Shown: positions 1-36,585 of the stretch, piece by piece
How positions within the stretch are numbered: position 1 is the first letter of the stretch
Layout of the letters: the number at the start of each line of letters is the position of its first letter
Made by a program: the position numbers and the translations under genes
The notes under the pieces: model-generated
Databases searched by the model: none
Told to the model about the DNA's origin: nothing
Seen by the model: the letters and a program-made list of their open reading frames with translations, nothing else
Virus record (IMG/VR): IMGVR_UViG_2778261448_000005
Length of the DNA stretch: 36,585 nucleotides
Reading direction: 5' to 3' (one strand)
DNA from: a virus
Taxonomy: Duplodnaviria > Heunggongvirae > Uroviricota > Caudoviricetes

Positions 1-1020
1 TTAATCCCCCGTGGACACTGCGTGGACACTCACGCCACCTTTCAGCGGATTAAGGGCCACCGCATCCTGCAGGTAATCCGATGCAAAATGTGCATATGCC
101 ATTGTTTGCTGAATGGTTGCGTGGCCAAGAATCTTCTGAAGCGCAATAATGTTTCCTCCGTTCATCACAAAATGGCTGGCGAACGTATGCCGCAGCACAT
201 GTGCAGCCTGGCCTTTTGGCAAATCGGGCTTAACTCTTTTCAGCGCCAAGCAGAATTCCCGGTACTTCACCTCAAACAAGCCGCCTGTTTCTCTGGTTTT
301 GATCGCCTCACAAACTGCCTGCGAAATTGGCACTGTTCTCTTTCGGCCATTTTTGGTTTCAAGAAACGTTACACGGTTATGAACTATCTGTTCACCACGA
401 AGCTTACAGGCTTCACTCCAGCGCGCCCCCGTGCTTAAACACAAAAGCGCAACACGCCAGTAATCGCCCTCCAGTGTATCGAGCAATAACGCCACTTCCT
501 TCTGGGACAGGAAAGCCATTTCTCGTGGAGATACATAAAGAATAGAAATTCCCCTTACCGGATGTTCTGCATCCCAGAGGCCTATTTTCTTCAGTACGGT
601 AAACATTCCGGATAACCGATTCATGTATCTGTTAGCAGATGACGGTTTCAATCCATCAGCTATCTTTTGAGAACGCCACGCGATAATTTTTAGCTTATCA
701 AGATCCACAGCCTGCATATCAGCGCCAAGCTCATTGATTATGTTGCGCAGTTGTTTTCGGTCTTCTTCCGCCTTACGCCTGTGCTGGCCGTGATACATCC
801 ACCACAACTCAAGCAAATCATTTAGCGTTCGACGATCACGGTAGCCCTGTATATATTCCCGCTTTTCAGCGTTCGCCATGATGTAGCGTTCAGTGGCCAC
901 CGCTACCGATTTTTTGTCAAATACCTTACGCACGCGCTTTCCCTTGCGTCCGTTCGGCCTGATGTCCAGCAAATAACGACCATCTTCGAGCTTCTTAATC
1001 GACATTGCGAAGCCCTCCAA
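1..1020 (-). CDS. int: tyrosine integrase
   Basis: 339-aa ORF. C-terminal region carries the tyrosine-recombinase catalytic box (HVLRHTFASH ... MAYAHF). Sits at the prophage edge next to the repressor, as in P2. Confidence 0.9.
   Translation of the reverse strand: MEGFAMSIKKLEDGRYLLDIRPNGRKGKRVRKVFDKKSVAVATERYIMANAEKREYIQGYRDRRTLNDLLELWWMYHGQHRRKAEEDRKQLRNIINELGADMQAVDLDKLKIIAWRSQKIADGLKPSSANRYMNRLSGMFTVLKKIGLWDAEHPVRGISILYVSPREMAFLSQKEVALLLDTLEGDYWRVALLCLSTGARWSEACKLRGEQIVHNRVTFLETKNGRKRTVPISQAVCEAIKTRETGGLFEVKYREFCLALKRVKPDLPKGQAAHVLRHTFASHFVMNGGNIIALQKILGHATIQQTMAYAHFASDYLQDAVALNPLKGGVSVHAVSTGD
11..29. repeat. candidate attL core, direct repeat of 35405-35423
   Basis: GTGGaCACTGCGTGGACAC here versus GTGGtCACTGCGTGGACAC at 35405-35423 (14-bp exact core, 19 bp with one mismatch). 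Lies within the last codons of int. Confidence 0.4.
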
Positions 1021-1101
1021 TGAACCGCTCTACAATTTCTCCAGCCTCTTTCCAGCAATAATCAGACCAGACAAAAAGCAGGTCTAACCAGTTTTCTGGC
1101 C

Positions 1102-1476
1102 TCAGCGGGATAATTTTTGGATTGTTTCGGTTGAAACACGATCTCCCTCCGAATTGCAGGAACCATCAAGAGAGAGAGCCGGAGAAATTTGCCCAACCTC
1201 CGGCATCGTTTCATCTGTTGATAACCAATAAGCATATTTCTTAAATTTAGGGTGTTTCGTAACCTTAAGTAAGGCACCCTCTGTTACTTGCTTCCCCCTC
1301 ACCTCATAGTTAGTTACCGTCCCATAAGGCAGCCCAACACAATCCGCAAACTCCTGGCGGGTCATACCTTCTGCTTCACGAATCAGGCGAAATTTTTCAC
1401 CCATGCTTGACAAAGATGCCATATCGGGCATATCCCCCATCGCAACATGCCACATCGGGCACAAACATAAAAACAC
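1102..1476 (-). CDS. immunity repressor, C-type with Cro/CI-like HTH; true start probably an internal Met near 1422-1440
   Basis: HTH-like segment MTRQEFADCVGLPYGTVTNYE. Divergent from the cox-like gene and adjacent to int, matching the P2 C position. Confidence 0.75.
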   Translation of the reverse strand: MFLCLCPMWHVAMGDMPDMASLSSMGEKFRLIREAEGMTRQEFADCVGLPYGTVTNYEVRGKQVTEGALLKVTKHPKFKKYAYWLSTDETMPEVGQISPALSLDGSCNSEGDRVSTETIQKLSR

Positions 1477-1480
1477 TCAA

Positions 1481-1510
1481 ATAAGCCGATATAAGCCATT
1501 TTGAGCCATT
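1481..1510. promoter_or_regulatory. phased direct repeats in the C/cox switch region, candidate operators
   Basis: Three ~10-bp tandem units ATAAGCCGAT / ATAAGCCATT / TTGAGCCATT between the divergent repressor and cox-like genes. Confidence 0.35.
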
Positions 1511-1535
1511 CGAACGAATTAGGGAGATTACCACA

Positions 1536-1823
1536 ATGAGCGAATCAGAGCTTGGGGGCTTCATTCAGGTAGCACCATATCCACTTGAAGCGGTGCCATA
1601 TCAACTATTCGCCAAGATGATCGGCCGCAAGGAATCCACAGTCAGAACCATGATTGACGCAGCAAAGCTACCGACAATTGACTTTGTGAAACCAGGTTCA
1701 GTAAAGACGCGTGCATCAGAAAACTGGGTATATCTGCCAGCATTTAACGAAGGCATGCGCAAAGCGTTTTTTGAGCAACCGAAAGAACGCCGCGATGCAT
1801 GGTTGTTGTGGCTGGGGCTTTAG
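1536..1823 (+). CDS. cox: Cox/Apl-like excisionase and switch regulator
   Basis: 95-aa ORF, first gene of the rightward early operon, divergent from the repressor. AGGGAG RBS upstream. Call rests on position and size. Confidence 0.65.
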   Translation: MSESELGGFIQVAPYPLEAVPYQLFAKMIGRKESTVRTMIDAAKLPTIDFVKPGSVKTRASENWVYLPAFNEGMRKAFFEQPKERRDAWLLWLGL

Positions 1824-1829
1824 TCATAA

Positions 1830-2036
1830 ATGACCAGCCATATCATCAGCGCCATTCTGACCCTTGTTTTTATTGAGATAGGCGTAATAGCGATCTATTT
1901 GTTTCGTAAGTTAACGGGACATGAAGAACGCTTTATTGAACTCAGCATTGAATATATCGCCGCTTATACCAAAGGGCTTTTCCCGGCAGCTATTGGGGCG
2001 ATGTTTATAGCGTTTGTTATCTGGTTTATCGGGTGA
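1830..2036 (+). CDS. small membrane protein, two predicted TM helices
   Basis: 68-aa hydrophobic ORF directly after cox. Confidence 0.4.
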   Translation: MTSHIISAILTLVFIEIGVIAIYLFRKLTGHEERFIELSIEYIAAYTKGLFPAAIGAMFIAFVIWFIG

Positions 2037-2075
2037 GAAACCTGATAAACCACAACTACTGCAATGAGGGTAATT

Positions 2076-2183
2076 ATGTGTGGCATGGACAAATTGGACC
2101 TTATGTTAATTGTAATACTATCAATTAACTTCGGTTACCTCTTAAGCGGCGTAATTCTCATGTGCGGAGGCAAACGAAAATGA
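2076..2183 (+). CDS. small hydrophobic peptide, 35 aa
   Basis: ATG preceded by GAGGG. Translation MCGMDKLDLMLIVILSINFGYLLSGVILMCGGKRK. Stop overlaps the next start (ATGA). Confidence 0.3.
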   Translation: MCGMDKLDLMLIVILSINFGYLLSGVILMCGGKRK

Positions 2184-2287
2184 ACCAGCAGTCCGCACAA
2201 CGTGAAAACAATGCGATGCGATTTAATCGCAAATATTTTGAGTTCGGCCGCTATGCCGGAATAATTAAATCTGTACAGAGTCTTTAA
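2180..2287 (+). CDS. small basic peptide, 35 aa
   Basis: Translationally coupled to the flanking ORFs (ATGA overlap upstream, TAA-ATG downstream). Confidence 0.3.
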   Translation: MNQQSAQRENNAMRFNRKYFEFGRYAGIIKSVQSL

Positions 2288-2288
2288 C

Positions 2289-2630
2289 ATGAAACAGCAA
2301 CGTAATTCACGCTTTCGTAATGGTGCTGAACGTCACGCTAATCGTTTCGCTACCAGTGCATCACGCAGCAACATCCGCTACAGCCTGAGTGATACACACG
2401 CAACGCCGGATGGCTACCCAGTAAAACAAATCGGCGAGCATGCCTGGCTGATTGAGAAAGCTGGAATCGTGGTCCACAAATGCCCACGCAACCCGTTTAC
2501 TGGAAACCGCATTTTTGCTCTAAGCAGCGGCGAAAATCAGTTCGGGCAGGATTTCACATTATACGAAGCACTACGCACGGTTGATCGTCTGCTTCGCGGA
2601 CAAAGTTTTATTAAACAGGCTGATTTATAA
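2289..2630 (+). CDS. hypothetical early-region protein
   Basis: 113-aa ORF in the early operon, no recognisable motif. Confidence 0.4.
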   Translation: MKQQRNSRFRNGAERHANRFATSASRSNIRYSLSDTHATPDGYPVKQIGEHAWLIEKAGIVVHKCPRNPFTGNRIFALSSGENQFGQDFTLYEALRTVDRLLRGQSFIKQADL

Positions 2631-2640
2631 CAGGTGCTTT

Positions 2641-2928
2641 ATGACCAAAGACCATGCACAAGGTGTATTTATCCGTTTTATTGATTTTCGCGGTGAACTG
2701 TTATTACGCGCATCCGCTATTGATGGAGTGGCTCCGGCGGGTAAAAACGGAGCCGACGAAGCCACTTACGTTTATCTGAACGGCACGCGACTGCTTGTGG
2801 AACTTCCGTACCAGACCGTACGAGAAATCATTAGCAAAGCTGAAAAAGCGCGCCAGGCTAATGGCAATGAACCCTATATCGAAATTATTTGCATGGATTC
2901 AGAAGCTGAAATTCAGAAAGCAGATTAA
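2641..2928 (+). CDS. hypothetical early-region protein
   Basis: ORF-track frame 2581-2928, start moved to the ATG at 2641 (MTKDHAQ...). Confidence 0.4.
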   Translation: MTKDHAQGVFIRFIDFRGELLLRASAIDGVAPAGKNGADEATYVYLNGTRLLVELPYQTVREIISKAEKARQANGNEPYIEIICMDSEAEIQKAD

Positions 2929-2939
2929 AGGGTGTTGCA

Positions 2940-3182
2940 ATGGGCAAAGAATATAAAACACTCATCAACAAAGCACTTGAGCGTTTTTATTTTCGCTTAA
3001 GTGCATCAGGCTCTCATGCTGAACGTGCAGCCCGTGACTCATTGACCAGGGCAATCCGGAGTCTGTATGACGTGGCTTTTTACGCTGATGATCTGGATGC
3101 ACTTAACGAACTTTCCGAGCTAATCTGTGCCGCAGAATGCGGGGAACATATTGAACCGTATAAGCTGGGGAATATCGCATGA
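2940..3182 (+). CDS. hypothetical early-region protein
   Basis: 80-aa ORF. Confidence 0.4.
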   Translation: MGKEYKTLINKALERFYFRLSASGSHAERAARDSLTRAIRSLYDVAFYADDLDALNELSELICAAECGEHIEPYKLGNIA

Positions 3183-3292
3183 GTATATTTATCTCATGGC
3201 TTGTTCTGATTATTTCTGTGGCCTGCGCCATTGGGATTATGCGAATTATTCATTCAGTAAAAAAGATTGAACGCTTTTTCACTGGCGAATAA
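3179..3292 (+). CDS. small single-TM peptide, 37 aa
   Basis: ATGA overlap with the preceding ORF. Translation MSIFISWLVLIISVACAIGIMRIIHSVKKIERFFTGE. Confidence 0.3.
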   Translation: MSIFISWLVLIISVACAIGIMRIIHSVKKIERFFTGE

Positions 3293-3378
3293 CAGAGCAA
3301 ATAAAACCACAGGTTAAATAAGAAAATGTAAAAACAATCCGCATTCGCGGAGGTATTCGCATACGCCAAGGAGGCGTA

Positions 3379-3582
3379 ATGGCAATTAAGCATTTTCCTG
3401 TCGTTCGTTTTACCTCCAGAGGACGTGAATACGAAGTCGACGAACGCCTGATTACCACAATCGACAAACACCGTTCAGAAAAGGATGCACATCACATCTA
3501 TCTCACTGACGGCACTTACTTCTGCGCCACGAATGTGGTGCAGGTGAACCTTATCCGACAGGTACAGGAGTCACGCAGATGA
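3379..3582 (+). CDS. hypothetical early-region protein
   Basis: 67-aa ORF with GGAGG RBS upstream. Confidence 0.4.
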   Translation: MAIKHFPVVRFTSRGREYEVDERLITTIDKHRSEKDAHHIYLTDGTYFCATNVVQVNLIRQVQESRR

Positions 3583-3824
3583 CCATTCTGGATTATATCG
3601 CTGCCAATCCGGGGTGTAGCGGTGGAGAAATCGCCGCAGCACTGAATACCCCAACCACAGCCATTAATGCGGAGTTACGCCGACTCTGGCGCAGCGGTTC
3701 AGTCATAAGAAAAGAGCGCAAAACAGGCGGTCGCTTTTCTTACCAGATAAACCCGATGCCGTTCGGGTGCGGCAATCCACTTACCAACATGTTTAACCAG
3801 CTACTGAAGGAAGCCAGAGCATGA
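3579..3824 (+). CDS. small putative DNA-binding protein (winged-helix-like)
   Basis: 81-aa ORF, start overlaps the previous stop. Assignment by composition only. Confidence 0.4.
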   Translation: MTILDYIAANPGCSGGEIAAALNTPTTAINAELRRLWRSGSVIRKERKTGGRFSYQINPMPFGCGNPLTNMFNQLLKEARA

Positions 3825-4120
3825 GCACCATCAACCACCAGAAGCTACGCGAACTGGCATTTGCCCTGCAACGAATGGCAACGCCTCAAAAATTACTGGC
3901 ATTTCGCGCAATGCTCTCGCCGTCTGCTGTGCTGGCACTGCTGGATCAGCTGGAGCACGCCAGAACCACGGCTCCTGCCATTCGCCTCACGCTCCATCAT
4001 GAAATCGCTGATTTCTGCGCAACGCTGGGGGCACCTGGCGAACCGGAAACGCCGGAAGCAATGCAGCAAGAGCTGCTGCAACGCATCGATAACGTTTTTG
4101 ATTTTTTTCTGAACCAGTAA
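3821..4120 (+). CDS. hypothetical early-region protein
   Basis: 99-aa ORF, overlapping start and stop with the preceding gene. Confidence 0.4.
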   Translation: MSTINHQKLRELAFALQRMATPQKLLAFRAMLSPSAVLALLDQLEHARTTAPAIRLTLHHEIADFCATLGAPGEPETPEAMQQELLQRIDNVFDFFLNQ

Positions 4121-4243
4121 GAAACCAGAACATGCACACACAAAAAAACCGCTTGCCATGCCTCAATCGGTCAGGTTACATTTCCGCTGCACCTCATAAA
4201 ACGGGTGCCGGGATTCTCAACCCGATACAGAGCAAAGCGCATA

Positions 4244-4263
4244 ACCGCGCAAGCGGTTTTTTT
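4244..4263 (+). terminator. intrinsic-terminator-like hairpin with U-run
   Basis: AACCGC-GCAA-GCGGTT stem-loop followed by TTTTTTT, downstream of the ORF ending at 4120. Confidence 0.45.
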
Positions 4264-4442
4264 GTGCGTACTGTATTGCCACGTCTTTTTCGCGTCAGAA
4301 TTATGGCGGGGCGTACGGGGCCGACTTCGGTCGGGCCGGATTCTTTGCTCTCCGGTGTTGAGAACCCTGTACGTCTCGCCACCCCGAGATTCTCAACTCT
4401 GGATGGTGAGTTATTTCTATCACCGAGCAAAGAGGCCACACC

Positions 4443-4673
4443 ATGGCAGACCGCAAACAGCACCGCGCTATCGCGGAGCGTCGTCACATCCAGACTGAAA
4501 TCAACCGCAGACTTTCCCGCGCATCACGCGTCGCGCAAATCATGCACATCAATATGCTGCATGAGCGCAGCCACGCACTATCAAACATTTATTCCGCCTC
4601 TGTTTTCAGCTATCTGGCGGATGATCTGCACGAGCTTCAACAGCTCATCCAGCAGCAAAACAAACTCCATTAA
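4443..4673 (+). CDS. hypothetical early-region protein
   Basis: 76-aa ORF with GAGG RBS upstream. Confidence 0.4.
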   Translation: MADRKQHRAIAERRHIQTEINRRLSRASRVAQIMHINMLHERSHALSNIYSASVFSYLADDLHELQQLIQQQNKLH

Positions 4674-4745
4674 TTCCTGTTCCGGGCCTTTTCTGCACCT
4701 TGCGGCGGGAGGCCTTCGCACATCTGTAGTAAAGAGAATTGCAGC

Positions 4746-5135
4746 ATGATTGACGCTCATGACTTCACAAGATGGGTGCGCACACAGGACACCCGTCTGG
4801 CTCCCGTTCTTCAGGGGTTATTTGATCTCTACATCCGTGGTCGTGACAACAGAGCACGCACCACAAAACCGGAGAATGCAGACACCCTTTATTTCACAGT
4901 AGACGACTGCTACCGCGTGGACTTCACACCACACGGACTGGCGTTGCACTGCCTGACACCGCACGGCGAATCACTGCTGGCGTATTACGACTCTCCGGCC
5001 TCCGTATTTGCAGCAATGCTGGCGCATCGCACTGCTGGCGGGTGTGCCTCGCTGAGTGAATACACCGCTGAATTTAACCGCCTTTCCGCCCTCTTCTCGC
5101 AGGAGTGGCAGCGCGTGACGGGATACCAGCCATGA
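4746..5135 (+). CDS. hypothetical protein, translationally coupled to gpA
   Basis: 129-aa ORF whose stop overlaps the gpA start (ATGA at 5132-5135). Confidence 0.45.
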   Translation: MIDAHDFTRWVRTQDTRLAPVLQGLFDLYIRGRDNRARTTKPENADTLYFTVDDCYRVDFTPHGLALHCLTPHGESLLAYYDSPASVFAAMLAHRTAGGCASLSEYTAEFNRLSALFSQEWQRVTGYQP

Positions 5136-7972
5136 GTGCGTTTGCATGGAGCTGGAATGAACCACGACCAGCTATTGATCCGGCCAGATTTACGGAGCGC
5201 AGGCAGGAAACTGAAACCGACCTGCAACGCGCCATCCGTTACTACCTTGAGGCGGACAAAAGGGCACAGGAAGAACAGGAAGCGAAGGAAGAAGCCTTTT
5301 TCGCACAATCCGCCATGGGTAAAAAACTCATGGCATCCCTTGAGGAAGCCGGACAGCGTGAAAAGCTGGCACAGAGCATCATCAGTAAGCGCCGGGCAAC
5401 AGAACAAGACCCGGTAGCCCGTGCCTTTGCCACACTGAAGGCGCTTCCCGGTTATCTGCGAGAACCTCTGAGCCGCCACCTCTCTTTCCTGCGCAAGAAG
5501 CAGGAAGCCGATCGTCAGAAAGGCAAAAAGACCTGGCAGGCGGAACGCTATGCACGCGGAACCCTGCGCAAAATATTCGAACGTCTGGATCGCACTGACG
5601 GGCGCTGGCTGACACCTGGTTATCGCTCCCTTGCCGGACGCGAACGCCTGGACGATTTGCTTTACCTGCCGCAGCTCAACAAACACCAGATACAGACGCT
5701 GGCCACCATGACGGCGGCGATGTTCAGCAGCACCTTCGAAAAACTCTGCGATGGCTTTGGCGCGACCGATGGCGAACTGACCATGGATGTAACGCTGAAG
5801 GCGTATCAGATGCTGGCCCGCATGGCGTTACACCTGCACATCATGCCTCCACATTATGACGCACTGACAACAGATAAAGACCGGAGGAACGAACCGGACA
5901 CGGAGCTGCTGCCGGGCGCAATCCTTCGCCTGACCTGTGCGGAATGGTGGAAACGCAAACTGTGGCTGTTACGTTGCGAGTGGAGAGAAGAACAACTCCG
6001 CGCCGCCTGTCTGGTTTCCAGAAAAACATCGCCCTATCTGAGCCAGGACGCATTAAGCGAGTTTCGCGCACAGCGCGAGAAAACACGCGATTTCCTGAAA
6101 AGTTTCATGCTGGAAAACGAAGATGGGTTCACGATTGATCTCGAGACAGTGTATTACGCGGGAGTAAGTAACCCGGTTCACCGTAAGGCAGAAATGATGG
6201 CCACCATGAAGGGGCTGGAACTTCTGGCCGAAGCCCGTGGCGACAGAGCGGTGTTTCTGACTGTCACCTGCCCGTCAAAATACCACGCCACAACAGAGAA
6301 CGGTCATCCGAATCCCAAATGGAACGGAGCCACCATGCGCGACTCCAGCGATTACCTGGTTAACACGTTTTTTGCGGCGGTCCGCAAGAAACTGAACCGC
6401 GACGGCCTGCGCTGGTATGGCATCCGCACGGTGGAGCCTCACCATGACGGCACCGTGCACTGGCATATGATGGTCTTTGCTCATCCGGAAGAAATCGACA
6501 CTATTGTGTCCCACACCCGCGATATTGCCATTCAGGAAGATCGTCACGAGCTGGGTGATGATATTACCCCACGCTTTAAGGCGGAGTACGTCGACGGCTC
6601 AAAAGGCACACCGACCAGCTACATCGCCACCTACATCGGGAAAAACCTGGACAGCCGTGCCGTGGATGGCATCGACCCGAAAACGGGCAAGCCACGCGTT
6701 GACCACGAAACCGGAAAATCAATGGCCGAGAGCGTGGAACGCGCCATCGGCTGGGCGCGCCTTCACCGGGTCCGCCAGTTCCAGTTCTTTGGCATCCCCT
6801 CCCGCCAGGTATGGCGTGAACTGCGCCGCCTTGCCAGCCAGATGGCACGCAACCCGGAAGGCCCGCAACGGCTGAAGGATGACGCAATGGATGCGGTTCT
6901 TGCCGCCGCTGATGCCGGATGTTTTGCCACCTACATAGAGAAACAGGGCGGCGTACTTGTTCCACGCAAAGACTACCTGATTCGCACCGCCTACGACCTC
7001 GCCGATGAGATGAACGATTACGGCGAACAGAGCGTACAGATTTACGGGATCTGGTCACCACTCATCGGGGAATCCTCCCGTGTGTGCACGCATCCGGATA
7101 ACTGGAAGCTGGTAAGACGCAAACCGGAAGCGGAAGACAGCGCCCGCGAAAATGGTTTTGACCTTCAGGGCGGCCCTGCCGCCCCTTGGACTCGTGGCAA
7201 TAACTGTCCCCGTGTACAGGAAACGGACAACAACGGGACAGAACAGCCGGAAGAACGGCCAGCACCGTGGCCGCAGCTCCCTAACGGCGTTGAAGTGAAC
7301 GAATGGATGCGCTCACTGAAACGACACGAACGCCGGGCGCTGATGCGTTCGCTTCGTGACAAACAGGCAAAAAACAGCAGCGATGAAATGCAGAGCTGGA
7401 CACAGAGCCGCAAACAGCAGCGGCCTTTGCCTGATAACCACGAATTACTCGCTAAAGAATGGCGGGAGTCTGCTGAATCTCTCGGCCTGCATATCGGTGA
7501 ACAACAGATGCAGCACCTGTTACGGGGCGGCAGTCTGTACGTTGACGGCAGCATCATTGCACCGCAGGGATTTGAAATTGTACGCAAACCGGATGCCCGC
7601 CCGGACAGCCGAATCACGCAGCTCTGGCAGCGCCTGAGCCGTAATCACGGCGTAAGCAGCACGGAGATCCGCCATAACCCGGTCTCCAGCTATCTGGCAC
7701 AGCTCGGGGCATCAGACCCCGAAGCCGCCGCACGCCTGGCATCCACACTTCAGCAGGTCCAGAACACCATGAAAACACCCGTTACCGTGCTTTCTGACAT
7801 GCTGCGCGCCATTCGTGACGCAGAGCACGCACAGAGAATCAGAGAAACCACTGAACGCGCCCGCCGCAAAGCAAACCTGCTGAGGACTGGCCTGACCAGT
7901 GGAAACAAAAAACAGACAGAAACGGGATTCACAAATCCCGTAAATGAGCAAAAAACGCGCCGCGATATATGA
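5132..7972 (+). CDS. A: rolling-circle replication initiation endonuclease, P2 gpA family, with a long C-terminal extension
   Basis: Metal-binding HxH motif (HDGTVHWHMMVF) and paired active-site tyrosines (SYIATYIGKN). About 946 aa from the ATG at 5132. Confidence 0.9.
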   Translation: MSAFAWSWNEPRPAIDPARFTERRQETETDLQRAIRYYLEADKRAQEEQEAKEEAFFAQSAMGKKLMASLEEAGQREKLAQSIISKRRATEQDPVARAFATLKALPGYLREPLSRHLSFLRKKQEADRQKGKKTWQAERYARGTLRKIFERLDRTDGRWLTPGYRSLAGRERLDDLLYLPQLNKHQIQTLATMTAAMFSSTFEKLCDGFGATDGELTMDVTLKAYQMLARMALHLHIMPPHYDALTTDKDRRNEPDTELLPGAILRLTCAEWWKRKLWLLRCEWREEQLRAACLVSRKTSPYLSQDALSEFRAQREKTRDFLKSFMLENEDGFTIDLETVYYAGVSNPVHRKAEMMATMKGLELLAEARGDRAVFLTVTCPSKYHATTENGHPNPKWNGATMRDSSDYLVNTFFAAVRKKLNRDGLRWYGIRTVEPHHDGTVHWHMMVFAHPEEIDTIVSHTRDIAIQEDRHELGDDITPRFKAEYVDGSKGTPTSYIATYIGKNLDSRAVDGIDPKTGKPRVDHETGKSMAESVERAIGWARLHRVRQFQFFGIPSRQVWRELRRLASQMARNPEGPQRLKDDAMDAVLAAADAGCFATYIEKQGGVLVPRKDYLIRTAYDLADEMNDYGEQSVQIYGIWSPLIGESSRVCTHPDNWKLVRRKPEAEDSARENGFDLQGGPAAPWTRGNNCPRVQETDNNGTEQPEERPAPWPQLPNGVEVNEWMRSLKRHERRALMRSLRDKQAKNSSDEMQSWTQSRKQQRPLPDNHELLAKEWRESAESLGLHIGEQQMQHLLRGGSLYVDGSIIAPQGFEIVRKPDARPDSRITQLWQRLSRNHGVSSTEIRHNPVSSYLAQLGASDPEAAARLASTLQQVQNTMKTPVTVLSDMLRAIRDAEHAQRIRETTERARRKANLLRTGLTSGNKKQTETGFTNPVNEQKTRRDI

Positions 7973-8030
7973 AGCGCGCACAAAACAGGCGAAAGCGGGA
8001 TTTAAAAATCCCGTAAACGGTTAATTAACC
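7922..8030. promoter_or_regulatory. palindromic repeats across the gpA 3-prime end and parM leader, candidate ParR operator or centromere, or origin-associated
   Basis: Two copies of cGGGATT-N-AAATCCCGTAAA (7922-7944 and 7995-8017) and a perfect 12-bp palindrome GGTTAATTAACC (8019-8030). Confidence 0.35.
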
Positions 8031-8048
8031 AACATAAGGAAAATCGAC

Positions 8049-9008
8049 ATGAAAATTTGTATCGACGACGGCTCCACCAACATCAAGCTGGCATGGACTG
8101 AGAATGGCGAACGCCGCAACGCCATCAGCCCGAACAGCTTCAAGTCGGAATGGTCTGCGCCGTTCGGTGGCATGCAGCCCGCGAACTACATGCTTGATGG
8201 CGTGCGCTATGGTTTTGATCCGGTCAGCGATCGCTTTGTCCAGACGACCGACACGCAATACCAGTACAGCGATGTGAATGTAATCGCCATTCATCACGCG
8301 CTGGTCAAATCAGGCATCACGCCACAAGAGGTGGATGTGGTTGTCACCCTGCCACTGAGCGAGTATTTCGAGACAAACGCACAGCCGGACATGGCCAACA
8401 TCAACCGCAAAAAAGCGAACGTTATGCGCTCGGTGGAGTACCAGAACGGCGAAGCATTCACTATCCGTAACGTGCGGGTTATGCCTGAATCCATTCCGGC
8501 TGGCTTTAAAGCACTGGCTGACATGAGTCCGTTTGAATCCCTGCTGATTGTGGATTTAGGCGGAACCACGCTGGATGTGGCAAAGGTTCAAGGGCAACTG
8601 GCAGGTATCAGCCAGGTGTTTTGCGATCCACACGTAGGCGTTTCCCTGATGGCCGATGCCGTACTGTCGGTGATGGCCACTAACGGTATGCGCACCAGTC
8701 ACCACATCGCCAATACCATTATCGAACATCGCCATGATGAAGCCTGGCTGCGCCAGCACATCCACAATGACGCGCATTACGCCAGCCTGATGGCGGTTAT
8801 TCGTGAAAAGGAAGAAACACTGAAACAACGCGTGATCCGCGCGCTGGCGGTTTTTTCGGGTTACGGGCGGGTGATGGTTGTCGGTGGAGGGGCGGAGATT
8901 GTGGCACCCGCTATCCGCGAAGTCTGCGGAGTTAATGCGACTTTCATCGCGGACGGGGTGCCACAGTTTGCTCTGGTTAATGGGCTGTACGCAATGGACA
9001 AGGAGTAA
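8049..9008 (+). CDS. parM: ParM/StbA-family actin-like segregation ATPase
   Basis: N-terminus MKICIDDGSTNIKLAW and downstream blocks (SPNSFK, YSDVNVIAIHHAL, DLGGTTLDV, VGGGAEI) closely parallel plasmid R1 ParM as I recall it. AAGGAAA RBS. Confidence 0.85.
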   Translation: MKICIDDGSTNIKLAWTENGERRNAISPNSFKSEWSAPFGGMQPANYMLDGVRYGFDPVSDRFVQTTDTQYQYSDVNVIAIHHALVKSGITPQEVDVVVTLPLSEYFETNAQPDMANINRKKANVMRSVEYQNGEAFTIRNVRVMPESIPAGFKALADMSPFESLLIVDLGGTTLDVAKVQGQLAGISQVFCDPHVGVSLMADAVLSVMATNGMRTSHHIANTIIEHRHDEAWLRQHIHNDAHYASLMAVIREKEETLKQRVIRALAVFSGYGRVMVVGGGAEIVAPAIREVCGVNATFIADGVPQFALVNGLYAMDKE

Positions 9009-9012
9009 ACCA

Positions 9013-9327
9013 ATGACGACACCAACCAGACGGATAAGTTTCTATCTGAAGCCCGCCGCCGTCAAGAGTGAACAGGAGGCGTGCAATTACCTCGATAGCC
9101 TACCAGCCTCCGAACGCAGCCGCGCGCAACGCGCGGCCTTTCTGGCTGGGCTAGCGCTCATAAAGCGCAACCCAGCATTTGCCTACTGGATGGCCGAATG
9201 GCCAGAGGACAACCTCCCCTTCAATACCGTTAGCATCAAGGAAACATACCAGGATAATCAGCCTAGCGGAGTTGAATGCAATTTTTATAGAATAAAAAAG
9301 AATATTCAGACCTTATTCCCAGAATAA
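9013..9327 (+). CDS. parR: ParR-like centromere-binding adaptor
   Basis: 104 aa immediately downstream of parM. N-terminal segment (RRISFYLKP ... LDSLPASERSRAQRAAFLAGLAL) resembles R1 ParR. GGAG RBS 7 nt upstream. Confidence 0.7.
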   Translation: MTTPTRRISFYLKPAAVKSEQEACNYLDSLPASERSRAQRAAFLAGLALIKRNPAFAYWMAEWPEDNLPFNTVSIKETYQDNQPSGVECNFYRIKKNIQTLFPE

Positions 9328-9375
9328 TCTGATAATTGTATGTGAACTAATAAAATACAGACCAACACATCATTC

Positions 9376-9400
9376 TGGCACCCTTGCTAACAGGGTGCCA
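9376..9400. terminator. hairpin between convergent parR and the membrane-protein operon
   Basis: TGGCACCC-loop-GGGTGCCA stem-loop in the convergent intergenic gap. Confidence 0.45.
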
Positions 9401-9410
9401 ATGTTTCAAA

Positions 9411-10253
9411 TCATGATGAAATTGCCGAAGTTTTTTTATCGTGCTGAAGTACCGCAAATGCCATTAAAACCTCAAGAGAATAGCGGCGATAATACTTAAC
9501 AAAACCATAATAAAATACTCGGGATGCAGCAATACAAAACAAGAGAAGAAAACAAAAAGGTAACAGTCTGATATTTATATCTATTAAAAAGGATAGAAGG
9601 AGCAGGAACATAAGCAACCAGACTGAAGCGAGAAAAACAAATGTAATGTTTCTACAAAAACCATACAAAGCAACATAGTTTTGCATTTTCACCTGATGAT
9701 TTTTAGAATGTTCATACACATAATGATAAGCAAGGCGAAAAAGATCGCCCCTCAAGCCCTTACGTCGATATAGCGTAGATACAGAAAAAACATTTATATA
9801 ACCATCTCGTATTTGCGGCCAAAAGACTTTAATAAGTATAGAATGCAGTGTGGTTTTATGATGTTCTGCTTTATCAAAAGCTGATACAGGAAATAAAAAA
9901 ACTCCACGAATAAAATTAACTATACTGAACTTAGTATTATGTCGTTTTATTTTCAGGGAGCTTCTTTTAGAAAACAGATAAATTGAAGGATACCCAAGTT
10001 TACTGTTCATGTATTTTTCAATTAAACAGGATGATAGAATAGATATGAAGTGACCTGAAATATATGATAGAACGATTAATGCCACATATATAAATACACT
10101 TATTATTTCTTTATATTTCAGGATATGGTTAAGAATACCTTCTATATAAACAGGGTTAATTTCAATAGAAAACAAAAAAAGGATAAACAGGAATAACCCA
10201 CCTGGAATTAGATAGCCCAAAAAGTCATAAAATGAAAACGGATTCTGTGTCAC
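9411..10253 (-). CDS. multi-pass membrane protein of unknown family, AT-rich cargo
   Basis: 280 aa, GTG start preceded by GGGGGAAG. Hydrophobic helices at both ends (about 4-5 TM). Visibly lower GC than the phage backbone. Confidence 0.6.
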   Translation of the reverse strand: MTQNPFSFYDFLGYLIPGGLFLFILFLFSIEINPVYIEGILNHILKYKEIISVFIYVALIVLSYISGHFISILSSCLIEKYMNSKLGYPSIYLFSKRSSLKIKRHNTKFSIVNFIRGVFLFPVSAFDKAEHHKTTLHSILIKVFWPQIRDGYINVFSVSTLYRRKGLRGDLFRLAYHYVYEHSKNHQVKMQNYVALYGFCRNITFVFLASVWLLMFLLLLSFLIDINIRLLPFCFLLLFCIAASRVFYYGFVKYYRRYSLEVLMAFAVLQHDKKTSAISS

Positions 10254-10292
10254 ACTTCCCCCTGTGTTACTTGTAAATTAAAGGGTAAAACA

Positions 10293-10790
10293 TTATTTGT
10301 TTTTCCGTAAAGGATTAGCTTTCCATCTTCTTACTAACCATTCGAATTCTTGATATGTAGTATCCGAATTAATGCTTTCTCTGATTGCTTTAATTAATGG
10401 CTCGGCAATATCATATGTCTCTACAACTGTTGTGTAAGATGTTCTTTTTATCATTTTTTCATCATAAATACCTTCACGAATACTTACAGCAACTCGCTCG
10501 TAAAAATTTAAAATATATTGAAATTTTCGACGCTCGGCCATTTCTTCATCTGTTATTATGCAACCATCACAAGGAAAAACATAAGAACGAAATGATTTGC
10601 CTGAACGATGCACTTGTTTCAGGGTATGCAATGACTCTATATATTGCATATCTTGCCGACTCTCAAAAAGAAAGTTGGCCGTTTGAGTTTTTTTTGCGGT
10701 ACGCACATTGTAGATAATGGTTCCAATGGCAACCAAAACGCCAAGCAGAACAATAGCATTGCTGATGATTTGTAGTGTTATTGGGTTCAT
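10293..10790 (-). CDS. single-pass membrane protein of unknown family with CDGC motif, AT-rich cargo
   Basis: 165 aa, N-terminal TM helix (ISNAIVLLGVLVAIGTIIY), then a soluble domain. First gene of a two-gene minus-strand operon with 9411-10253. Confidence 0.6.
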   Translation of the reverse strand: MNPITLQIISNAIVLLGVLVAIGTIIYNVRTAKKTQTANFLFESRQDMQYIESLHTLKQVHRSGKSFRSYVFPCDGCIITDEEMAERRKFQYILNFYERVAVSIREGIYDEKMIKRTSYTTVVETYDIAEPLIKAIRESINSDTTYQEFEWLVRRWKANPLRKNK

Positions 10791-10804
10791 CCTATTTCAT
10801 CCAT

Positions 10805-10831
10805 AAAAAAGGCGGGGAGCAAATCCCCGCC
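10805..10831 (-). terminator. intrinsic terminator reading on the minus strand, just upstream of the cargo operon
   Basis: GGCGGGGA-loop-TCCCCGCC stem (8 bp, GC-rich) followed on the minus strand by TTTTTT. Confidence 0.45.
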
Positions 10832-11438
10832 TCATTAGAGGTCAACGTAGCTTAGAAACCATCAAATTCATCATACATTTTTTTCATATCAACCCCCTCA
10901 TAGAAATCATAACCACGTTTTGTGGTTTTTGTGACGTATAAACTACATCAAAGGCAAGCCACGGTCAAATATATAGGCATGCTTACCTGCACAAAAGTGC
11001 ACAAATTTGCACAATTTTTTTGAACGACTTTTTACCCTTCCGGCCCGCATGGCGGCTGGATCCGTCAAGGATCCGTGCGTGCACAAAAAAACGCGCTTTT
11101 TCTGCGCGCAGGTGACGGGGGAACAGCCCGCGTTTCAGGGGGTAAATAGCATTCCCTGAACGATGTCGCAGAGATACAACAGAATGGCTGTATTTCTCAC
11201 GCTGAGCGTGAAAAAGACGTGAGGGCTTTTGATTTGATGAGGTGAAAGGTAAGGCCGTCAAAATCGCACTGAGACGGCGAGAACATGCAGTCAACGCGGT
11301 GGGATTGCGTAAGAGTCTGACTGTCGATGATGGCAATCAGCAGGAAAGCGTCGTGAAATTATCTGACTGATACAGGAGCTGGAGAGTCGGGGCATAAATT
11401 TTTTATGCCCCGGCGAAGCAGCAGACAAGCGAAGCGCG

Positions 11439-12485
11439 TCAGGATGTGGGCTGGGTGTCTAACAGTGCGTAAGGGTTAAAGCGGATCACCTCTTCGCCAA
11501 GCCAGTCATTGATGTGCTTCATGGCCTCCATGACAGGCATCAGCTCGTTAATTGCGTAAACCCGCGCGGCCTTCTCCACATCACCAAACGCACTTTTTTC
11601 GCCCGGCATCGCCCCCATCAGTTGCGGCGGAACGCGGTGCGCAGCCAGCACATCATCACGGGATGCCGCCTTAACATTCATGAACTCATCTTTTGCGGTG
11701 ATCTGCTGGAACGGCAAAATTTGCACCCCCTCTTTGCCCCCGTTGGGCGCATGAATGAGCACGTTTTTAAACGCACCACCACCACGTGCCCCCTGTAGCG
11801 TTTCTTTCAGGGAGTCCATGCTTTCGCGGTTTACCTGCGCTGCACCGATGTAGATGATGCACCCGGCGTGGGATCCGTTGTCGTAGTACAGTTTTCTGAA
11901 CATGTCCGCCGAATGAGAAAGGCTGGCCGAGAGTAATGCGCCAAGATATTCCGGCATGCCGTAGATTTCCTGGTTAATATCCGGATTCATCAGGTGGCAC
12001 ACTTTGCCAGGACGAAACTGGAACGCGTCCTTGCCATCCTGCACATACCACCATGATTCAAGATCGCTTCCGCGTCGCATGTATTTCGCCAGGGCGTGCC
12101 GTAATTTAAGCGGTTCGCCGAGCATATTGCTTCGAAGCTCAAGGAATGCGTTACCGAACACAAACCAGTCCAGCGCCAGCGCCGAGAAATCCTGCCGGGA
12201 AAGCAGCGGGTGCGGGATGTAGCAACCGAGTAATACATTGCGCTTAAAGTAAAGCGCAGACTGATGCCAGGACGTTTGCCGGGCAGCTCTTGCCAGACCG
12301 TACCAGTCCACCGGAGTTTCATACCACCGCCCGTTATCAGCACAGTACATATTGTCCAGCAGGTCATGCCCGGTCAGGCGATAAGGACCATCAAATGTGA
12401 ATGCACTGAGCGATGATTCTTTCCTGAGCGCATCAGCGAGATCAATGCGTGAACTCATGCGCACTTTTTTATTTTTTCTGCTCAT
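11439..12485 (-). CDS. Q: portal protein, P2 gpQ family
   Basis: 348 aa (P2 gpQ about 344 aa). Downstream of and overlapping the large terminase in the leftward P-Q operon. Confidence 0.9.
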   Translation of the reverse strand: MSRKNKKVRMSSRIDLADALRKESSLSAFTFDGPYRLTGHDLLDNMYCADNGRWYETPVDWYGLARAARQTSWHQSALYFKRNVLLGCYIPHPLLSRQDFSALALDWFVFGNAFLELRSNMLGEPLKLRHALAKYMRRGSDLESWWYVQDGKDAFQFRPGKVCHLMNPDINQEIYGMPEYLGALLSASLSHSADMFRKLYYDNGSHAGCIIYIGAAQVNRESMDSLKETLQGARGGGAFKNVLIHAPNGGKEGVQILPFQQITAKDEFMNVKAASRDDVLAAHRVPPQLMGAMPGEKSAFGDVEKAARVYAINELMPVMEAMKHINDWLGEEVIRFNPYALLDTQPTS

Positions 12486-14236
12486 CAGAACTCCATAACC
12501 GTGAAACGCTCGTTTTCTCCTTCGCCGCCAATCGGTTCGTTAATGACAGCAAGCATGGTTGCCCACGCAAGGTCGCCGTGGCTGATCCCCCTCGCGCGGT
12601 CCGTTTCGTAAGTGATAAAGCCGCCCGGTGTTTTCACTTTACGCACGGCGTTAAAGGCCGCGACCAGCTCGCGTTCGGCGCGATCGTATTCCCACCGCCC
12701 GGCACGCATTATTTGCAGCATTTTCAGTACCAGCGACCGTTTTGATGACAGCGTGAAGGTGTACGGAATAGCAGCAGGGAAAAACCGTTTCACTATCTGA
12801 TAAACAGCCTCCCCGTTCCCGCCCGTCACATCAATGCCGATGTGTTCCACGTTGTAGCGATACGTGAACTCTTCAATGACTCTGGCCTGTTCTTCAAACT
12901 CCAGCCCCTGAACGCGTCGCGTCTCCACCGTTCGAAAACGGCCACCAGGAACAGCCGGAGGAACCACCACGGACACAGCGCCGCTGTCGCCGTTGCCACT
13001 GCTGCCGTTTGCGTCATACCCAATCCATACCGGACGATTCCCCATCGGGCGGGGAGCAAAAGGTTTCCAGTCTTTCCAGTCGTCGTATCCGTCAACACCG
13101 CAGCCAATCAGGATATTCAGGTTAAATGCCGATTCCCCTTCGCGAACAAACTCACACATATAGAGATTGAGGAACTCGTCTTCGGTGTTTTCATCACGGA
13201 TTTCGTCAATATCGGTGTGTTTCCAGCCGTGATTAACCACATCTTCCAGCGTGACAATTTGCCGCCACGTCCGGTCAGGGCAGATAAGCCCGTTATGCAG
13301 CGTTTTCCAGTCCACAGAAAAACGCTGGCGTTTATGCGAGGCCTTTTTCTCGTTCCAGCGGTCGCCGTTCCAGTAGGCGTATGCCTCGTGCGTTTCGGTG
13401 GATGGCGTGGAGAAGTAGGTGCGCCGCAGTCCGCTGAGGGTTGCCATAGCGCCAGCCACCTTGCGCAGTTCAGCAAAGCGACTGACCCAGAAAAATTCAT
13501 CAAAATAAAAATTGCCCGTATAGGACTGTGCCGACGCAGCAGAAGTGCCGAGAAAATGCAGCTCTGCGCCGTTGGAGAGGATGATTTTATCGCCCCCTTT
13601 CAGCTCCACATCAACTTCAGCCGCGGCCTTCTGAATAATGCTTTTAAACTGGAACGCCTGACGACGCGACGCAGACAAAAAAATCTGGTTACGCTGGTAA
13701 GGTTGCGCCACATCGTCACGCAGCGCCATCAGCAGAGCTTCCTGTGCAAAATACCAGGTCGCCCCAATCTGTCGGGATTTCAGGATCATCCTGTTACGTA
13801 TCCCGGCTTCCCTGCAAAGTGTCAGGGAGTCAAACCAGCCCCGCTGATGCCACTCCAGCCTGCTGATGATTTTTTCCCGCAGTGCGGCAATCTGTTCCGG
13901 CGTGAAATGATTTTTGAGTTTTTTCGCCCGGCCTTTCTTTCCTGCGGCCATCACATCCGGCTGGCCATCATGCAGCTTTTTAAGCTGCCGGGTCAGCAGG
14001 TCTATTTCCTTAAAGTCACCGCCTGTTTTATTCTGTTTTTCAGTAAGCTGGATGAGGCGCGCATCGATGGACTGCGTGACACGCTGCACGGGTGGCGTTT
14101 CATCCCACTGGTCACGTTTTTTCCACGCATAAATCGTGTTCGGGTTTATTCCCATCAGACGTGATATTTCTGCGGGCGGATAACCCTGCCAGTAAAGTTG
14201 CCGCGCACGCTGGCGCACAAAAGCGTCCTGAATCAT
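12485..14236 (-). CDS. P: terminase large (ATPase) subunit, P2 gpP family
   Basis: 583 aa with a terminase-type Walker A-like segment (ILKSRQIGATWYF). Divergent from the O-N-M operon as in P2. Confidence 0.9.
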   Translation of the reverse strand: MIQDAFVRQRARQLYWQGYPPAEISRLMGINPNTIYAWKKRDQWDETPPVQRVTQSIDARLIQLTEKQNKTGGDFKEIDLLTRQLKKLHDGQPDVMAAGKKGRAKKLKNHFTPEQIAALREKIISRLEWHQRGWFDSLTLCREAGIRNRMILKSRQIGATWYFAQEALLMALRDDVAQPYQRNQIFLSASRRQAFQFKSIIQKAAAEVDVELKGGDKIILSNGAELHFLGTSAASAQSYTGNFYFDEFFWVSRFAELRKVAGAMATLSGLRRTYFSTPSTETHEAYAYWNGDRWNEKKASHKRQRFSVDWKTLHNGLICPDRTWRQIVTLEDVVNHGWKHTDIDEIRDENTEDEFLNLYMCEFVREGESAFNLNILIGCGVDGYDDWKDWKPFAPRPMGNRPVWIGYDANGSSGNGDSGAVSVVVPPAVPGGRFRTVETRRVQGLEFEEQARVIEEFTYRYNVEHIGIDVTGGNGEAVYQIVKRFFPAAIPYTFTLSSKRSLVLKMLQIMRAGRWEYDRAERELVAAFNAVRKVKTPGGFITYETDRARGISHGDLAWATMLAVINEPIGGEGENERFTVMEF

Positions 14237-14390
14237 TGCTCCCCCTGAGTAATTACAGGAAGATTACCCGCGCGCGAAACTGTTCTCCTTAACCCCCTGT
14301 TCTGGCCGTTTTCTTACAACAAAAGCCCTTTGTATCAGCCTGTTACGCTTTGCCATCATGACTGAAGAACCAGTCAGAGGGGCAAAAACT

Positions 14391-15227
14391 ATGGCTAATG
14401 AAAAAAAGACATCCCGCAAAAAGTTTCGCGTGGCTGTCTCCGGATCAACTGTTGATGGCCGTGAAATCAGTCCGGTGCATCTGCGTGAAGCCGCCGAGAA
14501 CTTCAACCCGGATGTTTACGCTGCCCGCGTGAACGTTGAGCACTATCTCTCGCCATGCCCGTCAAGCGAATTTTCCGCAATGGGCGATGTCACCGCACTG
14601 AGTACGGAAGACATTACGGAAGGTCCGCTGGCCGGACGTACTGCGCTGTATGCAGAAATCGAACCGACAGAGCGCATGAAGCAGCTTGTCGCGGACGGCA
14701 AGAAAATCTATTCCAGTATCGAACTGCACCCGCAGTTCTCCGTTAACGGGCGCGCCTATCTGGTCGGGCTGGCGATGACCGACACCCCGGCAAGCCTGGG
14801 CACTGAGCGCCTGAAATTCACGGCACAGCAACGTCAGGCGGTAATGACGTTCAACAGTGTCCAGGGTGAAGCGCCGCTTATCTCCGAAGCCATCGAGTCT
14901 GAAATCATCGAAATGGCAGAACAACGCCAGGAAGAAGGCACCCAGTGGTTTAACCGCGTAATGGGGATTATTGGCCGTGGCCGCAAAGCGGATGACGCCA
15001 GTTTTTCCCGTATTCAGGAAGCGGTGGAAGGCGTCGCAACGTCACAGGCCGACATTATCGACCGTTTTAATGTGCTGGAAACCCGCCATCAGCAGGACCG
15101 CCAGAAAATTACGTCACTGATCACAGAGCTGACAGCACTGAAGGAAAAACTGCGCACGCAGGACGGCGATCCGCAGAACCGGTTCACCGCAACGGGCGCA
15201 GCCTCCGACCAGATGGCTGACTTCTGA
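14391..15227 (+). CDS. O: capsid scaffolding protein, P2 gpO family
   Basis: ORF-track frame 14358-15227, start set to the ATG at 14391 with GAGGGG RBS. Size and position match gpO. Confidence 0.85.
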   Translation: MANEKKTSRKKFRVAVSGSTVDGREISPVHLREAAENFNPDVYAARVNVEHYLSPCPSSEFSAMGDVTALSTEDITEGPLAGRTALYAEIEPTERMKQLVADGKKIYSSIELHPQFSVNGRAYLVGLAMTDTPASLGTERLKFTAQQRQAVMTFNSVQGEAPLISEAIESEIIEMAEQRQEEGTQWFNRVMGIIGRGRKADDASFSRIQEAVEGVATSQADIIDRFNVLETRHQQDRQKITSLITELTALKEKLRTQDGDPQNRFTATGAASDQMADF

Positions 15228-15250
15228 TAAGACAAAGGAGCAAATTTTTT

Positions 15251-16303
15251 ATGAATCTGGTGATGTCAGATATTACCCGCAACAAGCTGGGTTGCTATAT
15301 GGCGCAGCAGGCGTCGCTTAATAATATCCCGGTTTCTGCGCTGGTATCGCGATTTACCGTAGAACCCTCGGTGCAGCAGCGTTTTGAAAACGCCTCAAAG
15401 GAAAGCACCGAATTTACAAAAAGAATTAACGTGATCGGCGTAACCGACCAGAAAGGCGAAAAAATCCTCCCGGATACCACAGGACCGATTGCGCGCACGA
15501 ATACCAGTTATGACGGCACAAAACGCCGTAACCCGAATAACGTGGTTGATCTGAAAAACCGCAAATACCAGTGCGAACAGGTGAACTACGACACGTTTAT
15601 TTCATATCCGCAGCTTGATGCCTGGGCGGCACATCCTGATTTTCAGTCCCGCATCAGCGCACAGATTGCCCGACAGGTGGCGCTTGACCGCATCATGATC
15701 GGTTTCAACGGCACGTCTCACGCGGATGAGTCCAACTTCAGCACCAACAAGCTGCTTCAGGACGTTAACGTGGGCTGGCTGGAGCACATCAGAACCGACG
15801 CCAGCGAGCGCGTTATGAATGACGTGACGCTGACCTCCCGCAACATGGACAACACCGTGGCGCACGCGGGTAAGTATGCGAACGCTGATGCACTGGTACA
15901 GGACGCACGCTCATCCCTGCTGGATGAATGGCACAAGGAAGCTGACGACCTCGTGGTGATTATGGGGCGCAACCTGTTTAACTCGCTGCGTCTTCCCGTG
16001 CTGAACAGCATCAGCGGCCAGAATCCCAATGCGGAATTACTTGCCGGGCAGCTCATCCTGTCATCGCGCACCATTGGCGGGCTGGGCGTGTTCCTTGCGC
16101 CGTTCTTCCCGGATGCAACGATGCTGATCACCTCGTTCAACAACCTGTCGATTTACTGGCAGAAAGGTTCAATGCGTCGTCTGATGAAAGACGAACCGGA
16201 ATACAACCGCATCGCCACCTACCAGTCCATCAATGACGCTTATGTCGTTGAAGACTATGGCAAGTGCGCGATGGTCACTGGCCTGAAGTTCGCCGACAGC
16301 TAA
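15251..16303 (+). CDS. N: major capsid protein, P2 gpN family
   Basis: 350 aa (P2 gpN about 357 aa), AAGGAG RBS, directly after the scaffold gene. Confidence 0.9.
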   Translation: MNLVMSDITRNKLGCYMAQQASLNNIPVSALVSRFTVEPSVQQRFENASKESTEFTKRINVIGVTDQKGEKILPDTTGPIARTNTSYDGTKRRNPNNVVDLKNRKYQCEQVNYDTFISYPQLDAWAAHPDFQSRISAQIARQVALDRIMIGFNGTSHADESNFSTNKLLQDVNVGWLEHIRTDASERVMNDVTLTSRNMDNTVAHAGKYANADALVQDARSSLLDEWHKEADDLVVIMGRNLFNSLRLPVLNSISGQNPNAELLAGQLILSSRTIGGLGVFLAPFFPDATMLITSFNNLSIYWQKGSMRRLMKDEPEYNRIATYQSINDAYVVEDYGKCAMVTGLKFADS

Positions 16304-16348
16304 TCAACTCACGGCGGGCATCATGCCCGCCTGTAACGGAGAGAAAAA

Positions 16349-17149
16349 ATGATTACTCCTGCACAGCAACACTGGCAGAACGTGATGGCACAGCGCGCAG
16401 GCCGGGCGAATGAAGGCGTGGACCACGCCGCGCGTACCGCGCATGAAGAGGTGCTGTATCGTCTGCGTCTGGCACAGGCCCGGCTTAAGGGCGTACAGGC
16501 CAGAAGCGCGAAAGCCGCCATCAAAAAAGAGTTGTTGCCGGACTTTTCCGGCTGGATTGAGGGAACGCTGGAGGCTGACGGTGGGCAGCAGGATGAAGTG
16601 ATTGCCACGCTGATGGTGTGGGCGATTGACTGCGGCGATCTTCCGCTGGCGCTGCGTATTGGTGCATATGTGGTCCGTCACAACCTCATCATGCCGGATA
16701 ACTTTGGCCGTACTGCTGCCACAGTGCTGACCGAAGAAATCTGCAATCCGGTACTGACGCAGGCCGGGACGGATGCCGACGCGGATTTGTCCGCCTTTAT
16801 CGAACCTCTGGACACCCTCCGGGAGATTGTCACCGACCAGGACATGCCGGACGAAGTGCGCGCCAAATTATGCAAGGCGTGTGCCTTTGCCCGTCGTGGC
16901 CTGACCGATGCAGACAGCATGGCCCTGTCACTGAAGCTGCTGCGCGAAGCGATGCACCTGAACCCGAACGCAGGTGTGAAACGCGAGATTGCAACCCTTT
17001 CCCGCGCCCTGAAAAAAGCCGATTCCGCAGCCGCACCAGAAGACGCCAGCGCACAGCAGGCGCAGGACGAAAGCAGCAAAAGTAAAAAGACAACGCGGAA
17101 GCCTGCAACACGAAAAACCACCGCGACGCAGAAGGCGAAGCGCGGTTAA
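16349..17149 (+). CDS. M: terminase small (endonuclease) subunit, P2 gpM family
   Basis: 266 aa, GGAGAG RBS, position after N. Confidence 0.85.
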   Translation: MITPAQQHWQNVMAQRAGRANEGVDHAARTAHEEVLYRLRLAQARLKGVQARSAKAAIKKELLPDFSGWIEGTLEADGGQQDEVIATLMVWAIDCGDLPLALRIGAYVVRHNLIMPDNFGRTAATVLTEEICNPVLTQAGTDADADLSAFIEPLDTLREIVTDQDMPDEVRAKLCKACAFARRGLTDADSMALSLKLLREAMHLNPNAGVKREIATLSRALKKADSAAAPEDASAQQAQDESSKSKKTTRKPATRKTTATQKAKRG

Positions 17150-17251
17150 CGACTGACCCCGTCAGCGGGCGGCGTGCGCGGTGTTCCGGTTTGACTCCGT
17201 GACCGTTTACACCGCGCACCCACCGCCCGATTTTTTTCAGGAGTGAACCCC

Positions 17252-17746
17252 ATGAGTATGGTTGCCAGAAACAACCCCGGACCCGCAGAGGACGACATCA
17301 CCGATACCGATGATGGTGATACCCGTATTTCAGCGGGCGCATTCTGGCCGGATATTGTGCTGCGTGAGCTGCGTCTGGCGATACGACTGCCGGGCCGTGT
17401 GACCACCTCCCGCCTGCTGCATACCGCCACCGGGGCCGTGGCACACGTTACCCGCGAGCTGGAAGCGTGGCAGCAGGAACAGCAGGCGGCTGGCCATCAG
17501 ACGCTGGCCGATGTTCCGGCACCCGTAATTAACGGAGAAAGCGTCAATCTCTGGCACTGGCGCAATGCTGTTTATACCGCCACACGCGCCCTGATTCTGG
17601 AGCGTTACCGCGATGCGGACACAACGGACAAGGGCGACCGCCGGGCGGACGCACTGGATATACAGACATCGGATTTGTGGCGTGATGTGAGCTGGGCCAT
17701 CTCTGACATTCTGTGCCGCCCACGAATCTTTGCGGAGTTGTGCTGA
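17252..17746 (+). CDS. L: head completion protein, P2 gpL family
   Basis: ORF-track frame 17243-17746, start set to the ATG at 17252 after an AGGAGTG RBS. About 164 aa. Confidence 0.8.
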   Translation: MSMVARNNPGPAEDDITDTDDGDTRISAGAFWPDIVLRELRLAIRLPGRVTTSRLLHTATGAVAHVTRELEAWQQEQQAAGHQTLADVPAPVINGESVNLWHWRNAVYTATRALILERYRDADTTDKGDRRADALDIQTSDLWRDVSWAISDILCRPRIFAELC

Positions 17747-17946
17747 TGAAAGTAAAGGCACTGGAAGACGACACCGTGGATTCGCTCTGTTTCCGGTACT
17801 ACGGCACGACGCAGGGCGTCACCGAAAAGGTGCTGGATGCCAACCCCGGACTCTGTCAGCAGGTATTTCTGGACGCAGGGCAGGAAGTGGAGATGCCGGA
17901 GCCGGAGAAGAAGAAACGAGAAATGATTCAGTTGTGGGGGGAGTAG
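17746..17946 (+). CDS. X: tail protein X, P2 gpX family
   Basis: 66 aa from the ATG overlapping the L stop. MKVKALEDDTVDSLCFRYYG ... ANPGL parallels P2 gpX as I recall it. Confidence 0.8.
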   Translation: MKVKALEDDTVDSLCFRYYGTTQGVTEKVLDANPGLCQQVFLDAGQEVEMPEPEKKKREMIQLWGE

Positions 17947-17948
17947 CA

Positions 17949-18272
17949 GTGAGCACCATTCAAACAGGGATCACAGAGCAGGTTATTGCGTGGCTCTTTG
18001 ACCACCTGCCAACGGTGTATGCAGTAGGCGCGGCGGTCAGCATTTCCGCGCTGATGAGTCTTTATGACGGACGAACACTGGTTCAGACCGTAACGGGATC
18101 GCTGGCGTGCGGCGTTCTTGCCATGGCCGTGGCCGGGTCGTTGCGCTTCTTCGGGTTTCCTGAAGATGCCGTGACGTTTATCGGCGCATCAATCGGTTTT
18201 ATGGGTGCAGAGAAAGCACGCGACAAGGTTATTGCGGCCTTTAATCGCAGGGTGAAGGAGAAGGAAGAATGA
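17949..18272 (+). CDS. holin (putative)
   Basis: GTG start after a GGGGGGAG RBS. About 107 aa with hydrophobic helices, immediately upstream of the endolysin and overlapping its start. Confidence 0.6.
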   Translation: MSTIQTGITEQVIAWLFDHLPTVYAVGAAVSISALMSLYDGRTLVQTVTGSLACGVLAMAVAGSLRFFGFPEDAVTFIGASIGFMGAEKARDKVIAAFNRRVKEKEE

Positions 18273-18661
18273 GCAACACATTTAAATTCAGCAGCCGGAG
18301 CGAAAAGAATTTGCAGGGCGTAAATCCTGATCTGGTGAAAGTGACCCGACGGGCACTGGAAATCTCGGAAGTGGATTTTGGTATCACCGAAGGGTTGCGC
18401 AGCCGTTACCGCCAGAAGCAACTGGTGGCCACGGGTAAGAGCCAGACCATGAACAGCCGCCACCTTACGGGGCATGCCGTGGATGTTGTGGCTTATATCG
18501 GCAGCCAGGTGTCATGGGAATGGCCGCTGTACGAAAAAATCGCAGCAGCATTCAGACAGGCCAGCCGGGAACTGAATATTCCGGTGGAATGGGGCGGCGA
18601 CTGGAAGACCCTGAAAGACGGACCACATTTTCAGTTACCACACGGAGCCTATCCGGCATGA
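18269..18661 (+). CDS. endolysin, M15-family zinc peptidase type
   Basis: 130 aa with the SRHLTGHAVDV zinc-ligand motif typical of M15 peptidases. Sits in the lysis cassette. Confidence 0.8.
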   Translation: MSNTFKFSSRSEKNLQGVNPDLVKVTRRALEISEVDFGITEGLRSRYRQKQLVATGKSQTMNSRHLTGHAVDVVAYIGSQVSWEWPLYEKIAAAFRQASRELNIPVEWGGDWKTLKDGPHFQLPHGAYPA

Positions 18662-19065
18662 AGCTCTGGCCCACGCTGGGCGTCGCTTTCCTTCTGATTG
18701 CCGCATGGGGAACATCCATGCGTCTGTCGTGGTCGCTGGGCCGGGAGAACGCCAGAAACGAAGCGCAGGCCAGCGCCCTGAAAAGTACCGCCGACACCCT
18801 GAATATCATCAGCACCGGGGTACAGGATATGCAGCAGGTGCTGGCGCAACTCCGCGTGGAAAATCAGCAACGCAATCAGGACGGAGAGGCCAGACGTGAA
18901 CAGCTACGCAACGATATTGCAAAAGATGAATGCGCCCACGCTTTGCCTGACGCTCGTTTTACTGACAGGTTGCGCAGGCACGCAGAACGCGCCACGGCCA
19001 GCGCCGTCAGTCCGGCTTATACCGCAGACGCTGACCATACCGGTAACGCCTCCCCCCTTCCCTGA
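18658..19065 (+). CDS. i-spanin, LysB/Rz-like
   Basis: N-terminal TM helix (MKLWPTLGVAFLLIAAWG) then a charged periplasmic domain. Start overlaps the endolysin stop. Confidence 0.65.
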   Translation: MKLWPTLGVAFLLIAAWGTSMRLSWSLGRENARNEAQASALKSTADTLNIISTGVQDMQQVLAQLRVENQQRNQDGEARREQLRNDIAKDECAHALPDARFTDRLRRHAERATASAVSPAYTADADHTGNASPLP

Positions 19066-19216
19066 TACTCCCACATGGGGAAATCTCGGTATATGGGGCG
19101 ACCGCCTTCTGGATGCACTGGAAACCTGTAACGCGGATAAACGGGCCATTGAATTACTGGAACAGCGCAGGCTGCAACGACTGAACAACGAGGATAATAA
19201 CCATGCTGAAAACTGA
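18926..19216 (+). CDS. o-spanin lipoprotein, LysC/Rz1-like
   Basis: Signal peptide with lipobox (LVLLTGCAG) and a proline-rich body, in the +1 frame overlapping the 3-prime half of the i-spanin gene. Confidence 0.6.
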   Translation: MNAPTLCLTLVLLTGCAGTQNAPRPAPSVRLIPQTLTIPVTPPPFPDTPTWGNLGIWGDRLLDALETCNADKRAIELLEQRRLQRLNNEDNNHAEN

Positions 19217-19670
19217 TTCCCTGCGTGAAGCCATGACCCGTTCATGCCGATGGTGTCAGGCCAACCCGGAAAAATTCACCATTTTCGTGGAGAGCGGCAA
19301 CATTGAAACGACCGGAGAAACGCCCTCGTTTGTTTACCGCTATCAGATGGTGATGTTTGTCATGGATTACGCAGGAGAGCTGGACGACCTCACGCTACCG
19401 CTGCTGGCGTGGTTATCCGAAAATCAGCCACAGTTGTTGCTCAATCCGGAGCGTAATCAGGACATCAAATTTTCCGCCGTTATCAATGACGATGACAGCG
19501 CCGATCTCCTGTTTACGCTCCCCCTGCGGGAACGCGTTCGCATCACGCGCAGCAGTCAGGGCACACCGCAGGCAGAACACCTGCCGGAGCCAAAACCCCG
19601 TCTGCCCTCTTCCGAAGGCGACTGGTCGCATGTATTCCAGGATGTGACGTGGGGTGAAAGCGATGGATAA
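19203..19670 (+). CDS. R: tail completion protein R, P2 gpR family
   Basis: 155 aa (same length as P2 gpR), position after the lysis cassette. Confidence 0.8.
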   Translation: MLKTDSLREAMTRSCRWCQANPEKFTIFVESGNIETTGETPSFVYRYQMVMFVMDYAGELDDLTLPLLAWLSENQPQLLLNPERNQDIKFSAVINDDDSADLLFTLPLRERVRITRSSQGTPQAEHLPEPKPRLPSSEGDWSHVFQDVTWGESDG

Positions 19671-20298
19671 GGTATTCACCCGCGTGGATGAAACCTTTGA
19701 GGCTATCCGCGACAGCCTGAATCAGCAGGCCATCAATAACATCGCCAGAAAGCTGGCACAGGATTTACGCCGCGCCCAGCAGGCACGTATCCGGTCACAG
19801 AAAGCGCCGGACGGGATCGCATGGACACCACGCAGACGCCGCGTAACCCGGATACAGGAGCGCATTCGCTTTATCTGGAATAACGAAGCACGCACGCTGA
19901 AAAACTGGCATCACGACACGGGGAAATACGGGCGAACCATTACCGGGTGGGATGAGGATAAAAACAATATCCGCACGTTTTACCGGGATGACATCGACCG
20001 TTTTCTGGAAATACGCACCCGGCGCATCAACCAGGACAGCACAAAGCGCGTCCCCATGTTCGTAAAACTGCGCACCGCCCGCTACCTGAAAGCCCGTGCA
20101 GATGCTTCCGGTGTGACGGTGGGTTACAGCGGCGTGGCCGCACGTATTGCACGCGTTCATCAGTTCGGTGAGCGCGATCAGGTTGCGCCGGGCATTTTCA
20201 CCGATTACCCGGTACGTGAGCTGCTGGGTATCAGCCAGGCAGATGAACGCCTGATTTATAACACGGTGCTGGGCCGGATTGCGGAGGCTGTACGGTGA
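19663..20298 (+). CDS. S: tail completion protein S, P2 gpS family
   Basis: Start set to the internal ATG at 19663 (MDKVFTRV...), overlapping the R stop region. Confidence 0.75.
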   Translation: MDKVFTRVDETFEAIRDSLNQQAINNIARKLAQDLRRAQQARIRSQKAPDGIAWTPRRRRVTRIQERIRFIWNNEARTLKNWHHDTGKYGRTITGWDEDKNNIRTFYRDDIDRFLEIRTRRINQDSTKRVPMFVKLRTARYLKARADASGVTVGYSGVAARIARVHQFGERDQVAPGIFTDYPVRELLGISQADERLIYNTVLGRIAEAVR

Positions 20299-20876
20299 GC
20301 GCAGAACTCATGCGGCTACTGAGCAACATCATCCGCACCGGGATCATCTCTGAAGTTGATGAGAAGTCCTGGCGCGTGCGCGTTCGCAGCGGCGAACTGG
20401 AAACAGGCTGGTTGCGCTGGAACACCACGCGCGCGGGAGCCTTCAATGTGTGGCTGCCGCCATCACCCGGCGAACAGGTGGTAATTGCCTGCATTGGCGG
20501 CAACCCGGAAACCGCCATGATAATTGGCAGCCTGTGGAGTGATGCCAGTCCGGCACCCGGCAAAAGCCTGAAAGAAATCGTGGTCAGCGCGCCGGATGGC
20601 GCGGTGTTCCGCTACGACGCGGACGCAGGCGCACTGAGTGCCAGCGGCATGAAAACGGCCACTTTGCAGGCATCCGTCAGCGTGAAACTGGATACGCCCG
20701 TCGTGGAATGCACAAACCTTCTGAAAACAGCCGAGATTGACGTCACAAAAGGGGGAAAGATGAGCGGCAATATCACGCACAGCGGCGGCGAATTCACCTC
20801 AAACGGCATCACAGTGCATACGCATAAACACGGTGGCGTTAAAGGTGGCAGCGATTCGACAGGAGGCCCGCAGTGA
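20295..20876 (+). CDS. V: baseplate assembly and spike protein V, P2 gpV family
   Basis: 193 aa, start overlapping the S stop, first gene of the baseplate block. Confidence 0.85.
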   Translation: MSAELMRLLSNIIRTGIISEVDEKSWRVRVRSGELETGWLRWNTTRAGAFNVWLPPSPGEQVVIACIGGNPETAMIIGSLWSDASPAPGKSLKEIVVSAPDGAVFRYDADAGALSASGMKTATLQASVSVKLDTPVVECTNLLKTAEIDVTKGGKMSGNITHSGGEFTSNGITVHTHKHGGVKGGSDSTGGPQ

Positions 20877-21223
20877 CAACCCGCTACACAGGAATGAACC
20901 CGGACGAGACGGGAAACCTGAACGATATGGAGCACCTGAAACAGTCAGTCAGGGACATCCTGACCACCCCGCTGGCAAGCCGGGTTATGCGACGGGAATA
21001 TGGCAGCCTTGTGCCTGATTTGATTGACGAACCCATGAATAACACCACGCGTCTGCAATGCATGAGTGCTGCCGTGATTGCGCTGACACGATGGGAACCC
21101 CGCATTGCCCTGGACGCCATCGACGTTGTCTGGAAAGCGGGAGGCCTCGCCGGGGTGACGCTGTCGGGCACTGTCATGCAGACCATGCAGAATGTTGAAT
21201 TAACCATCACGCTGAGGGAGTAA
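20873..21223 (+). CDS. W: baseplate protein W, P2 gpW family
   Basis: 116 aa (P2 gpW 115 aa), overlapping start. Confidence 0.85.
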   Translation: MTTRYTGMNPDETGNLNDMEHLKQSVRDILTTPLASRVMRREYGSLVPDLIDEPMNNTTRLQCMSAAVIALTRWEPRIALDAIDVVWKAGGLAGVTLSGTVMQTMQNVELTITLRE

Positions 21224-21226
21224 ATC

Positions 21227-22123
21227 ATGCCCGCCGTTGACCTTTCCCTGTTACCGGAACCCGCCATCATCGCGGAGCCTGACTTTGAAGCAATTCTGGC
21301 TGACACAAAGGCCATGATGATTGCGGCTTATCCCGCCGAACAGCGTGAAGCCGTCTCCGCTGCGCTGGAGCTGGAATCGGAACCTCTGAACGTTATCGCC
21401 CAGACAACAGCGTTTCGTGAAATGCTGTTACGCCAGCGGATCAATGAGGGGGCACGCGCCTGCATGTTAAGCCATAGCGCCGGGACAGATCTGGACAACC
21501 TCGCGGGTAATATGAACACAAAGCGCCTGGTTATCACTCCAGCAACGGATACCACCGACGCGGTGATGGAGAGCGACACCTCACTGAGACTGCGGGCGCA
21601 GCGGGCGTACGACGGCCTGAGTGTTGCTGGCCCGTCAGGTGCATACGAGTATTTTGCCCGCAGCGCCAGCGGTCTGGTGCGTGATGCGCGGGCTATCAGT
21701 CCGTCTCCGGCAAATGTGACGGTTTCCATCCTGTCCACTGAAGGCGACGGCACAGCGACGGAGGCGTTGCTTAATACCGTTCGCGCCGTTCTGAATGCAG
21801 AGGATACCCGCCCGGTGGCCGACCGCCTGACCGTACAGAGCGCCAGAATCGTGACATGGCGGCTGAATGCAAAACTGTACTTTTACCCCGGCCCGGAATC
21901 CGAACCTATTCTGGCTGCGGCTGAATCGTCGTTCAGGAAGTGGCTGGCTGAGCAGGGGCTTATCGGTCAGGACGTGGCGTTGTCCGCCATTGCTGCCGCA
22001 CTGCATGTGCACGGTGTGCAACGCGTGGAGATAATCGAACCCACACAGAATATGTCCATCAGCGACATACAGGCGGCGCGCTGTGAGTCATTCACCATCA
22101 GCGAAGGTGGGCGTAATGAGTAA
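21227..22123 (+). CDS. J: baseplate protein J, P2 gpJ family
   Basis: 298 aa (P2 gpJ about 302 aa). Confidence 0.85.
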   Translation: MPAVDLSLLPEPAIIAEPDFEAILADTKAMMIAAYPAEQREAVSAALELESEPLNVIAQTTAFREMLLRQRINEGARACMLSHSAGTDLDNLAGNMNTKRLVITPATDTTDAVMESDTSLRLRAQRAYDGLSVAGPSGAYEYFARSASGLVRDARAISPSPANVTVSILSTEGDGTATEALLNTVRAVLNAEDTRPVADRLTVQSARIVTWRLNAKLYFYPGPESEPILAAAESSFRKWLAEQGLIGQDVALSAIAAALHVHGVQRVEIIEPTQNMSISDIQAARCESFTISEGGRNE

Positions 22124-22646
22124 TTCACTGTTACCGCCATCAGCCAGCAATTTCATGCGTAGTGCCGAAGCCGTCGGAACACGCATTACAGACATTCCGG
22201 TAGACCTCAACACGCTGTGGTCGCCGGACACATGCCCGGTGCATCTGCTGCCTTATCTCGCCTGGGCGTTTTCCGTTGACCGCTGGGATCGCAACTGGCC
22301 GGAAGAGACAAAGCGACAGGTGATTCGTGATGCATGGCTGATACACCGACACAAAGGGACCATCAGCTCACTGCGCCGGGCCATTGAGCCGCTGGGATAC
22401 CTCATTCGCGTGTCTGAGTGGTGGGAATTCGGCGGAGAACCGGGAACATTTACCGTTGAAGTCGGCACACTGGACAGTGGCGTGACGGAGGAAATGTATC
22501 TGGAAATGGAGCGGTTGATTGCTGATGCCCGTCCGGTCAGCCGCCACATGACAGGGCTGAATATCATTCAGGAAATTCCGGGGGATATTTTTGCAGCGGC
22601 GGCAACTTATGACGGTGAAGTTATTACCATTTATCCAGGCGATTAA
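22116..22646 (+). CDS. I: baseplate protein I, P2 gpI family
   Basis: Start set to the ATG at 22116 overlapping the J stop. 176 aa, matching P2 gpI. Confidence 0.8.
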
Positions 22647-22648
22647 GC

Positions 22649-24991
22649 ATGAGTACCACAACACGAAAATTTAAAACCGTTATCACCGATACGGGTGCAA
22701 AAAAATTAGCTCAGGCAGCCGCGCCAGATGGTAAGCCTGTCCGCCTGACTCATATGGCCGTGGGCGACGGTGGCGGCACGTTGCCCACACCAGACAGCAA
22801 GCAGACCCGTCTGGTGCATGAGGTGTGGCGACACACTGTTAATCGCGTCATCCTGGACGCAACACATCAGAACCGCATTATTGCGGAGCTGGTTATTCCT
22901 CCAGAAACGGGCGGATTCTGGATCCGGGAAATTGGTGTGTTTGATGAGCACGGCGATTTAATCGCGGTGGGCAATACTGCCGAAAGTTACAAGCCAGCCG
23001 TTGCCGAAGGGTCCGGTCGTGCACAAACATTTCGCACCATTCTGACCGTATCCAGCACTGCCACTGTGGCGCTTACCGTGGATAACACCATGGTGATGGC
23101 CACAGTGGATTACGTGGATAACAAACTGAAAGAGCATGAACAGTCACGACGTCACCCGGATGCCTCGCTGACCGCAAAAGGCTTTGTTCAACTCAGTAGC
23201 GCCACTAACAGCGATTCTGAAACGCTGGCTGCAACGCCGAAAGCGGTTAAGGTCGCGTATGATCTTGCTAACGGAAAATATACAGCGCAGGATGCCACAA
23301 CAGCGCGAAAAGGCCTTGTCCAGCTTAGTAGTGCAACCAACAGCACATCTGAAACGCTTGCCGCGACACCGAAGGCAGTTAAAGCAGCGAATGACAATGC
23401 GAATGGCAGGGTACCATCTAACCGAAAAGTTAACGGGAAAGCACTGACTGCGGATATAACATTAACACCGAAAGATATTGGCACTTTAAATTCAGTAACG
23501 ATCTCTTTCTCTGGCGGGGCAGGGTGGTTCAAACTGGCAACGGTTACCATGCCACAAGCGAGTTCCATCGTTTACATCGCATTGATTGGTGGCACTGGTT
23601 ACAACGTCGGCTCCCCACAGCAGGCAGGCATTTCAGAACTGGTTCTACGAGCAGGCAATGGAAACCCCAAAGGGATTACCGGAGCTTTGTGGAAGCGTAC
23701 AGCCGTCGGATTAACGAATTTCGCCTGGATCAACACATCCGGCGATACATATGATATTTACGTTGAGATTGGCAATTATGCGACGAGTGTAAATATCCAT
23801 TGGGATTGTACTACAAATGCGTCAGTTTCTATTTATACCTCGCCAACATATTCAGCGAGTAAGCCTTCCAGCGTTACCGGTGGTGTTGTTTATACGATGT
23901 ATAGCTCACATCAGAAACCTACACCATCAGATATTGGAGCGCTGCCAACGACTGGAGGGACTATTTCAGGTCCGTTGTCTGTTACTGATGGGATCACCGG
24001 GGCACTGAAGGGGAACGCCGATACCGCGACGAAACTTGCGGCAGCCCCAAAAATTAACGGTGTTAAGTTTGATGGCTCGGCGGATATTAACCTCACGCCG
24101 GAAAATATTGGTGCATTTGCCCGACGTTCGACGGGGGCTTATGCGGATTCGAATGGAGCCGTTCCCTGGAATGCCGAATCAGGCGCTTATAATGTCACCC
24201 GCTCTGGCGACAGCTATATTCTGGTTAACTTCTATACCGGAGTCGGAAGTTGCCGGACCTTGCAGATGAAGGCGCATTACAGAAATGGTGGTCTGTTCTA
24301 CCGTTCTTCAAGAGACGGTTATGGTTTTGAGGAAGACTGGGCAGAAGTTTATACCTCGAAAAATCTTCCACCAGAAAGCTACCCAGTCGGCGCACCAATC
24401 CCGTGGCCATCAGATACCGTTCCGTCTGGTTATGCCCTGATGCAGGGGCAGACTTTTGACAAATCTGCATACCCGAAACTTGCAGTCGCTTATCCGTCAG
24501 GCGTGATCCCTGATATGCGTGGCTGGACTATCAAGGGCAAACCTGCCAGTGGTCGTGCCGTATTGTCTCAGGAACAGGACGGCATTAAATCGCACACCCA
24601 CAGCGCCAGCGCATCCAGTACTGATTTGGGGACGAAAACCACATCGTCGTTTGATTACGGTACTAAAACGACCAGTTCATTTGATTACGGCACAAAAACC
24701 ACAAATAGCGCAGGAGCTCATTCACACAATATACCTGTTGGTCACACTGGCGCGGGGAATGGTGTATCAGCCGGTTATAACGCTGCGTTAGGTACTGGTA
24801 CCACGTCGAGCGCAGGAGGGCATGCTCACAATGTATATATCGGTGCCCATAACCACACTATCGGCATTGGTGCTCATGCCCATTCTGTCATTATTGGTCC
24901 CCACGGACACACCATCACCGTTAATGCTACGGGGAACGCAGAAAACACCGTAAAAAACATCGCATTTAACTATATTGTGAGGCTTGCATAA
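22649..24991 (+). CDS. H: tail fibre protein H
   Basis: 780 aa. Conserved P2-H-like N-terminus, internal tail-fibre repeats ([18 protein letters not shown] twice), His-rich GxHxH C-terminal repeats. Confidence 0.85.
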
Positions 24992-25569
24992 TGACATTCA
25001 GAATGAGTGAACAATCACGGACCATAAAAATTTATAATCTACTGACCGGAACCAATGAGTTTATTGGTGAAGGTGATGCATACATTCCACCTCATACAGG
25101 TCTGCCTGCAAACAGTACCGATATTGCCCCGCCAGATATTCCGGCTGGCTTCGTGGCCGTTTTCAACAGTGATGAGGCATCGTGGCATCTCGTTGAAGAC
25201 CATCGGGGTAAAACGGTTTATGACGTGGCATCAGGGGACTCGTTATTTATTTCTGAACTCGGTCCATTACCGGAAAATGTTACCTGGTTGTCGCCGTATG
25301 GAGAGTATCAGAAGTGGAACGGCACATCCTGGGTGAAAGATGCAGAAGCAGAAAAACTGTTCCGGATCCGGGAGGCGGAAGAAACAAAAAACAGCCTGAT
25401 GCAGGTAGCCAGCGAGCATATTGCGCCACTTCAGGATGCCGTAGATTTGGATATTGCAACGGAGGAAGAGGGATCGTTACTGGCTGCATGGAAGACATAC
25501 CGGGTATTGTTGAATCGTGTTAATACAGCGGTAGCAGCGGATATTGAGTGGCCAGTCGCCCCACAATAA
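24991..25569 (+). CDS. G: tail fibre assembly chaperone G
   Basis: 192 aa, start overlaps the H stop. Position and size match gpG. Confidence 0.7.
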
Positions 25570-25575
25570 AGAGAA

Positions 25576-25605
25576 AAAGCCATCGATTGAAATATAGATG
25601 GCTTT
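25576..25605. terminator. hairpin between convergent G and the acetyltransferase
   Basis: AAAGCCATC-loop-GATGGCTTT stem-loop, 9-bp stem. Confidence 0.45.
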
Positions 25606-25612
25606 ATGTACT

Positions 25613-26218
25613 CTATTTATACAATACAACACCGCTCTTTTTAGTTATATATGTGCAGTTCGATGGTATATCTTTATTTATAAAAGACATTGCACCTATT
25701 TTTACATTATCCCCAATTTTACGTGATAATCCAATGATGCAACAATTAGCTCCGATATCAACGTTACTACCAATTTTTACTCTTGAACCAGGCATGTCAC
25801 CATCTATCTGTCCAATGGTAGTATTCTGTCGTAACACCAGATTTTCACCAGCATCAACAGCAAAATGAACAACAATTCCAGCATGATGGGGAATTGTTAA
25901 CCCTTTTCCAATATTTGCTCCCAATCCTATTTCACAACCAAATTTGTTAATTATTTTACTGTTTAACTTCTTGGCTGCTTTCTTATGTAATTTATTACCA
26001 TTAATATACATTTCGTTAGCCAACCGCCACCAGAAAAGGAAATTCCTGTTACGCTGCTTTTTCTCTCTTAAAAGCCTCCAGATATCCATACGTTTCCGCC
26101 GAATTACTTCATGTTTCCAGAAGTTTTTTAAATTAGTAGAGTTCCCAAATAAAACAAAGTGAATTGCCATTAGGTAAGACAGCACGATAATCTCCTTAAT
26201 TATTATTTCAGACCACAC
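25613..26218 (-). CDS. hexapeptide-repeat (left-handed beta-helix) acetyltransferase, AT-rich cargo; start uncertain (26218 or 26170)
   Basis: Hexapeptide repeats visible (VKIGSNVDIGAN, IGDNVKIGAMSFI, IGANCCIIG). Low GC. Sits at the Z/fun position between G and the tail genes. Confidence 0.7.
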   Translation of the reverse strand: MWSEIIIKEIIVLSYLMAIHFVLFGNSTNLKNFWKHEVIRRKRMDIWRLLREKKQRNRNFLFWWRLANEMYINGNKLHKKAAKKLNSKIINKFGCEIGLGANIGKGLTIPHHAGIVVHFAVDAGENLVLRQNTTIGQIDGDMPGSRVKIGSNVDIGANCCIIGLSRKIGDNVKIGAMSFINKDIPSNCTYITKKSGVVLYK

Positions 26219-26341
26219 ATGTTATAAGGTTAAGAGATTATAAAATCCTGTTGTTTGTTATTCAAAAACAATTTTCTGAGAAGGACATACAACAGCAAGT
26301 CGCCAGTCACCTTCATCAGGAAATTGGCGACATACGTTAAA

Positions 26342-26836
26342 TCAGAGCAGCCCCTTAACTGAGCTGGCCGCGCTATTAAGGGATGATGTCACCTTATCTT
26401 TGAAGCCGGACAACATATCGCTGAACGATGAGGATTGCAGGCGCTCCCGCAAATCCTCATCACAGCGTTCAAGAGTCAGTGAAAATTCTATCTTTTTCGC
26501 CTTACCGTAGCGATCAAACTCGGAACGGGTCGTATTCGTTCCGGTCAGGACATACATGCCGTAAATCTGCCCGACGCCATCAATCAAAGGCCAAGGTCGT
26601 CCTGTATACGCCTGCGTGGTCAGCAGCGACAGCGACACTTCGCCACCTGTAATTTCAGGATAAAGCACACCAGAAAGAACGATGCGATCATCACCTGCAC
26701 CGATATACTGCCAGCTTGCTGAACGGTTAACGCGTTCATTTTTCACATGCCGCCAGCTTTTGTTTTGCTGTAACTGCTGATGCGGCAGCGTGCGCAGCTC
26801 AAAAACAAACATGCCATAGATCATCATCATGGCCAT
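26342..26836 (-). CDS. U: tail protein U, P2 gpU family
   Basis: 164 aa (P2 gpU about 159 aa). Characteristic MMM..FVF.LRT N-terminus. Downstream of the tape measure. Confidence 0.85.
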   Translation of the reverse strand: MAMMMIYGMFVFELRTLPHQQLQQNKSWRHVKNERVNRSASWQYIGAGDDRIVLSGVLYPEITGGEVSLSLLTTQAYTGRPWPLIDGVGQIYGMYVLTGTNTTRSEFDRYGKAKKIEFSLTLERCDEDLRERLQSSSFSDMLSGFKDKVTSSLNSAASSVKGLL

Positions 26837-26842
26837 GACTCC

Positions 26843-29659
26843 TCAATCTTTATCGTAAAAACTGCCACGCCCGGCACGGGCGCGCCGTTCCATTTCTGCC
26901 CTGACCATTTCACCGACCAGTTTCGCCAGTTCGCGGGGATTCTGCGTAACAACGTTATGCAGATGAACATGAATTTCACCACCAAATCCGGAGACAACAG
27001 GCTCCCGGTTACGGGAAGTTGCAGGAACTGATGCCACTGGCGATCGTATGGCCTCCGCCACCGGACGGGAGCTGGCCGCAACAACAGGGACCAGCGCCGG
27101 AGGCAGAGGAGCCGGGACTACGGGTGTGATGTTGATTGCGGAAGCAGGCTTACTGGCCTGCGCAATCTTCCGCTCCTGCCACTCCCCACGAACGGCAAGT
27201 GCGCGGGGCAGATTCTTAAAGACAATATCACCGGGGCCAATGCGTTTTTTCGTCTCATCAACCAGCTTACCTGTGTTATCAGCAATTTTGCTGAGTCTGC
27301 GTAGCGTACCGGTATTGCTGTCTGTGAGTGGTTTGTCGTCTTTGGGTTTATCACCTCCGGTGCCATTGCCATTTTCCACAGGCTTCGGCGGATTGATTTT
27401 CGCCAGGTCCCCCTGAAGCAAGGCAACCTTGTCCTGAAGAATGGCCGCACGCTGTGCGTCTTCAATTTTCTTGCGCGCCCTTTCCGCTTCATCCGGAAGG
27501 ACGCCAAGTTTTTCAAGTATCCACGCCAGCGTATCCAGTAGCATTTTTGCAGGTGTCAGAACAAGCTGTAACGCACCGCCAAGAACGTTACCGAATATCT
27601 CGCCAGCACTGGTACATTTATCCAGCGTTTCCTTACTGGACTCCATCGGTGACAGCAGCGATTTAAACCAGTTAAACACCTAGCTGATCCCGCTTCCGAT
27701 TGCGTCAAAAAAAGGGCCAAACCGTTCAAAGGTTTCGCGTAACGGAGCCAGCCGTTCCATAATCCCACTGAACACCCCTGCATAAAACGCCTTGATGGGT
27801 TCCCAGTATTTCCAGATGAGAACCGCCGCAGCCACAAACGTAGCAGCAATCAATCCGACCGGACTGAACAGCGCCCCGATAGCGCCTCCCAGTAACGAAA
27901 TGGAACCCGTCACCATTCCCCATAATGCAGGCAGAACCCTGACAACATTCAATGATCCGGTCAGGAGGGAAAAACCAAGACGCAGTTTTGCCAGTGGGCC
28001 AGCAAGCACACCAATAGCCAGCGACAACGAGCCTATGGTTGCAGTCATTGCCAGCAGAGCACCGCCTGCAACCAGTAGCTGGCGCGTCAGTGCCGGATGG
28101 GCCTGCGCCAGCGCCGTCACCTTCGATACCACCCGCGTGAGCCACTGCGTGACAGAACGCAGCGGACCGTCAATCAGATCTGCAATGCGGATGCGCAACC
28201 CTTCCCATGCACTGCCGAGTGATTTCAGATCGCCGTCAAGGTTGTTGGCCATAACCTTTGCTGTGCGTTCAGCCTCACCGCGCGCGCCTTCAAGTTCTTT
28301 TCTCAGTTTGGGTAAGGAGCCGTCACCTGCCGCATCAACGAGGGCCATAAATGATGTGAAAGCCTCTTCTCCGGCAATGTCCTTAAAGAACGATACCCGG
28401 TCAACTTCCCCGTATTTGCGGGTAGCTTTATAAAGGTCAGCCAGCACATCCTCCATCGGGCGCATTTTGCCGTTCGCGTCAGAAACAGCCACACCAAGCT
28501 CCTTCAGCGCCTCTGCTGCCGCCTTTGGCGGTGATGCCAGACGAGCCAGGCTGGCACGCATTGCCGTCCCGGCATCACTCCCTCTGATACCCATATTCGC
28601 CAACACGCCAGCCATCGCTGCGGCCTGCTCCAGCGATATTCCCAGCTTACCCGCCACCGGACCTGCATATTTCATGGTTTCGCCCAGTGCGCGAAGGTCA
28701 GTGTTGGTACGGGTAAATGCTGCGGTGAGCGTGTCGCCAACCCGGTCCATCTGGTCAGCAGAAAGGCCGAACTGCGTCAGGATATTTGAGCCAATATCCG
28801 CCGTCTCGCCGAGATCCATGCCGCCAGCCGTTGCCATGCTCAGCACGCCCGGAAGTGCAGCCTGAATGGCCTGCGGAGTGAAGCCAGCCATTGCAAGAAA
28901 TGCCTGCCCACTGGCGGCATCGCCTGCGGTGAACTGCGTTTCAGAGCCAAGTTTTAACGCCTGCTCACGCAGTGCCTTAAACTGCGGGCTGTTTTTGTCG
29001 ATTCGCGTCAGTGCCTGAACGCGGGACATCTCTTTGCCGAACCCGATCGCAGGCTGCAAAAAACGCCCGGCAGCATAGCCGCCCGCCGCTGCCGCACCAA
29101 TTGCCAGCGCACCACCTGTTTTCAGTTTTCCCGCTGTTTCCTGCGCGCGCGAATACCGCTCACGCGCCCGCGTTACACGCGCAAGCGCCTGCCGTTCGCG
29201 TTCAAGCTGGTTGTTGTACTGTTCGGTGCGTCTGATGGCCTGCTGGATGGTGTTATCGCTGCCTGTCAGGGAAATGCCGTGGCGTTTCAGCTCTCCGCCA
29301 AGCTCCCGCATTTTCTGAATTTCCCGTGTGCGCGATTCATTCAGGCGTTCAAGCCGGGTGCTTAACTGCTGCATCAGCTTTTGTTGTTTTTCGCTGAGCA
29401 CTGTACCCGTGCGTTGTAACTGATTAAGGGCGTTAAGCTGGCGTCGTGCTTTCACGATGCCAGCATCCGCTTTACTGACAGCGTCACGGGCGCGCTCAAA
29501 TGAACGCGCCTGACGCTCGAGATTTTTGATCGCCCCCTGCGTTCGCTGGATGGAGTCACCAAACTGCCCCATCAGGCGGCGGGCGTTTTCGGCAGGCCGG
29601 GTCAGCCTGTCAACGGCGCTGAAAGCGACCCGGATATCAAGAGTCTTCATTATCTGCAT
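26843..29659 (-). pseudogene. T: tail tape measure protein gpT, interrupted by a single in-frame TAG at 27680-27682
   Basis: ORFs 27680-29659 (659 aa) and 26843-27679 (278 aa) are contiguous and in the same frame across one amber codon, about 938 codons combined. Ala/Gly-rich coiled-coil-like composition typical of tape measures. Confidence 0.7.
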
Positions 29660-29903
29660 TCCCGCTGCGAAGTGCCGCCCGCTCGCGCCAGCTAACCACT
29701 TCGCCGGGCGTCATCATGAAGATTTCGGCGGGCGACCAGTTAAAAATGGCGGCAATATCCGCCACCAGATCTTCGATGTGCTCAAAGCACACCAGGGTGA
29801 TTACGCTGCCGTCTCCTGCACGCTCTTCGCGCCAGAGTCTGGCTCGCTCATAAAATTTACAGCCACAGCGCACAACTGAATAAAATCGCGTGACGACATT
29901 TTT
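29637..29903 (-). CDS. E-prime extension, minus-one frame product of the tail chaperone (E+E-prime fusion by programmed frameshift)
   Basis: The -1 frame is open from the A7 run at 29899-29905 (minus strand) to a stop at 29637 and overlaps the T start, as in P2 E/E+E-prime and lambda G/GT. Confidence 0.45.
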   Translation of the reverse strand, partial: KNVVTRFYSVVRCGCKFYERARLWREERAGDGSVITLVCFEHIEDLVADIAAIFNWSPAEIFMMTPGEVVSWRERAALRSGNADNEDS

Positions 29904-30175
29904 TTAATCATCACTTCATCCAGTCGTGGCGAGGTCACGCGAGGCAACAGCGTAAACATGGTATCCGCTTTCAGATTCAGCACATCAGACAGCGACAGAC
30001 CACGCAGGGATCCAGCCTGCTCAATAGCCCCGGTGATCTCCACATACGTGATTTTTTCGCCACCACGCTCAATTGGTCGGGTCAGTTTTACGCCACGTTC
30101 GACAGCCATATCCTCACCTGCCGTCACATCATCCGCCACGGTGTTATTCCGGGTTTCAGTATCGATGTCTTTCAT
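29801..30175 (-). CDS. E: tail assembly chaperone E, P2 gpE family
   Basis: Small ORF between the tube and tape measure genes, AAGGAGA RBS. An alternative internal start at 30109 also has an RBS. Confidence 0.7.
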   Translation of the reverse strand: MKDIDTETRNNTVADDVTAGEDMAVERGVKLTRPIERGGEKITYVEITGAIEQAGSLRGLSLSDVLNLKADTMFTLLPRVTSPRLDEVMIKKMSSRDFIQLCAVAVNFMSEPDSGAKSVQETAA

Positions 30176-30230
30176 CAGTTGTCTCCTTTTCAGTCAGAGG
30201 CGACGCACTGCGCCGCCTGCATATTACTTA

Positions 30231-30743
30231 TCAGCCAAGCCCAAGCGCGGAACGGATACGGTCAGGCACAATGTCCTTGCCGTCCTTCCGGTAGATGTGG
30301 TTCAACAGGTCGATTTCCCACAGCGGGCGATCGTTAACGCTCAGCTTGTAGTAGGTGTTTTTGACAGCGTAAGTGTGTGATGTGGCTTCGCCCTGTTTGG
30401 CTTCCCCCATATCAATTTCCGTCACACGCCCGCGCATCTCGATTTCATACAGATCGCTTTCTGCATCGGTGTAGTATTCACCCGCAAAACGCAGCAGCGT
30501 GCCGTCAATCGTGCCGCCATATTTAAGGAACAGCGCACGAACAGCTCCCCCCATGACAAAACTCGCATCAAGCGCGGAGTCGTCCAGACCGAGATCAATA
30601 CTTACCGCCCCCATCATGCCACCACCACGATAGCTGTCGGTTTTGCGCGTCAGTTTGGGCGGCGTGACGGATGTCACTTTACCCACTTCGTTTTCACCAT
30701 CCACAAACAACGTAAAAAAGCGAAGATGTTTTGGTACAGCCAT
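30231..30743 (-). CDS. FII: tail tube protein FII
   Basis: 170 aa (P2 FII about 172 aa), directly downstream of the sheath gene with a 1-nt overlap. Confidence 0.85.
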   Translation of the reverse strand: MAVPKHLRFFTLFVDGENEVGKVTSVTPPKLTRKTDSYRGGGMMGAVSIDLGLDDSALDASFVMGGAVRALFLKYGGTIDGTLLRFAGEYYTDAESDLYEIEMRGRVTEIDMGEAKQGEATSHTYAVKNTYYKLSVNDRPLWEIDLLNHIYRKDGKDIVPDRIRSALGLG

Positions 30744-31927
30744 CAGGCACCTCCCAGCACCGCAAATGCGGGACCAAAGAATTCATCAGTAAACGTCTGG
30801 TACAGCTCCATGTCTTCCAGCGGGGGAACAGGCGTATATTTGTAGCGAATACGCACACGTCCCTGACGTAAATTCGTGGTGCCGTTATCCACCACGTCAT
30901 ACCAGCACTCCGCACCAATCAGTTTCCCGGCAGTAACCAGCGAATCCAGTTTTGCCCTGATGGCGCTGATAACATCCTTCACGTTCGCAGGTGTCAGTGG
31001 ACTGTCGATGGTTTCAAACTGCGCTTCCGCAATTGAATCAGCCAGCACCTGTGCGGTTCGGGTATACACCTCAAAGATGTAGGCGTTCGTTTCCGGTGTG
31101 CGGTTGCCCCAGAAGCGGAACCCGTTGCGACGAATAATGGTCGTGATTTCTTTGTTGTTGAGGCTGTTGGCATCGCTGTCTTCGGCCTGCAACGACCAGA
31201 ACACATGCCTGGACATTCCCAGCACATTTTTAACCGGAACGTTGGACAGCGATTTGTGCCAGCCCTGCTCATGGTCAATGTACGCACGAAGGCCGCACGC
31301 ATAGGCAGGCGCGGGGAACGTTTCGTTTTTGCCACTTTTCGGGTTGTAGGCGATGAAGTCCGGCCATAAGAGCATCACCTCACGTTCGTTGAATTTCTGG
31401 CGGTAGGTAATCGCCTCAGCCATCGTGTTACAGCCGTGACATGAGGCATACACAAACGCGCGCAGTTTACCTGCAATCACGCACAGGGATTTTGTTACAG
31501 CCTCCGTGTCCAGCTCCGGCGCGGCCAGAATACGCGGACGGTATCCGATGCTTTCATCCTGCTCTGCAACAAGCAGCGCATACATCCCCGTATAGCTGCC
31601 GTCATCCTCAGAACCACCGATAACCAGTTGATCCTGCGTCTTTCCGTCTTCTTCTTTGTGTTCAGCCACGCGAACGACGATCACCTTTGTGCTCACCTGG
31701 TCTGCGATGGCCTTAAGCGCACGATAAAGCGTCCCCGTTGTCCCGCATTTTCCCAGCACGTCATTGACGCGGGTCAGCAGTGTGGGCTTATTCAGCGGGA
31801 ACAGCTTCGCGTCCGCATCATCCGCCGTTGCCACGATACCGATAACGCTGGAATCAACATCGTTAATCGCTGTTACCAGGTCGGTATTTTCCGTAACACG
31901 GGCACCATGAAAACGAGTTTCACTCAT
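30743..31927 (-). CDS. FI: contractile tail sheath protein FI
   Basis: 394 aa (P2 FI about 396 aa). N-terminal region parallels P2 FI (LNKP ... GTL ... AIADQ). Confidence 0.9.
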   Translation of the reverse strand: MSETRFHGARVTENTDLVTAINDVDSSVIGIVATADDADAKLFPLNKPTLLTRVNDVLGKCGTTGTLYRALKAIADQVSTKVIVVRVAEHKEEDGKTQDQLVIGGSEDDGSYTGMYALLVAEQDESIGYRPRILAAPELDTEAVTKSLCVIAGKLRAFVYASCHGCNTMAEAITYRQKFNEREVMLLWPDFIAYNPKSGKNETFPAPAYACGLRAYIDHEQGWHKSLSNVPVKNVLGMSRHVFWSLQAEDSDANSLNNKEITTIIRRNGFRFWGNRTPETNAYIFEVYTRTAQVLADSIAEAQFETIDSPLTPANVKDVISAIRAKLDSLVTAGKLIGAECWYDVVDNGTTNLRQGRVRIRYKYTPVPPLEDMELYQTFTDEFFGPAFAVLGGA

Positions 31928-32084
31928 AGCTTCAGCCCCTTGTATCCGTTAAATGATTCGGCAACAATCATCACCCACCACGCGCGTAATCTCACCCCTG
32001 CGCCGTTCTCCCGACCCGGCGACAACAAAAAGCAGTAACCCCCTCCGCACGCACATGCGACCATGCCGCACAGGGAGGGAACAG

Positions 32085-33194
32085 ATGACCGACACCACCA
32101 TGCAATTGCTCAGTCAGGGCACAGACCCCGTGAAAATGCCGGATTTTGATATTCTCGCGGAGGGTAAAACGCTGTCAGGCGTGGCAGAGCGCCTGATGAG
32201 CCTGTCACTGACCGACAACCGGGGATTTGAGGCGGACCAGCTCACCATCACGCTGGATGATGCGGATGGTCAGTTGCAGCTACCGCCACGGGGCGCGCGC
32301 CTGACGGTTCTCATTGGCTGGAAAGGAGAACCGCTGACAGAAAAAGGCACTTACATTGTTGATGAAATCGCTCACGAAGGACCGCCGGACAGGCTGACTG
32401 TTTCAGCCAGAAGCGCAGATTTTCGGGATGAATTTAACGTTAAACGTGAGGTGTCCTGGCATGATGTGACCGTTGAGCGTGTGGTATCCGCCATCGCTCA
32501 TCGGTATGGTCTGAAACCACAAATCAGCGAAATGCTGATGGATATCGAAATCGACCACGCCGACCAGACCGAAGAAAGCGACATGTCCTTCCTTACGCGC
32601 ATGGCGGAAATGCTGGGCGCAATCACCACGGTAAAAAGCGGCAATCTGTTATTCATCATGCCAGGTGGTGGCGTGAACGCACAGGGCCAGCCGTTGCCCT
32701 CGTTCGCCATTACACGCAGCAGCGGCGATCGCCATCAGTTCCGTATTGCTGACCGCGAGGCGTATACGGGGGTACGCGCCTACTGGCTTGATCTTAATTA
32801 CGGGGAAAAGAAAAAAGTCAGCGTGAAACGCCGCAAACCACCAAAACCCCAAAAGGAGAAAAGCAGCAGCCGTGAAGGTGATTATATGGAAGGCGCGGAA
32901 GGCAATGTGTTTGTGTTACGCAAGACCTATCAGAACGAACAGGCAGCAAGACGCGCAGCGGCGGCAAAGTGGCAGCAACTACAACGCGGAGCCGCATCAT
33001 TCTCCATCACGCTGGCGCGTGGACGTGCAGAACTCTACCCCGAAATGCATGGTACGGTAACAGGATTTAAAAGCGAGATTGATAATCAGGACTGGATCAT
33101 TGCAAAAGCCGAGCACACTATTGATAACAGCGGCTTTACCACGCAGCTTGAGCTTGAGGCAAAAATCCCGGAATGGATAGCGGAAACAGAGTGA
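32085..33194 (+). CDS. D: tail protein D (late control D family); start uncertain
   Basis: ORF-track frame 31953-33194, likely start at the internal Met (MTDTTMQ) near 32085. About 369 aa versus P2 gpD 387 aa. Directly upstream of ogr. Confidence 0.8.
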   Translation: MTDTTMQLLSQGTDPVKMPDFDILAEGKTLSGVAERLMSLSLTDNRGFEADQLTITLDDADGQLQLPPRGARLTVLIGWKGEPLTEKGTYIVDEIAHEGPPDRLTVSARSADFRDEFNVKREVSWHDVTVERVVSAIAHRYGLKPQISEMLMDIEIDHADQTEESDMSFLTRMAEMLGAITTVKSGNLLFIMPGGGVNAQGQPLPSFAITRSSGDRHQFRIADREAYTGVRAYWLDLNYGEKKKVSVKRRKPPKPQKEKSSSREGDYMEGAEGNVFVLRKTYQNEQAARRAAAAKWQQLQRGAASFSITLARGRAELYPEMHGTVTGFKSEIDNQDWIIAKAEHTIDNSGFTTQLELEAKIPEWIAETE

Positions 33195-33236
33195 GCAACT
33201 TAGAATAGCGGCAGCACCACGTTAAGGGAGGTCGCT

Positions 33237-33497
33237 ATGTTCCGTTGTCCGCTTTGTGGCGCATCTGCCCGTATCCGCACCAGTCGTCCGGAAAATGATT
33301 CAAACACCGTGCGGCAAAAGTATTACCAGTGTAACAATCTGGAATGCGGCGTATGCTTCTCAACACTGGAAGCCTTCCATAAATTCACATCAAAACACGC
33401 CTCCGGCGTTCACTCTTCAGAAGGTATCCCGTGGCATGAGCTGCCAGCTTCACACAGGGGAAACAATCAGATGAGTTTGCCTTTACCTCAGAATTAA
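33237..33497 (+). CDS. ogr: Ogr/Delta-family zinc-finger late-gene activator
   Basis: MFRCPLCG ... YYQCNNLECG Cys4 arrangement as in P2 Ogr, in the P2 ogr position after D. Confidence 0.75.
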   Translation: MFRCPLCGASARIRTSRPENDSNTVRQKYYQCNNLECGVCFSTLEAFHKFTSKHASGVHSSEGIPWHELPASHRGNNQMSLPLPQN

Positions 33498-33687
33498 CAG
33501 GCAGAATTGCCGGAGTAACAAAAAAGCGATAGATTACGCGCGGGTGCCTTTCGGCTGATGGTCGGAGGGAATACCCGATGGCCGGATGTGGAAAGGCCCC
33601 GGAAAACACTTTTGTTTAACCGAGGCCCTAACCGTCTACCCTAAGCAAGTGATAGGTTAGCGCCTCCCCGAAAAAGGAGCAAGCGCT

Positions 33688-33828
33688 ATGTCGCAAAAAT
33701 CGCTTACGGCCATCACGTTCTGCGTGACGGTAATCCTCATCATCTGGATGCTGCACGGTTCGCTGTGTGAAATACGGATGAGCTTCTGGGGAGCGGAGTT
33801 TGCGGCGTTCTTACAGTGTAAGCAGTAA
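33688..33828 (+). CDS. Hok/Gef-family type I toxin, 46 aa
   Basis: Not in the ORF track (under 60 aa). Translation MSQKSLTAITFCVTVILIIWMLHGSLCEIRMSFWGAEFAAFLQCKQ: N-terminal TM helix plus the conserved SLCEIR and AAF blocks. AAGGAG RBS upstream. Confidence 0.55.
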   Translation: MSQKSLTAITFCVTVILIIWMLHGSLCEIRMSFWGAEFAAFLQCKQ

Positions 33829-33837
33829 GGAAACCGC

Positions 33838-33859
33838 GACGGGGGAGTAATCCCCCGTC
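33838..33859 (+). terminator. stable GC-rich hairpin at the 3-prime end of the hok-like gene
   Basis: GACGGGGG-loop-CCCCCGTC, 9-bp stem. No clear U-run, so a terminator role is uncertain. Confidence 0.35.
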
Positions 33860-34090
33860 AATCGGTTGCCAGGGTAAGGTCGATAAGGCACCCTATCTCA
33901 CAGCTCTAAATGCCAAAATTCCATGAAACTGTGGGATTTTTGCATCACATACTGATACAGACCAGCCCTTCTATATGCCTCACTCTATACCAGCTAATCA
34001 ATTGACACTTATCAATAAAAATAAATCTGATAAAATCAAAATGTTTTGTAACAAATATCAACTCGTATTAATCCAAAGGAGGCGGATTAC

Positions 34091-34423
34091 ATGGCATTAA
34101 TCAAATGTCCTGAATGCCAGAAAGAGGTGAGCGATTCAGCATTGTATTGCCCTGCTTGTGGTAAACAACTGCAAAAACTTAAGCGTTCATTTTTTGGACG
34201 GATCATTAAGTGGGTTTTTATATTATTTAATATTTTTATGATCTATACGCTTTTAGTTGGACTAGGAGGCACTAGTGAAATAATAAATAATGCCACATCC
34301 GATGCCGAAAAAGCCGGTGCAGTTATTGGTACAGGCTTAGGTTTAATTACCATTGGAAGCTTATGGGTTATTGGCGATATCATTATCGGAATTTTAGTAT
34401 TTCTTACTAAACCAAAGGGATAA
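34091..34423 (+). CDS. zinc-ribbon membrane protein, AT-rich cargo
   Basis: N-terminal CPECQ ... CPACG zinc ribbon followed by two hydrophobic helices. GGAGG RBS. Low GC. Confidence 0.5.
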   Translation: MALIKCPECQKEVSDSALYCPACGKQLQKLKRSFFGRIIKWVFILFNIFMIYTLLVGLGGTSEIINNATSDAEKAGAVIGTGLGLITIGSLWVIGDIIIGILVFLTKPKG

Positions 34424-34427
34424 TAAA

Positions 34428-35321
34428 ATGAAAAATATAATTTTTTCTATAGGTGCATCATTTATATCAATTAGTGTACTGCCTGTTCAAGCAGCAACTG
34501 AACATAAGAACTTCAATGCAGTACTCCAGTGCCGAGCAATAGAAAATAATAAAGACAGACTTTCTTGTTACGATAAGTCAATACAACCGACTCGAACGAA
34601 AGTTGCTGAAAAATTCGAAAGCAGAGATCAATGCCCTGATGAGAAAGATGATGATAGACGTTTATCTTGTTATGATCGTTTCTTTTCTCCAACATTTACT
34701 CCATCTGTAAACTCAAAATCTAAAACGGAAAAGCCAGTAACAACAGAGGCTCAGCAACCAAATCTTTCTGAGATATCTAAATGTCGTGCAGAAAATGATA
34801 AAGAAGCCAGACTAAACTGCTACGATAAACTATTCCCACAGGATAAAATCGCTCAAGCTGAATCAAAATTAGAGAAAGCCACAGATGTAGGAAAATGGCA
34901 CACATCCATTACTACATCGCCAATTGATGATTCGAAAAATGTAATTTTATCGTTAGAAAGTGATGATTATATCAGAACTCCATTTGGAGAAGCGGTTACT
35001 CCTACTCTTTTTATAGCTTGCCGAGAAAAGAAAACCGAAGTATTTCTTAGTTGGGATGTATATTTAGGCCTTGAACAAACCAGCATGCTTTATCGCCTTG
35101 ATAAACAGAAAGCAGTTGAGCGAAACTGGCTAGTATCTACAGATACAAAGGCTGTTTTTTATAAAGGTAATGACATTGATTTCATCCGAAAACTAGCCAA
35201 CTCAAGCAAAATGTATACAAAAATAACGCCTTATAATGAGAGCCCCGTAAGTGCAACTTTCAATTTAAACGGCCTGTCAAACGCGCTAAAACCGCTTCAA
35301 GCTGCTTGTAACTGGAAATAG
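34428..35321 (+). CDS. secreted protein with three Cys-x(n)-RLSCYD repeats, AT-rich cargo
   Basis: Signal peptide (MKNIIFSIGASFISISVLPVQA). Three repeats (CRAIENNKDRLSCYDK, CPDEKDDDRRLSCYDR, CRAENDKEARLNCYDK), then a roughly 150-aa C-terminal domain. Low GC. Confidence 0.5.
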   Translation: MKNIIFSIGASFISISVLPVQAATEHKNFNAVLQCRAIENNKDRLSCYDKSIQPTRTKVAEKFESRDQCPDEKDDDRRLSCYDRFFSPTFTPSVNSKSKTEKPVTTEAQQPNLSEISKCRAENDKEARLNCYDKLFPQDKIAQAESKLEKATDVGKWHTSITTSPIDDSKNVILSLESDDYIRTPFGEAVTPTLFIACREKKTEVFLSWDVYLGLEQTSMLYRLDKQKAVERNWLVSTDTKAVFYKGNDIDFIRKLANSSKMYTKITPYNESPVSATFNLNGLSNALKPLQAACNWK

Positions 35322-35350
35322 TATTAAATCATGTGGCTTAGCCACAATCA

Positions 35351-35392
35351 CAGATAACACAAAGCCCGTGAAAACGGGCTTTGTGTTATCTG
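35351..35392. repeat. perfect 18-bp-stem palindrome, terminator or att-arm element
   Basis: CAGATAACACAAAGCCCG-TGAAAA-CGGGCTTTGTGTTATCTG, just downstream of the cargo gene and 12 bp before the candidate attR core. Confidence 0.5.
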
Positions 35393-35404
35393 TAACTCGA
35401 AAAT

Positions 35405-35423
35405 GTGGTCACTGCGTGGACAC
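35405..35423. repeat. candidate attR core, direct repeat of 11-29
   Basis: GTGGtCACTGCGTGGACAC, matching the copy inside the int 3-prime end. Confidence 0.4.
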
Positions 35424-35589
35424 GCGCTGACATAAATCCTTTTACATCAATAAATTAAGTCATCATTTTTTTCATCAACAAGGATTTTCACGTTTGTGTT
35501 ACCTGTATGAGACGAGAGTTAACCGGACAAGTGTGCCATAATCTCGCGGCCAGGCATACTTGCGAAGATTTCAGGTATAAGGATACGTA

Positions 35590-36585
35590 ATGATACAACC
35601 TATTTCCGGCCCTCCTCCTGGGCAACCACCAGGTCAGGGAGATAACCTGCCGTCTGGCGCGGGCAATCAGCCTTTATCCAGTCAGCAACGTACTTCGCTG
35701 GAAAGCTTAATGACGAAAGTGACCTCACTGACGCAACAGCAAAGAGCAGAACTGTGGGCGGGTATCAGGCACGATATTGGTCTGTCGGGAGATTCACCGC
35801 TGCTTTCGCGTCACTTCCCTGCCGCTGAGCATAATCTGGCGCAACGTCTGCTGGCCGCGCAAAAAAGCCATTCTGCCCGCCAGCTTTTAGCGCAATTAGG
35901 GGAGTATTTACGTCTGGGGAATAATCGTCAGGCGGTCACGGATTATATCCGTCATAACTTTGGTCAGACGCCGCTGAATCAGCTCTCACCGGAGCAATTA
36001 AAAACCATTCTCACCCTGTTGCAGGAAGGGAAGATGGTTATTCCGCAACCACAGCAGCGCGAGGCGACCGACCGTCCTTTATTACCGGCGGAGCACAATG
36101 CGCTAAAACAGCTGGTGACCAAACTTGCGGCGGCAACGGGGGAACCCAGCAAACAGATCTGGCAATCGATGCTGGAACTTTCCGGGGCGAAAGATGGCGA
36201 GTTAATTCCAGCGAAACTGTTTAACCATCTGGTGACCTGGCTACAGGCGCGTCAGACGCTAAGCCAGCAAAATACGCCGACGCTGGAATCACTACAGATG
36301 ACGCTAAAACAACCTTTAGATGCCAGTGAACTGGCGGCGTTATCGGCATATATCCAGCAAAAATATGGTCTTTCTGCGCAATCATCGCTTTCTTCTGCCC
36401 AGGCCGAGGATATTCTTAATCAGCTTTATCAACGGCGGGTTAAAGGGATTGATCCGCGTGTTATGCAACCGCTGCTTAATCCTTTTCCACCGATGATGGA
36501 CACGTTGCAAAATATGGCAACGCGTCCCGCGCTGTGGATACTGTTAGTCGCGATTATCCTGATGCTGGTCTGGCTGGTTCGTTAA
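35590..36585 (+). CDS. flk: flagellar regulator Flk-like protein, host chromosome
   Basis: 331 aa with a Pro/Gly/Gln-rich N-terminus (MIQPISGPPPGQPPGQGD) and a single C-terminal membrane anchor (ALWILLVAIILMLVWLVR), the architecture I recall for enterobacterial Flk. GC and codon usage differ from the AT-rich cargo. Confidence 0.6.
   Translation: MIQPISGPPPGQPPGQGDNLPSGAGNQPLSSQQRTSLESLMTKVTSLTQQQRAELWAGIRHDIGLSGDSPLLSRHFPAAEHNLAQRLLAAQKSHSARQLLAQLGEYLRLGNNRQAVTDYIRHNFGQTPLNQLSPEQLKTILTLLQEGKMVIPQPQQREATDRPLLPAEHNALKQLVTKLAAATGEPSKQIWQSMLELSGAKDGELIPAKLFNHLVTWLQARQTLSQQNTPTLESLQMTLKQPLDASELAALSAYIQQKYGLSAQSSLSSAQAEDILNQLYQRRVKGIDPRVMQPLLNPFPPMMDTLQNMATRPALWILLVAIILMLVWLVR

Follow-up and report, generated by a model that had tools for sequence, protein, structure and literature searches.

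A probable P4/P1-type antisense-RNA immunity cassette in the early operon of a P88-like Escherichia coli prophage

Introduction

Immunity systems based on small antisense RNAs have been described for several phages and satellites. The immunity region of the satellite P4 comprises PLE, eta/kil, seqA, cI (the CI RNA), seqC and epsilon. In P4, the eta gene contains CI and seqA together with a constitutive promoter in its interior, and termination is prevented when eta is translated; the coexistence of RNA genes and a translated frame in one interval has already been described there (PMC10111431). The immI operon of P1/P7 consists of c4, the target sites a1/b1 and a2/b2, icd and ant; a UNCG loop is frequent in the c4 family, and a c4 a1b1 motif has been reported (PMC2864571 supplement). 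In the Salmonella prophage Gifsy-1, the module isrK - orf45 (STnc1160) - anrP produces the small RNA IsrK, which activates the antirepressor AnrP and induces the prophage (PMC4825925). IsrK and C4 are homologues of seqA and CI, respectively (PMC3632133).

Here, we describe a module of this kind in a 36,585-nucleotide stretch of tailed-phage DNA (IMG/VR record IMGVR_UViG_2778261448_000005), the whole of which is referred to as the window. The module lies in the early operon of an E. coli prophage that is P88-like (Xuanwuvirus, P2 family); P88 itself is inducible by mitomycin C (PMC5285337). Positions 4132-4749 very probably constitute a P4/P1-type antisense-RNA immunity cassette with the parts assigned below. 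The type of switch is already known, with IsrK/seqA-like and C4/CI-like small RNAs gating an anti-repressor gene, in this case in a P2-like prophage. As the families isrK (RF01394) and C4 (RF01695) are already curated, the locus contains no new RNA. Among 5426 complete E. coli genomes, 1469 contain matches to the surrounding 4.5-kb stretch (3500-8000), and 44 distinct versions of the module from related prophages served as the comparative set.

Two small RNAs of curated families

An earlier note on this DNA, which was made from the sequence alone, had proposed that the interval encodes a small regulatory RNA or an attenuator upstream of the replication gene, and had suggested an Rfam scan. The scan returned two regulatory RNAs above the cut-offs, isrK at 4189-4263 and C4 at 4299-4386. 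The first part of the proposal thus holds, except that the RNAs belong to known families, whereas the attenuator is unsupported (see below). The following elements were assigned:

4153..4182, plus strand: promoter-like site TTGCCA-18-TACATT (consensus scan only, 9/12 match; predicted start near 4189)
4189..4263, plus strand: IsrK/seqA-like RNA (Rfam RF01394, 63.1 bits against a gathering cut-off of 50; predicted fold; terminator scan)
4189-4208, plus strand: IsrK hairpin 1 (predicted fold)
4209-4224, plus strand: IsrK hairpin 2, with site a1 (4211-4221) in and around its loop
4229-4237, plus strand: site b1, within IsrK
4243-4258, plus strand: IsrK terminator hairpin, AACCGC-GCAA-GCGGTT followed by T7, intrinsic-terminator-like
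4299..4386, plus strand: C4/CI-like antisense RNA (78.5 bits to Rfam RF01695, cut-off 45; full-length match to model positions 1-87)
4305-4383, plus strand: predicted mature C4 (79 nt), from homology with the annotated ends of P1 c4
4304-4320 / 4365-4381, plus strand: C4 stem P1 (predicted fold)
4321-4334, plus strand: C4 hairpin P2, CCGAC-UUCG-GUCGG
4335-4339 / 4352-4356, plus strand: C4 stem P3, with site b' (4342-4351) in its loop
4357-4367, plus strand: site a', in the 3' joining strand of C4

The upstream element contains the two 5' hairpins and the intrinsic terminator of the isrK family, and its stems are 98.5-100% paired among the 44 versions. The model c4-a1b1 (RF03163), which detects a1/b1 in P1, scores the same element at 15.9 bits, below its cut-off of 46.7. 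Judged by these models, the element is of the isrK type with an intrinsic terminator and not of the P1 type, which sets the cassette apart from P1/P7. The two hexamers of the promoter-like site are invariant in the alignment, and the site is collinear with P4 PLE upstream of seqA, so that the putative internal promoter occupies the same place relative to seqA/IsrK in both systems. The site may be active as an internal promoter. A second promoter-like site at 4276-4304 was discarded because its -35 hexamer reads TCGCCA in many versions and its start would fall inside C4. A small transcript covering 4130-4270 had been expected; the isrK model and the promoter-like site instead place the 5' end near 4189.

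The downstream element is matched by the same model as P4 CI and P1 c4, just as the isrK model also detects P4 seqA. The segment 4305-4383 reproduces the family fold, in which a long closing stem surrounds two hairpins, the first with a tetraloop; it has a minimum free energy of -47.1 kcal/mol (z -5.28; 73% of the ensemble). Across the 44 versions, the C4 stems are 99.9-100% paired with compensatory changes in five stem pairs, and the stems are 99.7% paired overall. The UUCG hairpin that had been noticed before is real and corresponds to P2 (4321-4334), but the outer G/C pairs then attributed to it belong to the neighbouring helices. The edges of the element, AAUUAU|GG at the 5' end and GCCACC at the 3' end, are those of P1 c4, and this context is compatible with processing by RNase P. 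As in Gifsy-1, a short IsrK would end at a leaky terminator and be followed by a processed stable RNA, and an AUG at which an ORF begins in Gifsy-1 has its counterpart, on the 5' border of the C4-like element, in AUG 4303 of the Eta-like frame described below. Gifsy-1 differs in being lambdoid and in that its antirepressor AnrP acts through AntQ. A scan for tRNAs and tmRNA found none.

Recognition sites and their covariation

Two sets of short complementary sites connect the two RNAs with the region upstream of the first downstream gene. The first consists of the direct repeat GATTCTCAAC (4212-4221 and 4388-4397) and its inverted copy GTTGAGAA; the earlier note had recognised these short repeats, but the inverted copy lies at 4357-4364 and not at about 4364. 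The second set, which that note did not contain, consists of AGAGCAAAG (4229-4237) and GAGCAAAGA (4425-4433), both complementary to TCTTTGCTCT (4342-4351). The sites a' and b' of C4 are hence complementary to a1 and b1 inside IsrK as well as to two downstream targets:

4390..4397, plus strand: target site a2, TTCTCAAC, complementary to a' (covariation)
4425..4435, plus strand: target site b2 (GAGCAAAGA, 4425-4433), overlapping the Shine-Dalgarno sequence AAGAGG at 4430-4435 (covariation)

The spacing between a'/b' and their targets is the same as that of the annotated P1 sites, and the position of b2 over the Shine-Dalgarno sequence of the ATG at 4443 has the geometry of the P1 b2/icd annotation. 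With P1/P7, the cassette shares a C4-family RNA with a'/b' sites, targets duplicated upstream and downstream, nearly identical site spacing, and a first cistron whose ribosome-binding site is overlain by b2.

Nearly all of the variation among the 44 versions falls in the recognition sites, which covary three ways, and five versions of a' and eleven of b' were found. For a1-a' and b'-b2 together, 91.0% of the cells are paired, compared to 69.6% after shuffling; both sides have changed in 167 cells over nine pairs, and the covariation score is 0.551 against 0.142 (0 of 500 shuffles; slid controls at most 0.146). The values for b1-b' and a'-a2 are 96.3% against 68.8% paired cells, ten pairs with 178 cells changed on both sides, and a score of 0.642 against 0.119. 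Cognate C4-target duplexes have a mean energy of -24.1 kcal/mol, non-cognate ones of -11.6 kcal/mol. RNAcofold was uninformative for C4 and its targets since it cannot represent loop-loop or kissing complexes. Covariance across relatives, which the earlier note had named as a check on its structures, is thus seen in the recognition sites and the C4 stems; the long inverted repeat discussed below shows none. The specificity variants parallel the heteroimmunity of P1/P7, which Citron and Schuster reportedly described in 1990.

It could be argued that the cassette serves mainly in helper-satellite conflict, by interfering with or mimicking the RNA immunity of P4-like satellites. Such a role has been suggested for lambdoid prophages (PMC3632133), modules of the same type occur in satellites with primase-helicase genes (L130 and L147), and a1 and a' of the window resemble a' and a1 of P4 with swapped polarity. 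However, the cross-complementarity amounts to only about 6 nt at one of the two sites, and the cassette's own a2/b2 targets covary perfectly with its own C4, so that self-regulation has certainly been selected. A main function in satellite conflict is therefore very unlikely.

The Eta/Ash-like frame and the downstream genes

The interval was also described in the earlier note as lacking a convincing reading frame and as "not protein-coding DNA", a view that a conserved protein-coding ORF in relatives was to refute. Neither statement holds, as a 205-codon ORF spans the interval and is conserved. The coding features are:

4132..4749, plus strand: Eta/Ash-like ORF, 205 codons (ORF list, PHROG matches, conserved open frame)
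4443..4673, plus strand: epsilon-like "derepression protein" gene, 76 aa (32.5 bits to Pfam PF25738, cut-off 27; RefSeq name)
4746..5135, plus strand: ORF129, 129 aa (phrog_3237; RefSeq)
5132..7972, plus strand: replication gene A, GPA rolling-circle endonuclease (Pfam PF05840, E 1e-131; RefSeq coordinates)

The Eta-like ORF starts 11 nt past the stop codon of the upstream gene, covers the putative internal promoter, both RNA genes and, in another frame, the entire epsilon-like gene, and ends in an ATGA overlap with the start of ORF129. With E values of 1e-15 to 2e-7, it matches phrog_995, 821, 6928, 29966 and 3960, all of which P4 Eta matches as well; the E values are 6e-14 for phrog_6928 and 1e-15 for phrog_995, those of P4 Eta itself being 6e-89 and 3e-13. 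The Pfam model Phage_ASH (PF10554) reaches 18.6 bits, under its cut-off of 26, and BLASTP similarity to P4 Eta is weak (E 0.08). On the strength of the PHROG matches, the ORF is assigned to P4 Eta/Ash.

The frame is open in 40 of the 44 versions, the four broken ones being singletons; the in-frame ATG is retained across five unrelated upstream junctions, and the ATGA at the stop end is conserved. Through the epsilon-like gene, it is open in 59 of 60 versions and also in the divergent module L136 (epsilon 48% identical), in which it ends on the start of gene A. The statistics of the open frame are modest: synonymous recoding gives a probability of about 0.06 per lineage for zero stops, and a single-substitution test, which discriminates only weakly, gives about 0.01-0.02. 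The C-terminal half of the predicted protein is of low complexity, and the sequence of this half is not conserved between the window and L136.

These observations bear on the idea that the interval is simply protein-coding, encoding an Ash-family regulator, with the RNA-family matches being incidental. The conserved 205-codon ORF, its matches to PHROG families labelled as transcriptional regulators, and a misc_feature "similar to ash family protein" in one phage record speak for it. However, the variation is concentrated in six short sites which covary as RNA duplexes and not as codons, the stems carry compensatory changes, and both RNA models score clearly above the curated cut-offs. In addition, the C-terminal half overlaps the epsilon-like gene and shows the lack of conservation just mentioned, and the PHROG label derives from a CDS formerly annotated in P4 as "cI gene product", within which the CI RNA lies. 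A purely protein-coding interval is therefore extremely improbable; RNA genes and translated frame coexist in it. The minus-strand ORF at 4194-4487 and the P88 "hypothetical protein" were dismissed, as they have no family matches and contain one to six stops in relatives.

The epsilon-like gene would be the first cistron under C4 control. Its product is 32% identical to P4 epsilon over 50 aa (BLASTP, E 6e-9), and the variable sites of the gene are distributed 20/16/32 over the three codon positions. A search for epsilon-like genes in species-representative genomes yielded only three loci, all of them close relatives. By homology with epsilon, the regulated product would antagonise a repressor, as in P1/P7, and an antirepressor would be the output, as in Gifsy-1; in P1/P7, however, the regulated proteins are Icd and Ant. 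The stop codon of ORF129 overlaps the start of gene A, again by ATGA, and gene A would thus be the final link of a chain translationally coupled via the Eta-like ORF and ORF129.

The arrangement resembles that of P4, in which the Eta-type ORF likewise has its start ahead of the internal promoter and extends across the RNAs, the cI region is followed by the epsilon homologue in the same order, and replication functions lie downstream. However, the host is here a complete P2-like phage carrying C, Cox and GPA and not a satellite with a primase. A separate kil segment is missing, b2 lying directly on the epsilon-like Shine-Dalgarno sequence. Whereas epsilon follows eta in P4, the Eta-like frame here overprints the whole epsilon-like gene, and its end coincides with the start codon of the gene that comes next. 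ORF129 showed no similarity to P4 orf151 in a direct comparison.

The long-range inverted repeat

The feature that the earlier note had put first is an 18-bp perfect inverted repeat, which was confirmed within a few bases of the positions given there. CACAAAAAAACCGCTTGC at 4139-4156 is the perfect complement of GCAAGCGGTTTTTTTGTG at 4249-4266, and the repeat reaches 21 nt at 95%. Its arms are:

4136..4156, plus strand: left arm, comprising Eta-like codons 2-9, an A7 tract and the beginning of the -35 hexamer
4249..4269, plus strand: right arm, which falls on the IsrK terminator (loop, 3' half and U-run)

As had been proposed, the second half forms a terminator with a U-run (stem 4243-4258 and T7). 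None of 1000 first-order Markov resamples of 3900-4800 contained a spaced perfect inverted repeat of at least 18 nt; high null values in the resamples are due to self-overlapping palindromes. The repeat is thus beyond chance, yet the comparison of versions lends no support to a pairing function. The left arm, whose A7 tract lies between about -47 and -41 relative to the predicted IsrK start, is invariant in the 44 versions; 17 of the 21 arm pairs never vary, covariation is absent, and the pair 4153-4252 is broken in 39 of 44 versions. Far from being the main structure of the region, the repeat is the sole element without comparative support. It was looked for and not found in the P4, P1 and lambdoid modules, and in a wider IMG/VR sample of isrK modules the arms occur separately, with no covarying pair.

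The repeat could nevertheless form the core of a working attenuator or RNA switch. In early-promoter transcripts, the left arm would pair with 4249-4269, thereby abolishing termination, creating an RNase III site or occluding Eta-like codons 2-9; alternatively, the 3' end of the short IsrK would pair in trans with the Eta-like initiation region. Besides the result of the resampling, several points agree with this: the transcript 4121-4275 folds into a long helix (-56 kcal/mol, z -5.47), a heterodimer of IsrK and the Eta start is favoured by -19.5 kcal/mol (-17.8 for the majority variant), and only early-promoter transcripts would carry the left arm, as it sits upstream of the predicted IsrK start. 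However, covariation is lacking, and no more than 5 of the 44 versions have a standard base pair at 4153-4252. The left arm complements the loop, 3' half and U-run of the terminator and not its 5' half, and thus presumably cannot pre-empt the hairpin as classical antiterminators do; a covarying helix that sequesters the 5' half, as expected of an attenuator, was not found. P4, P1 and lambdoid modules manage without the repeat, AAAAAAACCGCTTG is combined with a non-matching terminator in L147 and L187, and AACCGC..GCGGT7 terminators occur without the left arm in L092 and L099. Moreover, the left arm doubles as UP-like A-tract and -35 region and as ORF codons, roles that can explain its conservation. 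An attenuator or RNA switch is therefore rather doubtful.

The repeat may instead be a by-product of two independently constrained elements, the promoter A-tract/-35 region with the first ORF codons and the IsrK terminator with its U-run, which happen to be complementary in the P88-like lineage without any joint function. A-tracts are common near promoters and U-tracts at terminators, and the A7/U7 part of the repeat follows from them; each arm is conserved alone in other module types, and the mismatch in 39 of 44 versions also fits. However, at least ten complementary bases beyond the A/U runs are unlikely for unrelated elements, and the core AAAAACCGCT/AGCGGTTTTT is retained in the divergent L136. 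We consider this explanation a serious one with a chance slightly short of even. An early idea based on the flanking inverted repeat, a retron msr/msd, was abandoned: no reverse transcriptase is present, the downstream ORFs being the epsilon-like gene, the 129-aa ORF and GPA, and Rfam assigns both structures.

Proposed regulatory mechanism

The cassette can be fitted into a regulatory scheme, the details of which we regard as having about an even chance of being correct. In the lysogen, the constitutive internal promoter near 4153-4182 would initiate at about 4189, and the terminator would halt most transcripts, thereby giving the short IsrK/seqA-like RNA. Read-through transcripts would be processed, probably by RNase P as for c4/CI, to the 79-nt C4/CI-like RNA, whose b' loop and a' strand would pair with a2 and b2 just downstream. 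As b2 covers the epsilon-like Shine-Dalgarno sequence, translation of the epsilon-like gene would be blocked, and polarity would then prevent expression of ORF129 and gene A from internal-promoter transcripts. IsrK has identical a1/b1 sites and would thus compete for C4; it might act as a decoy or activator as in Gifsy-1, as a competitor as proposed for P1, or, as in P4, as a co-target for termination.

Transcripts from the early promoter would include the AUG at 4132. Ribosomes from the upstream gene would pass along the 205-codon Eta-like frame, translating through IsrK, C4, a2/b2 and the epsilon-like gene; the ATGA overlaps would then deliver them to ORF129 and from there to gene A. Translation of the Eta-like frame would render lytic transcription insensitive to the RNA block, as is the case for P4 Eta.

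A more far-reaching version, which we consider quite unlikely as a whole, is that the cassette is a two-key device on gene A, which combines a ribosome relay (and not a protein), a shut-off by the end of IsrK and a diversification of sites. The relay would share its DNA with two RNA genes and, over the full length of that gene, with the epsilon-like gene, and would take ribosomes of the early operon to ORF129 and gene A, thereby making early transcripts immune to the C4 block. In the lysogen, the terminator end of IsrK would pair with Eta-frame codons 2-9 through the 18-21-nt repeat and, acting in trans, would close the relay on early transcripts that are leaky or come from a superinfecting phage. 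The a/b sites would be diversified combinatorially and selected for heteroimmunity among co-circulating P88-like prophages.

Conclusions

In RefSeq and phage records, positions 4121-4442 are blank or carry a spurious minus-strand ORF or an "ash-like" note, an annotation that can now be corrected by entering both RNAs, the target sites and the overprinted frame. None of these findings overturns current understanding. They show a P2-family helper-type phage with an RNA immunity system that is best known from its own satellite P4, here wired to an epsilon-type anti-repressor and gene A. The numerous covarying specificity types provide a series of natural variants on which the rules that govern antisense recognition and heteroimmunity can be tested.

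Prophage setting and gene order

The window, an E. coli prophage, is of the P88/Xuanwuvirus type (P2 family). Several complete E. coli chromosomes carry its segment 3500-8000 with 100% identity, and matches to this segment are found in 1469 of 5426 complete E. coli genomes. Genes, reading frames and RNA matches are arranged as follows:

Integrase, then C-like repressor and cox: first genes in window order
Small early genes in a row, ending with the hypothetical gene 3821-4120
Unannotated gap between the genes 3821-4120 and 4443-4673
4132-4749, Eta-like reading frame (205 aa)
4189-4263, isrK RNA (RF01394), full-length match, 63.1 bits (gathering threshold 50)
4299-4386, C4 antisense RNA (RF01695), full-length match, 78.5 bits (gathering threshold 45)
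4443-4673, 'derepression protein' (76 aa), the epsilon-like gene
4746-5135, 129-aa ORF (ORF129)
5132-7972, replication endonuclease A, followed by parM-like genes

The IsrK/C4 region is blank in RefSeq E. coli genomes, and the RNAs are named neither there nor in the annotation of P88, whose record KP063541 carries a minus-strand 'hypothetical protein' (5033-5221) over this region. Directly 3' of gene A, at 8049-9327 on the plus strand, lie a ParM-like segregation gene and one for partition/stability; this is plasmid-type equipment for partition, here found in an integrated P2-like prophage. The prophage late region contains a full-length match to Rfam IS009 (RF02111; 25334-25532, plus strand; 193.5 bits, cut-off 117).

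Identity of the two RNAs

An earlier note, made from the sequence alone, had described the gap as a structured non-coding region, and all sequence elements listed there are found in the window. The direct repeat GATTCTCAAC occurs at 4212-4221 and 4388-4397, its inverted counterpart GTTGAGAA at 4357-4364, and the UUCG hairpin at 4321-4334. A further triplet of complementary segments (4229-4237 and 4425-4433 versus 4342-4351) had been overlooked. The Rfam scan proposed in the note matched two curated families, isrK and C4, and a sensitive Rfam scan gave no further significant match. The ends of the mature C4 RNA were set by homology to the annotated P1 c4; the predicted RNA (4305-4383) adopts exactly the family fold (-47.1 kcal/mol, z -5.28, 73% of the ensemble). 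The P4 RNAs seqA and CI are structural homologues of IsrK and C4, and similar systems are present in P1, P7, N15 and some lambdoid prophages (PMC3632133). The isrK and C4 models match P4 at seqA and CI; in P1, the C4 model matches c4, and a separate model, c4-a1b1 (RF03163), picks up the a1/b1 region. The c4 motif, in which UNCG tetraloops are frequent, and an a1b1 motif of two hairpins were described by Weinberg et al. (PMC2864571 supplement).

Recognition sites and their covariation

The short repeats are recognition sites of an antisense RNA. C4 carries site b' in its P3 loop and site a' in its joining strand. These are complementary to two sites in IsrK, a1 in the loop of its hairpin 2 and b1 immediately 3' of that hairpin, and likewise to a2, 7 nt past the C4 3' end, and b2, which overlaps the Shine-Dalgarno sequence AAGAGG of ATG 4443. 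The annotated sites of P1 have the same spacing.

For comparison, 80 IMG/VR loci found through the 76-aa gene, three species-representative genomes and two phage records were used, yielding an alignment of 44 distinct module versions. The six sites hold most of the module variation and change in concert. In the a1-a' and b'-b2 duplexes, 91.0% of cells are paired (69.6% when shuffled), with nine pairs and 167 cells changed on both sides and a covariation score of 0.551 vs 0.142 (0/500; slid controls at most 0.146). The b1-b' and a'-a2 duplexes are 96.3% paired (68.8% when shuffled), with ten pairs and 178 cells changed and a score of 0.642 vs 0.119. Hairpin stems pair at 99.7%, and five of their pairs show compensatory change. 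Five versions of a' and 11 of b' occur in 17 site combinations, and the mean duplex energy is -24.1 kcal/mol for cognate and -11.6 kcal/mol for non-cognate partners. This concerted variation is a signature of diversifying antisense specificity, comparable to P1/P7 heteroimmunity.

The polarity of the a-sites (4211-4221 and 4357-4367) is swapped relative to P4 (locus L004, 4434-4449 and 4662-4677): the a1 loop (UUCUCAA) resembles a' of P4 CI (UUCUCAC), and a' (UUGAGAA) resembles a1 of P4 seqA (GUGAGAA). Because of this swap, cross-pairing of about 6 nt between helper-type and P4 RNAs is conceivable.

The epsilon-like gene and the Eta-like reading frame

The 76-aa product scores over the cut-off of Pfam Derepression (PF25738) and aligns with P4 epsilon (E 6e-9). 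Variable sites within the gene fall on epsilon codon positions 1/2/3 at 20/16/32, and protein selection thus acts on the epsilon frame. The P4 order of cI region, epsilon, orf151, orf106 and alpha compares with IsrK/C4, epsilon-like gene, ORF129 and A in the window; ORF129 and orf151 are unrelated.

The claim that the interval lacks a convincing reading frame was refuted, as ORF 4132-4749 covers it entirely. This frame is open in 40 of the 44 versions (other forward frames: 0-5 stops). Across five unrelated upstream junctions, the frame retains an ATG 10 or 13 nt 5' of the A-run, each time a few bases past the stop of a different upstream gene, and it closes in every case at the ATGA of the following ORF. 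Its PHROG matches are those of P4 Eta, including phrog_6928 (6e-89 for P4 Eta itself); the match to Pfam Phage_ASH is strong for P4 Eta and sub-threshold here. Where it overlaps the epsilon-like gene, the frame is stop-free in 59 of 60 versions, the third frame having 3-6 stops; under synonymous recoding, two lineages with only 48% identity between their epsilon proteins each give a probability of about 0.06 for an open frame. The four singleton versions with a broken frame (IMG/VR loci L017, L051, L078 and L081), three of which have a terminator T-run shortened to T6 or T5, could be decaying prophages or sequencing errors.

A long ORF running from upstream of the IsrK start across both RNAs is present in all other isrK-C4 modules sampled, among them those of lambdoid phages, of satellites carrying primase-helicase genes and of a divergent lineage of P2-like type (L136). 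In L136 (IMGVR_UViG_2565956773_000026, module about 4069-4683, minus strand), the 205-codon frame terminates directly on the start codon of gene A (GPA); this locus has the same arrangement without ORF129, and an epsilon-like protein 48% identical. In lambdoid phages and P4-like satellites, such ORFs start upstream of the IsrK promoter (loci L091 at 658-1320, L092, L099, L096, L106, L126, L130 and L147), and in ASU11 (L091) a Rha-type antirepressor follows as a continuation of the ORF in the same frame. The 'Ash' domain of Pfam corresponds to the RNA module in translation. The arrangement matches that of P4, in which CI, seqA and a constitutive promoter lie inside eta, and only transcripts from the upstream promoter yield full-length Eta, whose translation prevents termination (PMC10111431).

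The long inverted repeat

The inverted repeat is perfect over 18 nt (4139-4156 and 4249-4266) and 95% matched over 21 nt when extended; no spaced perfect inverted repeat of at least 18 nt arose in 1000 Markov resamples of 3900-4800. The left arm lies 5' of the predicted IsrK start and covers Eta-like codons 2-9, an A7 tract and the first part of the -35 hexamer, whereas the right arm comprises the loop, 3' half and U-run of the terminator (AACCGC-GCAA-GCGGTT plus T7). In silico, pairing of the arms is strongly favoured in cis (-56 kcal/mol, z -5.47) and also in trans, where IsrK pairs with the start region of Eta (-19.5 kcal/mol). Among the 44 versions, no compensatory changes between the arms were found; 17 of 21 pairs are invariant, and the 4153-4252 pair is intact in only five versions. 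The repeat is absent from P4, P1 and lambdoid modules, and each arm occurs singly in other module types. The comparison of versions and modules lends no support to pairing as a function of the repeat. Of the two explanations, a by-product of two elements constrained independently is slightly favoured over a dedicated switch.

Proposed mechanism and placement

In the lysogen, a putative internal promoter would give rise to IsrK, and read-through followed by processing, probably by RNase P, would yield C4. C4 would pair with a2/b2 and block translation of the epsilon-like anti-repressor, and polarity would extend this block to ORF129 and A. IsrK, with its identical sites, may modulate the level of free C4; in Gifsy-1, translation of the antirepressor is activated by IsrK, which also induces the prophage (PMC4825925). 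Transcripts from the early promoter would include AUG 4132, and coupled translation of the Eta-like frame would then cross the RNA elements, thereby handing ribosomes to ORF129 and A via the ATGA overlaps.

Two points set the window apart from P4: its Eta-like frame overprints the epsilon gene, and it carries the inverted repeat of left arm and terminator. The structured element had been correctly observed, and the system itself is already known: the cassette is of the P4/P1 antisense immunity type, here in P88-like prophages of the P2 family.

Follow-up and report, generated by a model that had tools for sequence, protein, structure and literature searches.

The type II partition systems of low-copy plasmids are among the closest described relatives of the locus analysed here. 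In the ParMRC (par/stbAB) system of R1/NR1 and in the IncF clade, an actin-like ParM is followed by ParR, and cis repeats lie directly 5′ of parM; in R1 these repeats form two blocks of five 11-bp iterons around the promoter. Comparable machines also occur on elements that are normally integrated. In the Corynebacterium glutamicum prophage CGP3, the actin-like filament former and DNA-binding adaptor of the AlpA/AlpC pair act early on induction on circular phage DNA and are required for efficient replication, with the adaptor binding repeats upstream in its own operon (Donovan et al. 2015, PMC4446434). The srpMRC system of the SXT/R391 integrative conjugative elements is a type II partition system in a normally chromosomal element, where it stabilises, together with a toxin-antitoxin system, the transient excised circle replicated by a rolling-circle initiator (Carraro et al. 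2015, PMC4489591). D6, a 91-kb P1-like plasmid prophage for which a partition role is expected, carries a phage-borne ParM followed by ParR. Among E. coli P2-like phages, about one quarter have a putative partition system, perhaps permitting plasmid maintenance, and the idea of an episome is already in print (Rousset et al. 2022).

The window, a stretch of 36,585 nucleotides, contains a P88-like (Xuanwuvirus) P2-type E. coli prophage integrated between pdxB and flk. An R1/StbAB-family type II ParM/ParR pair within an integrative P2-like prophage had been proposed in the first-pass annotation, and this is what the window holds: by RefSeq annotation the integrase adjoins host pdxB, and flk lies at the opposite side of the prophage. 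ParM/ParR genes in P88-like prophages are already known and widespread, being named in RefSeq/GenBank and in PHROGs, and the module is present in 1304 of 5426 complete E. coli genomes (~24%); a literature search found no published experiment on any P88-like ParMR. The present analysis contributes the finding that the pair is a fixed module of the phage lineage and not variable cargo. The features on which the argument draws are as follows.

5105 to 7972, plus strand: gpA, P2-type replication endonuclease of 955 aa (Pfam Phage_GPA, 1.2e-131; RefSeq annotation).
7906 to 7944, no strand assigned: distal 39-nt repeat copy, within the last gpA codons; candidate ParR-binding (centromere) site.
7979 to 8017, no strand assigned: proximal 39-nt repeat copy, intergenic, 36 bp 5′ of the parM ATG; candidate ParR-binding site and possible operator.
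8020 to 8031, no strand assigned: 12-bp perfect palindrome GGTTAATTAACC, just 5′ of the parM ribosome-binding site; possible operator or −10-like AT-rich element.
8049 to 9008, plus strand: parM, actin-like segregation ATPase of 319 aa (Pfam, PDB, PHROG 691).
9013 to 9327, plus strand: parR (stbB-type), 104-aa adaptor with its ATG at 9013 (PF10784, PHROG 2515).
9376 to 9400, plus strand: GC-rich hairpin with a 9-bp perfect stem, TGGCACCCT/AGGGTGCCA, between parR and the convergent cargo genes.

The parM product begins with MKICIDDGSTNIKLAW and is covered end to end by the two domains of the ParM actin fold, StbA_N at residues 1-157 (1.4e-81) and the ParM C-terminal domain at residues 159-316 (1e-68), as in type II R1/StbAB systems. 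Structures of R1 ParM (1mwk and others) are matched at E=3e-92 over residues 2-316, and PHROG 691, to which the protein belongs, is labelled ‘partition protein’. The alignment to R1 ParM and the ParM/ParR families that had been named as a check is therefore significant in both Pfam and PDB. The description of the ORF as a close match to R1 ParM is right about the family but overstates the closeness, since identity is 46% to R1 ParM and 52% to the nearest IncF plasmid clade (IncFIA/FII plasmid ParM). The nucleotide-binding and hydrolysis motifs DDGST (phosphate 1), PES, DLGGTT (phosphate 2) and GGGA (adenosine) are invariant in comparison with the R1, IncF and D6 ParMs, as well as in all distinct P88-like ParM sequences. 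The ORF is intact in 83/83 related loci and dN/dS is 0.06 across 65 distinct parM sequences; ParM is under strong purifying selection.

A 4-bp gap separates the parM stop from parR, placing a small ribbon-helix-helix ParR directly downstream of its partner. The ParR-like N-terminal segment noticed earlier in this 104-aa ORF is present as LDSLPASERSRAQRAAFLAGLAL, and the protein matches Pfam Plasmid_stab_B (PF10784) at 7.7e-29 and, by profile search, the crystal structure of pB171 ParR (2jd3) at 4.6e-16. It shares its Pfam family and a related C-terminal tail with the R1/NR1 and IncF ParRs, and is shorter than the 116-aa R1 protein. From N- to C-terminus it comprises a ribbon-helix-helix DNA-binding part, a linker that is hypervariable and a conserved tail, ...KKNIQTLFPE. 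Residues 1-18 hardly vary, and beyond them two helical-domain alleles occur that are 53% identical to each other and both keep the C-terminal motif; the window has the rarer allele, which is 53% identical to P88 ParR past residue 18. The motif itself, N-x-x-x-(L/F)-F-P at the extreme C-terminus, is kept in all phage ParR alleles and in the nearest plasmid clade, is also conserved in distant phage and plasmid ParRs, and has an invariant Asn that aligns with R1 ...KKNAMKLIN. The ParR ORF is intact in 80 of 81 loci.

Palindromic repeats had been noted just upstream of parM, and they are there: GGGATTTAAAAATCCC falls within the proximal repeat palindrome CGGGATTT-AA-AAATCCCG at 7996-8013, and the second palindrome of that description is the 12-bp element at 8020-8031. 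A further copy at 7923-7940 was overlooked in that reading; it lies within the distal repeat palindrome ACGGGATT-CACA-AATCCCGT at 7922-7941. The 39-nt direct repeats are 82% identical, with copies 73 bp apart, and both contain CGGGATT-N4-AATCCCG (7923-7940 and 7996-8013), which has no other occurrence in the window (0.14 matches expected; two reached in 1 of 100 shuffles). Across 85 loci the proximal palindrome varies in its centre and for the most part keeps its outer arms CGGGA/TCCCG, and one haplotype has the two repeats merged into a single copy. The 8020-8031 palindrome is mostly GATTAATTAATC in relatives, likewise perfectly palindromic (69 versus 11 loci, with 4 mixed forms), and its ATTAAT core is kept in Plesiomonas and Hafnia. 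Plesiomonas, in which ParR has the same beta-strand as in the window, has two comparable sites, CGGG-N10-CCC(G/A), at a distance of 72 bp, and Hafnia has one similar site 5′ of parM. The repeats always lie within ~130 bp 5′ of parM, even where extra ORFs stand between gpA and parM, and their type follows the ParR N-terminal strand: TRRISFYL goes with CGGG-N10-CCCG pairs and NRKISFYL with a long ATAGAAAAAT inverted repeat. Among P88-like loci, no association was found between upstream-site variants and ParR allele, which fits recognition by the invariant ParR N-terminus without being positive evidence for it.

As an R1-type parC, however, the upstream repeats do not hold up. In the R1-type and IncF-type controls the iterons, of 10-11 bp, are arranged in two blocks, whereas the window has only the two 39-nt repeats, each with an internal palindrome of 18-20 bp, and no called promoter. 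A centromere of non-iteron architecture is possible, and with two palindromic sites only, the formation of a filament-capping ParR array is in doubt. Alternatively, the palindromes could be RNA hairpins or sites of another protein; folded as RNA the upstream region gives z = −3.8, a value expected anyway from two self-complementary copies.

The position of the module is constant. parM-parR lies directly 3′ of gpA in 85/85 P88-like loci examined, and variability sets in only 3′ of, and partly inside, parR, where 77 loci fall into 20 downstream clusters; which type of cargo follows is partly linked to the 3′ part of parR itself. In the Xuanwuvirus members P88 (NC_026014), phiSM, 520873 and P884B11, ParM is 97-99% identical to that of the window, and the position after gpA and the upstream repeats are the same, placing the window element in this group; its cargo 3′ of parR, a membrane protein and a DUF4760 protein, is unlike that of P88. 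P2-like prophages of Plesiomonas, Hafnia, Serratia and Enterobacter retain the order gpA, parM, parR, variable cargo and portal, and in them ParM is 53-62% identical as against 30-47% for portal and terminase. The gpA-linked ParMs form one clade in an NJ tree (16/109), and PLSDB contains no plasmid ParM at 60-95% identity to that of the window. Fixed synteny and this gap together argue for an old phage-resident lineage, separate from that of the R1/IncF plasmids, rather than a recent capture, and the earlier proposal that the genes were captured into a cargo hotspot is not supported by the comparison. ParM/ParR as variable anti-phage cargo of the P2 gpA-Q hotspot was likewise rejected, as the pair occupies the same place in all 85 loci and neither protein has a PADLOC match.

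P2 gpA initiates rolling-circle replication, and P2 packaging starts from monomeric circles. In the window, gpA and parM are on the same strand with a 76-bp gap, and parM-parR are the last genes of the rightward early block. Between the two genes a simple consensus scan, which can overlook real promoters, called no sigma-70-like promoter, unlike in R1, and no plus-strand terminator; expression from the prophage is possible. The hairpin at 9376-9400, which has no canonical T-run, is the probable end of the rightward transcript, and P88 has a different hairpin at the equivalent position.

Homology, intact catalytic motifs, purifying selection, conserved synteny, site conservation and chromosomal location form the basis for our main reading, to which we assign a probability of roughly 55%: that parMR is a selectively maintained type II segregation module, fixed in the early/replication region of P88-like and several other P2-like phages, that segregates or disperses phage circles at infection or induction. 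Placed at the 3′ end of the early block behind gpA and with no recognisable promoter of its own, the pair would be expressed only after infection or derepression and would have phage circles outside the chromosome as its substrate, rather than the integrated prophage under repression. ParR dimers would bind 7922-7941 and 7996-8013 through the N-terminal ribbon-helix-helix strand, the tail KKNIQTLFPE would capture the ends of ATP-dependent ParM filaments, and the growing filaments would drive copies of the circular phage genome apart. The presumed benefit may be that monomeric circles, while replicating, are spread across the cell so that replication and packaging are efficient, in the manner of AlpAC in CGP3; or it may be that each daughter cell receives a copy ahead of integration or following abortive excision, in the manner of srpMRC in ICE R391. 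Somewhat more tentatively, at a little under even odds, we propose that this P2-like phage clade uses ParMRC with a minimal two-palindrome centromere in its replication module, separating or dispersing gpA rolling-circle monomers or the few copies that precede integration.

CGP3 AlpAC is the functional model favoured here, being likewise an actin-like protein and adaptor encoded by an integrated prophage; the actin-like subfamily, the host phylum and the gene order (alpA-alpC) differ. The parallel to R391 lies in the set of gpA, ParMR and Hok. A Hok-family toxin had been reported at 33688-33828, and the ORF indeed lies within the phage genome and is annotated as Hok/Gef family in an identical RefSeq prophage. 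srpMRC, for its part, resides on an ICE and not a phage, is only distantly related to R1 ParMR, and has an activity shown experimentally, whereas that of the window module is predicted from sequence.

Long-term maintenance as a low-copy episome, with ParMRC and Hok preventing loss, was the first option of the first-pass annotation and the speculation of Rousset et al. 2022, and we regard it as unlikely. In its favour, the module has homologues in plasmid partition systems, the phage also carries a Hok/Gef gene, and a ParM/ParR pair that is 47% identical serves the phage-plasmid D6, whose StbA-type protein bears the GenBank note ‘similar to phage P88 StbA protein’; the D6 upstream repeats, however, are TCTCA-type, unlike the palindromes of the window. 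A complete circular ‘plasmid’ record of 34,461 bp comprises an entire P88-like genome. It is the one phage-sized circular record among the PLSDB and RefSeq matches seen, it retains the integrase, and assembly could have caught it in an excised or induced state. The other PLSDB matches examined are an IS26-bounded, truncated fragment in an IncC plasmid and an IS-ridden, degraded linear Shigella fragment. In the 5426 complete E. coli genomes, 1442 of 1444 module places are chromosomal. Every element has an integrase and an att-site location; persistence as an episome is thus not borne out as stated, and the module, integrated at pdxB/flk, is not carried by a low-copy autonomous replicon. The sole replication function seen is gpA, the rolling-circle initiator of the lytic early block, with no plasmid-type Rep seen. 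Membership in the phage-plasmid class of P1, D6 and N15 was rejected on the same grounds: an integrase is present, host genes flank the element, and the only replication gene is the P2-type gpA. Transient segregation or dispersal of circular phage DNA, rather than upkeep of a plasmid prophage, appears the most likely role.

A role outside partition, whether in exclusion or defence, in interference with resident plasmids or as a cytoskeletal effector, seems slightly less probable still. Such a role would suit a pair located where the gpA-Q hotspot, with its many anti-phage systems (Rousset et al. 2022), borders on gpA, and it would suit the partial linkage of the parR 3′ part with cargo type; in addition, a cyanobacterial chromosomal ParMR is reported to have been repurposed for cell shape (CorMR preprint). 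Against it stand the lack of PADLOC matches and a presence and position that, unlike those of hotspot cargo, are invariant within the lineage and across genera. The DNA-binding strand and putative ParM-binding tail of ParR and the cis repeats upstream also make up the full anatomy of a segregation module, and because those repeats are unlike R1-type and IncF-type parC, interference with such plasmids is not predicted. That the module is left over from an ancestral plasmid-phage fusion, decaying or neutral and without current function, is very improbable. The atypical centromere, its collapse to one repeat in one haplotype and the fact that no function has been demonstrated to date would fit decay, but the low dN/dS, the invariant nucleotide-binding motifs and the intact ParM in every locus do not, nor does synteny kept over deep phage divergence with ParM better conserved than portal or terminase.

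For annotation, a chromosomal gene labelled ‘plasmid segregation protein ParM’ in E. coli usually denotes a P88-like prophage and not an integrated plasmid, and in P88-like phages the left edge of the P2 defence hotspot follows parR and falls partly inside it, instead of following gpA. About a quarter of complete E. coli genomes carry the module, yet the contribution of such an actin-like machine to a phage that integrates seems never to have been put to the test. Were the module to act in phage DNA organisation or in establishing lysogens, the precedents set by CGP3 and R391 would also cover the best-studied bacterial host; the module would further offer a genetically tractable system as well as a type II system with an unusually small centromere. 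Should the more tentative reading, with its two-palindrome centromere, hold, actin-driven DNA segregation would belong to the ordinary life cycle of a very common E. coli temperate phage and would not be a plasmid trait borrowed for episomal life.

The two reading frames downstream of gpA encode the actin-like ATPase ParM and its adaptor ParR, as the first-pass annotation had proposed; Pfam and structure matches agree on both. The features of this region are:

5105–7972, + strand: gpA, P2-type replication endonuclease (Phage_GPA, 1.2e-131), upstream of parM
7906–7944 and 7979–8017: 39-nt direct repeat, copies 73 bp apart, each with one 18–20-bp palindrome
8020–8031: 12-bp palindrome, GATTAATTAATC in most relatives
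8049–9008, + strand: parM, 319 aa, starting MKICIDDGSTNIKLAW, matching both ParM Pfam halves
9013–9327, + strand: parR, 104 aa from the ATG at 9013 (Pfam Plasmid_stab_B, 7.7e-29)

ParM matches Pfam from end to end (StbA_N, 1.4e-81; C-terminal domain, 1e-68), and the solved R1 ParM structures align with its residues 2–316 (E = 3e-92). By direct alignment it is 46% identical to R1 ParM, 52% to the ParM of another IncF plasmid and 47% to that of the plasmid prophage D6; the suggested close match to R1 is therefore clear at the level of the family, but the protein is not a close copy. PHROGs places ParM in family 691 and ParR in family 2515, both labelled "partition protein", while NCBIfam offers no specific model above its cut-off. 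The ParM/ParR finding is real and common, and the family assignment is correct. Across 65 distinct parM sequences dN/dS is 0.06 and the motifs DDGST, PES, DLGGTT and GGGA are invariant. The ParM frame is intact at 319 aa in all 83 P88-like loci examined for it, and that of ParR in 80 of 81.

A profile of phage and plasmid ParRs matches the crystal structure of pB171 ParR (2jd3) at 4.6e-16, and the protein has the expected three-part layout. Its N-terminal 18 residues (MTTPTRRISFYLKPAAVK), which correspond to the ribbon strand, hardly vary, and two alleles of the helical domain exist (53% identical overall). A hypervariable linker separates this domain from a conserved C-terminal tail, ...N-I-x-x-(L/F)-F-P-E. 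Distant phage ParRs and the closest plasmid clade share this tail motif, in which an invariant Asn lines up with the R1 tail KKNAMKLIN, reportedly the peptide that docks on ParM. Judged by their sequences, both proteins look functional.

An identical prophage lies in E. coli CRE1540 between host pdxB, on the integrase side, and flk. The nearest named phages are P88, phiSM, 520873 and P884B11, all Xuanwuvirus (Peduoviridae), and their existing annotation already shows gpA, ParM and ParR in the corresponding places. The gpA of the window has 955 aa, with a long C-terminal extension past the Phage_GPA domain (residues 194–518); relatives have 785 to 907 aa. The idea that parMR was captured into the cargo hotspot is not supported, as the pair is a fixed module, placed directly behind gpA in 85 P88-like loci, and variation begins after parR. 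DNA identity between the window and P88 runs through parM and ends about 18 codons into parR, and the 600 bp downstream of parR fall into 20 clusters in 77 loci. Therefore, the hotspot starts after parR but also takes in the 3′ two-thirds of that gene. Among ParR alleles, the rarer ones each tend toward one cargo type; the common P88 allele occurs with 12. Downstream of parR, a Serratia locus (L093, 7450–8084) has a HicAB toxin-antitoxin pair and an Enterobacter locus (L094, 7411–8757) a KAP NTPase, so the hotspot is conserved across genera. The window carries the following cargo and further elements:

9411–10253, − strand: 280-aa multi-pass membrane protein, PHROG 12528, with a weak PADLOC Csx27-like match (1.4e-5)
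10293–10790, − strand: DUF4760 protein, PHROG 2284
25334–25532, + strand: IS009 RNA family match (Rfam, 193 bits), at the 3′ end of the gene for tail fibre assembly (24991–25569)
33688–33828, + strand: Hok/Gef gene, inside the phage
34091–35321, + strand: second variable cargo slot, with a zinc-ribbon membrane protein and a protein annotated "TagO"

The membrane protein and DUF4760 protein, which may be an uncharacterised defence pair, also follow this ParR allele elsewhere, both at other loci and on an IncC plasmid fragment. The Hok-family gene noted in the first pass does belong to the element: the circular record NZ_CP148288.1 encodes the identical protein in its ogr–attP interval, and there the slot after Hok holds a com/mom-like methyltransferase instead. 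Rfam gives no Sok RNA family match in the window.

ParMs of 53%–62% identity (Plesiomonas 62%, Hafnia 62%, Serratia 58%, Enterobacter 53%) are all encoded by P2-like prophages in which gpA, ParM and ParR are followed by variable genes and then by portal and terminase. These phages are 30–47% identical to the window in portal and terminase and 31–56% in gpA. A scan of genome contigs with the single ParM protein recovers only three near-identical loci; the diversity described here comes from protein searches and contig look-ups. In a neighbor-joining tree of 109 full-length ParMs the gpA-linked proteins form one clade of 16, and PLSDB holds no plasmid ParM at 60%–95% identity. Together, these results indicate a ParM lineage long resident in phages, or exchange within the P2-like group, rather than a recent acquisition from a plasmid. 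The chromosomal ParMs at ≤51% identity proved to have other settings: an ICE in Dickeya, an integrated region resembling a plasmid in Mangrovibacter, and a plasmid in Pantoea. This restricts the P2 link to the clade at 53% and above. A 97%-identical E. coli-type ParM locus on a 226-kb contig labelled Vagococcus sp., a Gram-positive (L008, NZ_JBQPOM010000071.1), is probably assembly contamination or mislabelling.

Control plasmids carry two blocks of 10–11-bp iterons upstream of parM, whereas the window has no such array at this position. Instead, the palindrome CGGGATT-N4-AATCCCG occurs in both copies of the 39-nt repeat, the candidate centromere, and nowhere else in the 36.6 kb. The distal copy lies within the last gpA codons, with the end of gpA overlapping its palindrome. 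Among relatives, the outer arms of the palindromes are largely retained and their center varies; the 160 bp upstream of parM, including the gpA 3′ end, are conserved in the 85 P88-like loci except in one haplotype. In that haplotype, a single IMG/VR locus, the two repeats have collapsed to one copy by a 73-bp deletion that also takes out the gpA stop codon, a natural one-site variant. Plesiomonas, with the same ParR strand as the window (TRRISFYL), has two CGGG-N10-CCC(G/A) sites 72 bp apart, and Hafnia has one CGGG-type site directly upstream of parM despite an extra ORF between gpA and parM. Serratia and Enterobacter, with the strand NRKISFYL, have a 14–20-nt inverted repeat (ATAGAAAAAT...) with a 26–28-nt gap. 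Therefore, the repeats accompany parM and differ in type in line with the ParR N-terminus, which is suggestive of candidate ParR sites but is not proof. As most relatives carry GATTAATTAATC at 8020–8031, both outer changes keep that palindrome. Variants of the palindrome and the 12-mer show no co-variation with the ParR helical-domain allele. A structured RNA at 7900–8060 was also considered; the two mutually complementary palindromes account for the fold z of −3.8, which is thus not read as evidence for one.

All reading frames from cox (1536) through parR lie on the + strand, and the cargo genes that follow are convergent. The interval between gpA and parM has no called sigma-70-like promoter and no called + strand terminator; the sigma-70 scan of 7900–8050 returned none, and manual reading gave 4/6 hexamers only. 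A 9-bp GC-rich hairpin lies downstream of parR. Two RNA families score above their Rfam gathering scores further upstream:

4189–4263, + strand: IsrK Hfq-binding sRNA, 63 bits, terminating in a strong terminator-like hairpin (4243–4258)
4299–4386, + strand: P1/P7-type C4 antisense RNA, 78.5 bits

Both sit just upstream of a 76-aa "derepression protein" ORF (4443–4673), followed by a small ORF, gpA and parMR, an arrangement that suggests an immI-like antirepressor control unit. A search for LexA boxes finds a single CTGT-N8-ACAG in the window, within gpA, and no match close to the c4/antirepressor region. We infer that parMR would come last in an early or derepression transcript and would be silent in the repressed prophage.

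Our preferred explanation, with a probability of about 0.55, is a working ParMRC-type machine whose action on circular phage DNA would be transient and would follow infection or induction. Experimentally established precedents come from two integrated elements. CGP3 AlpAC is induced early and binds the circular DNA of its phage, whose efficient replication depends on it (PMC4446434). The excised circle of R391, which replicates by the rolling-circle mode, is stabilised by srpMRC together with a toxin-antitoxin system (PMC4489591). The window has a parallel set to the latter in gpA, ParMR and Hok.

Maintenance of the prophage as a stable plasmid is unlikely. One of seven PLSDB hits, NZ_CP148288.1 (34,461 bp, circular), is a complete P88-like genome, yet it retains the integrase. 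The copy on an IncC plasmid is an IS26-bounded fragment and the Shigella "plasmid" is a linear, IS-ridden fragment. A 1.5-kb query matches 1304 of 5426 complete E. coli genomes, at 1442 chromosomal places versus 2 on plasmids, and no plasmid-type Rep was seen. Stable plasmid lysogeny is therefore rare at best, and the earlier proposal that the phage can persist as an episome is weakly supported at best. The IncC element is the KPC-carrying conjugative plasmid pC-Ec2-KPC (NZ_MK439959.1), whose P88-like segment (6058–25501) directly follows an IS26 copy and contains early genes, gpA, ParMR, the same cargo as the window, and head and tail genes. A role for the pair outside partition, such as defence or interference, we hold to be slightly less probable still; PADLOC, run on ParM, ParR and the two cargo proteins, has no match for ParM or ParR. 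That the pair is a functionless relic is highly improbable, being contradicted by selection and conservation.

RefSeq already names the proteins "plasmid segregation protein ParM" and "plasmid partitioning/stability family protein", and the episome idea was published by Rousset et al. (2022), who report a putative partition system, perhaps permitting maintenance as a plasmid, in about a quarter of the P2-like phages of E. coli; therefore, neither the observation nor that idea is new. The P88 and phiSM papers do not analyse the parMR genes, and we found no functional study of a P88-like ParMR in the literature. The remaining interest lies in the biology of the module in the phage and in its atypical candidate centromere.

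Follow-up and report, generated by a model that had tools for sequence, protein, structure and literature searches.

What is carried by the two AT-rich genes that lie between gpA and the portal gene of this P2-like phage, and do they constitute one system or two? The region was examined within a 36,585-nucleotide stretch of viral DNA (IMG/VR record IMGVR_UViG_2778261448_000005), referred to below as the window. An initial annotation had described the two minus-strand genes as an undescribed, terminator-insulated operon encoding a pair of membrane proteins with a candidate role in defence or exclusion. Both ORFs have the coordinates and strand that it gave (Table 1), and the RefSeq annotation contains the identical two CDSs. 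Their reported AT-richness is evident: the GC content of the 280-aa gene is 31.8% and that of the 165-aa gene 34.9% (32-35% in the pair), compared with 51.7% for the window as a whole and 52-57% for the flanks. The gene order, gpA - ParM - StbB - the pair - portal - terminase, likewise confirms the placement in the gpA-to-portal interval, a known P2 hotspot. No match to the P2 cos sequence was detected in the window at up to three mismatches.

The pair is not undescribed, however, as both genes and their sequences are already present in Table S5B of Rousset et al. 2022, where they appear as the P2-hotspot "System #3" (DUF4760; 1 TM + 4 TM according to Phobius) with 1102 loci, the third in rank among 169 curated P2-hotspot systems (PMC9122126). 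The DUF4760 sequence listed there is identical to that in the window, the 280-aa protein differs at one residue, and the gpA-to-Q locus is the same. This entry is a catalogue line without a function, and the wider distribution described below does not support treating the two genes as one system. In the available portion of Table S2, which lists the systems tested by these authors, neither protein sequence is present (PMC9122126). Our literature search found no test of the pair against phage, and no functional study of DUF4760 (PF15956), of the RefSeq accessions of the pair or of the peptide motif encoded in its leader.

Table 1. Features of the gpA-to-portal interval and its surroundings (window coordinates)
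Feature	Position	Strand	Remarks
ParM/StbB partition module	8049-9327	+	Separate cargo, Rousset System #1 (Table S5B); Pfam StbA_N, ParM_N, Plasmid_stab_B
Inverted repeat GGCACCC…GGGTGCC	9376-9400	.	Between the convergent stbB and 4-TM genes
280-aa 4-TM inner-membrane protein, Csx27-like family	9411-10253	-	GTG start; SD GGGGGAAG
165-aa DUF4760 protein	10293-10790	-	N-terminal TM anchor and helical domain, probably cytoplasmic
Intrinsic terminator GAGGCGGGG-AUUUGCU-CCCCGCCUU + U-tract	10805-10833	-	Between the uORF and the DUF4760 start
Anti-SD-like segment GUUGACCUC	10838-10846	-	Able to pair with the SD region of the uORF
11-codon uORF MKKMYDEFDGF-stop	10852-10887	-	Strong SD GAGGGGG at 10899-10893
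5' leader hairpin AACCAC-loop-GTGGTT	10911-10927	-	Same place but different hairpin sequence in other loci
Putative sigma-70 promoter of the DUF4760 module	10940-10968	-	-35 TTGACC (10968-10963), 17-nt spacer, -10 TAGTTT (10945-10940)
Terminator-like site GCGCGCAGAAAAAGCGCGT + TTTTTTT	11091-11109	-	3' of portal gene Q, 5' of the DUF4760 promoter

The first gene of the pair belongs to Pfam family DUF4760, which its product matches with 119.3 bits against a cut-off of 25 over positions 2-141 of the 141-position model. Kyte-Doolittle hydropathy places a single TM helix at the N-terminus of this protein, and by the positive-inside rule the all-helical DUF4760 domain that follows is probably located in the cytoplasm. 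The CDGC motif highlighted by the initial annotation does exist (residues 74-77) but is not conserved among homologues, and for this reason it was rejected as a functional site. Scanning DUF4760 with PADLOC gave nothing meaningful, the only model hit being PDC-S35 (E 0.014), which 4 of the 40 members match. Other DUF4760-annotated proteins of E. coli are scored by DefensePredictor as predicted defence genes. A connection to PD-Lambda-6, suggested by longer DUF4760 proteins in the DefensePredictor table, was considered and rejected because PADLOC shows none for the present subfamily. A profile search of PDB sequences with the DUF4760 family returned nothing relevant.

The product of the second gene has four hydrophobic segments (TM1-TM4), with a loop of approximately 120 aa between TM2 and TM3 that is probably cytoplasmic. 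An AF2 model (pLDDT 92.3) contains four TM helices in agreement with the hydropathy profile, and the description of both gene products as membrane proteins, with one and four TM helices respectively, also accords with Rousset et al. (PMC9122126). Pfam has no family for the 280-aa protein and PHROGs assigns it to phrog_12528. Its family, which comprises 1045 cluster representatives, gave nothing relevant in a profile search of PDB sequences. The PADLOC model for Csx27, an accessory membrane protein of type VI-B1 CRISPR-Cas13b, gives a modest match to the window protein (E 1.4e-5), spanning model positions 4-179 of 206, and is matched by 104 of 145 family members, with a best E of 2.2e-10. The CAS-VI-B tm_4 model also matches 33 of the 145, and besides these two related models three others in PADLOC match 1 to 6 members each. 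Csx27 similarly has four predicted TM helices, although the 280-aa protein is about 75 aa longer and has an expanded central loop. Nor is the immediate context that of Csx27, which is encoded beside cas13b and a CRISPR array, since the neighbours in the window are stbB, DUF4760 and the P2 portal gene, and the solo homologues reside in lambdoid prophages. Csx27 lowers Cas13b interference in E. coli, its own function being unsettled (PMC11662929). Apart from this weak match, the view that neither protein belongs to a named defence family has held: the PADLOC models of named anti-phage systems (Old, Tin, PARIS, retrons, Kiwa, Rst_*, PD-T4/T7/lambda, Abi) gave no match, and searches of Pfam, PHROGs and PADLOC linked neither of the two to any characterised family of exclusion or abortive-infection proteins.

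The distribution of the two families is informative as to whether they form a unit. Among complete E. coli genomes the cassette is found in 289 of 5426 (about 5%), ST131 included. Beyond it, no 4-TM homologue lies within 6 kb of any of 22 species-representative DUF4760 loci (46-88% identity), of which six are in P2-like prophages, five of them between portal and gpA and the other a truncated copy in L029. In viral contigs DUF4760 is found without the 4-TM gene at 37 of 46 loci and the 4-TM gene without DUF4760 at 68 of 77, and the nine viral loci possessing both represent a single cassette, whose identity to the window is at least 94% for the 4-TM protein and at least 98.8% for DUF4760. An 88%-identical DUF4760 of other P2-like phages stands alone directly after the portal gene, and solo DUF4760 genes also occur as moron cargo in other prophages and as an orphan on the chromosome. 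Elsewhere the 4-TM family stands by itself in lambdoid prophages, flanked by the repressor and integrase genes: on its own strand, 55 of the 68 solo viral loci have a CI-like repressor upstream and 45 an integrase downstream. These comparisons show DUF4760 and the 4-TM gene to be independent cargo modules of one gene each and not a co-evolved pair. The two-gene system of paired effectors envisaged previously is not supported by this pattern, as the component genes do not co-occur across diverged relatives or anywhere outside a near-clonal E. coli cassette, and each is widespread on its own.

The reading that we favour, and to which we give about an even chance of being correct in full, is that the interval consists of two unrelated, independently mobile single-gene modules that follow each other head to tail at the P2 hotspot near cos and encode anti-phage membrane proteins expressed in the lysogen. 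Module 1 would extend from the promoter through the 5' hairpin, the MKKMYDEFDGF leader ORF and the intrinsic terminator to DUF4760, and module 2 would comprise the Csx27-family inner-membrane protein that elsewhere occupies its solo position downstream of a CI-like repressor and beside an integrase. Both proteins would be made by the lysogen and act against incoming phage through a block to DNA entry or through membrane-based abortive infection, and a defence or exclusion role for either is plausible. Prophage membrane proteins with comparable roles include the superinfection-exclusion proteins SieA and SieB of P22 and Imm of T4, and RexAB of lambda. The present proteins are likewise small inner-membrane prophage cargo, and the solo 4-TM homologues share a rexAB-like position, on the strand of the repressor and downstream of it, but RexAB, SieA/SieB and Imm have no sequence or profile similarity to the pair in Pfam, PHROGs or PADLOC. 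Given its low GC content the region may be silenced by H-NS, a point against its expression in the lysogen.

One or both genes might instead be lysogenic-conversion or fitness cargo unrelated to phage, for example with a function in homeostasis of the envelope or membrane, in tolerance of stress or in DNA uptake. The finding of no defence homology by PADLOC is compatible with such a role, as is the occurrence of DUF4760 as an orphan among housekeeping genes. Makarova and colleagues reportedly predicted in 2019 that proteins of the Csx27 family are ssDNA channels linked to competence. A proposal of ssDNA uptake for Csx27 is cited in PMC11662929, and P2 hotspots are known to hold non-defence cargo, such as ParM/StbB and cytolethal distending toxin (PMC9122126). 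However, location in two classical prophage cargo slots, together with rapid turnover, suits inter-phage conflict better. Defence cargo is documented at the gpA-to-portal hotspot of P2 (PMC9122126; PMC9519451), and at the analogous hotspot of P4 satellites six of eight randomly chosen unannotated loci were protective (PMC13586616). We consider a function unrelated to phage unlikely, though it is the alternative that survives best.

It is improbable that the two proteins form a single two-component membrane defence system, a sensor and an effector that work only when paired. The genes lie on one strand with an intergenic gap of 39 nt in which the scan detected no terminator, and hence are probably co-transcribed in the E. 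coli cassette, where they could still cooperate. Moreover they were curated as one system at 1102 loci (PMC9122126), and in the 289 E. coli genomes carrying them they are always together. Yet every instance of co-occurrence traces to the one cassette, among diverged relatives of either gene the other is never close by, and each family has its own conserved solo context. Even within the cassette divergence is unequal, the 4-TM protein being 94-96% identical compared with ~99% for DUF4760.

Returning to the two-module reading, DUF4760 is preceded by a leader, consisting of a uORF and a terminator, that was previously unnoticed and is missed by genome annotation. The pattern of the putative promoter, TTGACy-N16/17-TAnTTT, recurs in the P2-like solo loci L009, L010, L012 and L042, although an automated scan chose a different, non-conserved site (10935-10906). 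Of the distinct sequences that precede DUF4760 homologues, 48 of 51 contain the C-terminal motif of the uORF, D-E-[F/Y]-[D/E]-[G/W]-[F/L/C]-stop; all 81 matches to this motif in 3.5 Mb of fetched loci fall at DUF4760 loci, and variation in the uORF is mostly at third codon positions. The terminator is strong (10833-10809 on the minus strand; 10 pairs, seven of them G-C, followed by a T-run), and its 6-bp core stem is paired in all 15 aligned leaders, with five of the six pairs invariant in sequence. These comparisons show that the leader is conserved.

Of the two hairpins said to bracket the operon both are present, but only that at 10805-10831 is a strong terminator; the repeat at 9376-9400 lacks a T-run and failed the terminator scan, and is a possible bidirectional terminator. 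The description of the operon as terminator-insulated needs revision in any case. The upstream terminator is situated approximately 14 nt from the ATG of DUF4760 and is consequently part of its 5' leader rather than a simple insulator, and the uORF and terminator travel with DUF4760 in every genomic context.

The MFE fold of the window leader has the SD of the uORF paired with GUUGACCUC, as do 9 of 15 individual folds; 77.6% of the cells of this helix are paired, and its covariation is weak and mostly one-sided. The RNAalifold consensus does not recover this helix, and has instead a long-range pairing of the AUGAAAA start with the U-tract. An anti-SD role for the GUUGACCUC segment is suggestive only. 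Searching Rfam with the leader gave matches that were all far below the gathering score. One idea considered was that a conserved AUGGAUGAA after the U-tract is a second mini-ORF, coupled to the start of DUF4760; its frame fits in the window, L009, L012 and L013, but we do not claim it because the frame is inconsistent in other loci.

Leader peptides that control transcription by attenuation are exemplified by tnaC, speFL, msrDL and the cat/cmlA leaders. The DUF4760 leader has the same short, strongly initiated uORF with conserved last codons and a terminator directly before the gene, but differs in having no matching Rfam family and no literature match to its peptide. The gap between the terminator and the ATG is too short to hold a promoter, which leaves read-through as the sole source of DUF4760 and, in this phage, of the gene behind it. 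We infer that translation of the leader peptide sets the level of read-through: a ribosome paused at …DEFDGF-stop would prevent renewed pairing of the anti-SD segment with the SD and allow the CCUC end of that segment to pair with GAGG at the base of the terminator, which would weaken termination. This proposed anti-terminator helix has four base pairs only.

Quite improbable, in our view, is that the 11-aa ORF encodes a functional micropeptide, an antitoxin-like partner or ligand of DUF4760, with the terminator merely setting a high ratio of peptide to DUF4760. Conservation of the peptide sequence and not of the RNA alone, the strong SD and the invariable linkage to DUF4760 are all in keeping with this possibility. 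The acidic tail ending in Phe also resembles the C-terminal tails of SSB proteins. Nevertheless, a length of 9-12 residues, conservation mostly confined to the last six codons and the terminator that follows constitute the classical layout of a stalling leader.

The predicted fold of DUF4760 suggests a bolder variant of the same model. The nearest solved fold to its helical domain is the EP domain of plant EDS1/PAD4, which Foldseek detects without significance (E of at least 0.2) at 7-10% identity, over an aligned region that includes the TM helix of a model not embedded in a membrane. In plants the EP domain of EDS1, PAD4 and SAG101 is the receptor module for nucleotide signals made by TIR domains. 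DUF4760 might be a membrane-tethered relative of this domain, a nucleotide-signal immune receptor gated by a translation-sensing …DEFDGF-stop leader that opens the terminator when infection perturbs the ribosome; we offer this as a speculation with a slim chance of being right. The 165-aa protein has a membrane anchor in place of the lipase-like N-domain of EDS1, and no TIR-domain gene was found among the scanned ORFs of the window.

It is hardly credible that the pair assists the adjacent ParM/StbB partition module as an accessory and so aids maintenance of the phage as a plasmid, for although the E. coli cassette always adjoins ParM/StbB and two further DUF4760 loci (78% identity) have ParM, there are 4592 hotspot loci with ParM/StbB against 1102 with DUF4760 (PMC9122126), ParM is absent from most P2-like DUF4760 loci and from all lambdoid 4-TM loci, and the two units are convergent with a hairpin between them.

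Few cargos of the P2 hotspot are commoner than this cassette, and its division into two modules alters the way in which it ought to be cloned and tested. The division also gives each half a wider family, Csx27-like proteins (more than 1000 cluster representatives) in one case and DUF4760 in the other. The conserved uORF and terminator provide a directly testable regulatory element; if the leader responds to infection or translation stress, it would be a means by which a prophage silences a possibly toxic membrane protein until it is needed. The EP-like fold is a lead worth pursuing. If the receptor reading is true, DUF4760 would be another bacterial counterpart to the plant TIR-EDS1 pathway, and its leader a new class of stalling leader peptide.

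The P2-like (P88-type) E. coli prophage in the window carries two AT-rich, minus-strand ORFs (GC content 31.8% for the 280-aa gene and 34.9% for the 165-aa gene, compared with 51.7% for the window) between gpA and the portal gene; the initial annotation had correctly placed them in this hotspot, and both of the hairpins that it reported are present. The gpA replication protein comprises 955 aa, whereas that of P2 is much shorter, at approximately 760 aa. The 1.6-kb segment is 99.9-100% identical across three deposited phage genomes and is found in 289 of 5426 complete E. coli genomes when coverage of at least 80% of its length is required, and the 280-aa protein, which has four transmembrane (4-TM) helices, has a 100% match in IMG/VR contig UViG_2909272501_000003. 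The cassette is a real and abundant feature.

Coordinates of features in the window
Feature	Position	Strand	Remark
gpA	5105-7972	+
ParM	8049-9008	+
StbB	9013-9327	+
280-aa ORF (4-TM protein)	9411-10253	-
165-aa ORF (DUF4760)	10293-10790	-
AUGGAUGAA	10791-10804	-
Intrinsic terminator	10805-10833	-	scan 10833-10809
uORF	10887-10852	-	MKKMYDEFDGF-stop, 11 codons; strong SD GAGGGGG
TTGTGCA repeats	10985-11025	-	three, closely spaced
Portal	11439-12485	-
Terminase	12485-14236	-
201-aa ORF	25613-26218	-	36-40% GC
110-aa and 297-aa ORFs	34091-35321	+	33-38% GC

Two further AT-rich islands are present. The 201-aa protein of the second, which shows weak, sub-threshold matches to hexapeptide-repeat acyltransferases and no match in PADLOC, is encoded between the tail-fibre assembly gene and gpU, a site that is likely to be the second P2 cargo locus. 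Encoded in the third are a 110-aa zinc-ribbon protein and, after it, a 297-aa protein carrying a T6SS VasI-like domain (Pfam E 4.5e-25); PADLOC found no match in this island, which is possibly another cargo pair.

The gpA-to-Q hotspot was surveyed by Rousset et al. 2022 (PMC9122126), where ParM/StbB is System #1 and where Table S5B lists the pair, with a DUF4760 protein identical to that of the window and a 280-aa protein differing by one residue. Neither sequence was found in the part of Table S2 (tested systems) covered here, and no functional study came up in literature searches under the Pfam name, Pfam accession and RefSeq accessions. The pair is thus catalogued but uncharacterised, and its earlier description as undescribed was overstated.

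To compare loci we took one genome per species together with viral contigs, and sought the other family in each by tblastn. No 4-TM homolog was located within 6 kb of any of the 22 species-representative DUF4760 loci (46-88% identity). P2-like prophages account for six of these loci, five of them located between portal and gpA and one, in homologous locus L029, a truncated copy. Among viral contigs, DUF4760 occurs without the 4-TM gene in 37/46 loci and the 4-TM gene without DUF4760 in 68/77. The nine viral loci with both all represent one cassette, in which DUF4760 is 98.8-100% and the 4-TM protein 94-99.6% identical to the window. The nearest diverged DUF4760 proteins (~88% identity), in Xenorhabdus and metagenomic P2-like phages, are encoded directly after portal as solo genes; DUF4760 is also found as cargo in unrelated Klebsiella prophages and as orphans between housekeeping operons. 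Homologs of the 4-TM protein (~44% identity) abound in E. coli, Salmonella and Enterobacter, and occupy a fixed slot differing from the P2 hotspot, with a same-strand CI-like repressor upstream in 55 and a same-strand integrase downstream in 45 of the 68 viral loci. It is thus probable that two independent single-gene modules have been juxtaposed within one E. coli P2-like lineage, and the proposal of a two-gene system claimed too much for a pairing confined to one cassette. The genes of this cassette are separated by 39 nt with no intervening terminator and are therefore probably co-transcribed, and the two proteins may interact functionally at this locus.

Among homologous loci L001-L005 and L055-L116, many lambdoid prophages of E. 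coli and Salmonella have the solo 4-TM gene after YfdP, YfdQ (DUF2303) and YfdR-like genes, in a conserved block that lies downstream of the repressor and terminates at xis/int. At some E. coli loci, the neighbours of the prophage are the chromosomal DUF2713, zur (FUR family), CsbD-like and MatE genes together with a LexA-family gene.

No Pfam or NCBIfam family matched the 280-aa protein, and a whole-library profile search returned 1045 cluster representatives of its family (232 at E <= 1e-30). In PADLOC, most of the model for Csx27, an accessory protein of type VI-B, aligns with the window protein (E 1.4e-5), and the model recognises 104 of 145 diverse family members (best E 2.2e-10). Another CAS-VI-B membrane model recognises 33 of the 145, and only three other PADLOC models match the family, with 1 to 6 members each. 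These profile matches point to a relationship with Csx27 that is real but distant. The 280-aa gene resides in a P2-like prophage, where its neighbours are stbB, DUF4760 and the portal gene rather than cas13b, and on this contextual ground the protein is set apart from Csx27 proper. Makarova et al. in 2019 reportedly assigned Csx27 to an expansive family of 4-TM proteins and suggested that Csx27 forms ssDNA channels. The ssDNA-uptake proposal for Csx27 is cited in PMC11662929.

The 165-aa protein shows a full-length match to Pfam DUF4760. Its N-terminal TM helix is followed by basic residues, and the helical domain is therefore predicted to be cytoplasmic by the positive-inside rule. In Foldseek searches of the PDB with the AF2 model (pLDDT 93.4), TM-scores exceeded 0.5 for EDS1 chains alone (0.55-0.58), with non-significant E-values and an alignment that takes in the TM helix. 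Identity is 7-10% and a lipase-like domain is absent, and we treat this modelled, EP-like likeness as fold resemblance only, a lead. The CDGC motif noted in the initial annotation is not conserved among homologs. Other, longer DUF4760-annotated E. coli proteins scored as predicted defence genes in the listed rows of DefensePredictor Table S10, among which the window accession is absent.

The terminator previously considered an upstream insulator belongs to the DUF4760 leader: it ends ~14 nt before the ATG, which would leave no room for a promoter between them. It is preceded, in order, by a TTGACC-17-TAGTTT promoter-like site, a 5' hairpin, an SD and an 11-codon uORF that RefSeq does not annotate. 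This layout is shared by DUF4760 genes in P2-like phages, other prophages and orphan chromosomal sites, and is kept down to ~46% protein identity, with uORF peptides such as MKKLFDEFDGF, MKKWFDEFDGF, MEAMFDEYDWF, MSIHDEYEGF and MRYSDEYEGL. The uORF motif occurs in 48/51 distinct regions upstream of DUF4760 homologs, and all 81 matches in 3.5 Mb of fetched sequence are at DUF4760 loci, a positional linkage free of circularity. There is almost no change at the first two positions of the codons, in contrast to the third, although the synonymous/non-synonymous count is partly circular because the motif search was defined on the peptide; alternatively to a regulatory role, the peptide itself may be a functional partner of DUF4760. 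The terminator stem is paired in 15/15 aligned leaders. Pairing with the SD region is possible for GUUGACCUC, a segment 3' of the uORF, and occurs in the window MFE fold (z = -2.66) and in 9/15 individual folds; this helix has 77.6% of cells paired, with weak covariation, compared with 51-69% (a whole-structure figure) for partners slid by one to three columns. On balance, we propose attenuation, in which the leader peptide would control read-through of the terminator. No Rfam family matches the leader and no literature on the peptide was found; the leader of uORF and terminator is a newly noticed element.

Directly after the terminator U-tract, AUGGAUGAA is conserved across the majority of leaders; at certain loci it begins a mini-ORF of 5-6 codons, the stop of which overlaps the start of DUF4760 (ATGA), and at others the frame is inconsistent. 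In the cassette copy at L052 / L131 (IMGVR_UViG_2718217897_000009) the uORF lies ~1.4 kb upstream of DUF4760, rather than the usual ~60 nt, which suggests an insertion between leader and gene. The TTGTGCA repeats, just upstream of the DUF4760 promoter, have counterparts in P2-like loci L010 and L042 and are possible cos or terminase-binding elements; a search of the window allowing 3 mismatches did not find the cos sequence of P2.

A defence or exclusion role is a tentative proposal. Several points would favour a lysogen-expressed function in phage-phage conflict: both families are membrane proteins, turn over rapidly and occupy classical cargo positions of prophages (the cos-proximal hotspot of P2 and, in lambdoid prophages, the stretch from repressor to integrase), the P2 locus is rich in known defence genes (PMC9122126, PMC9519451), and at the analogous P4 satellite hotspot 6/8 unannotated loci chosen at random were anti-phage when assayed (PMC13586616). 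Against this, searches of Pfam, PHROGs and PADLOC revealed no homology of either protein to characterised families of exclusion or abortive infection, and orphan chromosomal DUF4760 copies exist. Cargo previously catalogued as one system resolves into a Csx27-like 4-TM module and a DUF4760 module with a possibly EP-like fold and its own leader, the two being independent.

Follow-up and report, generated by a model that had tools for sequence, protein, structure and literature searches.

The DUF4760 gene of a P88-like prophage is preceded by a leader, predicted to be about 125 nt long, that encodes an 11-residue peptide and is ended by a hairpin of the intrinsic-terminator type. Comparison of homologous loci indicates that this leader is part of the DUF4760 module, and codon comparisons show that the peptide is under purifying selection at the amino-acid level. 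The best explanation that we can offer, which we regard as reasonably probable, is that leader and gene form a two-cistron DUF4760 operon with an internal leaky terminator that would set a high ratio of peptide to DUF4760.

The window (the whole 36,585-nt stretch of DNA that was analysed; IMG/VR record IMGVR_UViG_2778261448_000005) is a P88-like prophage (Xuanwuvirus, Peduoviridae). P2-like phages have a cos-proximal hotspot between the replication and portal genes that holds variable anti-phage cargo (PMC9122126; PMC13586616). Within the window, the terminase gene (12485..14236, minus strand) and the portal gene (11439..12485, minus strand) lead into some 450 nt of backbone and then into the cargo, which is flanked on its other side by parM (8049..9008) and a plasmid-stability gene (PF10784; 9013..9327). 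The cargo carries a 165-aa DUF4760 gene (10790..10293, minus strand; Pfam PF15956, E = 1.8e-34; PHROG 2284, function unassigned) and, downstream of it, a gene encoding a 280-aa multi-pass membrane protein (10253..9411, minus strand; PHROG 12528, function unassigned) that is probably co-transcribed with DUF4760. The initial annotation regarded these two genes as a cargo pair. The second gene does lie downstream on the same strand, but tblastn found it confined to loci of the E. coli clade, and the pair is therefore not a conserved unit. We accordingly rejected the 280-aa protein as a conserved DUF4760 partner. Its weak PADLOC match to Csx27 (E = 1.4e-5), which runs over the membrane segments, is probably due to membrane-protein composition.

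An AF2 model of DUF4760 (mean pLDDT 93) revealed an N-terminal transmembrane helix running into a helical bundle. The best fold matches of this model were to the EDS1 family, and since the model is all-helical, the match must presumably be to the helical EP domain. A search of PADLOC-DB 2.0 gave no significant defence match for DUF4760, the only match being PDC-S35 (E = 0.014). We found no literature characterising DUF4760, with one paper merely naming it, and our literature searches returned nothing relevant on DEFDGF, the end of the leader peptide, no prokaryotic EP-domain homologues and no mapped transcription starts that could be used for ST131.

To compare loci, we used retrieval by DUF4760 protein similarity alone, which gave 39 IMG/VR loci at 74-100% identity, and profile retrieval, which gave 59 DUF4760 loci down to 33% identity. 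Four distant homologues were added via the contigs that encode them, and 48 distinct upstream sequences were examined for the leader. These loci occupy P2-like hotspots, other prophages (L072 and L119-L126) and chromosomal sites, among them one that adjoins nrdAB-yfaE (L073) and one that adjoins an ABC transporter (L076). As the leader accompanies DUF4760 in all three settings, it belongs to the DUF4760 module and not to the phage. Among 5426 complete E. coli genomes, 289 carry the module, one of them being that of the ST131 strain JJ1886.

The terminator hairpin upstream of the DUF4760 gene

The hairpin (10833..10809, minus strand) has a 10-bp stem and a 5-nt loop by direct reading of the sequence. 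Its 5' arm is GAGGCGGGGA (10833..10824), its loop TTTGC (10823..10819) and its 3' arm TCCCCGCCTT (10818..10809), all on the minus strand. The core consists of eight G/C-rich pairs (GGCGGGGA/TCCCCGCC), from which the stem extends to ten pairs, seven of them GC. A T6 tract (10810..10805, minus strand), found both by reading and by scan, provides the U tract of the terminator, and 14 nt (ATGGATGAAATAGG) separate it from the ATG of the 165-aa ORF at 10790. The initial annotation had reported a GC-rich 8-bp hairpin with TTTTTT about 15 nt before this ATG, leaving no room for a promoter. Both points hold: the stem has 10 pairs, the gap is 14 nt here, and it measures 12-40 nt in each of about 25 homologous loci measured from sequence. 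Because a promoter cannot be fitted between hairpin and ATG, DUF4760 must be transcribed by read-through.

A consensus scan placed this hairpin as the top terminator-like site within 8000-14000. The simple terminator pattern is frequent in that interval (13 occurrences against 7.7 +/- 2.9 expected), so the scan pattern alone is weak evidence. The folding energy of the hairpin was -19.4 kcal/mol compared with -8.3 +/- 2.6 kcal/mol for shuffled sequences (z = -4.3), and none of 200 shuffles was as good. Its d'Aubenton-Carafa-style terminator score was +39.5, an approximate value as ViennaRNA energies were used. In the nascent RNA of the window the stem pairs with a probability of at least 0.92, and among 11 diverse leaders the hairpin and tail all scored positive, the stem being paired in the nascent transcript with a probability of 0.86 or more. 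The element is unidirectional, the plus strand having no T run after the hairpin.

Homologous loci put the hairpin beyond chance. Citrobacter phage Shae_phiSM is 83% identical over the region and keeps both the hairpin and the ORF, there MKKVFDEFDGF; its loop and upstream sequence differ from those of the window, and its stem carries a compensatory change from G:C to A:U. Stems of wholly different sequence are found in Yersinia, Kosakonia and high-GC relatives, and replaced stems elsewhere include ATCGGAGG/CCTCCGAT, GCGGAGC/GCTCCGC and CTACCCGCC/GGCGGGTAG. Covariation statistics were modest, the stem being mostly invariant within the close clade. The U tract is T5-T9 in most homologues. A strong hairpin with a weak or absent U tract was observed in the distant loci L073, L130, L132 and L133, and partly in L072, which makes termination less certain in these lineages. 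The few distant hairpins without a clear U tract suggest that the ancestral role of the hairpin may have been in RNA stability or processing instead of termination. With a GC-rich stem-loop, an adjacent 3' U tract and a stem kept by compensatory change, the hairpin of the window is, by these comparisons, a real element of the intrinsic-terminator type; its termination efficiency and the read-through past it are predicted properties.

A conserved micro-ORF in the leader

Upstream of the hairpin we located a predicted leader promoter on the minus strand by sequence reading and conservation. It comprises a -35 hexamer, TTGACC (10968..10963), and, after a 17-nt spacer, a -10 hexamer, TAGTTT (10945..10940), with a predicted start near 10932. 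About 25 homologous loci with differing flanks share the pattern TTGAC[TCAG]-N17-TA[AG][TAG]TT at an equivalent position. The predicted promoter lies about 140-180 nt 5' of the DUF4760 ATG, inside cargo-specific DNA. The -10 hexamer is a weak match to TATAAT (3/6; T1, A2 and T6), which is why the consensus scan omitted the element; the scan instead listed a clade-specific alternative, GTCACA-18-TATGAT (10935..10906). We therefore treat the sigma-70-like leader promoter as a predicted element and infer that it is used.

The start of the RNA would fold into a 5' stem-loop, SL1 (AACCAC-AAAAC-GTGGTT; 10927..10911, minus strand), which was found by both the hairpin scan and the minimum free energy (MFE) fold. 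Homologues have stems of other sequence at this position, such as GACTAC/GTAGTC and TTCAC/GTGAA. Next comes a Shine-Dalgarno (SD) sequence, GAGGGGG (10899..10893, minus strand), whose duplex with the anti-SD has an energy of -10.2 kcal/mol; values of -6 to -11 kcal/mol were obtained in 31 of the 31 leaders analysed. It serves a mini-ORF of 11 codons (10887..10852, minus strand; ATG..TAA by sequence reading), ATG AAA AAA ATG TAT GAT GAA TTT GAT GGT TTC TAA, which encodes MKKMYDEFDGF. The second codon is usually AAA across loci. The expression signals of the two genes are asymmetric: the mini-ORF has a strong SD and an AAA second codon, whereas the ribosome-binding site of DUF4760 is weak (UGGA / UAGG) and lies within the 14 nt after the T tract. 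The mini-ORF, which sits between promoter and hairpin, was missing from the initial annotation, and none of the database records examined annotates it.

An SD-preceded ORF of 8-13 codons with a related end motif, followed by a GC hairpin, was present at 47 of 48 distinct DUF4760 loci (33-100% identity). At the sole exception, IS186 has inserted in the hairpin and parted the gene from the leader. Across loci the end motif reads [DE]-x-[FYVI]-[DEG]-[GW]-[FLV]. Every protein-retrieved locus with at least 59% DUF4760 identity carries an invariant [FY]DEFDGF-stop, and more distant loci carry CDEFEWV, RDEFEGF, EEFDGF, DDYEGF or DEYEGL, and further DVVDGF, DVIGGF, [ED]VIDGL or DTSGGL. Towards its N-terminus the peptide is free to vary. 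Among 16 distinct DNA versions that encode DEFDGF, each of the six third codon positions varies, although this sample was chosen with a pattern that fixes codon positions 1 and 2. Loci retrieved by protein similarity are free of that bias, and in all of those with at least 59% DUF4760 identity the motif does not change. Motif differences among closer relatives are confined to synonymous third codon positions. In Yersinia-type loci, DUF4760 is about 40% identical and the terminator stem is ATCGGAGG/CCTCCGAT, and the peptide, MKKFDEFDGF, keeps the motif; L127 encodes this identical peptide at about 40% DUF4760 identity. In distant lineages the nucleotides are entirely different, and the peptide motif and ORF length class are kept. 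Together, these comparisons show purifying selection on the peptide itself, and the sequence evidence says that the mini-ORF is translated. The C-terminus of the peptide may resemble the SSB tail (DFDDDIPF).

We also searched in the reverse direction with the peptide pattern, using one genome per species. This search gave 16 matches, of which 12 were related and four were unrelated matches that arose by chance. The related matches all fall within Enterobacterales: nine stand before a DUF4760 gene, one before a DUF4760 deletion remnant (Trabulsiella), and two are orphans (Xenorhabdus bovienii).

Folding predictions for the rest of the leader revealed a spacer segment, GTTGACCTCT (10846..10837, minus strand), that is anti-SD-like and is predicted to pair with the SD region. 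The resulting helix P1 (GGGGGUUGA with UUGACCUCU) appears in the MFE folds of the window and of most enterobacterial homologues, and in Shae_phiSM it carries changes from G.U to A-U. The pairing was not clearly better than in shuffled-spacer controls and the helix was absent from distant homologues, and we judged P1 a weak candidate for an SD:anti-SD switch. A small hairpin around the stop codon occurs in five sequence versions, and at two of its pairs both sides have changed; all of these come from one related group.

A proposed two-cistron operon with a leaky terminator

The features that stay constant are a short ORF with a strong SD, then the hairpin or terminator, then a DUF4760 gene with a weak ribosome-binding site and no promoter of its own. 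These match the design of mccA-mccB, for which reason we favour the two-cistron reading. On this reading, the sigma-70-type promoter at 10968..10940 would start an RNA near 10932 that bears the 5' stem-loop, the strong ribosome-binding site and the 11-codon ORF MKKMYDEFDGF. Most transcripts would terminate around 10805, where the hairpin and U tract lie, so that a peptide-coding RNA of about 125 nt would be abundant, and a minority would read through into DUF4760, with its weak ribosome-binding site, and onward into the 280-aa gene. The terminator would thus keep the peptide abundant and the membrane protein DUF4760 scarce. The anatomy of the leader and its conservation are shown by comparison of the loci; the flow of transcripts through it is what the model predicts.

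In the mcc operon, an intrinsic terminator sits between mccA and mccB; a transcript of 105-107 nt is abundant there, and one that reads through is minor (Zukher et al. 2014, PMC4231749). Both systems have a very short first cistron that is strongly translated, here by prediction (seven codons in mccA, 11 in the window), a gap before the second gene that contains an intrinsic terminator but no promoter, and a short transcript (105-107 nt in mcc, about 125 nt predicted here). They differ in that MccB is a ThiF/E1-like enzyme that adenylates the peptide, whereas DUF4760 is small, helical and anchored in the membrane and lacks any domain that resembles an enzyme. In addition, the upstream RNA of mcc blocks the terminator unless a ribosome is bound, whereas no such interference is predicted here, and the peptide sequences are unrelated.

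A more specific proposal concerns what the peptide does. It could be a trans-acting partner of DUF4760, for example a fast-turnover inhibitor or ligand, such that peptide and protein would act as a micro-antitoxin and an EP-like effector released by phage; we advance this tentatively and consider it unlikely as it stands. According to this proposal, the terminator would keep the acidic peptide of 8-13 residues (x-D-E-F-D-G-F-COOH) in large excess, and a phage that shuts off host transcription or translation would cause the peptide to be lost and the effector to be freed. The DUF4760 fold has been likened above to an EP domain, which in plant EDS1/PAD4/SAG101 senses nucleotides. Three observations are consistent with a partnership: the peptide ORF is found at nearly all DUF4760 loci (47/48), orphan peptide ORFs occur in X. 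bovienii and Trabulsiella, and the motif shifts only where DUF4760 identity falls below about 50%.

Invariance of seven residues right up to the stop codon is also what marks a regulatory arrest peptide, which would make termination conditional instead of constitutive. In this alternative, a ribosome translating xxxxFDEFDGF-stop would stall at or near the stop codon, whether by itself or because of a ligand or of translation stress under phage infection, the leader would be remodelled, the terminator would fail and DUF4760 would be induced. The seven C-terminal residues are invariant, synonymous sites vary and the N-terminus is free, in keeping with such a peptide. The peptide is also more conserved than DUF4760 itself (about 40% identity in L127), which fits a target as conserved as the ribosome, and with a ribosome on the stop codon both the anti-SD segment and the small hairpin located there would be covered. 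However, no mutually exclusive antiterminator structure was predicted, and nearly all of the leaders folded, four of them in truncated form, had the terminator in their MFE structure, as did the nascent RNA of the 11 diverse leaders at the pair probabilities given above; this is a thermodynamic prediction, with kinetic or protein-assisted alternatives outside its scope. Spacing also argues against arrest. Past a stop codon, a ribosome positioned on it shields only about 10 nt, and the distance from stop to hairpin is 14-18 nt in the clade of the window and 5-51 nt family-wide, so such a ribosome cannot generally mask the hairpin and could not do so in most lineages. The last two residues are WV or GL in distant homologues, which would be unexpected if contacts with the peptidyl-transferase centre drove arrest, and the SD:anti-SD helix, as noted, did no better than its shuffled controls. 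We therefore consider conditional attenuation through an arrest peptide the less probable reading, although still a serious rival. The initial annotation had proposed a conditional attenuator-type control that would silence a potentially toxic module, a toxicity that is conjectural; its read-through layout stands, but the predicted input is a dedicated upstream promoter followed by a conserved micro-ORF, and the antiterminator that such control would call for is not predicted.

The classical attenuator leaders trpL, pheL, hisL and pyrL share with the DUF4760 leader the order of promoter, SD, leader ORF, intrinsic terminator and gene, with no intervening promoter. Unlike them, the micro-ORF has no regulatory codon run: it holds three Phe/Tyr codons, but D, E and G are equally invariant. 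Nor is a 2:3 antiterminator predicted here, and the spacing from stop to terminator is not conserved. TnaC and SpeFL are short upstream ORFs whose amino-acid sequence is conserved to the stop and which control transcription of the downstream gene; they relieve Rho-dependent termination by masking a rut site that adjoins the stop codon. The peptide of the window is likewise conserved at the amino-acid level up to its stop, but its motif is unrelated, and the terminator here is intrinsic and lies 16-20 nt or more from the stop codon. By this spacing, the footprint of a ribosome stalled at the stop codon would not generally overlap the hairpin, unlike in a TnaC- or SpeFL-like arrangement.

We next considered whether the hairpin could belong to the phage backbone, as an insulator that ends late (terminase-portal) transcription or transcription from the cos side, in which case DUF4760 would have a leaderless mRNA or a cryptic promoter that overlaps the hairpin. 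The portal/terminase operon does point towards the hairpin on the same strand, and the P2 annotation places a terminator, tQ, after gene Q. The backbone boundary argues against this. Homology with P88-like phages that lack the cargo ends at about 10988, so that everything from there down to 9411 is cargo-specific, and the hairpin lies about 155 nt past that end. It also travels with DUF4760 to chromosomal sites and to prophages that are not P2-like. Moreover, the backbone has a terminator-like hairpin of its own between the portal gene and the leader promoter, detected by scan: GCGCGCAGAAAAAGCGCGT followed by T7 (11109..11091, minus strand), within a block that is near-identical in the window, Shae_phiSM and Entero_P88_23. 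Finally, neither the loop nor the 14 nt after the T tract is conserved as a -35 or -10 element, and the scan gave no promoter there. An insulator role is thus very unlikely.

The same observations bear on how the cargo is transcribed. The initial annotation had offered three routes around the hairpin, none of which found support. Dependence on read-through from the cos/portal side is at odds with the conserved predicted promoter in cargo-specific DNA and with the presence of the leader in non-P2 prophages and in the chromosome. Given the T7 hairpin between portal gene and promoter, read-through from the late operon is not required and is unlikely to be the principal input, and this hairpin would limit any such read-through into the cargo. 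A promoter overlapping the hairpin lacks the conserved hexamers, as described above. A mis-called start codon is at odds with the DUF4760 N-terminus and transmembrane helix, which are conserved from about residue 5, and with a Pfam match that begins at residue 12.

The 5' arm of the hairpin shares GAGGCGGGGA with P2 cosL (GGCGAGGCGGGGAAAGCAC), and we examined whether it could be a relic or decoy cos site. We rejected this candidate: a 10-mer match is close to chance, the hairpin lies outside the conserved backbone, and the P2 cosL 19-mer has no site in the window within 3 mismatches.

The least probable reading, to which we give hardly any weight, is that the mini-ORF is untranslated and the leader, conserved at the RNA level, acts either as a small RNA without coding function or as a 5' UTR with a structural role alone: the terminated RNA of about 125 nt would be compact, with a 5' hairpin and a terminator hairpin, and Rfam returned sub-threshold sRNA matches (best SorX, 19.3 bits against a threshold of 46.6, and isrP, 16.7 bits against 45), but no Rfam family reached its gathering threshold, the strong SD is correctly spaced in 31 of 31 leaders, motif variation in close relatives is synonymous only with the motif unchanged in protein-retrieved loci, and distant leaders keep the peptide motif and ORF length class with entirely different nucleotides.

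Implications for the DUF4760 family

The location of the module corresponds to the P2-like cos-proximal defence hotspot that holds old and tin, with variable cargo and a break in homology at the backbone edge; here it lies between the replication gene (followed by parM and the PF10784 gene) and the portal gene, next to cos. It differs from the known hotspot genes in that DUF4760 is absent from PADLOC as a defence protein and in that the module is also found outside prophages. The terminator is a known kind of element, and by itself ordinary. Neither Rfam nor the literature searched appears to describe the micro-ORF leader that is found across the DUF4760 family.

What the hairpin exposed is an unannotated micro-ORF whose conservation exceeds that of DUF4760 and which accompanies practically all of the DUF4760 genes that we examined. 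It provides a concrete handle on DUF4760, a family of the P2-like anti-phage hotspot, and is a further candidate for the small set of functional bacterial peptides with about ten residues. As the predicted promoter of DUF4760 lies upstream of the leader, cloning the gene with its native promoter needs about 200 nt 5' of the ATG. If the peptide does act as a partner of DUF4760, the two would constitute a two-part module of an undescribed kind that is carried in phage defence hotspots.

Separation of DUF4760 from its leader

At least three IMG/VR contigs among the related loci (L007, L011 and L014/L023) carry an insertion sequence within the terminator hairpin of the leader, at the equivalent of window 10815-10826. 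We take the inserted element to be IS186 from its end sequence, CATAAGCGCTAACTTAAGGGTTG, and the duplicated target is about GGATTTGCTCCC. The GGGG-N7-CCCC stem of the hairpin fits the known target preference of IS186. The insertion separates DUF4760 from both the leader and its promoter. Truncation of the leader near the same point was found in approximately 9 of the 289 complete E. coli genomes that carry the DUF4760 module. Among the loci compared, DUF4760 lacked the mini-ORF only where IS186 had broken the leader.

Leaders without DUF4760 were also found. Two orphan leaders, L065 and L071, both from Xenorhabdus bovienii T228, keep the promoter, the mini-ORF (encoding MKKGFDEFDGF or MKKKFDEFDGF) and the terminator, and are followed by unrelated convergent genes. 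At a Trabulsiella guamensis locus (L070), a deletion joins the hairpin's 5' arm to DUF4760 at approximately codon 113.

Deletion and palindromes at the leader promoter

One locus (L016/L020, IMGVR_UViG_3300007747_000080) has a deletion of approximately 84 nt, equivalent to window positions of about 10963-11046, which takes out the last part of the conserved backbone block together with the leader promoter's -35 region. The mini-ORF, the terminator and DUF4760 are all intact. One end of the deletion lies near the start of the P88_4B11 record (approximately window 11033), so a link to cos, or to assembly across the cohesive ends, is possible.

In many homologues, including L026, L027, L031, L037, L045, L046, L061, L063 and L066, an inverted repeat, ATTACC-N6-GGTAAT, spans the promoter spacer and the -10 region (equivalent to window 10946-10962). 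The window copy is degenerate (CTTGCC...TGTAGT). Different palindromes are found at the promoter in Xenorhabdus (ACAGGT-N-ACCTGT) and in the homologous locus L067 (TTAACC-N3-GGTTA). These palindromes look like the operators of some repressor, and we regard them as candidate operators.

Sequences flanking the module

Downstream, 39 nt past the DUF4760 stop codon, begins a gene for a 280-amino-acid multi-pass membrane protein (window 9411-10253, minus strand), with a GTG start and the Shine–Dalgarno sequence GGGAAG. The protein matches PHROG 12528 (function unknown), and also gave a weak PADLOC match (E = 1.4e-5) to Csx27, a Cas13b-associated membrane protein, which is probably compositional.

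On the opposite side, at window 10997-11016 (both strands), the backbone block adjoining the cargo contains TTGTGCAAATTTGTGCAC, a near-palindrome, and after it a third GTGCA repeat; this arrangement is kept in all P88-like loci. Directly after the portal stop codon lies a long hairpin, GGGGCATAAA-AAAT-TTATGCCCC, without a T run (window 11408-11430, minus strand). Possible roles for the near-palindrome and this hairpin are as cos or terminase-binding sites, or as an analogue of the P2 tQ terminator. In an ST131 prophage nearly identical to the window (L001, PV468777.1), an extra insert of approximately 600 nt (PV468777.1 5215-5739; approximately window 11440) separates the portal stop codon from the conserved block on the cos side. 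The insert encodes a hypothetical 174-amino-acid gene product, and its position is a second small variable spot.

What the first reader, a model, noticed from the sequence alone, without database searches (positions are those of the whole stretch)
25570..32084. Tail sheath-tube-chaperone-tape measure-U block is inverted relative to canonical P2 order
In P2 as I recall it, V-W-J-I-H-G, the Z/fun locus, FI-FII-E-T-U-D and ogr are all transcribed in the same direction. Here V through G and D-ogr are on the plus strand, but FI, FII, E, T and U (with the acetyltransferase downstream of U) are on the minus strand. D is therefore uncoupled from the F operon, and FI and D diverge from one 157-bp intergenic region (31928-32084). 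This is either a natural variant organisation, a roughly 6-kb inversion in this lineage, or a misassembly. Taken with the amber codon in T, it may indicate a decaying prophage.
Basis: partly seen in the sequence, partly recalled or inferred. Interest (0 to 1): 0.55.

Follow-up and report, generated by a model that had tools for sequence, protein, structure and literature searches.

The report
Normal tail-gene order of P88-like prophages
The "inverted" tail sheath-to-U gene block is real, but it is the standard, inherited layout of a very common family of working P2-like phages (P88 and relatives), so it is neither a misassembly nor a sign of decay.

Summary
U, T, E/E', FII and FI lie on the minus strand (26342-31927). 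V to G, D and ogr lie on the plus strand. FI and D diverge from a 157-bp spacer.

The arrangement is ordinary. The window is a Xuanwuvirus (P88-like) prophage between pdxB and flk. P88, P88_4B11, Citrobacter PhiSM, Senquatrovirus SEN5 and a Reginaelenavirus Klebsiella phage all share this order. So do all 48 prophage loci with D at least 61% identical, from more than 20 enterobacterial genera. The FI-D junction is intact in 1358 of 5426 complete E. coli genomes.

P2, phiCTX, PHL101, Burkholderia Mana, a Vhmlvirus and all 32 loci with D 53% identical or less are collinear. Inverted loci are monophyletic in D, FI, FII and U trees. This points to one ancient inversion that carried the F promoter with it.

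The FI-D spacer holds one conserved Ogr-type dyad (GTTCT-N12-ACAAC, 32005-32026). I infer that it drives both FI and D, as the single site in P2 does for P and O.

The amber in T (CAG to TAG, base 27682) is a private point mutation in an otherwise intact prophage. Interest is low.

The parts
25576..25605 (.). Symmetric hairpin between the tfa stop and the acetyltransferase stop. It is a likely bidirectional terminator closing the V-H-G operon.
   Evidence: 9-bp stem, dG -14.3/-14.4 kcal/mol, z -4.7/-4.8 on both strands, with A-run and U-run flanks.
25613..26185 (-). Hexapeptide serine acetyltransferase. This is a cargo gene of a laterally acquired tail-fibre module, not part of the F operon.
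   Evidence: Weak Pfam Hexapep match. PGAP names it serine acetyltransferase. Window 24140-26177 is 94-95% identical to vB_EcoM-Ro157c2YLVW and JL22, and the stf/tfa part (to about 25557) is 88-93% identical to lambdoid phages. It has its own promoter-like site at 26265-26237.
26290..26339 (-). Stem-loop just downstream of U. It is the likely terminator of the F operon.
   Evidence: dG -22.3 kcal/mol, z -3.8. Similarity to P88-type phages begins at 26336.
26342..26830 (-). gpU tail protein.
   Evidence: Pfam Phage_P2_GpU, E 1.5e-38. 46% identical to P2 U.
26843..29650 (-). gpT tape measure protein, 935 codons. Codon 657 (27680-27682) is an amber stop, TAG in place of CAG.
   Evidence: Pfam PhageMin_Tail. 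The single G-to-A change at 27682 is seen against CRE1540, P88, P88_4B11 and strain 154. No complete E. coli genome carries the allele.
29637..29792 (-). E' extension (GpE family). It overlaps the start of T, as in P2.
   Evidence: PGAP annotation of the near-identical relative. The same gene is annotated in P88.
29801..30175 (-). gpE tail assembly chaperone.
   Evidence: Pfam Phage_TAC_7 weak match. 35% identical to P2 E.
30231..30743 (-). gpFII tail tube protein.
   Evidence: Pfam Phage_tube, E 2e-45. 42% identical to P2 FII.
30743..31927 (-). gpFI tail sheath protein.
   Evidence: Pfam sheath domains. 45% identical to P2 FI.
31928..32084 (.). Divergent FI/D spacer. Inferred to be a bidirectional late promoter region.
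   Evidence: The spacer is 140-198 bp (median about 153 bp) in 50 distinct relatives, with conserved blocks on both sides of a central dyad. The junction is intact in 1358 E. coli genomes.
32005..32026 (.). Ogr-type activator dyad GTTCT-N12-ACAAC (TGT-N12-ACA class, one mismatch).
   Evidence: It is one of only two exact matches in the window. The dyad centre lies 88 nt from the FI ATG and 69 nt from the D ATG. Across the clade the median distances are 82 and 70.5 nt. The P2 pF site lies 82 nt from the FI ATG.
32085..33194 (+). gpD baseplate hub protein ('late control D'). The ORF is intact.
   Evidence: Pfam Phage_GPD. 99% identical to P88 D and 52% to P2 D.
33237..33497 (+). Ogr/Delta zinc-finger late activator.
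   Evidence: Pfam Ogr_Delta, E 5e-14.
14299..14320 (.). The second exact dyad (GTTCT-N12-ACAAC), in the P/O divergent spacer. It serves as an internal comparison for the FI/D site.
   Evidence: The P2 record annotates one activator site serving the divergent pP and pO promoters.

Best explanation
The window is a P88-like (genus Xuanwuvirus) P2-family prophage integrated between pdxB and flk. Its tail-gene order is the normal, inherited order of a large clade of enterobacterial P2-like phages.

In the ancestor of that clade, the segment from the F promoter through U (pF-FI-FII-E/E'-T-U) inverted once relative to the ancestral collinear order, which P2, 186-type phages, phiCTX and others retain. 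The inversion took the F promoter and its Ogr-binding dyad along with FI. It left D and ogr behind, immediately on the other side of that dyad.

I infer that this one dyad now activates two divergent late promoters. One drives FI through U leftward and the other drives D (and by read-through ogr) rightward. This would work as the single activator site between P and O does in P2.

The V-H-G operon and the F operon now converge on a variable cargo slot. Here that slot holds a laterally acquired tail-fibre tip/tfa/acetyltransferase module. In P88 it holds an invertible fibre cassette with a Gin-type invertase.

The amber codon in T is an unrelated, recent, private point mutation. It would probably block tail assembly in a non-suppressing host.
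For: Shown directly:
- Window 26336-34000 is 93-97% identical to Xuanwuvirus phages, and 1-25000 is 96-97% identical over 74-83% of its length.
- P88 and P88_4B11 are annotated U-T-E'-E-FII-FI on one strand and D-ogr on the other. SEN5 (Senquatrovirus) and Kp4871-3 (Reginaelenavirus) have the same order.
- In 80 loci from one-genome-per-species bacteria, all 48 with D at least 61% identical are inverted and all 32 with D 53% or less are collinear.
- Outgroups phiCTX, PHL101, Mana and a Vhmlvirus are collinear.
- Inverted loci are monophyletic in NJ trees of D, FI, FII and U.
- Identity of the block to P2 (33-46%) matches that of most other structural genes, e.g. Q, P, N and V at 42-47% (range 25-73% overall).
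- The FI-D junction is intact in 1358 of the 1380 E. coli genomes with any match. 1352 genomes hold at least 80% of 25000-33600 in one collinear place.
- P88 and PhiSM are functional phages (PMC5285337, PMC6456863).

For the promoter inference:
- The exact dyad occurs only in the P/O and FI/D spacers.
- Its position is conserved in 50 distinct spacers.
- Its distance to the FI ATG matches that of pF in the collinear clade.
- P2 has one annotated activator site with start sites 55-56 nt to either side.
- Similar GC-rich and -10-like blocks lie 43-50 nt from the dyad centre on the P, F and D arms.

For the amber.
Against: - No transcription data exist for this clade, so the D promoter and its dependence on Ogr are inferred from sequence only.
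- The dyad here has TCT rather than TGT in one half-site, and the -10-like hexamers are weak.
- A single origin rests on NJ trees and on a survey capped at the best 80 loci. Independent inversions elsewhere in Peduoviridae were not searched for exhaustively.
- No breakpoint scars or repeats survive, so the mechanism of the original inversion is unknown.
- The review most likely to describe this layout (Casjens and Grose 2016, PMC4969182) could not be read.
Confidence: 0.9

Rival explanations
1. A recent inversion of about 6 kb specific to this strain or a narrow lineage.
For: The order differs from P2.
Against: The same order occurs in three ICTV genera and in 48 of 48 related loci from more than 20 genera. 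The junction is present in a quarter of complete E. coli genomes.
Confidence: 0.01
2. An assembly error that flipped a contig segment.
For: None beyond the unexpected order.
Against: Seven independent complete genomes differ at only 2 positions (27682 and 30803) across both junctions of 25000-33600. Phage genomes sequenced from virion DNA show the same junctions.
Confidence: 0.01
3. The sheath-to-U block is a foreign contractile-tail module swapped in from another phage or tailocin in the opposite orientation, rather than an in-place inversion.
For: Phage genomes are mosaic, and the neighbouring fibre module is clearly foreign.
Against: Block proteins are as diverged from P2 as most other structural genes. 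FI, FII and U trees define the same clade as the non-inverted D. The pF dyad keeps the P2 distance to the FI start codon.
Confidence: 0.04
4. A programmed, reversible inversion by a phage serine invertase, like the G or C segments of Mu and P1.
For: P88-type phages carry a Gin-type invertase next to U.
Against: No flanking inverted repeats longer than chance were found. The window has no invertase. Only one orientation was seen in 53 of 53 clade loci, and no flipped copy was seen among the E. coli genomes listed. In P88 the invertase sits beside its own inverted tail-fibre cassette.
Confidence: 0.01
5. The prophage is decaying, and the rearrangement and the T amber are both symptoms of that.
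For: T carries a premature stop, which would probably prevent tail assembly.
Against: Against CRE1540 there are 139 substitutions and one intergenic indel in 36.6 kb, and only the amber breaks an ORF. All P2-type structural and regulatory genes are present. The amber is private to this sequence.
Confidence: 0.05

Closest known systems
Escherichia phage P88 and other Xuanwuvirus members (P88_4B11, PhiR44_2, Chuche, Citrobacter PhiSM)
   Same: The gene order is identical, including U-T-E'-E-FII-FI opposite D-ogr. Shared regions are 93-97% identical at nucleotide level. PhiSM uses the same pdxB-side integration site.
   Different: The window lacks the Gin-type invertase and the inverted tail-fibre cassette between G and U. 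In their place it has a tail-fibre tip/tfa/acetyltransferase module. It also carries an amber codon in T.
Phage P2 (Peduovirus)
   Same: It has the same set of structural, lysogeny and late-control genes, an Ogr-type activator, and TGT-N12-ACA-class dyads upstream of late operons.
   Different: In P2, FI through U is collinear with D and ogr, so D is the last gene of the F operon. Most shared proteins are only 25-61% identical (the conserved N-terminal third of H reaches 73%).
P2 pP/pO divergent late promoter pair
   Same: One dyad sits in a short spacer between two divergently transcribed late units. In P2 the start sites lie 55-56 nt to either side of the site centre. The window's FI/D spacer has the same geometry.
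   Different: In P2 this arrangement is demonstrated only for P/O. For FI/D in the P88 clade it is inferred from sequence.
Senquatrovirus SEN4/SEN5 and Reginaelenavirus (Klebsiella phage Kp4871-3)
   Same: Both have the same inverted block and divergent FI/D spacer, with a dyad at the same position.
   Different: Tail proteins are only about 28-70% identical to the window (most 44-70%; T 28% in SEN5). These are different genera with different hosts.

Membership tests
Peduoviridae (P2-like phages) | P2-type set of head, tail and baseplate genes (Q P O N M L X R S V W J I H G FI FII E T U D) | tested here: met
   tblastn with P2 proteins finds all of them, at 25-73% identity. Pfam agrees for the tail genes.
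Peduoviridae (P2-like phages) | Ogr/Delta zinc-finger late activator, plus P2-type int, C, cox and A | tested here: met
   Ogr_Delta E 5e-14. int is 49%, C 37%, cox 54% and A 32% identical to P2.
Genus Xuanwuvirus (P88-like) | About 70% or more nucleotide similarity over the genome to genus members (ICTV genus criterion, from general knowledge) | tested here: met
   Coverage times identity is about 81% (PhiR44_2) and about 71% (P88) for 1-25000. It is about 72-75% for 24000-34000. This is a rough estimate, not a formal VIRIDIC-type calculation.
Genus Xuanwuvirus (P88-like) | Gene order U-T-E'-E-FII-FI on one strand, with D-ogr divergent | tested here: met
   Annotations of NC_026014 and NC_049391 match the window.
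Programmed invertible DNA segment (Gin/Cin/Hin type) | Inverted-repeat crossover sites flanking the segment | tested here: not met
   No repeat pair brackets 26342-31927. The best pairs are 13-27 nt, 73-93% complementary, and scattered.
Programmed invertible DNA segment (Gin/Cin/Hin type) | Both orientations found among close relatives | tested here: not met
   53 of 53 clade loci are in one orientation. The junction is intact in 1358 of 1380 E. coli genomes with a match.
P2-type Ogr-dependent late promoter | Dyad of the TGT-N12-ACA class upstream of the late gene, about 55 nt from the start site | tested here: inconclusive
   A dyad with one mismatch lies at 32005-32026, at a conserved position. 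Start sites are unknown.
P2-type Ogr-dependent late promoter | Transcription that depends on Ogr and the RNA polymerase alpha subunit | not testable with these tools
   This needs reporter or RNA experiments.
Defective or decaying prophage | Multiple disrupted or deleted essential genes | tested here: not met
   There is a single nonsense codon in T. Everything else is collinear and open compared with CRE1540 and P88.

The most novel reading that the evidence does not exclude
The ancient inversion converted the one-way F promoter into a second P/O-style bidirectional late promoter. A single Ogr dyad (32005-32026) would then switch on both the sheath-to-U operon and a short D-ogr unit. I found no mention of this arrangement in the papers on P88, PhiSM or SEN4/5 that I could read.
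Probability: 0.6. Interest if true: 0.3.

Novelty: already known. Interest (0 to 1): 0.12.

Why it matters
Mostly as a calibration point. P2 is not a reliable template for gene order across all P2-like prophages. About a quarter of complete E. coli genomes carry the P88-type layout, so it should not be flagged as a rearrangement, a misassembly or decay.

Two minor points of real interest follow from this work:
- The inversion is a clean shared derived character that unites Xuanwuvirus, Senquatrovirus and Reginaelenavirus.
- It suggests how a symmetric activator site lets an operon inversion be tolerated. The gene left behind (D) can be driven from the other face of the same site.

The T amber predicts that this particular copy cannot make tails unless the stop codon is suppressed.

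Tried and rejected
- An exact TGT-N12-ACA search found nothing in the late spacers, and allowing one mismatch was uninformative (161 hits against 165 expected). The longer GTTGT-N12-ACAAC dyad was needed.
- The inverted-repeat search across both junctions gave only chance-level pairs.
- The sigma-70 promoter scan was at background level (8 found against 8.8 expected).
- I compared U C-termini and D N-termini between clades, looking for breakpoint signatures. Both ends vary in both clades, so this said nothing.
- Literature: the P88, PhiSM and SEN4/5 papers do not mention orientation or inversion. The Xenorhabdus tailocin paper places the variable region next to the sheath gene, which is the collinear type. 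Casjens and Grose 2016 is not held. Other keyword searches found nothing relevant.
- A possible third dyad at 18729-18750 and a V-operon promoter were not resolved.
Full report
**1. What is in the window**

The six-frame ORF list, Pfam and tblastn with P2 proteins show a complete P2-family prophage.
- int is at 1-1020 (minus strand), and C and cox follow.
- The replication gene A is at about 5105-7972.
- Q and P are on the minus strand (11439-14236).
- O, N, M, L, X, lysis genes, R, S, V, W, J, I, H and a tail-fibre assembly gene are on the plus strand up to 25569.
- Next, on the minus strand, come an acetyltransferase (25613-26185), U (26342-26830), T (26843-29650), E' (29637-29792), E (29801-30175), FII (30231-30743) and FI (30743-31927).
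- D (32085-33194) and ogr (33237-33497) are on the plus strand.

The P2 reference record confirms that FI, FII, E, T, U, D and ogr are collinear there.

Two details need correcting. P2 fun(Z) is on the opposite strand. The acetyltransferase is not part of the F block (section 5).

**2. The arrangement is the norm for this kind of phage**

Window 26336-34000 is 93-97% identical to Xuanwuvirus phages: P88, P88_4B11, PhiR44_2, Chuche, 500465-2 and Citrobacter Shae_phiSM. The first 25 kb is 96-97% identical to the same phages over 74-83% of its length.

The RefSeq annotations of P88 and P88_4B11 show U, T, E', E, FII and FI on one strand and D (and ogr) on the other. Salmonella phage SEN5 (Senquatrovirus) is annotated the same way. 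tblastn shows the same order in Klebsiella phage Kp4871-3 (Reginaelenavirus).

P88 was induced with mitomycin C. It forms plaques, has a contractile tail in electron micrographs and a burst size of about 65 (PMC5285337). PhiSM is released spontaneously, forms plaques and lysogenises K-12 at pdxB (PMC6456863). So the layout belongs to working phages.

In complete E. coli genomes, 1352 of 5426 hold at least 80% of 25000-33600 in one collinear place. An 801-bp probe across the FI/D junction is intact in 1358 of the 1380 genomes that match at all. Seven unrelated strains differ from the window at only 2 positions across both junctions. Misassembly and a strain-specific inversion are excluded.

**3. 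How deep the arrangement goes and which state is ancestral**

I used a D-protein profile to collect 80 loci from a one-genome-per-species bacterial collection. I then placed V, W, J, I, FI, FII, E, T, U, D and ogr in each by tblastn. The split is clean.
- All 48 loci whose D is at least 61% identical to the window's D have u- t- e- fii- fi- d+ ogr+.
- These come from Salmonella, Edwardsiella, Serratia, Erwinia, Pantoea, Enterobacter, Klebsiella, Kosakonia, Citrobacter, Xenorhabdus, Photorhabdus, Providencia, Morganella, Yersinia, Hafnia, Pectobacterium, Brenneria, Symbiopectobacterium and others.
- All 32 loci with D at 53% identity or less are collinear.

Outgroups are all collinear: phiCTX (Citexvirus), PHL101 (Baylorvirus), Burkholderia Mana (Aptresvirus) and Vibrio phage MAR, which lies outside Peduoviridae.

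In neighbour-joining trees of D, FI, FII and U rooted on MAR, the 50-53 inverted loci form one clade with no collinear member inside it.

The block's proteins are as far from P2 (FI 45%, FII 42%, E 35%, T 33%, U 46%) as most other structural proteins are (Q 47%, P 44%, N 42%, V 46%, D 50%). That argues against a foreign module.

The simplest reading is one inversion of the FI-to-U segment in the common ancestor of Xuanwuvirus, Senquatrovirus, Reginaelenavirus and many unnamed prophages.

**4. How late transcription probably works after the inversion (inferred)**

P2 late promoters are activated by Ogr at dyads of the TGT-N12-ACA class. The P2 record annotates a single activator site (3057-3087) for the divergent pP and pO promoters. 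Their start sites at 3016 and 3127 lie 55-56 nt either side of the site centre.

In the window, the extended dyad GTTCT-N12-ACAAC has exactly two perfect matches. One is in the P/O spacer (14299-14320) and one is in the FI/D spacer (32005-32026). From my own arithmetic assuming equal base frequencies, about 0.14 perfect matches would be expected by chance in the whole window.

An alignment of 47 distinct FI/D spacers shows the dyad as the central conserved element. Many members have a perfect GTTGT-N12-ACAAC, and there are further conserved blocks on both sides.
- In 50 distinct spacers the dyad centre lies 78-88 nt (median 82) from the FI ATG in all but two Xenorhabdus loci, where the scorer picked another site.
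- It lies a median of 70.5 nt from the D ATG.
- In the collinear clade the pF dyad lies a median of 80.5 nt from the FI ATG, and in P2 itself 82 nt.

So pF travelled with FI. One breakpoint was just upstream of the pF activator site, and the other was at the tight U/D junction.

D now has no upstream gene on its strand, so its promoter must lie in the spacer (140-198 bp, median about 153 bp, in the 50 relatives). The D arm carries a GC-rich block followed by a TG-n-GACCAT element (AAATCAT or AACTAT in relatives) 43-48 nt from the dyad centre. This resembles the P and F arms of the same genome.

I therefore propose that one dyad serves both FI and D, with predicted start sites near 31960 (minus strand) and 32071 (plus strand). 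This is sequence inference only. I put it at about 0.6.

**5. The left junction and the acetyltransferase**

Similarity to P88-type phages ends in H at about 23395 and resumes at 26336, just past the U stop. In between, 24140-26177 is 94-95% identical to the tail-fibre tip, tfa and serine acetyltransferase of vB_EcoM-Ro157c2YLVW and JL22, and the stf/tfa part (to about 25557) is 88-93% identical to many lambdoid phages. In P88 the same slot holds a second, inverted fibre/tfa pair and a Gin-type invertase.

The acetyltransferase has its own sigma-70-like promoter (26265-26237, 10 of 12 matches). It is bracketed by a symmetric hairpin at 25576-25605 and a stem-loop at 26290-26339 downstream of U. 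This is a cargo slot where the V-G and F operons now converge. It corresponds to the Z/fun slot of P2.

No inverted repeats bracket the block. Only one orientation is seen in the clade, so a programmed invertase switch is not supported.

**6. The amber in T and the question of decay**

T codon 657 is TAG in the window and CAG in CRE1540, P88, P88_4B11 and strain 154. This is a single G-to-A change at plus-strand base 27682. An 81-bp probe centred on it finds at best 80 of 81 matches in 5426 complete E. coli genomes, so the allele is private.

Against the CRE1540 prophage, the whole window shows 139 substitutions, most of them between 12761 and 17886 in the P-to-X head-gene region. It also shows one 1-nt indel in the M/L intergenic region. 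Nothing else breaks an ORF.

This is one recent nonsense mutation, or a sequencing error, in an otherwise intact prophage. It is unrelated to the gene order. It would probably abolish tail assembly in a non-suppressing host. A supE suppressor would restore the original glutamine (general knowledge).

**7. Comparison with what is known, and verdict**

The element is a member of Peduoviridae and, by rough coverage-times-identity, of the genus Xuanwuvirus. Its gene order is visible in public reference genomes and published maps. The three papers I could read do not comment on it, however, and the most relevant review was not available.

What is modestly new here is the demonstration that the inversion defines a clade spanning three genera, and the inference of a second bidirectional Ogr-dependent promoter.

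Scores: interest 0.12; novelty: already known.

Noticed in passing
window 23396-26177: The distal part of tail fibre H, the tfa gene and a convergent serine acetyltransferase form a mosaic module. It is 94-95% identical to vB_EcoM-Ro157c2YLVW and JL22, and its stf/tfa part is 88-93% identical to lambdoid phages. It replaces the invertible fibre cassette and Gin-type invertase found at this position in P88.
   Followed up: partly
window 8049-9327: A ParM/StbA actin-like segregation protein and a Plasmid_stab_B (ParR-like) protein are encoded inside an integrating P2-like prophage. They are also annotated in P88. This hints at a plasmid-like maintenance or partition function.
   Followed up: no
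window 9411-10790: A low-GC island (32-39% GC) lies between the replication region and Q, at the position of the P2 old/tin cargo slot. It holds a DUF4760 protein and a 280-aa protein with no family match. It may be anti-phage cargo.
   Followed up: no
window 33688-35321: Low-GC cargo lies next to the right prophage end. It comprises a Hok/Gef-family toxin gene (33688-33828), a zinc-ribbon protein (34091-34423) and a VasI/TagO-like protein (34428-35321). Host flk follows at 35590. In the near-identical CRE1540 prophage, pdxB lies just beyond int, outside the left end of the window.
   Followed up: partly
window 12761-17886: About 115 of the 139 substitutions against the otherwise near-identical CRE1540 prophage cluster in the P-to-X head-gene region. 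This indicates a recombination patch from another Xuanwuvirus.
   Followed up: no
window 18729-18750 (minus strand): The sequence GTTCTCCCGGCCCAGCGACCAC closely resembles the FI/D dyad, including its spacer. It lies inside the lysis-gene region, upstream of R, S and V. It could be a third late activator site or a chance match.
   Followed up: partly
window 32085-33194 (L004 10342-11195): PGAP annotates D in strain CRE1540 as a shortened 801-nt gene plus a small pseudogene fragment. The 369-codon ORF is nevertheless intact and 99% identical to P88 D. This is an annotation artefact and not a real truncation.
   Followed up: partly
L007 (NZ_JBQPOM010000071.1, Vagococcus sp. WN89Y): A Firmicute draft assembly contains a 226-kb contig with a P88-type prophage whose D is 98% identical to the window. 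This is probably enterobacterial contamination of that assembly.
   Followed up: no
L003 15675-17261 (P2 record): P2 fun(Z) is annotated on the strand opposite to the V and F operons.
   Followed up: yes

Follow-up and report, generated by a model that had tools for sequence, protein, structure and literature searches.

A single AT-rich gene next to the tail-fibre genes of a P2-like Escherichia coli prophage is predicted, from its sequence and a structure model, to encode an O-acetyltransferase of the CysE/WcaB branch that is catalytically competent and uses acetyl-CoA. Comparisons of DNA sequence showed its co-transfer with the fibre tip and the tail-fibre assembly gene (tfa) among P2-like, P1-like and Stf-type-fibre phages, and they tie the gene to the 3' end of tfa rather than to the P2 Z/fun slot itself. 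With a probability of about one half, the gene is a moron expressed in the lysogen, whose product would O-acetylate an envelope-glycan precursor at the cytoplasmic face. In kind it would be an ordinary prophage moron. What sets it apart is how prevalent it is, that RefSeq probably misnames it, and that it suggests a testable idea, namely a receptor-binding module travelling together with a surface-editing enzyme.

Prophage setting and anatomy of the gene unit

The window, i.e., the whole stretch of 36,585 nucleotides that was analysed (IMG/VR record IMGVR_UViG_2778261448_000005), represents a P2-like E. coli prophage that is 99.56% identical over 31 kb to the prophage of strain CRE1540, which adjoins flk and fabB. 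The features discussed below are listed in Table 1. U, the tape-measure gene T, E, FII, and FI are encoded on the minus strand and D and ogr on the plus strand, so that the tail operon is inverted relative to canonical P2. Because the FI-FII-E-T-U operon lies on the minus strand, the acetyltransferase gene adjoins U and occupies the G-U interval instead of bordering FI; its location between G and the tail genes had been recognised correctly in the sequence-only reading. A search for inverted repeats around the inverted FI-U tail operon found none. The tape-measure gene contains an amber codon, and the prophage may therefore be decaying.

The maximal open reading frame of the acetyltransferase gene extends from 25613 to 26218 on the minus strand and would yield 201 amino acids when begun at its GTG codon. 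This open reading frame, which had been taken for the gene in the sequence-only reading, does exist, but translation probably starts further downstream. GTG 26185, giving a protein of 190 amino acids, is a likelier start than 26218 because AAGGAG lies 6 nt upstream of it, RefSeq calls the same start (identical 573-nt CDS, WP_000954202.1), and P1-like homologues carry an ATG at the equivalent codon. The DNA homology to these P1-like homologues stops at 26177, and the AAGGAG motif is kept in three loci from non-P2 contexts (L053, L060, and L062). The in-frame extension between the two candidate starts is probably untranslated.

With a GC content of 0.347 for the CDS and 0.335 for the gene unit versus 0.517 for the window, the gene forms one of only three AT-rich islands within the window, in agreement with its earlier description as a single AT-rich cargo gene. 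It is convergent with G/tfa and separated from it by a gap of 43 nt, which contains a hairpin with an RNA fold of -16.6 kcal/mol (z = -3.3 against shuffles) that is a probable terminator common to both genes. On the upstream side, a candidate sigma-70 promoter was found by a consensus scan, which returned 5 sites in the region versus 3.7 expected by chance. Homology with the three non-P2 contexts mentioned above ends at 26267-26269, just outside the -35 hexamer; the TTGAAT and TATAAT hexamers are degraded in these loci and not conserved across lineages. P1-like loci have a different upstream region with a candidate promoter of their own (TTGACA-18-TAAAAT). Among the features that characterise morons, deviant GC content, a terminator hairpin, and presence/absence polymorphism (528 versus 4380 genomes, see below) were observed, the promoter being a consensus match alone. 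As far as can be inferred from these signals, the anatomy of the gene unit is typical of a moron with a putative promoter.

Table 1. Features of the acetyltransferase gene unit, its product, and the neighbouring tail genes (nucleotide positions refer to the window).
Feature	Position	Strand	Description
H tail fibre	22649-24991	+	Tail-collar N-terminus, fibre repeats, gp37_C domain, Collar domain
Distal tip of H	24380..24991	+	Codons ~577-780: Collar domain and His-rich tip; Pfam Collar residues 581-628
G / Tfa tail-fibre assembly gene	24991..25569	+	192 aa; Pfam Caudo_TAP 9e-40
Hairpin AAAGCCATC...GATGGCTTT then T-run	25576..25605		Between the convergent stops of tfa (25569) and acetyltransferase (25613)
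Acetyltransferase CDS	25613..26185	-	190 aa, hexapeptide-repeat (left-handed beta-helix); RefSeq WP_000954202.1
In-frame 5' extension of maximal ORF	26186..26218	-	Contains Shine-Dalgarno; RefSeq start 26185
Shine-Dalgarno AAGGAG	26192..26197	-	Read from sequence; 6 nt upstream of GTG 26185
Candidate sigma-70 promoter TTGAAT-17-TATAAT	26237..26265	-	Consensus scan, 10/12 matches
U	26342-26836	-	Tail-gene neighbour of acetyltransferase
N-terminal domain of acetyltransferase	Residues 1-82 of 190		Basic, helical
Beta-helix of acetyltransferase	Residues ~85-180 of 190		
Putative catalytic residues of acetyltransferase	H100 and E85		Aligned with CysE H158 and D143

Fold, family, and the name serine acetyltransferase

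On the basis of the structure model and profile matches, the protein is assigned to the hexapeptide-repeat left-handed beta-helix acyltransferase superfamily, as had been read from the sequence before. Nine [LIV]G motifs in residues 86-163 show the spacing of hexapeptide repeats. Pfam Hexapep matched the single sequence at 3.8e-5 and 23.6 bits, which is below the gathering score of 27, and relatives of the protein carry PF00132. Residues 24-201 of the 201-residue open reading frame matched positions 3-181 of the 185 positions of phrog_2154 (E = 2.5e-87, 292 bits), a phage family of unknown function in PHROGs. Against solved structures, the family profile retrieved serine acetyltransferases at 1e-23 as well as many beta-helix structures. 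An AlphaFold model calculated from 107 homologues (pLDDT 96) consists of five N-terminal helices followed by a beta-helix of regularly spaced short strands. It could be superimposed on serine acetyltransferases with a TM score of 0.73 that includes the N-terminal helical domain, which bears out the resemblance of this region to serine or sugar O-acetyltransferases suggested earlier. This model superseded a previous one from a 26-sequence alignment, whose beta-helix was poor (pLDDT 67). A search of a viral structure library with the model gave no informative match.

Within the family, H100 is near-invariant, position 85 is occupied by Asp or Glu, and the catalytic motif is almost invariant over the 107 sequences. 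The family is basic (median pI 9.8; net charge of +15 in the N-terminal 85 residues), the window protein having a pI of 10.2 versus 6.05 for CysE. It is also small, comprising 75 clusters (50% identity) at E<=1e-30 among 1.84 billion representatives.

The name "serine acetyltransferase" used by RefSeq is probably wrong, since the protein scores below all CysE, EpsC, and WcaB cut-offs and is devoid of the serine-binding residues, most of the N-terminal domain, and the CysK tail of the genuine enzyme. Profile searches, which the sequence-only reading had proposed for placing the protein, found it nearest to EpsC (75.6 bits against a cut-off of 150), followed by cysE (TIGR01172; 61.6 against 210.65) and WcaB (PRK10191, 54.2 against 196; TIGR04016, 53.3 against 194.65), and it reached 36.7 bits on PRK11132, whose cut-off is 397. 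As a control, E. coli CysE obtained 250, 579, and 176 bits on TIGR01172, PRK11132, and EpsC, respectively, and WcaB obtained 364 and 318 bits on its own models; the identity of the two control sequences was confirmed by the scores of 579 and 364 bits. Genuine WcaB scored 101 and 109 bits on two serine models and thus higher than the window protein, so a weak match to the serine models does not imply that serine is the substrate.

Comparison with CysE (EC 2.3.1.30) at the residue level pointed in the same direction. The two proteins share the overall fold as well as the catalytic His and acidic residue. Of the serine/cysteine-binding residues in the E. coli and H. influenzae structures of CysE (Asp92, Asp157, Arg192, and His193), however, the last three correspond to P99, S134, and R135, at alignment positions that differ among family members, and the segment that holds D92 in CysE has no counterpart. 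Most of the CysE N-terminal domain is absent, and the C-terminus (...GVVLYK) extends ten residues past the helix without the CysK-docking tail ending in Ile; C-termini are short and variable across the family. Foreign GC content and the prophage context are further differences from cysE. WcaB, the colanic-acid acetyltransferase of E. coli, is 30% identical to the window protein, versus 24% for CysE. Like the window protein, WcaB joins a short N-terminal helical part to a beta-helix and is basic in pI. The catalytic His and Glu of the two proteins coincide in the alignment, and one Arg, in the motif I-R-H/Q-x-x-T-I-G, is common to WcaB and the acetyltransferase family. The window protein nevertheless belongs to a separate small clade. 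Both a genuine CysE and a genuine WcaB were ruled out by the curated cut-offs and the residue checks with verified controls; the locus of the gene, in a prophage between tfa and U, is moreover not the wca cluster. A core metabolic identity, against which the sequence-only reading had set a check beforehand, is contradicted by these scores and residues, and the loci examined were prophages, places beside integrases or IS elements, or lone chromosomal genes, but never a cys operon.

Linkage to the tail-fibre tip and tfa

Searches with blastn revealed one contiguous block of fibre tip, tfa, and acetyltransferase gene that starts at 24380 and ends at 26177 or ~26267. Its identity is 88-98% in P1-like loci and in further fibre contexts, among them a second P2-like H type. 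The start of the block near 24380 corresponds to H codon ~577, where the Collar domain begins. In loci with a lambda-Stf-type fibre N-terminus, the tip match is interrupted or starts only at 24854 (two loci), and the block has diverged to about 70% where the gene order is that of canonical P2 (H, G, acetyltransferase in reverse, FI, FII). In the P1-like phage-plasmids JL22 and Ro157c2YLVW, tfa and the acetyltransferase gene adjoin remnants of P1 S/U-type fibre genes. The order in JL22 is stf-tfa, acetyltransferase, U'-S', cin, and the block is located between inverted repeats (6017-6121 and 11186-11290) in the region near cin.

A convergent tfa was found <=400 nt downstream of the acetyltransferase gene in 69 of 82 phage or IMG/VR loci (5 not assessable), a survey that is biased by IMG/VR being viral by construction. 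The same arrangement recurs at acetyltransferase identities of 35-44% in E. coli phage 613R2, Hafnia phage yong2, and Citrobacter phage phiNP. Acetyltransferases of 36-67% identity stand beside one tip family of 70-77% identity. Two loci, L175 (acetyltransferase 36%, Tfa 78%, and tip 70% identity) and phiNP (44, 57, and 77%, respectively), ruled out that the acetyltransferase diverges strictly in step with Tfa and the tip. Judging from these sequence identities, the partners have been reshuffled and yet remain adjacent, different acetyltransferase alleles having repeatedly arrived, or stayed, beside the same tip family. In species-representative genomes and other assemblies, distant homologues stand alone, beside an integrase in Salmonella and Proteus, close to IS elements in Pantoea, and in non-phage chromosomal settings in Orbus, Rahnella, and Pantoea. 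None of these has an adjacent tfa, nor has any of the loci L084-L107; the scan of species representatives mostly returned generic beta-helix proteins, and at least about 12 true family members were among the matches listed, none with tfa next to it.

These data bear on the earlier view of the gene as cargo at the Z/fun position. It does occupy the same slot relative to G as P2 Z/fun and is likewise AT-rich, opposite to the fibre genes, and non-essential; in the window prophage, however, the neighbouring tail operon is inverted, and the cargo is one recurrent family that is also found in P1-like and Stf-type-fibre phages. The actual linkage is with the fibre tip and tfa, and the sequence comparisons suggest that "Z/fun cargo" should be replaced by "appendage of mobile tail-fibre cassette". 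The P2 Z/fun locus itself is variable and swaps fibre and tfa genes (preprint 10.1101/2024.10.15.618418). A tfa gene of ~90% identity (like K-12 tfaQ and tfaR) was detected in 4380 of 5426 complete E. coli genomes and the acetyltransferase gene in only 528, and the homology of tfa loci without acetyltransferase stops at the tfa stop codon. Since the fibre works without the enzyme, the linkage may reflect a favoured insertion site only. The region downstream of tail-fibre genes is a known general hotspot for morons, another example being sopE in SopE-phi.

Proposed function and alternative explanations

Modification of a surface polysaccharide or masking of a receptor, a reasonable proposal of the sequence-only reading, is the best-supported guess for the function of the gene. 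Its support is indirect and consists of the glycosyltransferase family 25 and HtrL/YibB partners of distant homologues and the similarity of the protein to WcaB. The Xenorhabdus bovienii homologue shares an operon with a glycosyltransferase family 25 gene ("LPS biosynthesis protein", 1.6e-35), which lies 58 nt downstream and is read in the same direction; the two genes are flanked by a prophage integrase on one side and by tail-fibre and baseplate genes on the other. In two IMG/VR phages (L069 and L070) the homologue adjoins an HtrL/YibB gene (9e-79), a family that belongs to the LPS-core region in E. coli K-12. The window itself contains no partner glycosyltransferase or transporter gene. In the literature found, no function is assigned to the acetyltransferase, and it is called a "serine acetyltransferase" with no further explanation: according to the JL22 paper it is unknown why the gene is there, it is listed as a "fitness" gene in the C. 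rodentium prophage paper, and it is not mentioned by Rousset 2022.

According to the preferred reading, a non-essential moron of foreign, AT-rich origin would have become attached to the 3' end of an exchanged tip-Tfa cassette. Its own sigma-70-type promoter would drive transcription in the lysogen up to the hairpin common to tfa, and the product, a trimeric enzyme, would use cytoplasmic acetyl-CoA for the O-acetylation of a sugar. As acceptor, a lipid- or nucleotide-linked precursor of an envelope glycan may be envisaged (LPS core, O-antigen, enterobacterial common antigen, or colanic acid), and the strongly basic N-terminal domain might hold the enzyme at the anionic inner-membrane face. The altered surface glycan would then change binding by phages, possibly including carriers of the same tip, or by the immune system, thereby causing lysogenic conversion or receptor masking. 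Carriers of the gene belong to many O serogroups, including O157, O55, O103, O111, O26, and O22, which argues against an O-unit-specific acceptor.

The best functional analogy for the enzyme is NeuO, the polysialic-acid O-acetyltransferase of the E. coli K1 prophage CUS-3, which acts on the K1 capsule and makes its host more resistant to phages (PMC3046976, PMC13001214). Both are prophage-borne, single-gene, left-handed beta-helix O-acetyltransferases of the cytoplasm, a location that is predicted in the case of the window protein. NeuO is, however, not among the best 60 of 94 solved-structure matches to the window family, whose placement in the CysE/WcaB branch with a helical N-terminal domain is a further difference, and the window gene occurs across many serogroups and not in K1 alone. 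A heptanucleotide repeat at the 5' end makes neuO phase-variable, whereas no tandem repeat of this type was found within or before the acetyltransferase gene. Lysogen-expressed glycan modification encoded near tail or integrase genes, as proposed here for a gene near tail genes, is also known from Oac of Sf6, GtrABC of P22 and SfX, and the phiV10 O-acetylase, and such seroconversion modules block re-adsorption of the same phage. The acetylases among them are integral-membrane acyltransferase-3 proteins working on the periplasmic side, whereas the window enzyme is predicted to be a soluble, cytoplasmic beta-helix protein. Seroconversion modules of temperate phages have been reviewed (PMC12373910).

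A more specific and rather doubtful extension of the preferred reading is that tip, Tfa, and acetyltransferase form a "key plus lock-changer" cassette, in which the enzyme edits the envelope receptor, most plausibly an LPS-core sugar, of the co-transferred tip. This would explain why one tip family, in P2-like, P1-like, Stf-fibre, and phiNP-type phages, is accompanied by the divergent acetyltransferases described above. A phage gaining such a host-range module by recombination would also gain matching superinfection exclusion, and its progeny would be spared re-adsorption. Receptors reported for fibre tips of this kind include proteins such as OmpC in addition to LPS. The tight coupling to the receptor-binding module offers a concrete and cheaply testable hypothesis that would extend the tail-fibre mosaicism of the 1990s, "fibre plus chaperone", by a surface-editing enzyme.

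The gene is carried by about one tenth of the complete E. coli genomes, including many Shiga-toxin-producing serogroups. A 1-kb query (25400-26400) matched 591 of 5426 complete genomes, 510 of them over >=80% of the query, and 66 of the matching places were on plasmids; P1-like phage-plasmids that spread resistance genes are among the carriers. If LPS or another envelope glycan is indeed acetylated, the gene would commonly, and so far unnoticed, contribute to variation in phage susceptibility, in serology, and in recognition by the immune system, with relevance to the prediction of host range in phage therapy. If it is no more than a passenger of minor metabolic importance, what follows in practice is a corrected annotation.

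Among the alternatives, an unlikely one is that the enzyme acetylates a non-glycan target in the cytoplasm (a metabolite, a xenobiotic or antibiotic, a signalling molecule, or a protein) and serves host fitness, anti-phage defence, or counter-defence. It would fit the occurrence as single-gene cargo in many contexts with no constant partner, the positions of homologues behind hicAB in phiNP and behind an Abi gene in ESSI2_ev040, and the basic surface, which could bind an anionic non-glycan ligand; the slot also holds defence genes in other P2-like phages (preprint 10.1101/2024.10.15.618418). Against this reading, a PADLOC-DB v2 search gave no support for a known defence system, with no defence-protein family matching at E <= 0.1, a sensor or effector partner is lacking, and the sole suggestive partners found were the glycosyltransferase family 25 and HtrL/YibB genes. 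Furthermore, the nearest characterised relatives acetylate serine or sugars. A genuine serine O-acetyltransferase, i.e., an auxiliary metabolic gene that raises the supply of O-acetylserine and cysteine or affects the CysB regulon in the lysogen, is very improbable all the same. Although serine acetyltransferases are the top profile and structure matches, the catalytic His and acidic residue are conserved, and the name is used by RefSeq and by the JL22 and C. rodentium prophage papers, the scores lie far under all curated cut-offs and are exceeded on the same models by WcaB, which is not a serine enzyme. The replaced binding residues, the missing D92 segment and Ile-ending tail, and the difference in pI to CysE likewise speak against serine as the substrate.

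The deep and repeated adjacency to tfa and one tip family could alternatively be explained if the enzyme acetylated a component of the virion, such as the tail fibre or Tfa of the phage itself, and in the window its position downstream of U on the same strand would permit late read-through. This, too, is very unlikely. In nearly all loci the gene and the fibre operon are convergent, and at one locus of canonical P2 order (L064) the gene also diverges from the upstream FI tail operon and hence is not part of any late operon at this locus. For the most part, fibres and tfa genes of the same family occur without the acetyltransferase, some homologues have no phage nearby at all, and we know of no beta-helix acetyltransferase of the CysE/WcaB branch that acts on proteins. 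Least probable of all is an inert hitch-hiker with no current function, carried along since tip-swapping recombination uses flanking homology beyond the gene. The many tfa cassettes devoid of acetyltransferase and the possible decay of the window prophage, with its amber codon in the tape-measure gene, would be in line with such a passenger, but the near-invariant catalytic motif is not. The reading frame is intact in all assessable loci, and dN/dS between lineages amounts to 0.11-0.22 at a synonymous divergence of up to 0.7, indicating that the acetyltransferase gene is maintained by purifying selection.

Tail operon orientation and integrity

The operon of the tail genes FI, FII, E, T and U (window 26342-31927, minus strand) is inverted relative to the canonical P2 arrangement, yet gene D (31953-33194) and ogr have kept their plus orientation. 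This combination of an inverted operon with plus-strand D and ogr is common to hundreds of E. coli prophages, and the canonical tail-gene order is present in the related loci L064, L067 and L068. A search for inverted repeats of at least 14 nt flanking the 26342-31927 segment found none.

The tape-measure gene T carries an in-frame amber codon, at a position that is CAG in 27 and CTG in 2 of the related loci. The codon divides the tape-measure protein of approximately 938 aa into ORFs of 659 aa and 278 aa. This copy of the prophage may have lost the capacity for tail assembly, barring suppression of the codon or an error in sequencing.

The length called for gene D differs between the window and the closely similar prophage of E. 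coli strain CRE1540 (99.56% identity over 31 kb). In the former, 31953-33194 is an uninterrupted ORF of 413 aa that matches Phage_GPD, whereas the RefSeq annotation of CRE1540 gives D (L001 26995-27795) only 266 aa, names its product a "VgrG/Pvc8 family" protein and places a pseudogene fragment ahead of it. The mismatch may lie in the choice of start site or in the annotation.

Features of the tail region, the AT-rich islands and the tail-fibre cassette
Feature	Location	Orientation	Remarks
ParM	window 8049-9008		ParM-type partition system adjoining the 9150-10800 island
280-aa protein	window 9411-10253	minus	no domain; weak Csx27 match (1.4e-5)
DUF4760 protein	window 10293-10790	minus	1.8e-34
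Tape-measure gene	window 26843-29659	minus	in-frame TAG at 27680-27682
Hok/Gef toxin gene	within window 33688-35321
Zinc-ribbon protein	window 34091-34423		110 aa
"T6SS-associated TagO" (RefSeq name)	window 34428-35321		297 aa; directly before flk
Macro-domain gene	L006 7204-8106	late-operon orientation	PF01661, 1e-18

AT-rich islands

The AT-richest island of the window (9150-10800, G + C content as low as 0.30) is located in the gpA-gpQ (old/tin) hotspot, and its 280-aa and DUF4760 proteins may form an as yet uncharacterised pair with a defence or accessory role. A third AT-rich island (33688-35321) lies beyond ogr; PADLOC returned no match for its zinc-ribbon and "TagO" proteins.

Tail-fibre cassette and companions of the acetyltransferase

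Within the tail-fibre gene H, a 30-nt unit is tandemly repeated in 2.3 copies (window 24635-24704) and encodes repeats of a 10-residue peptide immediately ahead of the His-rich fibre tip. In many relatives, a Macro-domain protein of 269-300 aa is encoded, with the orientation of the late operon, between the fibre gene and the tail-fibre assembly gene tfa (L006, and also L008, L013, L016, L019-L023, L044, L045, L060 and L062), and this gene is a second cargo gene within the same tail-fibre cassette as the acetyltransferase. The acetyltransferase family also groups with other accessory genes, as two of its distant homologues show: in Citrobacter phage phiNP (L177 643-1835) the homologue is found immediately downstream of a hicA-hicB toxin-antitoxin pair, and in ESSI2_ev040 (L178 2416-4471) it follows an abortive-infection gene beside the integrase.

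Follow-up and report, generated by a model that had tools for sequence, protein, structure and literature searches.

The window, by which we mean the whole 36,585-nt stretch of DNA analysed here, contains a P2-like prophage of the P88 group (Xuanwuvirus, Peduoviridae) in an Escherichia coli chromosome. The prophage lies between the pdxB side and flk: its integrase gene (1..1020, minus strand) bounds it at one end and the host's flk (35590..36585) at the other. Its tail genes follow the order sheath-tube-E-E'-T-U, as they do in P88 and in RefSeq annotations. E and E' lie directly upstream of T, with E' overlapping the start of T, and gpU lies directly downstream.

At the T position there are two minus-strand open reading frames, 29659..27680 (659 aa) and 27679..26843 (278 aa). 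The open reading frame listing, the sequence and its translation confirmed the starting observation of the first-pass annotation that the two abut, share one frame and have a single TAG between them; this codon, at 27682..27680, is the sole separator. The GTG that serves as the "start" of the second frame (27679..27677) is the codon right after the TAG and corresponds to Val658 in intact homologues (..ISQVFNWF..). It is preceded by a weak purine-rich GGGA 8 nt upstream. Judged by its frame and its alignment to homologues, the 278-codon C-terminal frame is not an independent gene. The joined length had been put at about 938 codons. We corrected this to 935, since RefSeq (PGAP) and phage records start the homologues at the ATG corresponding to position 29650, three codons downstream of 29659. 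The restored gene thus comprises 656 + 1 + 278 = 935 codons followed by the natural TGA stop. From the sequence, the 656-codon fragment is the only product expected without suppression. The features of the locus are collected in Table 1.

Table 1. Features at the interrupted T locus, with positions given in the window.
Feature	Position	Strand	Evidence and remarks
Complete gpT (tail tape measure) frame	26843..29650	-	935 codons, broken at codon 657; tblastn of P88 gpT
Premature amber codon TAG, codon 657 (CAG/Gln in relatives)	27680..27682	-	Sequence and alignments
Mutated Dcm site, CTAGG vs CCAGG in all compared relatives	27679..27683	-	Changed base 27682 is the inner C, Dcm's methylation position
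N-terminal 656-codon fragment with PhageMin_Tail domain and hydrophobic segment	27683..29650	-	Pfam PF10145
C-terminal 278 codons, downstream of the stop	26843..27679	-	Colinear with P88 gpT residues 658-935
gpE (30175..29801) and E' (29792..29640), tail assembly chaperone genes	29640..30175	-	Full-length P88 homologues; PF06528 Phage_P2_GpE in the 51-aa product
gpU, tail protein, intact	26342..26836	-	99.4% identity to P88 gpU over 164 aa; PF06995

Several other features of the prophage are worth recording. Of the two chaperone genes on the minus strand, gpE is in the 0 frame and E' in the -1 frame. The open -1 frame (ORF 29873..29637) includes a slippery-type heptamer, A_AAT_TTT, at 29858..29852 (zero-frame codons GTA AAT TTT), which may be where the P2-type E/E+E' tail-chaperone frameshift takes place. 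A minus-strand gene at 25613-26218, flanked by gpU and the tail-fibre assembly gene, is called "serine acetyltransferase" by PGAP in the sister prophage; the corresponding place in P88 is occupied by a DNA invertase and by alternative, invertible tail-fibre genes. The gene may be a cargo gene. As in P88, genes for ParM and a partition protein (8049-9327) adjoin the replication endonuclease gene, so that an integrated P2-like prophage holds segregation genes of the plasmid type. The right end has a hok/gef toxin gene (33688..33825). Two genes follow, within or just beyond attR: 34091..34423 encodes a zinc-ribbon protein, and 34428..35321, the last before the host flk, a VasI/TagO-like "type VI secretion-associated" protein.

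Alignment of P88 gpT (YP_009113088.1, Xuanwuvirus P88) with the joined frame by tblastn covered residues 1-935 without a gap, at 97.0% identity and with one stop. An end-to-end alignment with a single stop argues that the juxtaposition of the two frames is not due to chance. Residues 228-427 match the Pfam family PF10145 (PhageMin_Tail) with E = 1.2e-58 and a score of 198.7 bits (cut-off 33.2); the C-terminal 278 residues gave no Pfam match. P88 and the window have this domain in common, and also the neighbors sheath, tube, E, E', T, U and D of the P2 FI-FII-E-E'-T-U-D tail operon. In E. coli CRE1540 and CP66-6, RefSeq (PGAP) calls the equivalent interval one "phage tail tape measure protein". 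Colinearity with P88 gpT, the PF10145 match and gene order thus agree with the earlier proposal of a P2-like tape measure gene split by one in-frame amber codon. P88 itself is an inducible phage, obtained from E. coli K88, that makes plaques and whose burst size has been measured, so gpT is functional in its intact form of 935 residues. At codon 657 this viable plaque-former has CAG, whereas the window has TAG there and so lacks the uninterrupted reading frame of a functional tape measure gene. By homology and gene order, the gene is a member of the P2/P88 gpT tape measure family, present here as a predicted pseudogene.

The first-pass annotation had proposed that comparison with homologues would reveal what the TAG replaces, with CAG or TGG as examples. 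This comparison showed that TAG stands for CAG: codon 657 is CAG (Gln) in the alignments with P88, Citrobacter phage Shae_phiSM, E. coli CRE1540 and CP66-6. The T genes of the seven closest complete E. coli genomes are the same as that of the window save for that one base in 2,817 nt, and in CP66-6 the TAG base is the only difference inside the gene. It had also been considered that the tape measure of homologues might genuinely end at this position. Instead, the phage and E. coli records compared have one annotated gene of approximately 935 codons, and of the 13,557 members of the protein cluster at 90% identity, 15 are listed, most of them 935 aa long. Some phage records give two product names in this region and could be taken for a conserved split T gene; we rejected this because in P88 and 500465-2, the records inspected, the second name belongs to the overlapping E' gene. 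The only truly split T gene seen was that of phage 520873, where there is a frameshift at another position.

We searched complete E. coli genomes with a 101-nt query centred on the stop and obtained 1,171 records at ≥80% coverage. The TAG was present in 0 among the approximately 1,170 genomes with the region, the best identity being 99.0% over the 101 nt. Searches for the TAG allele by exact 40-mer, and by 26-mer with one N, found none in IMG/VR, GTDB representative genomes or JGI metagenomes, and the same pattern with CAG matched at least 120 IMG/VR contigs. None of the phage records compared has TAG (CAG was confirmed for P88 and Shae_phiSM). The presence of CAG in all relatives compared and the lack of TAG in these collections indicate that the stop is derived and private.

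The closest prophage, that of E. coli CP66-6, has 139 differences from the window. About 115 of these are in the terminase-scaffold-capsid-L region (12700-17900), and 8 further differences are in the tail-fibre gene (23500-23850). From the clustering of the differences, these two regions look like recombination patches in a near-identical prophage. Among the differences is a run of seven T residues (T7) in the window versus a T6 run in CP66-6 at 17231-17237. This run bears on a further IMG/VR record, IMGVR_UViG_2909272501_000003, which in the 1,416 bp compared departs from the window only in having CAG at the amber position. The record is missing from the complete match list for the T7 allele of the window. 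This makes a sister prophage of the CP66-6 type, probably with the T6 run, the likelier reading of the record.

The exact 656-aa product and the 278-aa frame are on record only in GCA_002518045.1 and in the separately built Logan assembly of SRR3993852. In the former, a 6,837-nt piece of contig NOCY01000001.1 (557 kb) is an exact substring of the window, which places the origin of the window in that genome or one identical to it. In the latter, a 16-kb contig has the whole T gene at 100% identity to the window, TAG included, and also has the window's diagnostic SNPs in flk. A literature search on the GCA_002518045.1 and SRR3993852 accessions found nothing. Two pipelines giving one base appears to rule out an assembler artefact; the read set may be common to both, so the agreement would not be an independent biological replication. 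Accurate short reads presumably lie behind the Logan contig, because this 16-kb k-mer contig agrees fully with the NCBI sequence in every part where they were compared.

The sequence around codon 657 suggests how the stop arose. In relatives, the codons AGC-CAG-GTG contain a CCAGG Dcm site; the window has CTAGG, a C-to-T change at the inner C. Enumeration of all single-base changes in the restored gene yielded 248 possible nonsense substitutions at 223 positions, of which 60 are transitions. The gene contains three CCWGG sites, and deamination of 5-methylcytosine (5mC) could create a stop only at the site in codon 657. The observed C-to-T change is thus one of the 248 nonsense substitutions and one of the 60 nonsense transitions, and it stands alone among them in being at a predicted Dcm 5mC position. 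The dcm gene is common in E. coli. In lacI, the classical amber hotspots among spontaneous mutations consist of the same change, the second C of CCAGG to T, which converts an in-frame CAG to TAG (Coulondre, Miller, Farabaugh and Gilbert 1978, reviewed in PMC12606429). The lacI data are a measured mutation spectrum, whereas the window holds a single natural event in a prophage gene in which methylation of the site is assumed. That the sole nonsense-capable Dcm site was hit, and that the change belongs to the lacI hotspot class, supports a genuine spontaneous mutation; this argument is post hoc in that the site was seen first, though the hotspot class was defined long before. We propose that the ancestral codon 657 was CAG within a CCAGG Dcm site and that spontaneous deamination of the 5-methylated inner C would have produced a T:G mismatch. 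The T:G mismatches that arise from 5mC deamination are a substrate of Vsr very-short-patch repair; this one would have escaped repair and been fixed as CTAGG, giving TAG. Dcm methylation is presumably the cause of the change, with Dcm activity in this strain assumed.

These results also bear on whether the base is real. If the TAG were a sequencing or base-calling error, the true genome would have CAG. The window differs by this single base from seven otherwise identical T genes, one read set might lie behind both assemblies with TAG, and some long-read base callers err systematically at Dcm motifs, all of which would suit an error. Against this, two assembly pipelines agree, with the T gene 100% identical between them, the short reads that we infer do not miscall 5mC, and the change is exactly the one predicted by a 5mC deamination hotspot. 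The presence of TAG in a second assembly and its position at a known mutational hotspot therefore make a sequencing or assembly error, one of the three readings offered by the first-pass annotation, unlikely; we regard it as improbable, though it is the best placed of the alternatives. A nonsense-inactivated gene is the best supported of those three readings.

We compared 32 P88 proteins with the window, and all 32 have counterparts. A stop falls in the match to gpT only, and the other 31 matches are stop-free. The late and structural genes are full length, mostly with 96-100% identity to P88. These include the genes for the portal, both terminase subunits, the scaffold, the capsid, L, X and the lysis proteins, as well as R, S, V, W, J, I, U, E', the tube, the sheath and D. 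The product of gpE has a 75% match to that of P88, and the matches to the tail-fibre genes H and G are partial. Outside the 12.7-17.9 kb and tail-fibre patches, there is only a handful of scattered differences between the window and its nearest sister prophage. The small number of scattered differences and the intact state of the other late genes suggest that the lesion is recent and, as far as can be told from sequence, the sole inactivating one. The earlier description of a "defective prophage" is an extrapolation from one lesion, every other late gene being intact.

The annotation of gpD in sister genomes deserves comment. In the window, gpD (32085-33194) is a full-length open reading frame of 369 aa with PF05954, and is 98.6% identical to P88 gpD. 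RefSeq (PGAP) annotates gpD in sister genomes as an 801-nt gene and a partial pseudogene on the other strand. We considered that this short gpD might mean that the sister lineage was already defective and rejected the idea because of the full-length frame and its identity to P88 gpD. The short PGAP gpD looks like an annotation quirk and not a lesion.

The ratio pN/pS versus P88 was 0.05 for the C-terminal 278 codons of T and 0.14 for the N-terminal part. By the value of 0.05, the C-terminal 278 codons that are lost are a constrained part of the protein under strong purifying selection. Without a suppressor, translation would end after residue 656 and the conserved C-terminal 278 residues would be absent. 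By analogy with other tape measures, loss of the C-terminus would be expected to abolish tail assembly, since the truncated protein would give it no support. Upon induction, heads would be made and the cell lysed, with few or no infective particles coming out. The prophage is thus likely to have become tail-defective recently. Taken together, we consider it highly probable that the window carries a recent, strain-private nonsense mutation at a Dcm hotspot in gpT of a P88-like prophage of the GCA_002518045.1 strain, with a predicted loss of tail assembly. Some residual function could come from low-level read-through of UAG by tRNA-Gln, which would insert the native residue, from re-initiation at the GTG, or from a host suppressor.

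The last of these routes would lead to a different reading of the prophage, also raised by the first-pass annotation, in which it is a conditional sus-type phage and an amber-suppressor tRNA of the host (for example, supE-like glnV/glnX) yields full-length gpT and a phage that is viable in that host. Amber suppressors have been reported in natural coliform isolates. Since TAG replaces CAG, a Gln-inserting suppressor would restore the exact wild-type protein, and the intact state of all other late genes is in keeping with this. On the other hand, suppressor alleles are rare in wild E. coli, and no tRNA gene was found when a suppressor tRNA was sought within the window. Moreover, as the allele is confined to a single strain or clone, a mutation that is recent and either neutral or deleterious is a better fit than an adapted state. 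We judge this reading to be quite unlikely. We hold the same small expectation for its broader form, in which either a natural suppressor host or sufficiently high near-cognate tRNA-Gln read-through of UAG-G would make the prophage conditionally infectious. If this were true, the window would hold a natural example of a temperate phage of the sus type, and its transmission would depend on the translational fidelity of its host.

It is slightly less likely still that the gene works in its present form, either in two pieces, with re-initiation at the GTG and co-assembly of the two polypeptides, or with the 656-residue fragment acting as a shorter ruler that gives shorter tails. The GTG abuts the stop and has the weak GGGA upstream, as re-initiation would call for, and tail length in phage lambda scales with the length of the tape measure, which would suit a truncated ruler. 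However, none of the relatives is organised in this way, the split T of phage 520873 being a frameshift elsewhere, and the C-terminal part is under strong constraint as a segment of a single chain. The analogy with lambda gpH also speaks against a truncated ruler, in that the length changes known to be tolerated there are internal in-frame deletions and not losses of the C-terminus. Finally, programmed read-through of the stop to give two tape measure isoforms has nothing in its favor beyond the in-frame geometry and is for all practical purposes excluded by the lack of conservation of the stop, which is in no homologue examined (phages, approximately 1,170 E. coli genomes, IMG/VR, GTDB representatives, JGI metagenomes), the cluster members listed being mostly 935 aa.

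A private nonsense mutation in gpT has known counterparts. Laboratory amber (sus) mutants exist in phage tail genes, as in the late-gene collections of P2 and lambda. In these too, an essential morphogenetic gene contains one UAG and the genome is otherwise intact. They were selected on a suppressor host, whereas the allele in the window was found in the genome assembly of an isolate. A second counterpart is found among decaying prophages whose tape measure gene is disrupted, such as Escherichia phage 520873 (NC_049344.1), which belongs to the same phage group and in which T is likewise two coding sequences (510..1655 and 1703..3316). There, 1 nt is deleted at another position (the match spans 2,816 nt versus 2,817), whereas the lesion in the window is an amber codon. 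The fact that T of phage 520873 is split by a separate lesion suggests that lesions in this long gene are not unusual. The record of this phage (NC_049344.1 510-3316) carries the species name Xuanwuvirus xv520873. The window allele thus resembles laboratory sus mutants and ordinary prophage decay, both already known, and is nothing new in kind.

For annotation, the two open reading frames should be described as one tape measure pseudogene, or as one gene with an internal stop, and not as two genes, and this strain's prophage should be recorded as probably tail-defective, however complete it looks. The finding has little importance beyond annotation; its added value is that the mutation hit the one stop-capable, presumably Dcm-methylated cytosine of the gene. 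It provides a probable natural example of the textbook CAG-to-TAG hotspot at a Dcm site acting on a prophage gene and illustrates that a seemingly intact prophage can be one base from non-viability.

Follow-up and report, generated by a model that had tools for sequence, protein, structure and literature searches.

The window, the whole 36,585-nt stretch of viral DNA analysed here (IMG/VR record IMGVR_UViG_2778261448_000005), is a P88-like, P2-type prophage (Peduoviridae, Xuanwuvirus) positioned between pdxB and flk of E. coli. Most of its length aligns with PhiR44_2, Chuche and P88 at 96–97% identity, and the integrase lies at its left edge. At the opposite end, a 20-nt repeat lies directly before flk; E. 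coli CRE1540 has the same sequence as the window throughout the 421-nt query (33480–33900), and in that genome the integrase abuts pdxB, with another copy of the repeat beside it. With this repeat as the att core, the hok gene falls inside the prophage, as cargo in the interval between ogr and attR, which also holds a low-GC gene pair encoding a zinc-ribbon membrane protein and a VasI/TagO-like protein.

Directly downstream of ogr lies a 46-codon ORF of the Hok/Gef family, surrounded by a set of predicted RNA elements that together delimit a compact unit (Table 1). A preliminary description of this DNA had proposed at this position a type I toxin gene with an N-terminal transmembrane helix, SLCEIR and AAF blocks, a strong ribosome-binding site, a GC-rich 3′ hairpin and no intact overlapping upstream reading frame. 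All of these features are found at the locus, and the assignment to the Hok/Gef family of type I toxins holds for the protein and agrees with the predicted hok/sok architecture of the flanking RNA.

Table 1. Features of the hok locus and its prophage surroundings, in window coordinates.
Feature	Position	Strand	Description
ogr (late-gene activator)	33237–33497	+	Last conserved P2-type gene before the cargo; Pfam Ogr_Delta 52.4 bits, E 5e-14; RefSeq
Predicted hok promoter	33507–33535	+	-35 TTGCCG (33507–33512), 17-nt spacer, -10 TAGATT (33530–33535)
Predicted full-length hok mRNA, conserved mobile unit	33542–33893	+	~352 nt, in a ~354-nt unit at 33540–33893; from homology limits, folding and Rfam
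5′ tac-like element	33542–33556	+	GGGUGCCUUUCGGCU; two mutually exclusive predicted partners
Short upstream ORF	33586–33660	+	MWKGPGKHFCLTEALTVYPKQVIG; 24 codons; conserved AUG; ends 14 nt before the hok Shine–Dalgarno sequence; not mok
Predicted Sok-like antisense RNA	33588–33647	-	~60 nt; single-stranded 5′ tail, long hairpin (33629 to 33594), UUU tail
ucb-like internal partner	33590–33600	+	GGAAAGGCCCC; pairs with the 5′ end in truncated folds
Hairpin at the site of the mok Shine–Dalgarno sequence and mok AUG in R1 and hokW	33622–33666	+	GAGG at 33622–33625; GUC at the AUG position
Predicted Sok promoter	33654–33682	-	-35 TTGCTC (33682 to 33677), 17-nt spacer, -10 TAACCT (33659 to 33654)
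hok Shine–Dalgarno sequence	33674–33679	+	AAGGAG; 8 nt before ATG
hok CDS	33688–33828	+	46 aa; Hok/Gef family, cluster 72 sequence 1628; ATG start, TAA stop
Downstream arm of the predicted 10-bp long-range helix sequestering the hok AUG	33799–33808	+	Pairs with 33688–33697
GC-rich 3′ stem-loop	33838–33859	+	GACGGGGGA-GUAA-UCCCCCGUC; 9-bp stem, GUAA loop
fbi-like 3′ fold-back element	33878–33893	+	GGUCGAUAAGGCACCC; complementary to the 5′ end
attR core	35469–35488		TTTTCATCAACAAGGATTTT; same 20-mer beside int at the 5′ end of pdxB in E. coli CRE1540

The translated ORF yields the peptide MSQKSLTAITFCVTVILIIWMLHGSLCEIRMSFWGAEFAAFLQCKQ, in which residues 6–22 constitute the most hydrophobic 17-residue window (Kyte–Doolittle mean 2.58) and coincide with the N-terminal transmembrane helix. 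BLASTP aligns its conserved core with R1 Hok (39% identity) and HokW (34%), and this core includes the SLCEIR block (against LCEVR) and the AAF block, both of which align with R1 Hok. By inspection, residues M1, C12, T14, L26, C27, E28 and E37 are the counterparts of all seven positions (M1, C16, T18, L30, C31, E32 and E41) that are conserved in more than 80% of Hok peptides (bioRxiv 10.1101/2025.08.07.668861). Profile searches against the Hok families place the peptide firmly among them: Pfam HOK_GEF (PF01848) matches at 30.1 bits against a gathering cut-off of 22 (E 3.7e-7), spanning profile positions 5–42 of 42, and PHROG 251 ('MokW-like host killing') provides a full-length match at E 2.5e-23. 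The top NCBIfam match is the HokA equivalog NF007290 (35.8 bits, E 6e-9), so that among named Hok subfamilies HokA of E. coli K-12 scores highest; because this score is far under the equivalog cut-off of 89 bits, the window Hok is HokA-like rather than a HokA orthologue.

Comparison with relatives indicates that the ORF is maintained as a protein. It is intact at 46 aa in nearly all of the approximately 80 unique units, and 13 of the 15 variable sites among close relatives fall at codon position 3. The corresponding dN/dS is 0.04 among close relatives, a value biased low by the choice of this set by protein identity, and 0.22–0.5 against distant members, a pattern that points to purifying selection on the Hok ORF. 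That the frame arose by chance and carries a fortuitous Hok-like motif is vanishingly improbable. Its very small size of 46 codons and an Rfam score under the gathering score would be compatible with such an origin, which is nevertheless refuted by the Pfam match above cut-off, by the strength of the PHROG match, and by the retention of the full-length unit in about 1750 genomes with a bias in codon position.

The gene itself is already known, being both annotated and catalogued, and near-identical variants have been tested experimentally. RefSeq lists the identical locus as 'Hok/Gef family protein' WP_000078920.1, beside an ogr/Delta-like gene, and phage P88 gp52 (YP_009113095.1) carries the identical peptide, encoded by DNA that is 94.8% identical. 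The peptide is also identical to unique sequence 1628 of cluster 72 in the 2026 survey of Escalera-Maurer et al. (bioRxiv 10.1101/2025.08.07.668861). The gene had been described as unannotated, which is correct for the ORF track available to that reading alone and incorrect for RefSeq and the phage records; the novelty thereby implied does not survive the RefSeq entry, P88 gp52 and the catalogued peptide. The same survey (bioRxiv 10.1101/2025.08.07.668861) cloned and tested two further members of cluster 72, namely 72_1621, a one-residue variant (V15A), and 72_1589, the form found in Stx phages; among the 45 homologues tested, only 19_179, 60_1482 and 69_1540 are listed as non-toxic. Those assays used the CDS alone behind a constant Shine–Dalgarno sequence, not the native locus, and since mok, Sok and the mRNA elements were deliberately omitted, the regulatory anatomy described here is absent from the survey. 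The sole point that appears mildly new, judged from sequence comparison, is the systematic absence of mok in the abundant cluster-72 Hok clade.

The unit is widespread and occupies diverse positions. The 421-nt query region is 100% identical in at least 11 complete E. coli genomes, and of 5426 complete E. coli genomes about 1750 contain a homologous unit, with up to nine copies per genome and about 2980 genomic copies in all. Related units were collected from a BLAST listing together with a DNA-pattern scan, the alignment query having returned near-identical loci only. Homologous units reside in Xuanwuvirus P884B11, Chuche and PhiR44_2 and, at 82% identity, in many Stx2a phages. Specifically, the unit again follows ogr in AR_0104, a P2-like prophage at serS; in lambdoid prophages it is located after lom or between J and a tail-fibre gene, and in non-phage islands it adjoins an L31 paralogue. 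Strain N51 carries three tandem copies beside serS. Across these unrelated contexts homology starts at the hok promoter and ends at GCACCC (33888–33893), limits that delineate a mobile unit some 385 nt long with a predicted mRNA of about 352 nt. The span of 33500–33860 first assigned to the locus is too short at its right edge, where the unit reaches 33893 and includes the 3′ fold-back element.

Transcription would be driven by a promoter that retains TTGC and TAnATT at fixed spacing in 10 of 11 homologous units (TACAGT in the remaining one), with the sequence further upstream diverging among the 11. Its -10 element aligns with TAGAAT upstream of hokW. By our own count the promoter has 8 of 12 consensus matches, against a scan threshold of 9. 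A sigma-70 and terminator scan of 33400–34100 found neither the hok nor the Sok promoter and reported just the minus-strand reading of the 3′ hairpin; because the consensus scan missed both, the promoter calls rest on conservation and homology.

From the predicted transcription start, the putative hok mRNA folds with a minimum free energy of -157 kcal/mol (z -5.2 versus shuffles), and RNAalifold analysis of 46 unique relatives yields 97 pairs, 13 of them with compensatory changes. The covariance-model search gives a divided result: Rfam RF01794 ('sok') aligns on the plus strand at 33542–33701 over its full length (model positions 1–157, E 5e-8), but its 43 bits lie below the gathering score of 59. 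Other cluster-72 members score 42–51 bits, R1-like hok 87 and hokW 113. In R1-like hok and hokW, too, RF01794 matches the hok-sense strand and spans the stretch between the start of the mRNA and the hok AUG, so that what it actually describes is the hok leader. Other Rfam matches in the region (CsrC and snoRNAs, E 0.3–8) are weak and were set aside as chance.

The predicted fold-back switch centres on the 5′ tac-like element, which is invariant in 45 of the 46 unique relatives, the exception lacking a C in the UUUCGG run. In the full-length fold, 33542–33556 pairs with 33878–33893, closing the molecule end to end; removal of 25–45 nt from the 3′ end redirects the 5′ end to 33591–33600 in both predicted MFE and ensemble folds, and the RNAalifold consensus also recovers this internal pairing. 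The 3′-terminal 24 nt are the top duplex partner of the 5′-terminal 20 nt in every clade variant (-24.8 to -29.5 kcal/mol), ranking 0 of about 90 windows across the whole mRNA even though the 3′ sequence varies, and the ucb-like site is the second-best partner (approximately -23.9 kcal/mol) in nearly every variant. The 5′–3′ pairing is uninformative on covariation because it is nearly invariant. As predicted, tac/fbi closure and the tac/ucb switch reproduce the published R1 model, in which tac/fbi closure gives way to a tac/ucb switch after 3′ processing (PMC9841398).

Downstream of the ucb-like site, the hairpin at 33622–33666 forms in folds of the truncated mRNA, and its pairs are conserved. 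The hok Shine–Dalgarno sequence, the strong ribosome-binding site of the gene, has a predicted probability of being unpaired of about 0.5 in full-length and truncated folds alike. The hok AUG is predicted to be held in a long-range helix in both folds; almost all pairs of this helix are invariant in the consensus structure, leaving it uninformative on covariation. The GC-rich 3′ stem-loop contains five of the 13 pairs with compensatory changes, in 4–12 sequences each, and a homologous hairpin also follows hokW.

On the opposite strand, the predicted Sok-like RNA is complementary to the stretch of leader lying under the Rfam sok model and, with the ends predicted in Table 1, folds at -27.4 kcal/mol (z -4.6). 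In each of the 30 variants compared, the antisense strand gives a more stable hairpin than the sense strand, a difference due to conserved G–U pairs that turn into C–A on the sense strand. This strand asymmetry of folding energy was used for the Sok hairpin in place of covariation, which yields no compensatory pairs there (the outer stem is invariant, and inner-stem indels are misaligned by MAFFT). The predicted Sok promoter is weak by consensus. Its AGGTTA and GCAAG motifs are nevertheless invariant in the 46 unique relatives, and GCAAG together with the AGG-TAGC core of the -10 region is invariant in an alignment with hokW and R1-like hok. It occupies a position homologous to that of the R1 Sok promoter, TTGCGC-17-TATCCT.

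The most distinctive property of the leader concerns mok. A search of all three frames that allowed ATG, GTG or TTG as start found no mok-type ORF over the hok start in the window, and neither an in-frame extension of Hok nor a start at the position homologous to the mokW and R1 mok AUG is present. The absence of an intact overlapping upstream ORF, noted in the preliminary description, thus applies to every plus-strand frame. In the alignment, the canonical mok AUG is lost, the window reading CCGTCT opposite CCATGC of hokW, and relative to R1 hok 8 nt are missing between the conserved GCAAG and the hok AUG. An N-terminal extension of Hok is precluded by an in-frame TAG at 33658–33660. A mok-like ORF of 61 codons is seen in relatives such as AR_0104, but these form a minority; the idea of a private frameshift in an otherwise conserved mok was therefore rejected.

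The only conserved upstream start is instead the AUG at 33586, which is overlapped by a GUG in another frame. Its GATGTG context is invariant in the 46-sequence alignment and is found in 74 of the 76 units that retain the hok start. Among the 74 unique units that could be analysed out of about 200 loci, the ORF opened by this AUG ends before the hok Shine–Dalgarno sequence in 68 and overlaps the hok AUG in 6, and any frame with an ATG, GTG or TTG start spanning both the Shine–Dalgarno sequence and the AUG occurs in only 23. The encoded peptide is not conserved between the two leader-loop classes. Upon 3′ truncation, the predicted probability that the upstream AUG is unpaired rises from 0.06 to 0.66.

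The architecture described above is paralleled in R1 hok/sok, which likewise encodes a small toxin with an N-terminal transmembrane segment and an LCE core, followed by a GC-rich 3′ hairpin. The RNA predicted for the window resembles the R1 system in an mRNA of ~350–390 nt, in tac/fbi closure with tac/ucb pairing after 3′ trimming, and in a cis antisense RNA of ~60 nt whose promoter overlaps the hok Shine–Dalgarno region. R1 Hok differs in length (52 versus 46 aa) and shares 39% identity over 31 residues. R1 also possesses mok, whereas the window has lost the homologous AUG and carries the in-frame TAG upstream of hok; in hokW and in an R1-like plasmid copy, the AUG within the hairpin equivalent to 33622–33666 opens a frame across the hok Shine–Dalgarno sequence and start. 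The hokW-sokW locus of Stx2 prophage Sp5, experimentally established as a type I TA system (Takada et al. 2021, PMC8621323) and assigned a lysis-helper role through its raising of Sp5 phage release (PMC8621323), is likewise prophage-borne and shares with the window a very similar mRNA 5′ end (beginning GCGGGUGC) and a similar 3′ hairpin. HokW, at 51 aa and 34% identity, falls in a different cluster; its gene carries an in-frame mokW extension of 70 codons, absent from the window, and resides in a lambdoid rather than a P2-type phage.

Collectively, the prophage very probably carries as cargo a functional type I TA module of the hok/sok type, combining a fold-back/3′-processing switch and a Sok-like RNA with translation of Hok that is either independent of mok or assisted by the short leader ORF. 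In this arrangement, modelled from folding and comparison, a weak constitutive promoter would produce a stable mRNA of ~352 nt whose paired 5′ and 3′ ends keep it closed and inert. Slow 3′ trimming would take off the fold-back element, whereupon the 5′ end would re-pair with 33590–33600 and the leader would refold, exposing the region complementary to the short, unstable Sok-like RNA (approximately 33647 to 33588 on the opposite strand). As long as the element is present and transcribed, Sok would pair with the leader, and the mRNA would be silenced or degraded. Once the supply of Sok ends, as might follow prophage loss, prophage induction or a transcription shut-off imposed by another phage, the 46-aa Hok would be made, and its N-terminal helix would insert into the inner membrane, leading to cell arrest or death. 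Because no mok frame is present, unlike in R1 hok and hokW, Hok is probably translated from its own AAGGAG or with the aid of the 24-codon upstream ORF. By analogy with the Hok family, prophage stabilisation would be the default role of such a module.

The absence of mok bears directly on whether the native mRNA is productive at all. In R1, stop codons introduced into mok upstream of the hok start abolish toxicity, and translation of mok is needed at least up to the hok Shine–Dalgarno sequence (PMC9841398). The cluster-72 clade therefore departs from one defining feature of the R1 paradigm; were the R1 rule to apply, the native transcripts of mok-less loci might yield no Hok. The window could accordingly harbour a silenced relic in which mok has been lost, Hok is untranslatable from the native mRNA and the unit persists merely as a hitch-hiker on mobile elements; the lack of a hok-overlapping ORF, the replaced mok AUG, the R1 requirement itself and the predicted burial of the hok AUG in a long-range helix in both folds would all fit such a state. 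The conservation pattern disfavours it, however, and we regard it as quite unlikely. The toxin ORF is intact in nearly all of the ~80 unique units, with third-position variation at 13 of 15 sites and dN/dS of 0.04–0.5, while the 5′–3′ pairing, the 3′ hairpin and the antisense promoter and hairpin are kept across relatives of 75–100% identity in many contexts, and the unit has been duplicated in tandem.

Two further possibilities retain a functional module and assign it a role other than prophage stabilisation. The module might chiefly boost the release of phage upon induction, with Hok damaging the membrane ahead of holin and endolysin. The cluster-72 unit also lies close to tail and lom genes in lambdoid and Stx prophages, which would suit this role, as would the behaviour of hokW-sokW: the yield of Sp5 halves or doubles depending on whether that locus is present, and HokW appears after induction (PMC8621323). 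HokW is nonetheless a member of a different Hok cluster from a different type of phage, and the unit considered here also occurs in non-phage islands. P2-type phages, moreover, are generally not known to be SOS-inducible, and overall we consider a principal role in lysis rather doubtful. Alternatively, the module might act in defence by abortive infection, the lysogen dying once a superinfecting phage has stopped host transcription and Sok has decayed. Defence cargo is often located at prophage ends. R1 hok/sok on a high-copy plasmid lowers T4 plating, as cited in PMC8621323. A PADLOC search with Hok and the two neighbouring cargo genes gave no match, however, and this role appears unlikely.

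The consequences for annotation are small, as standard pipelines already call the Hok gene of the window. The case illustrates how type I toxins escape ORF tracks that impose a minimum length. RNA-based annotation in turn misses the regulatory part, because the Rfam 'sok' model scores the cluster-72 clade under its gathering threshold. At the level of the phage, the locus marks the ogr–att interval of P88-like prophages as a cargo site.

The broader implication concerns the clade rather than the single locus. In most cluster-72 members, the only conserved upstream AUG opens an ORF of 1–29 codons, situated inside the Sok target and terminating short of the hok Shine–Dalgarno sequence. We tentatively suggest, as a possibility somewhat short of even, that cluster-72 hok loci represent a mok-less variant of hok/sok in which the Hok ORF and the whole RNA switch are under selection. 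If the suggestion is correct, Sok would control Hok without mok coupling: it could block translation of a short leader ORF, which would otherwise open the downstream hairpin, or act through purely duplex-triggered decay of an mRNA that initiates at its own strong Shine–Dalgarno sequence.

Matches to the Rfam family RF01794 ('sok antitoxin') lie on the hok-sense strand in the window, on the plasmid pMTY1886 and in a further comparison locus. They extend from the 5' end of the hok mRNA as far as the hok AUG; the family effectively models the hok leader. Across the abundant clade of Hok cluster 72, the family to which the hok ORF of the window belongs, the model scores 42–51 bits against a gathering score of 59, and these loci are therefore missed by Rfam-based annotation.

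Within the window leader, a T-for-A change lies just upstream of the conserved AUG. The T is shared with one close relative, while more than 90% of relatives carry A at this site. The resulting GAUGG replaces GAAGG, thereby weakening the only SD-like sequence of the upstream ORF, and the variant also creates an additional AUG. On pMTY1886, a mok-type AUG lies upstream of the R1-like hok and in frame with it, such that the fusion would comprise 71 codons; the same in-frame arrangement is found in hokW/mokW, the hok/sok copy of the Stx2 prophage Sp5. The annotation of the pMTY1886 record covers only the 33-codon 3' part of this gene (558–659) rather than its full ORF.

Features of the window and comparison loci (L-handles)
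Feature	Coordinates	Context
RF01794 matches	window 33542-33701; L094 332-503; L095 603-777	hok-sense strand
T-for-A change	window 33578-33580	GAUGG vs GAAGG; 4 nt upstream of conserved AUG 33586
R1-like hok	L094 501-659	IncFII plasmid pMTY1886; full ORF 52 codons, start at 501
STAXI and EFASI matches (Rfam)	L091 4549-4722; 5251-5366	E. coli N41 island
Two-gene cargo	window 34091-35321	between hok and attR; low GC
Repeat CACTGCGTGGACAC	window 35410-35423	another copy near int
att core, 20 nt, TTTTCATCAACAAGGATTTT	window 35469-35488; L006 1294-1313	second copy at pdxB 5' end
Three tandem hok units	L088 1557-2870	E. coli N51, adjoining serS; period ~474 nt

Between hok and attR, the cargo pair has a GC content of 32–39%, compared with 50–55% in the phage. 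One of the genes encodes a 110-aa zinc-ribbon protein (PHROG 6586, unknown function) with a C-terminal part that looks hydrophobic by eye. The product of the other is a VasI/TagO-like protein of 297 aa (88.8 bits against Pfam VasI; PHROG 1848) with three Cys-containing 'RLxCYD' repeats. P88 instead carries another gene at this position. The flanking sequence examined on each side of the pair contains no type VI secretion cluster, and a PADLOC search of the pair returned no matches.

The pdxB–flk interval is the integration site of the window prophage, and the repeat CACTGCGTGGACAC may be an integrase arm site. Related prophages sharing the ogr–hok end are located at serS instead. On the N41 island, RNA matches to STAXI and EFASI lie approximately 2 kb downstream of the hok copy; the STAXI match, at 78 bits, exceeds the gathering score of that family, while the EFASI match, at 46 bits, falls short of its own. 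In N51, two of the three tandem units encode MPQKTIIV... peptides and the third an MSQKSL... peptide, indicating that the hok module duplicates and diversifies in place.
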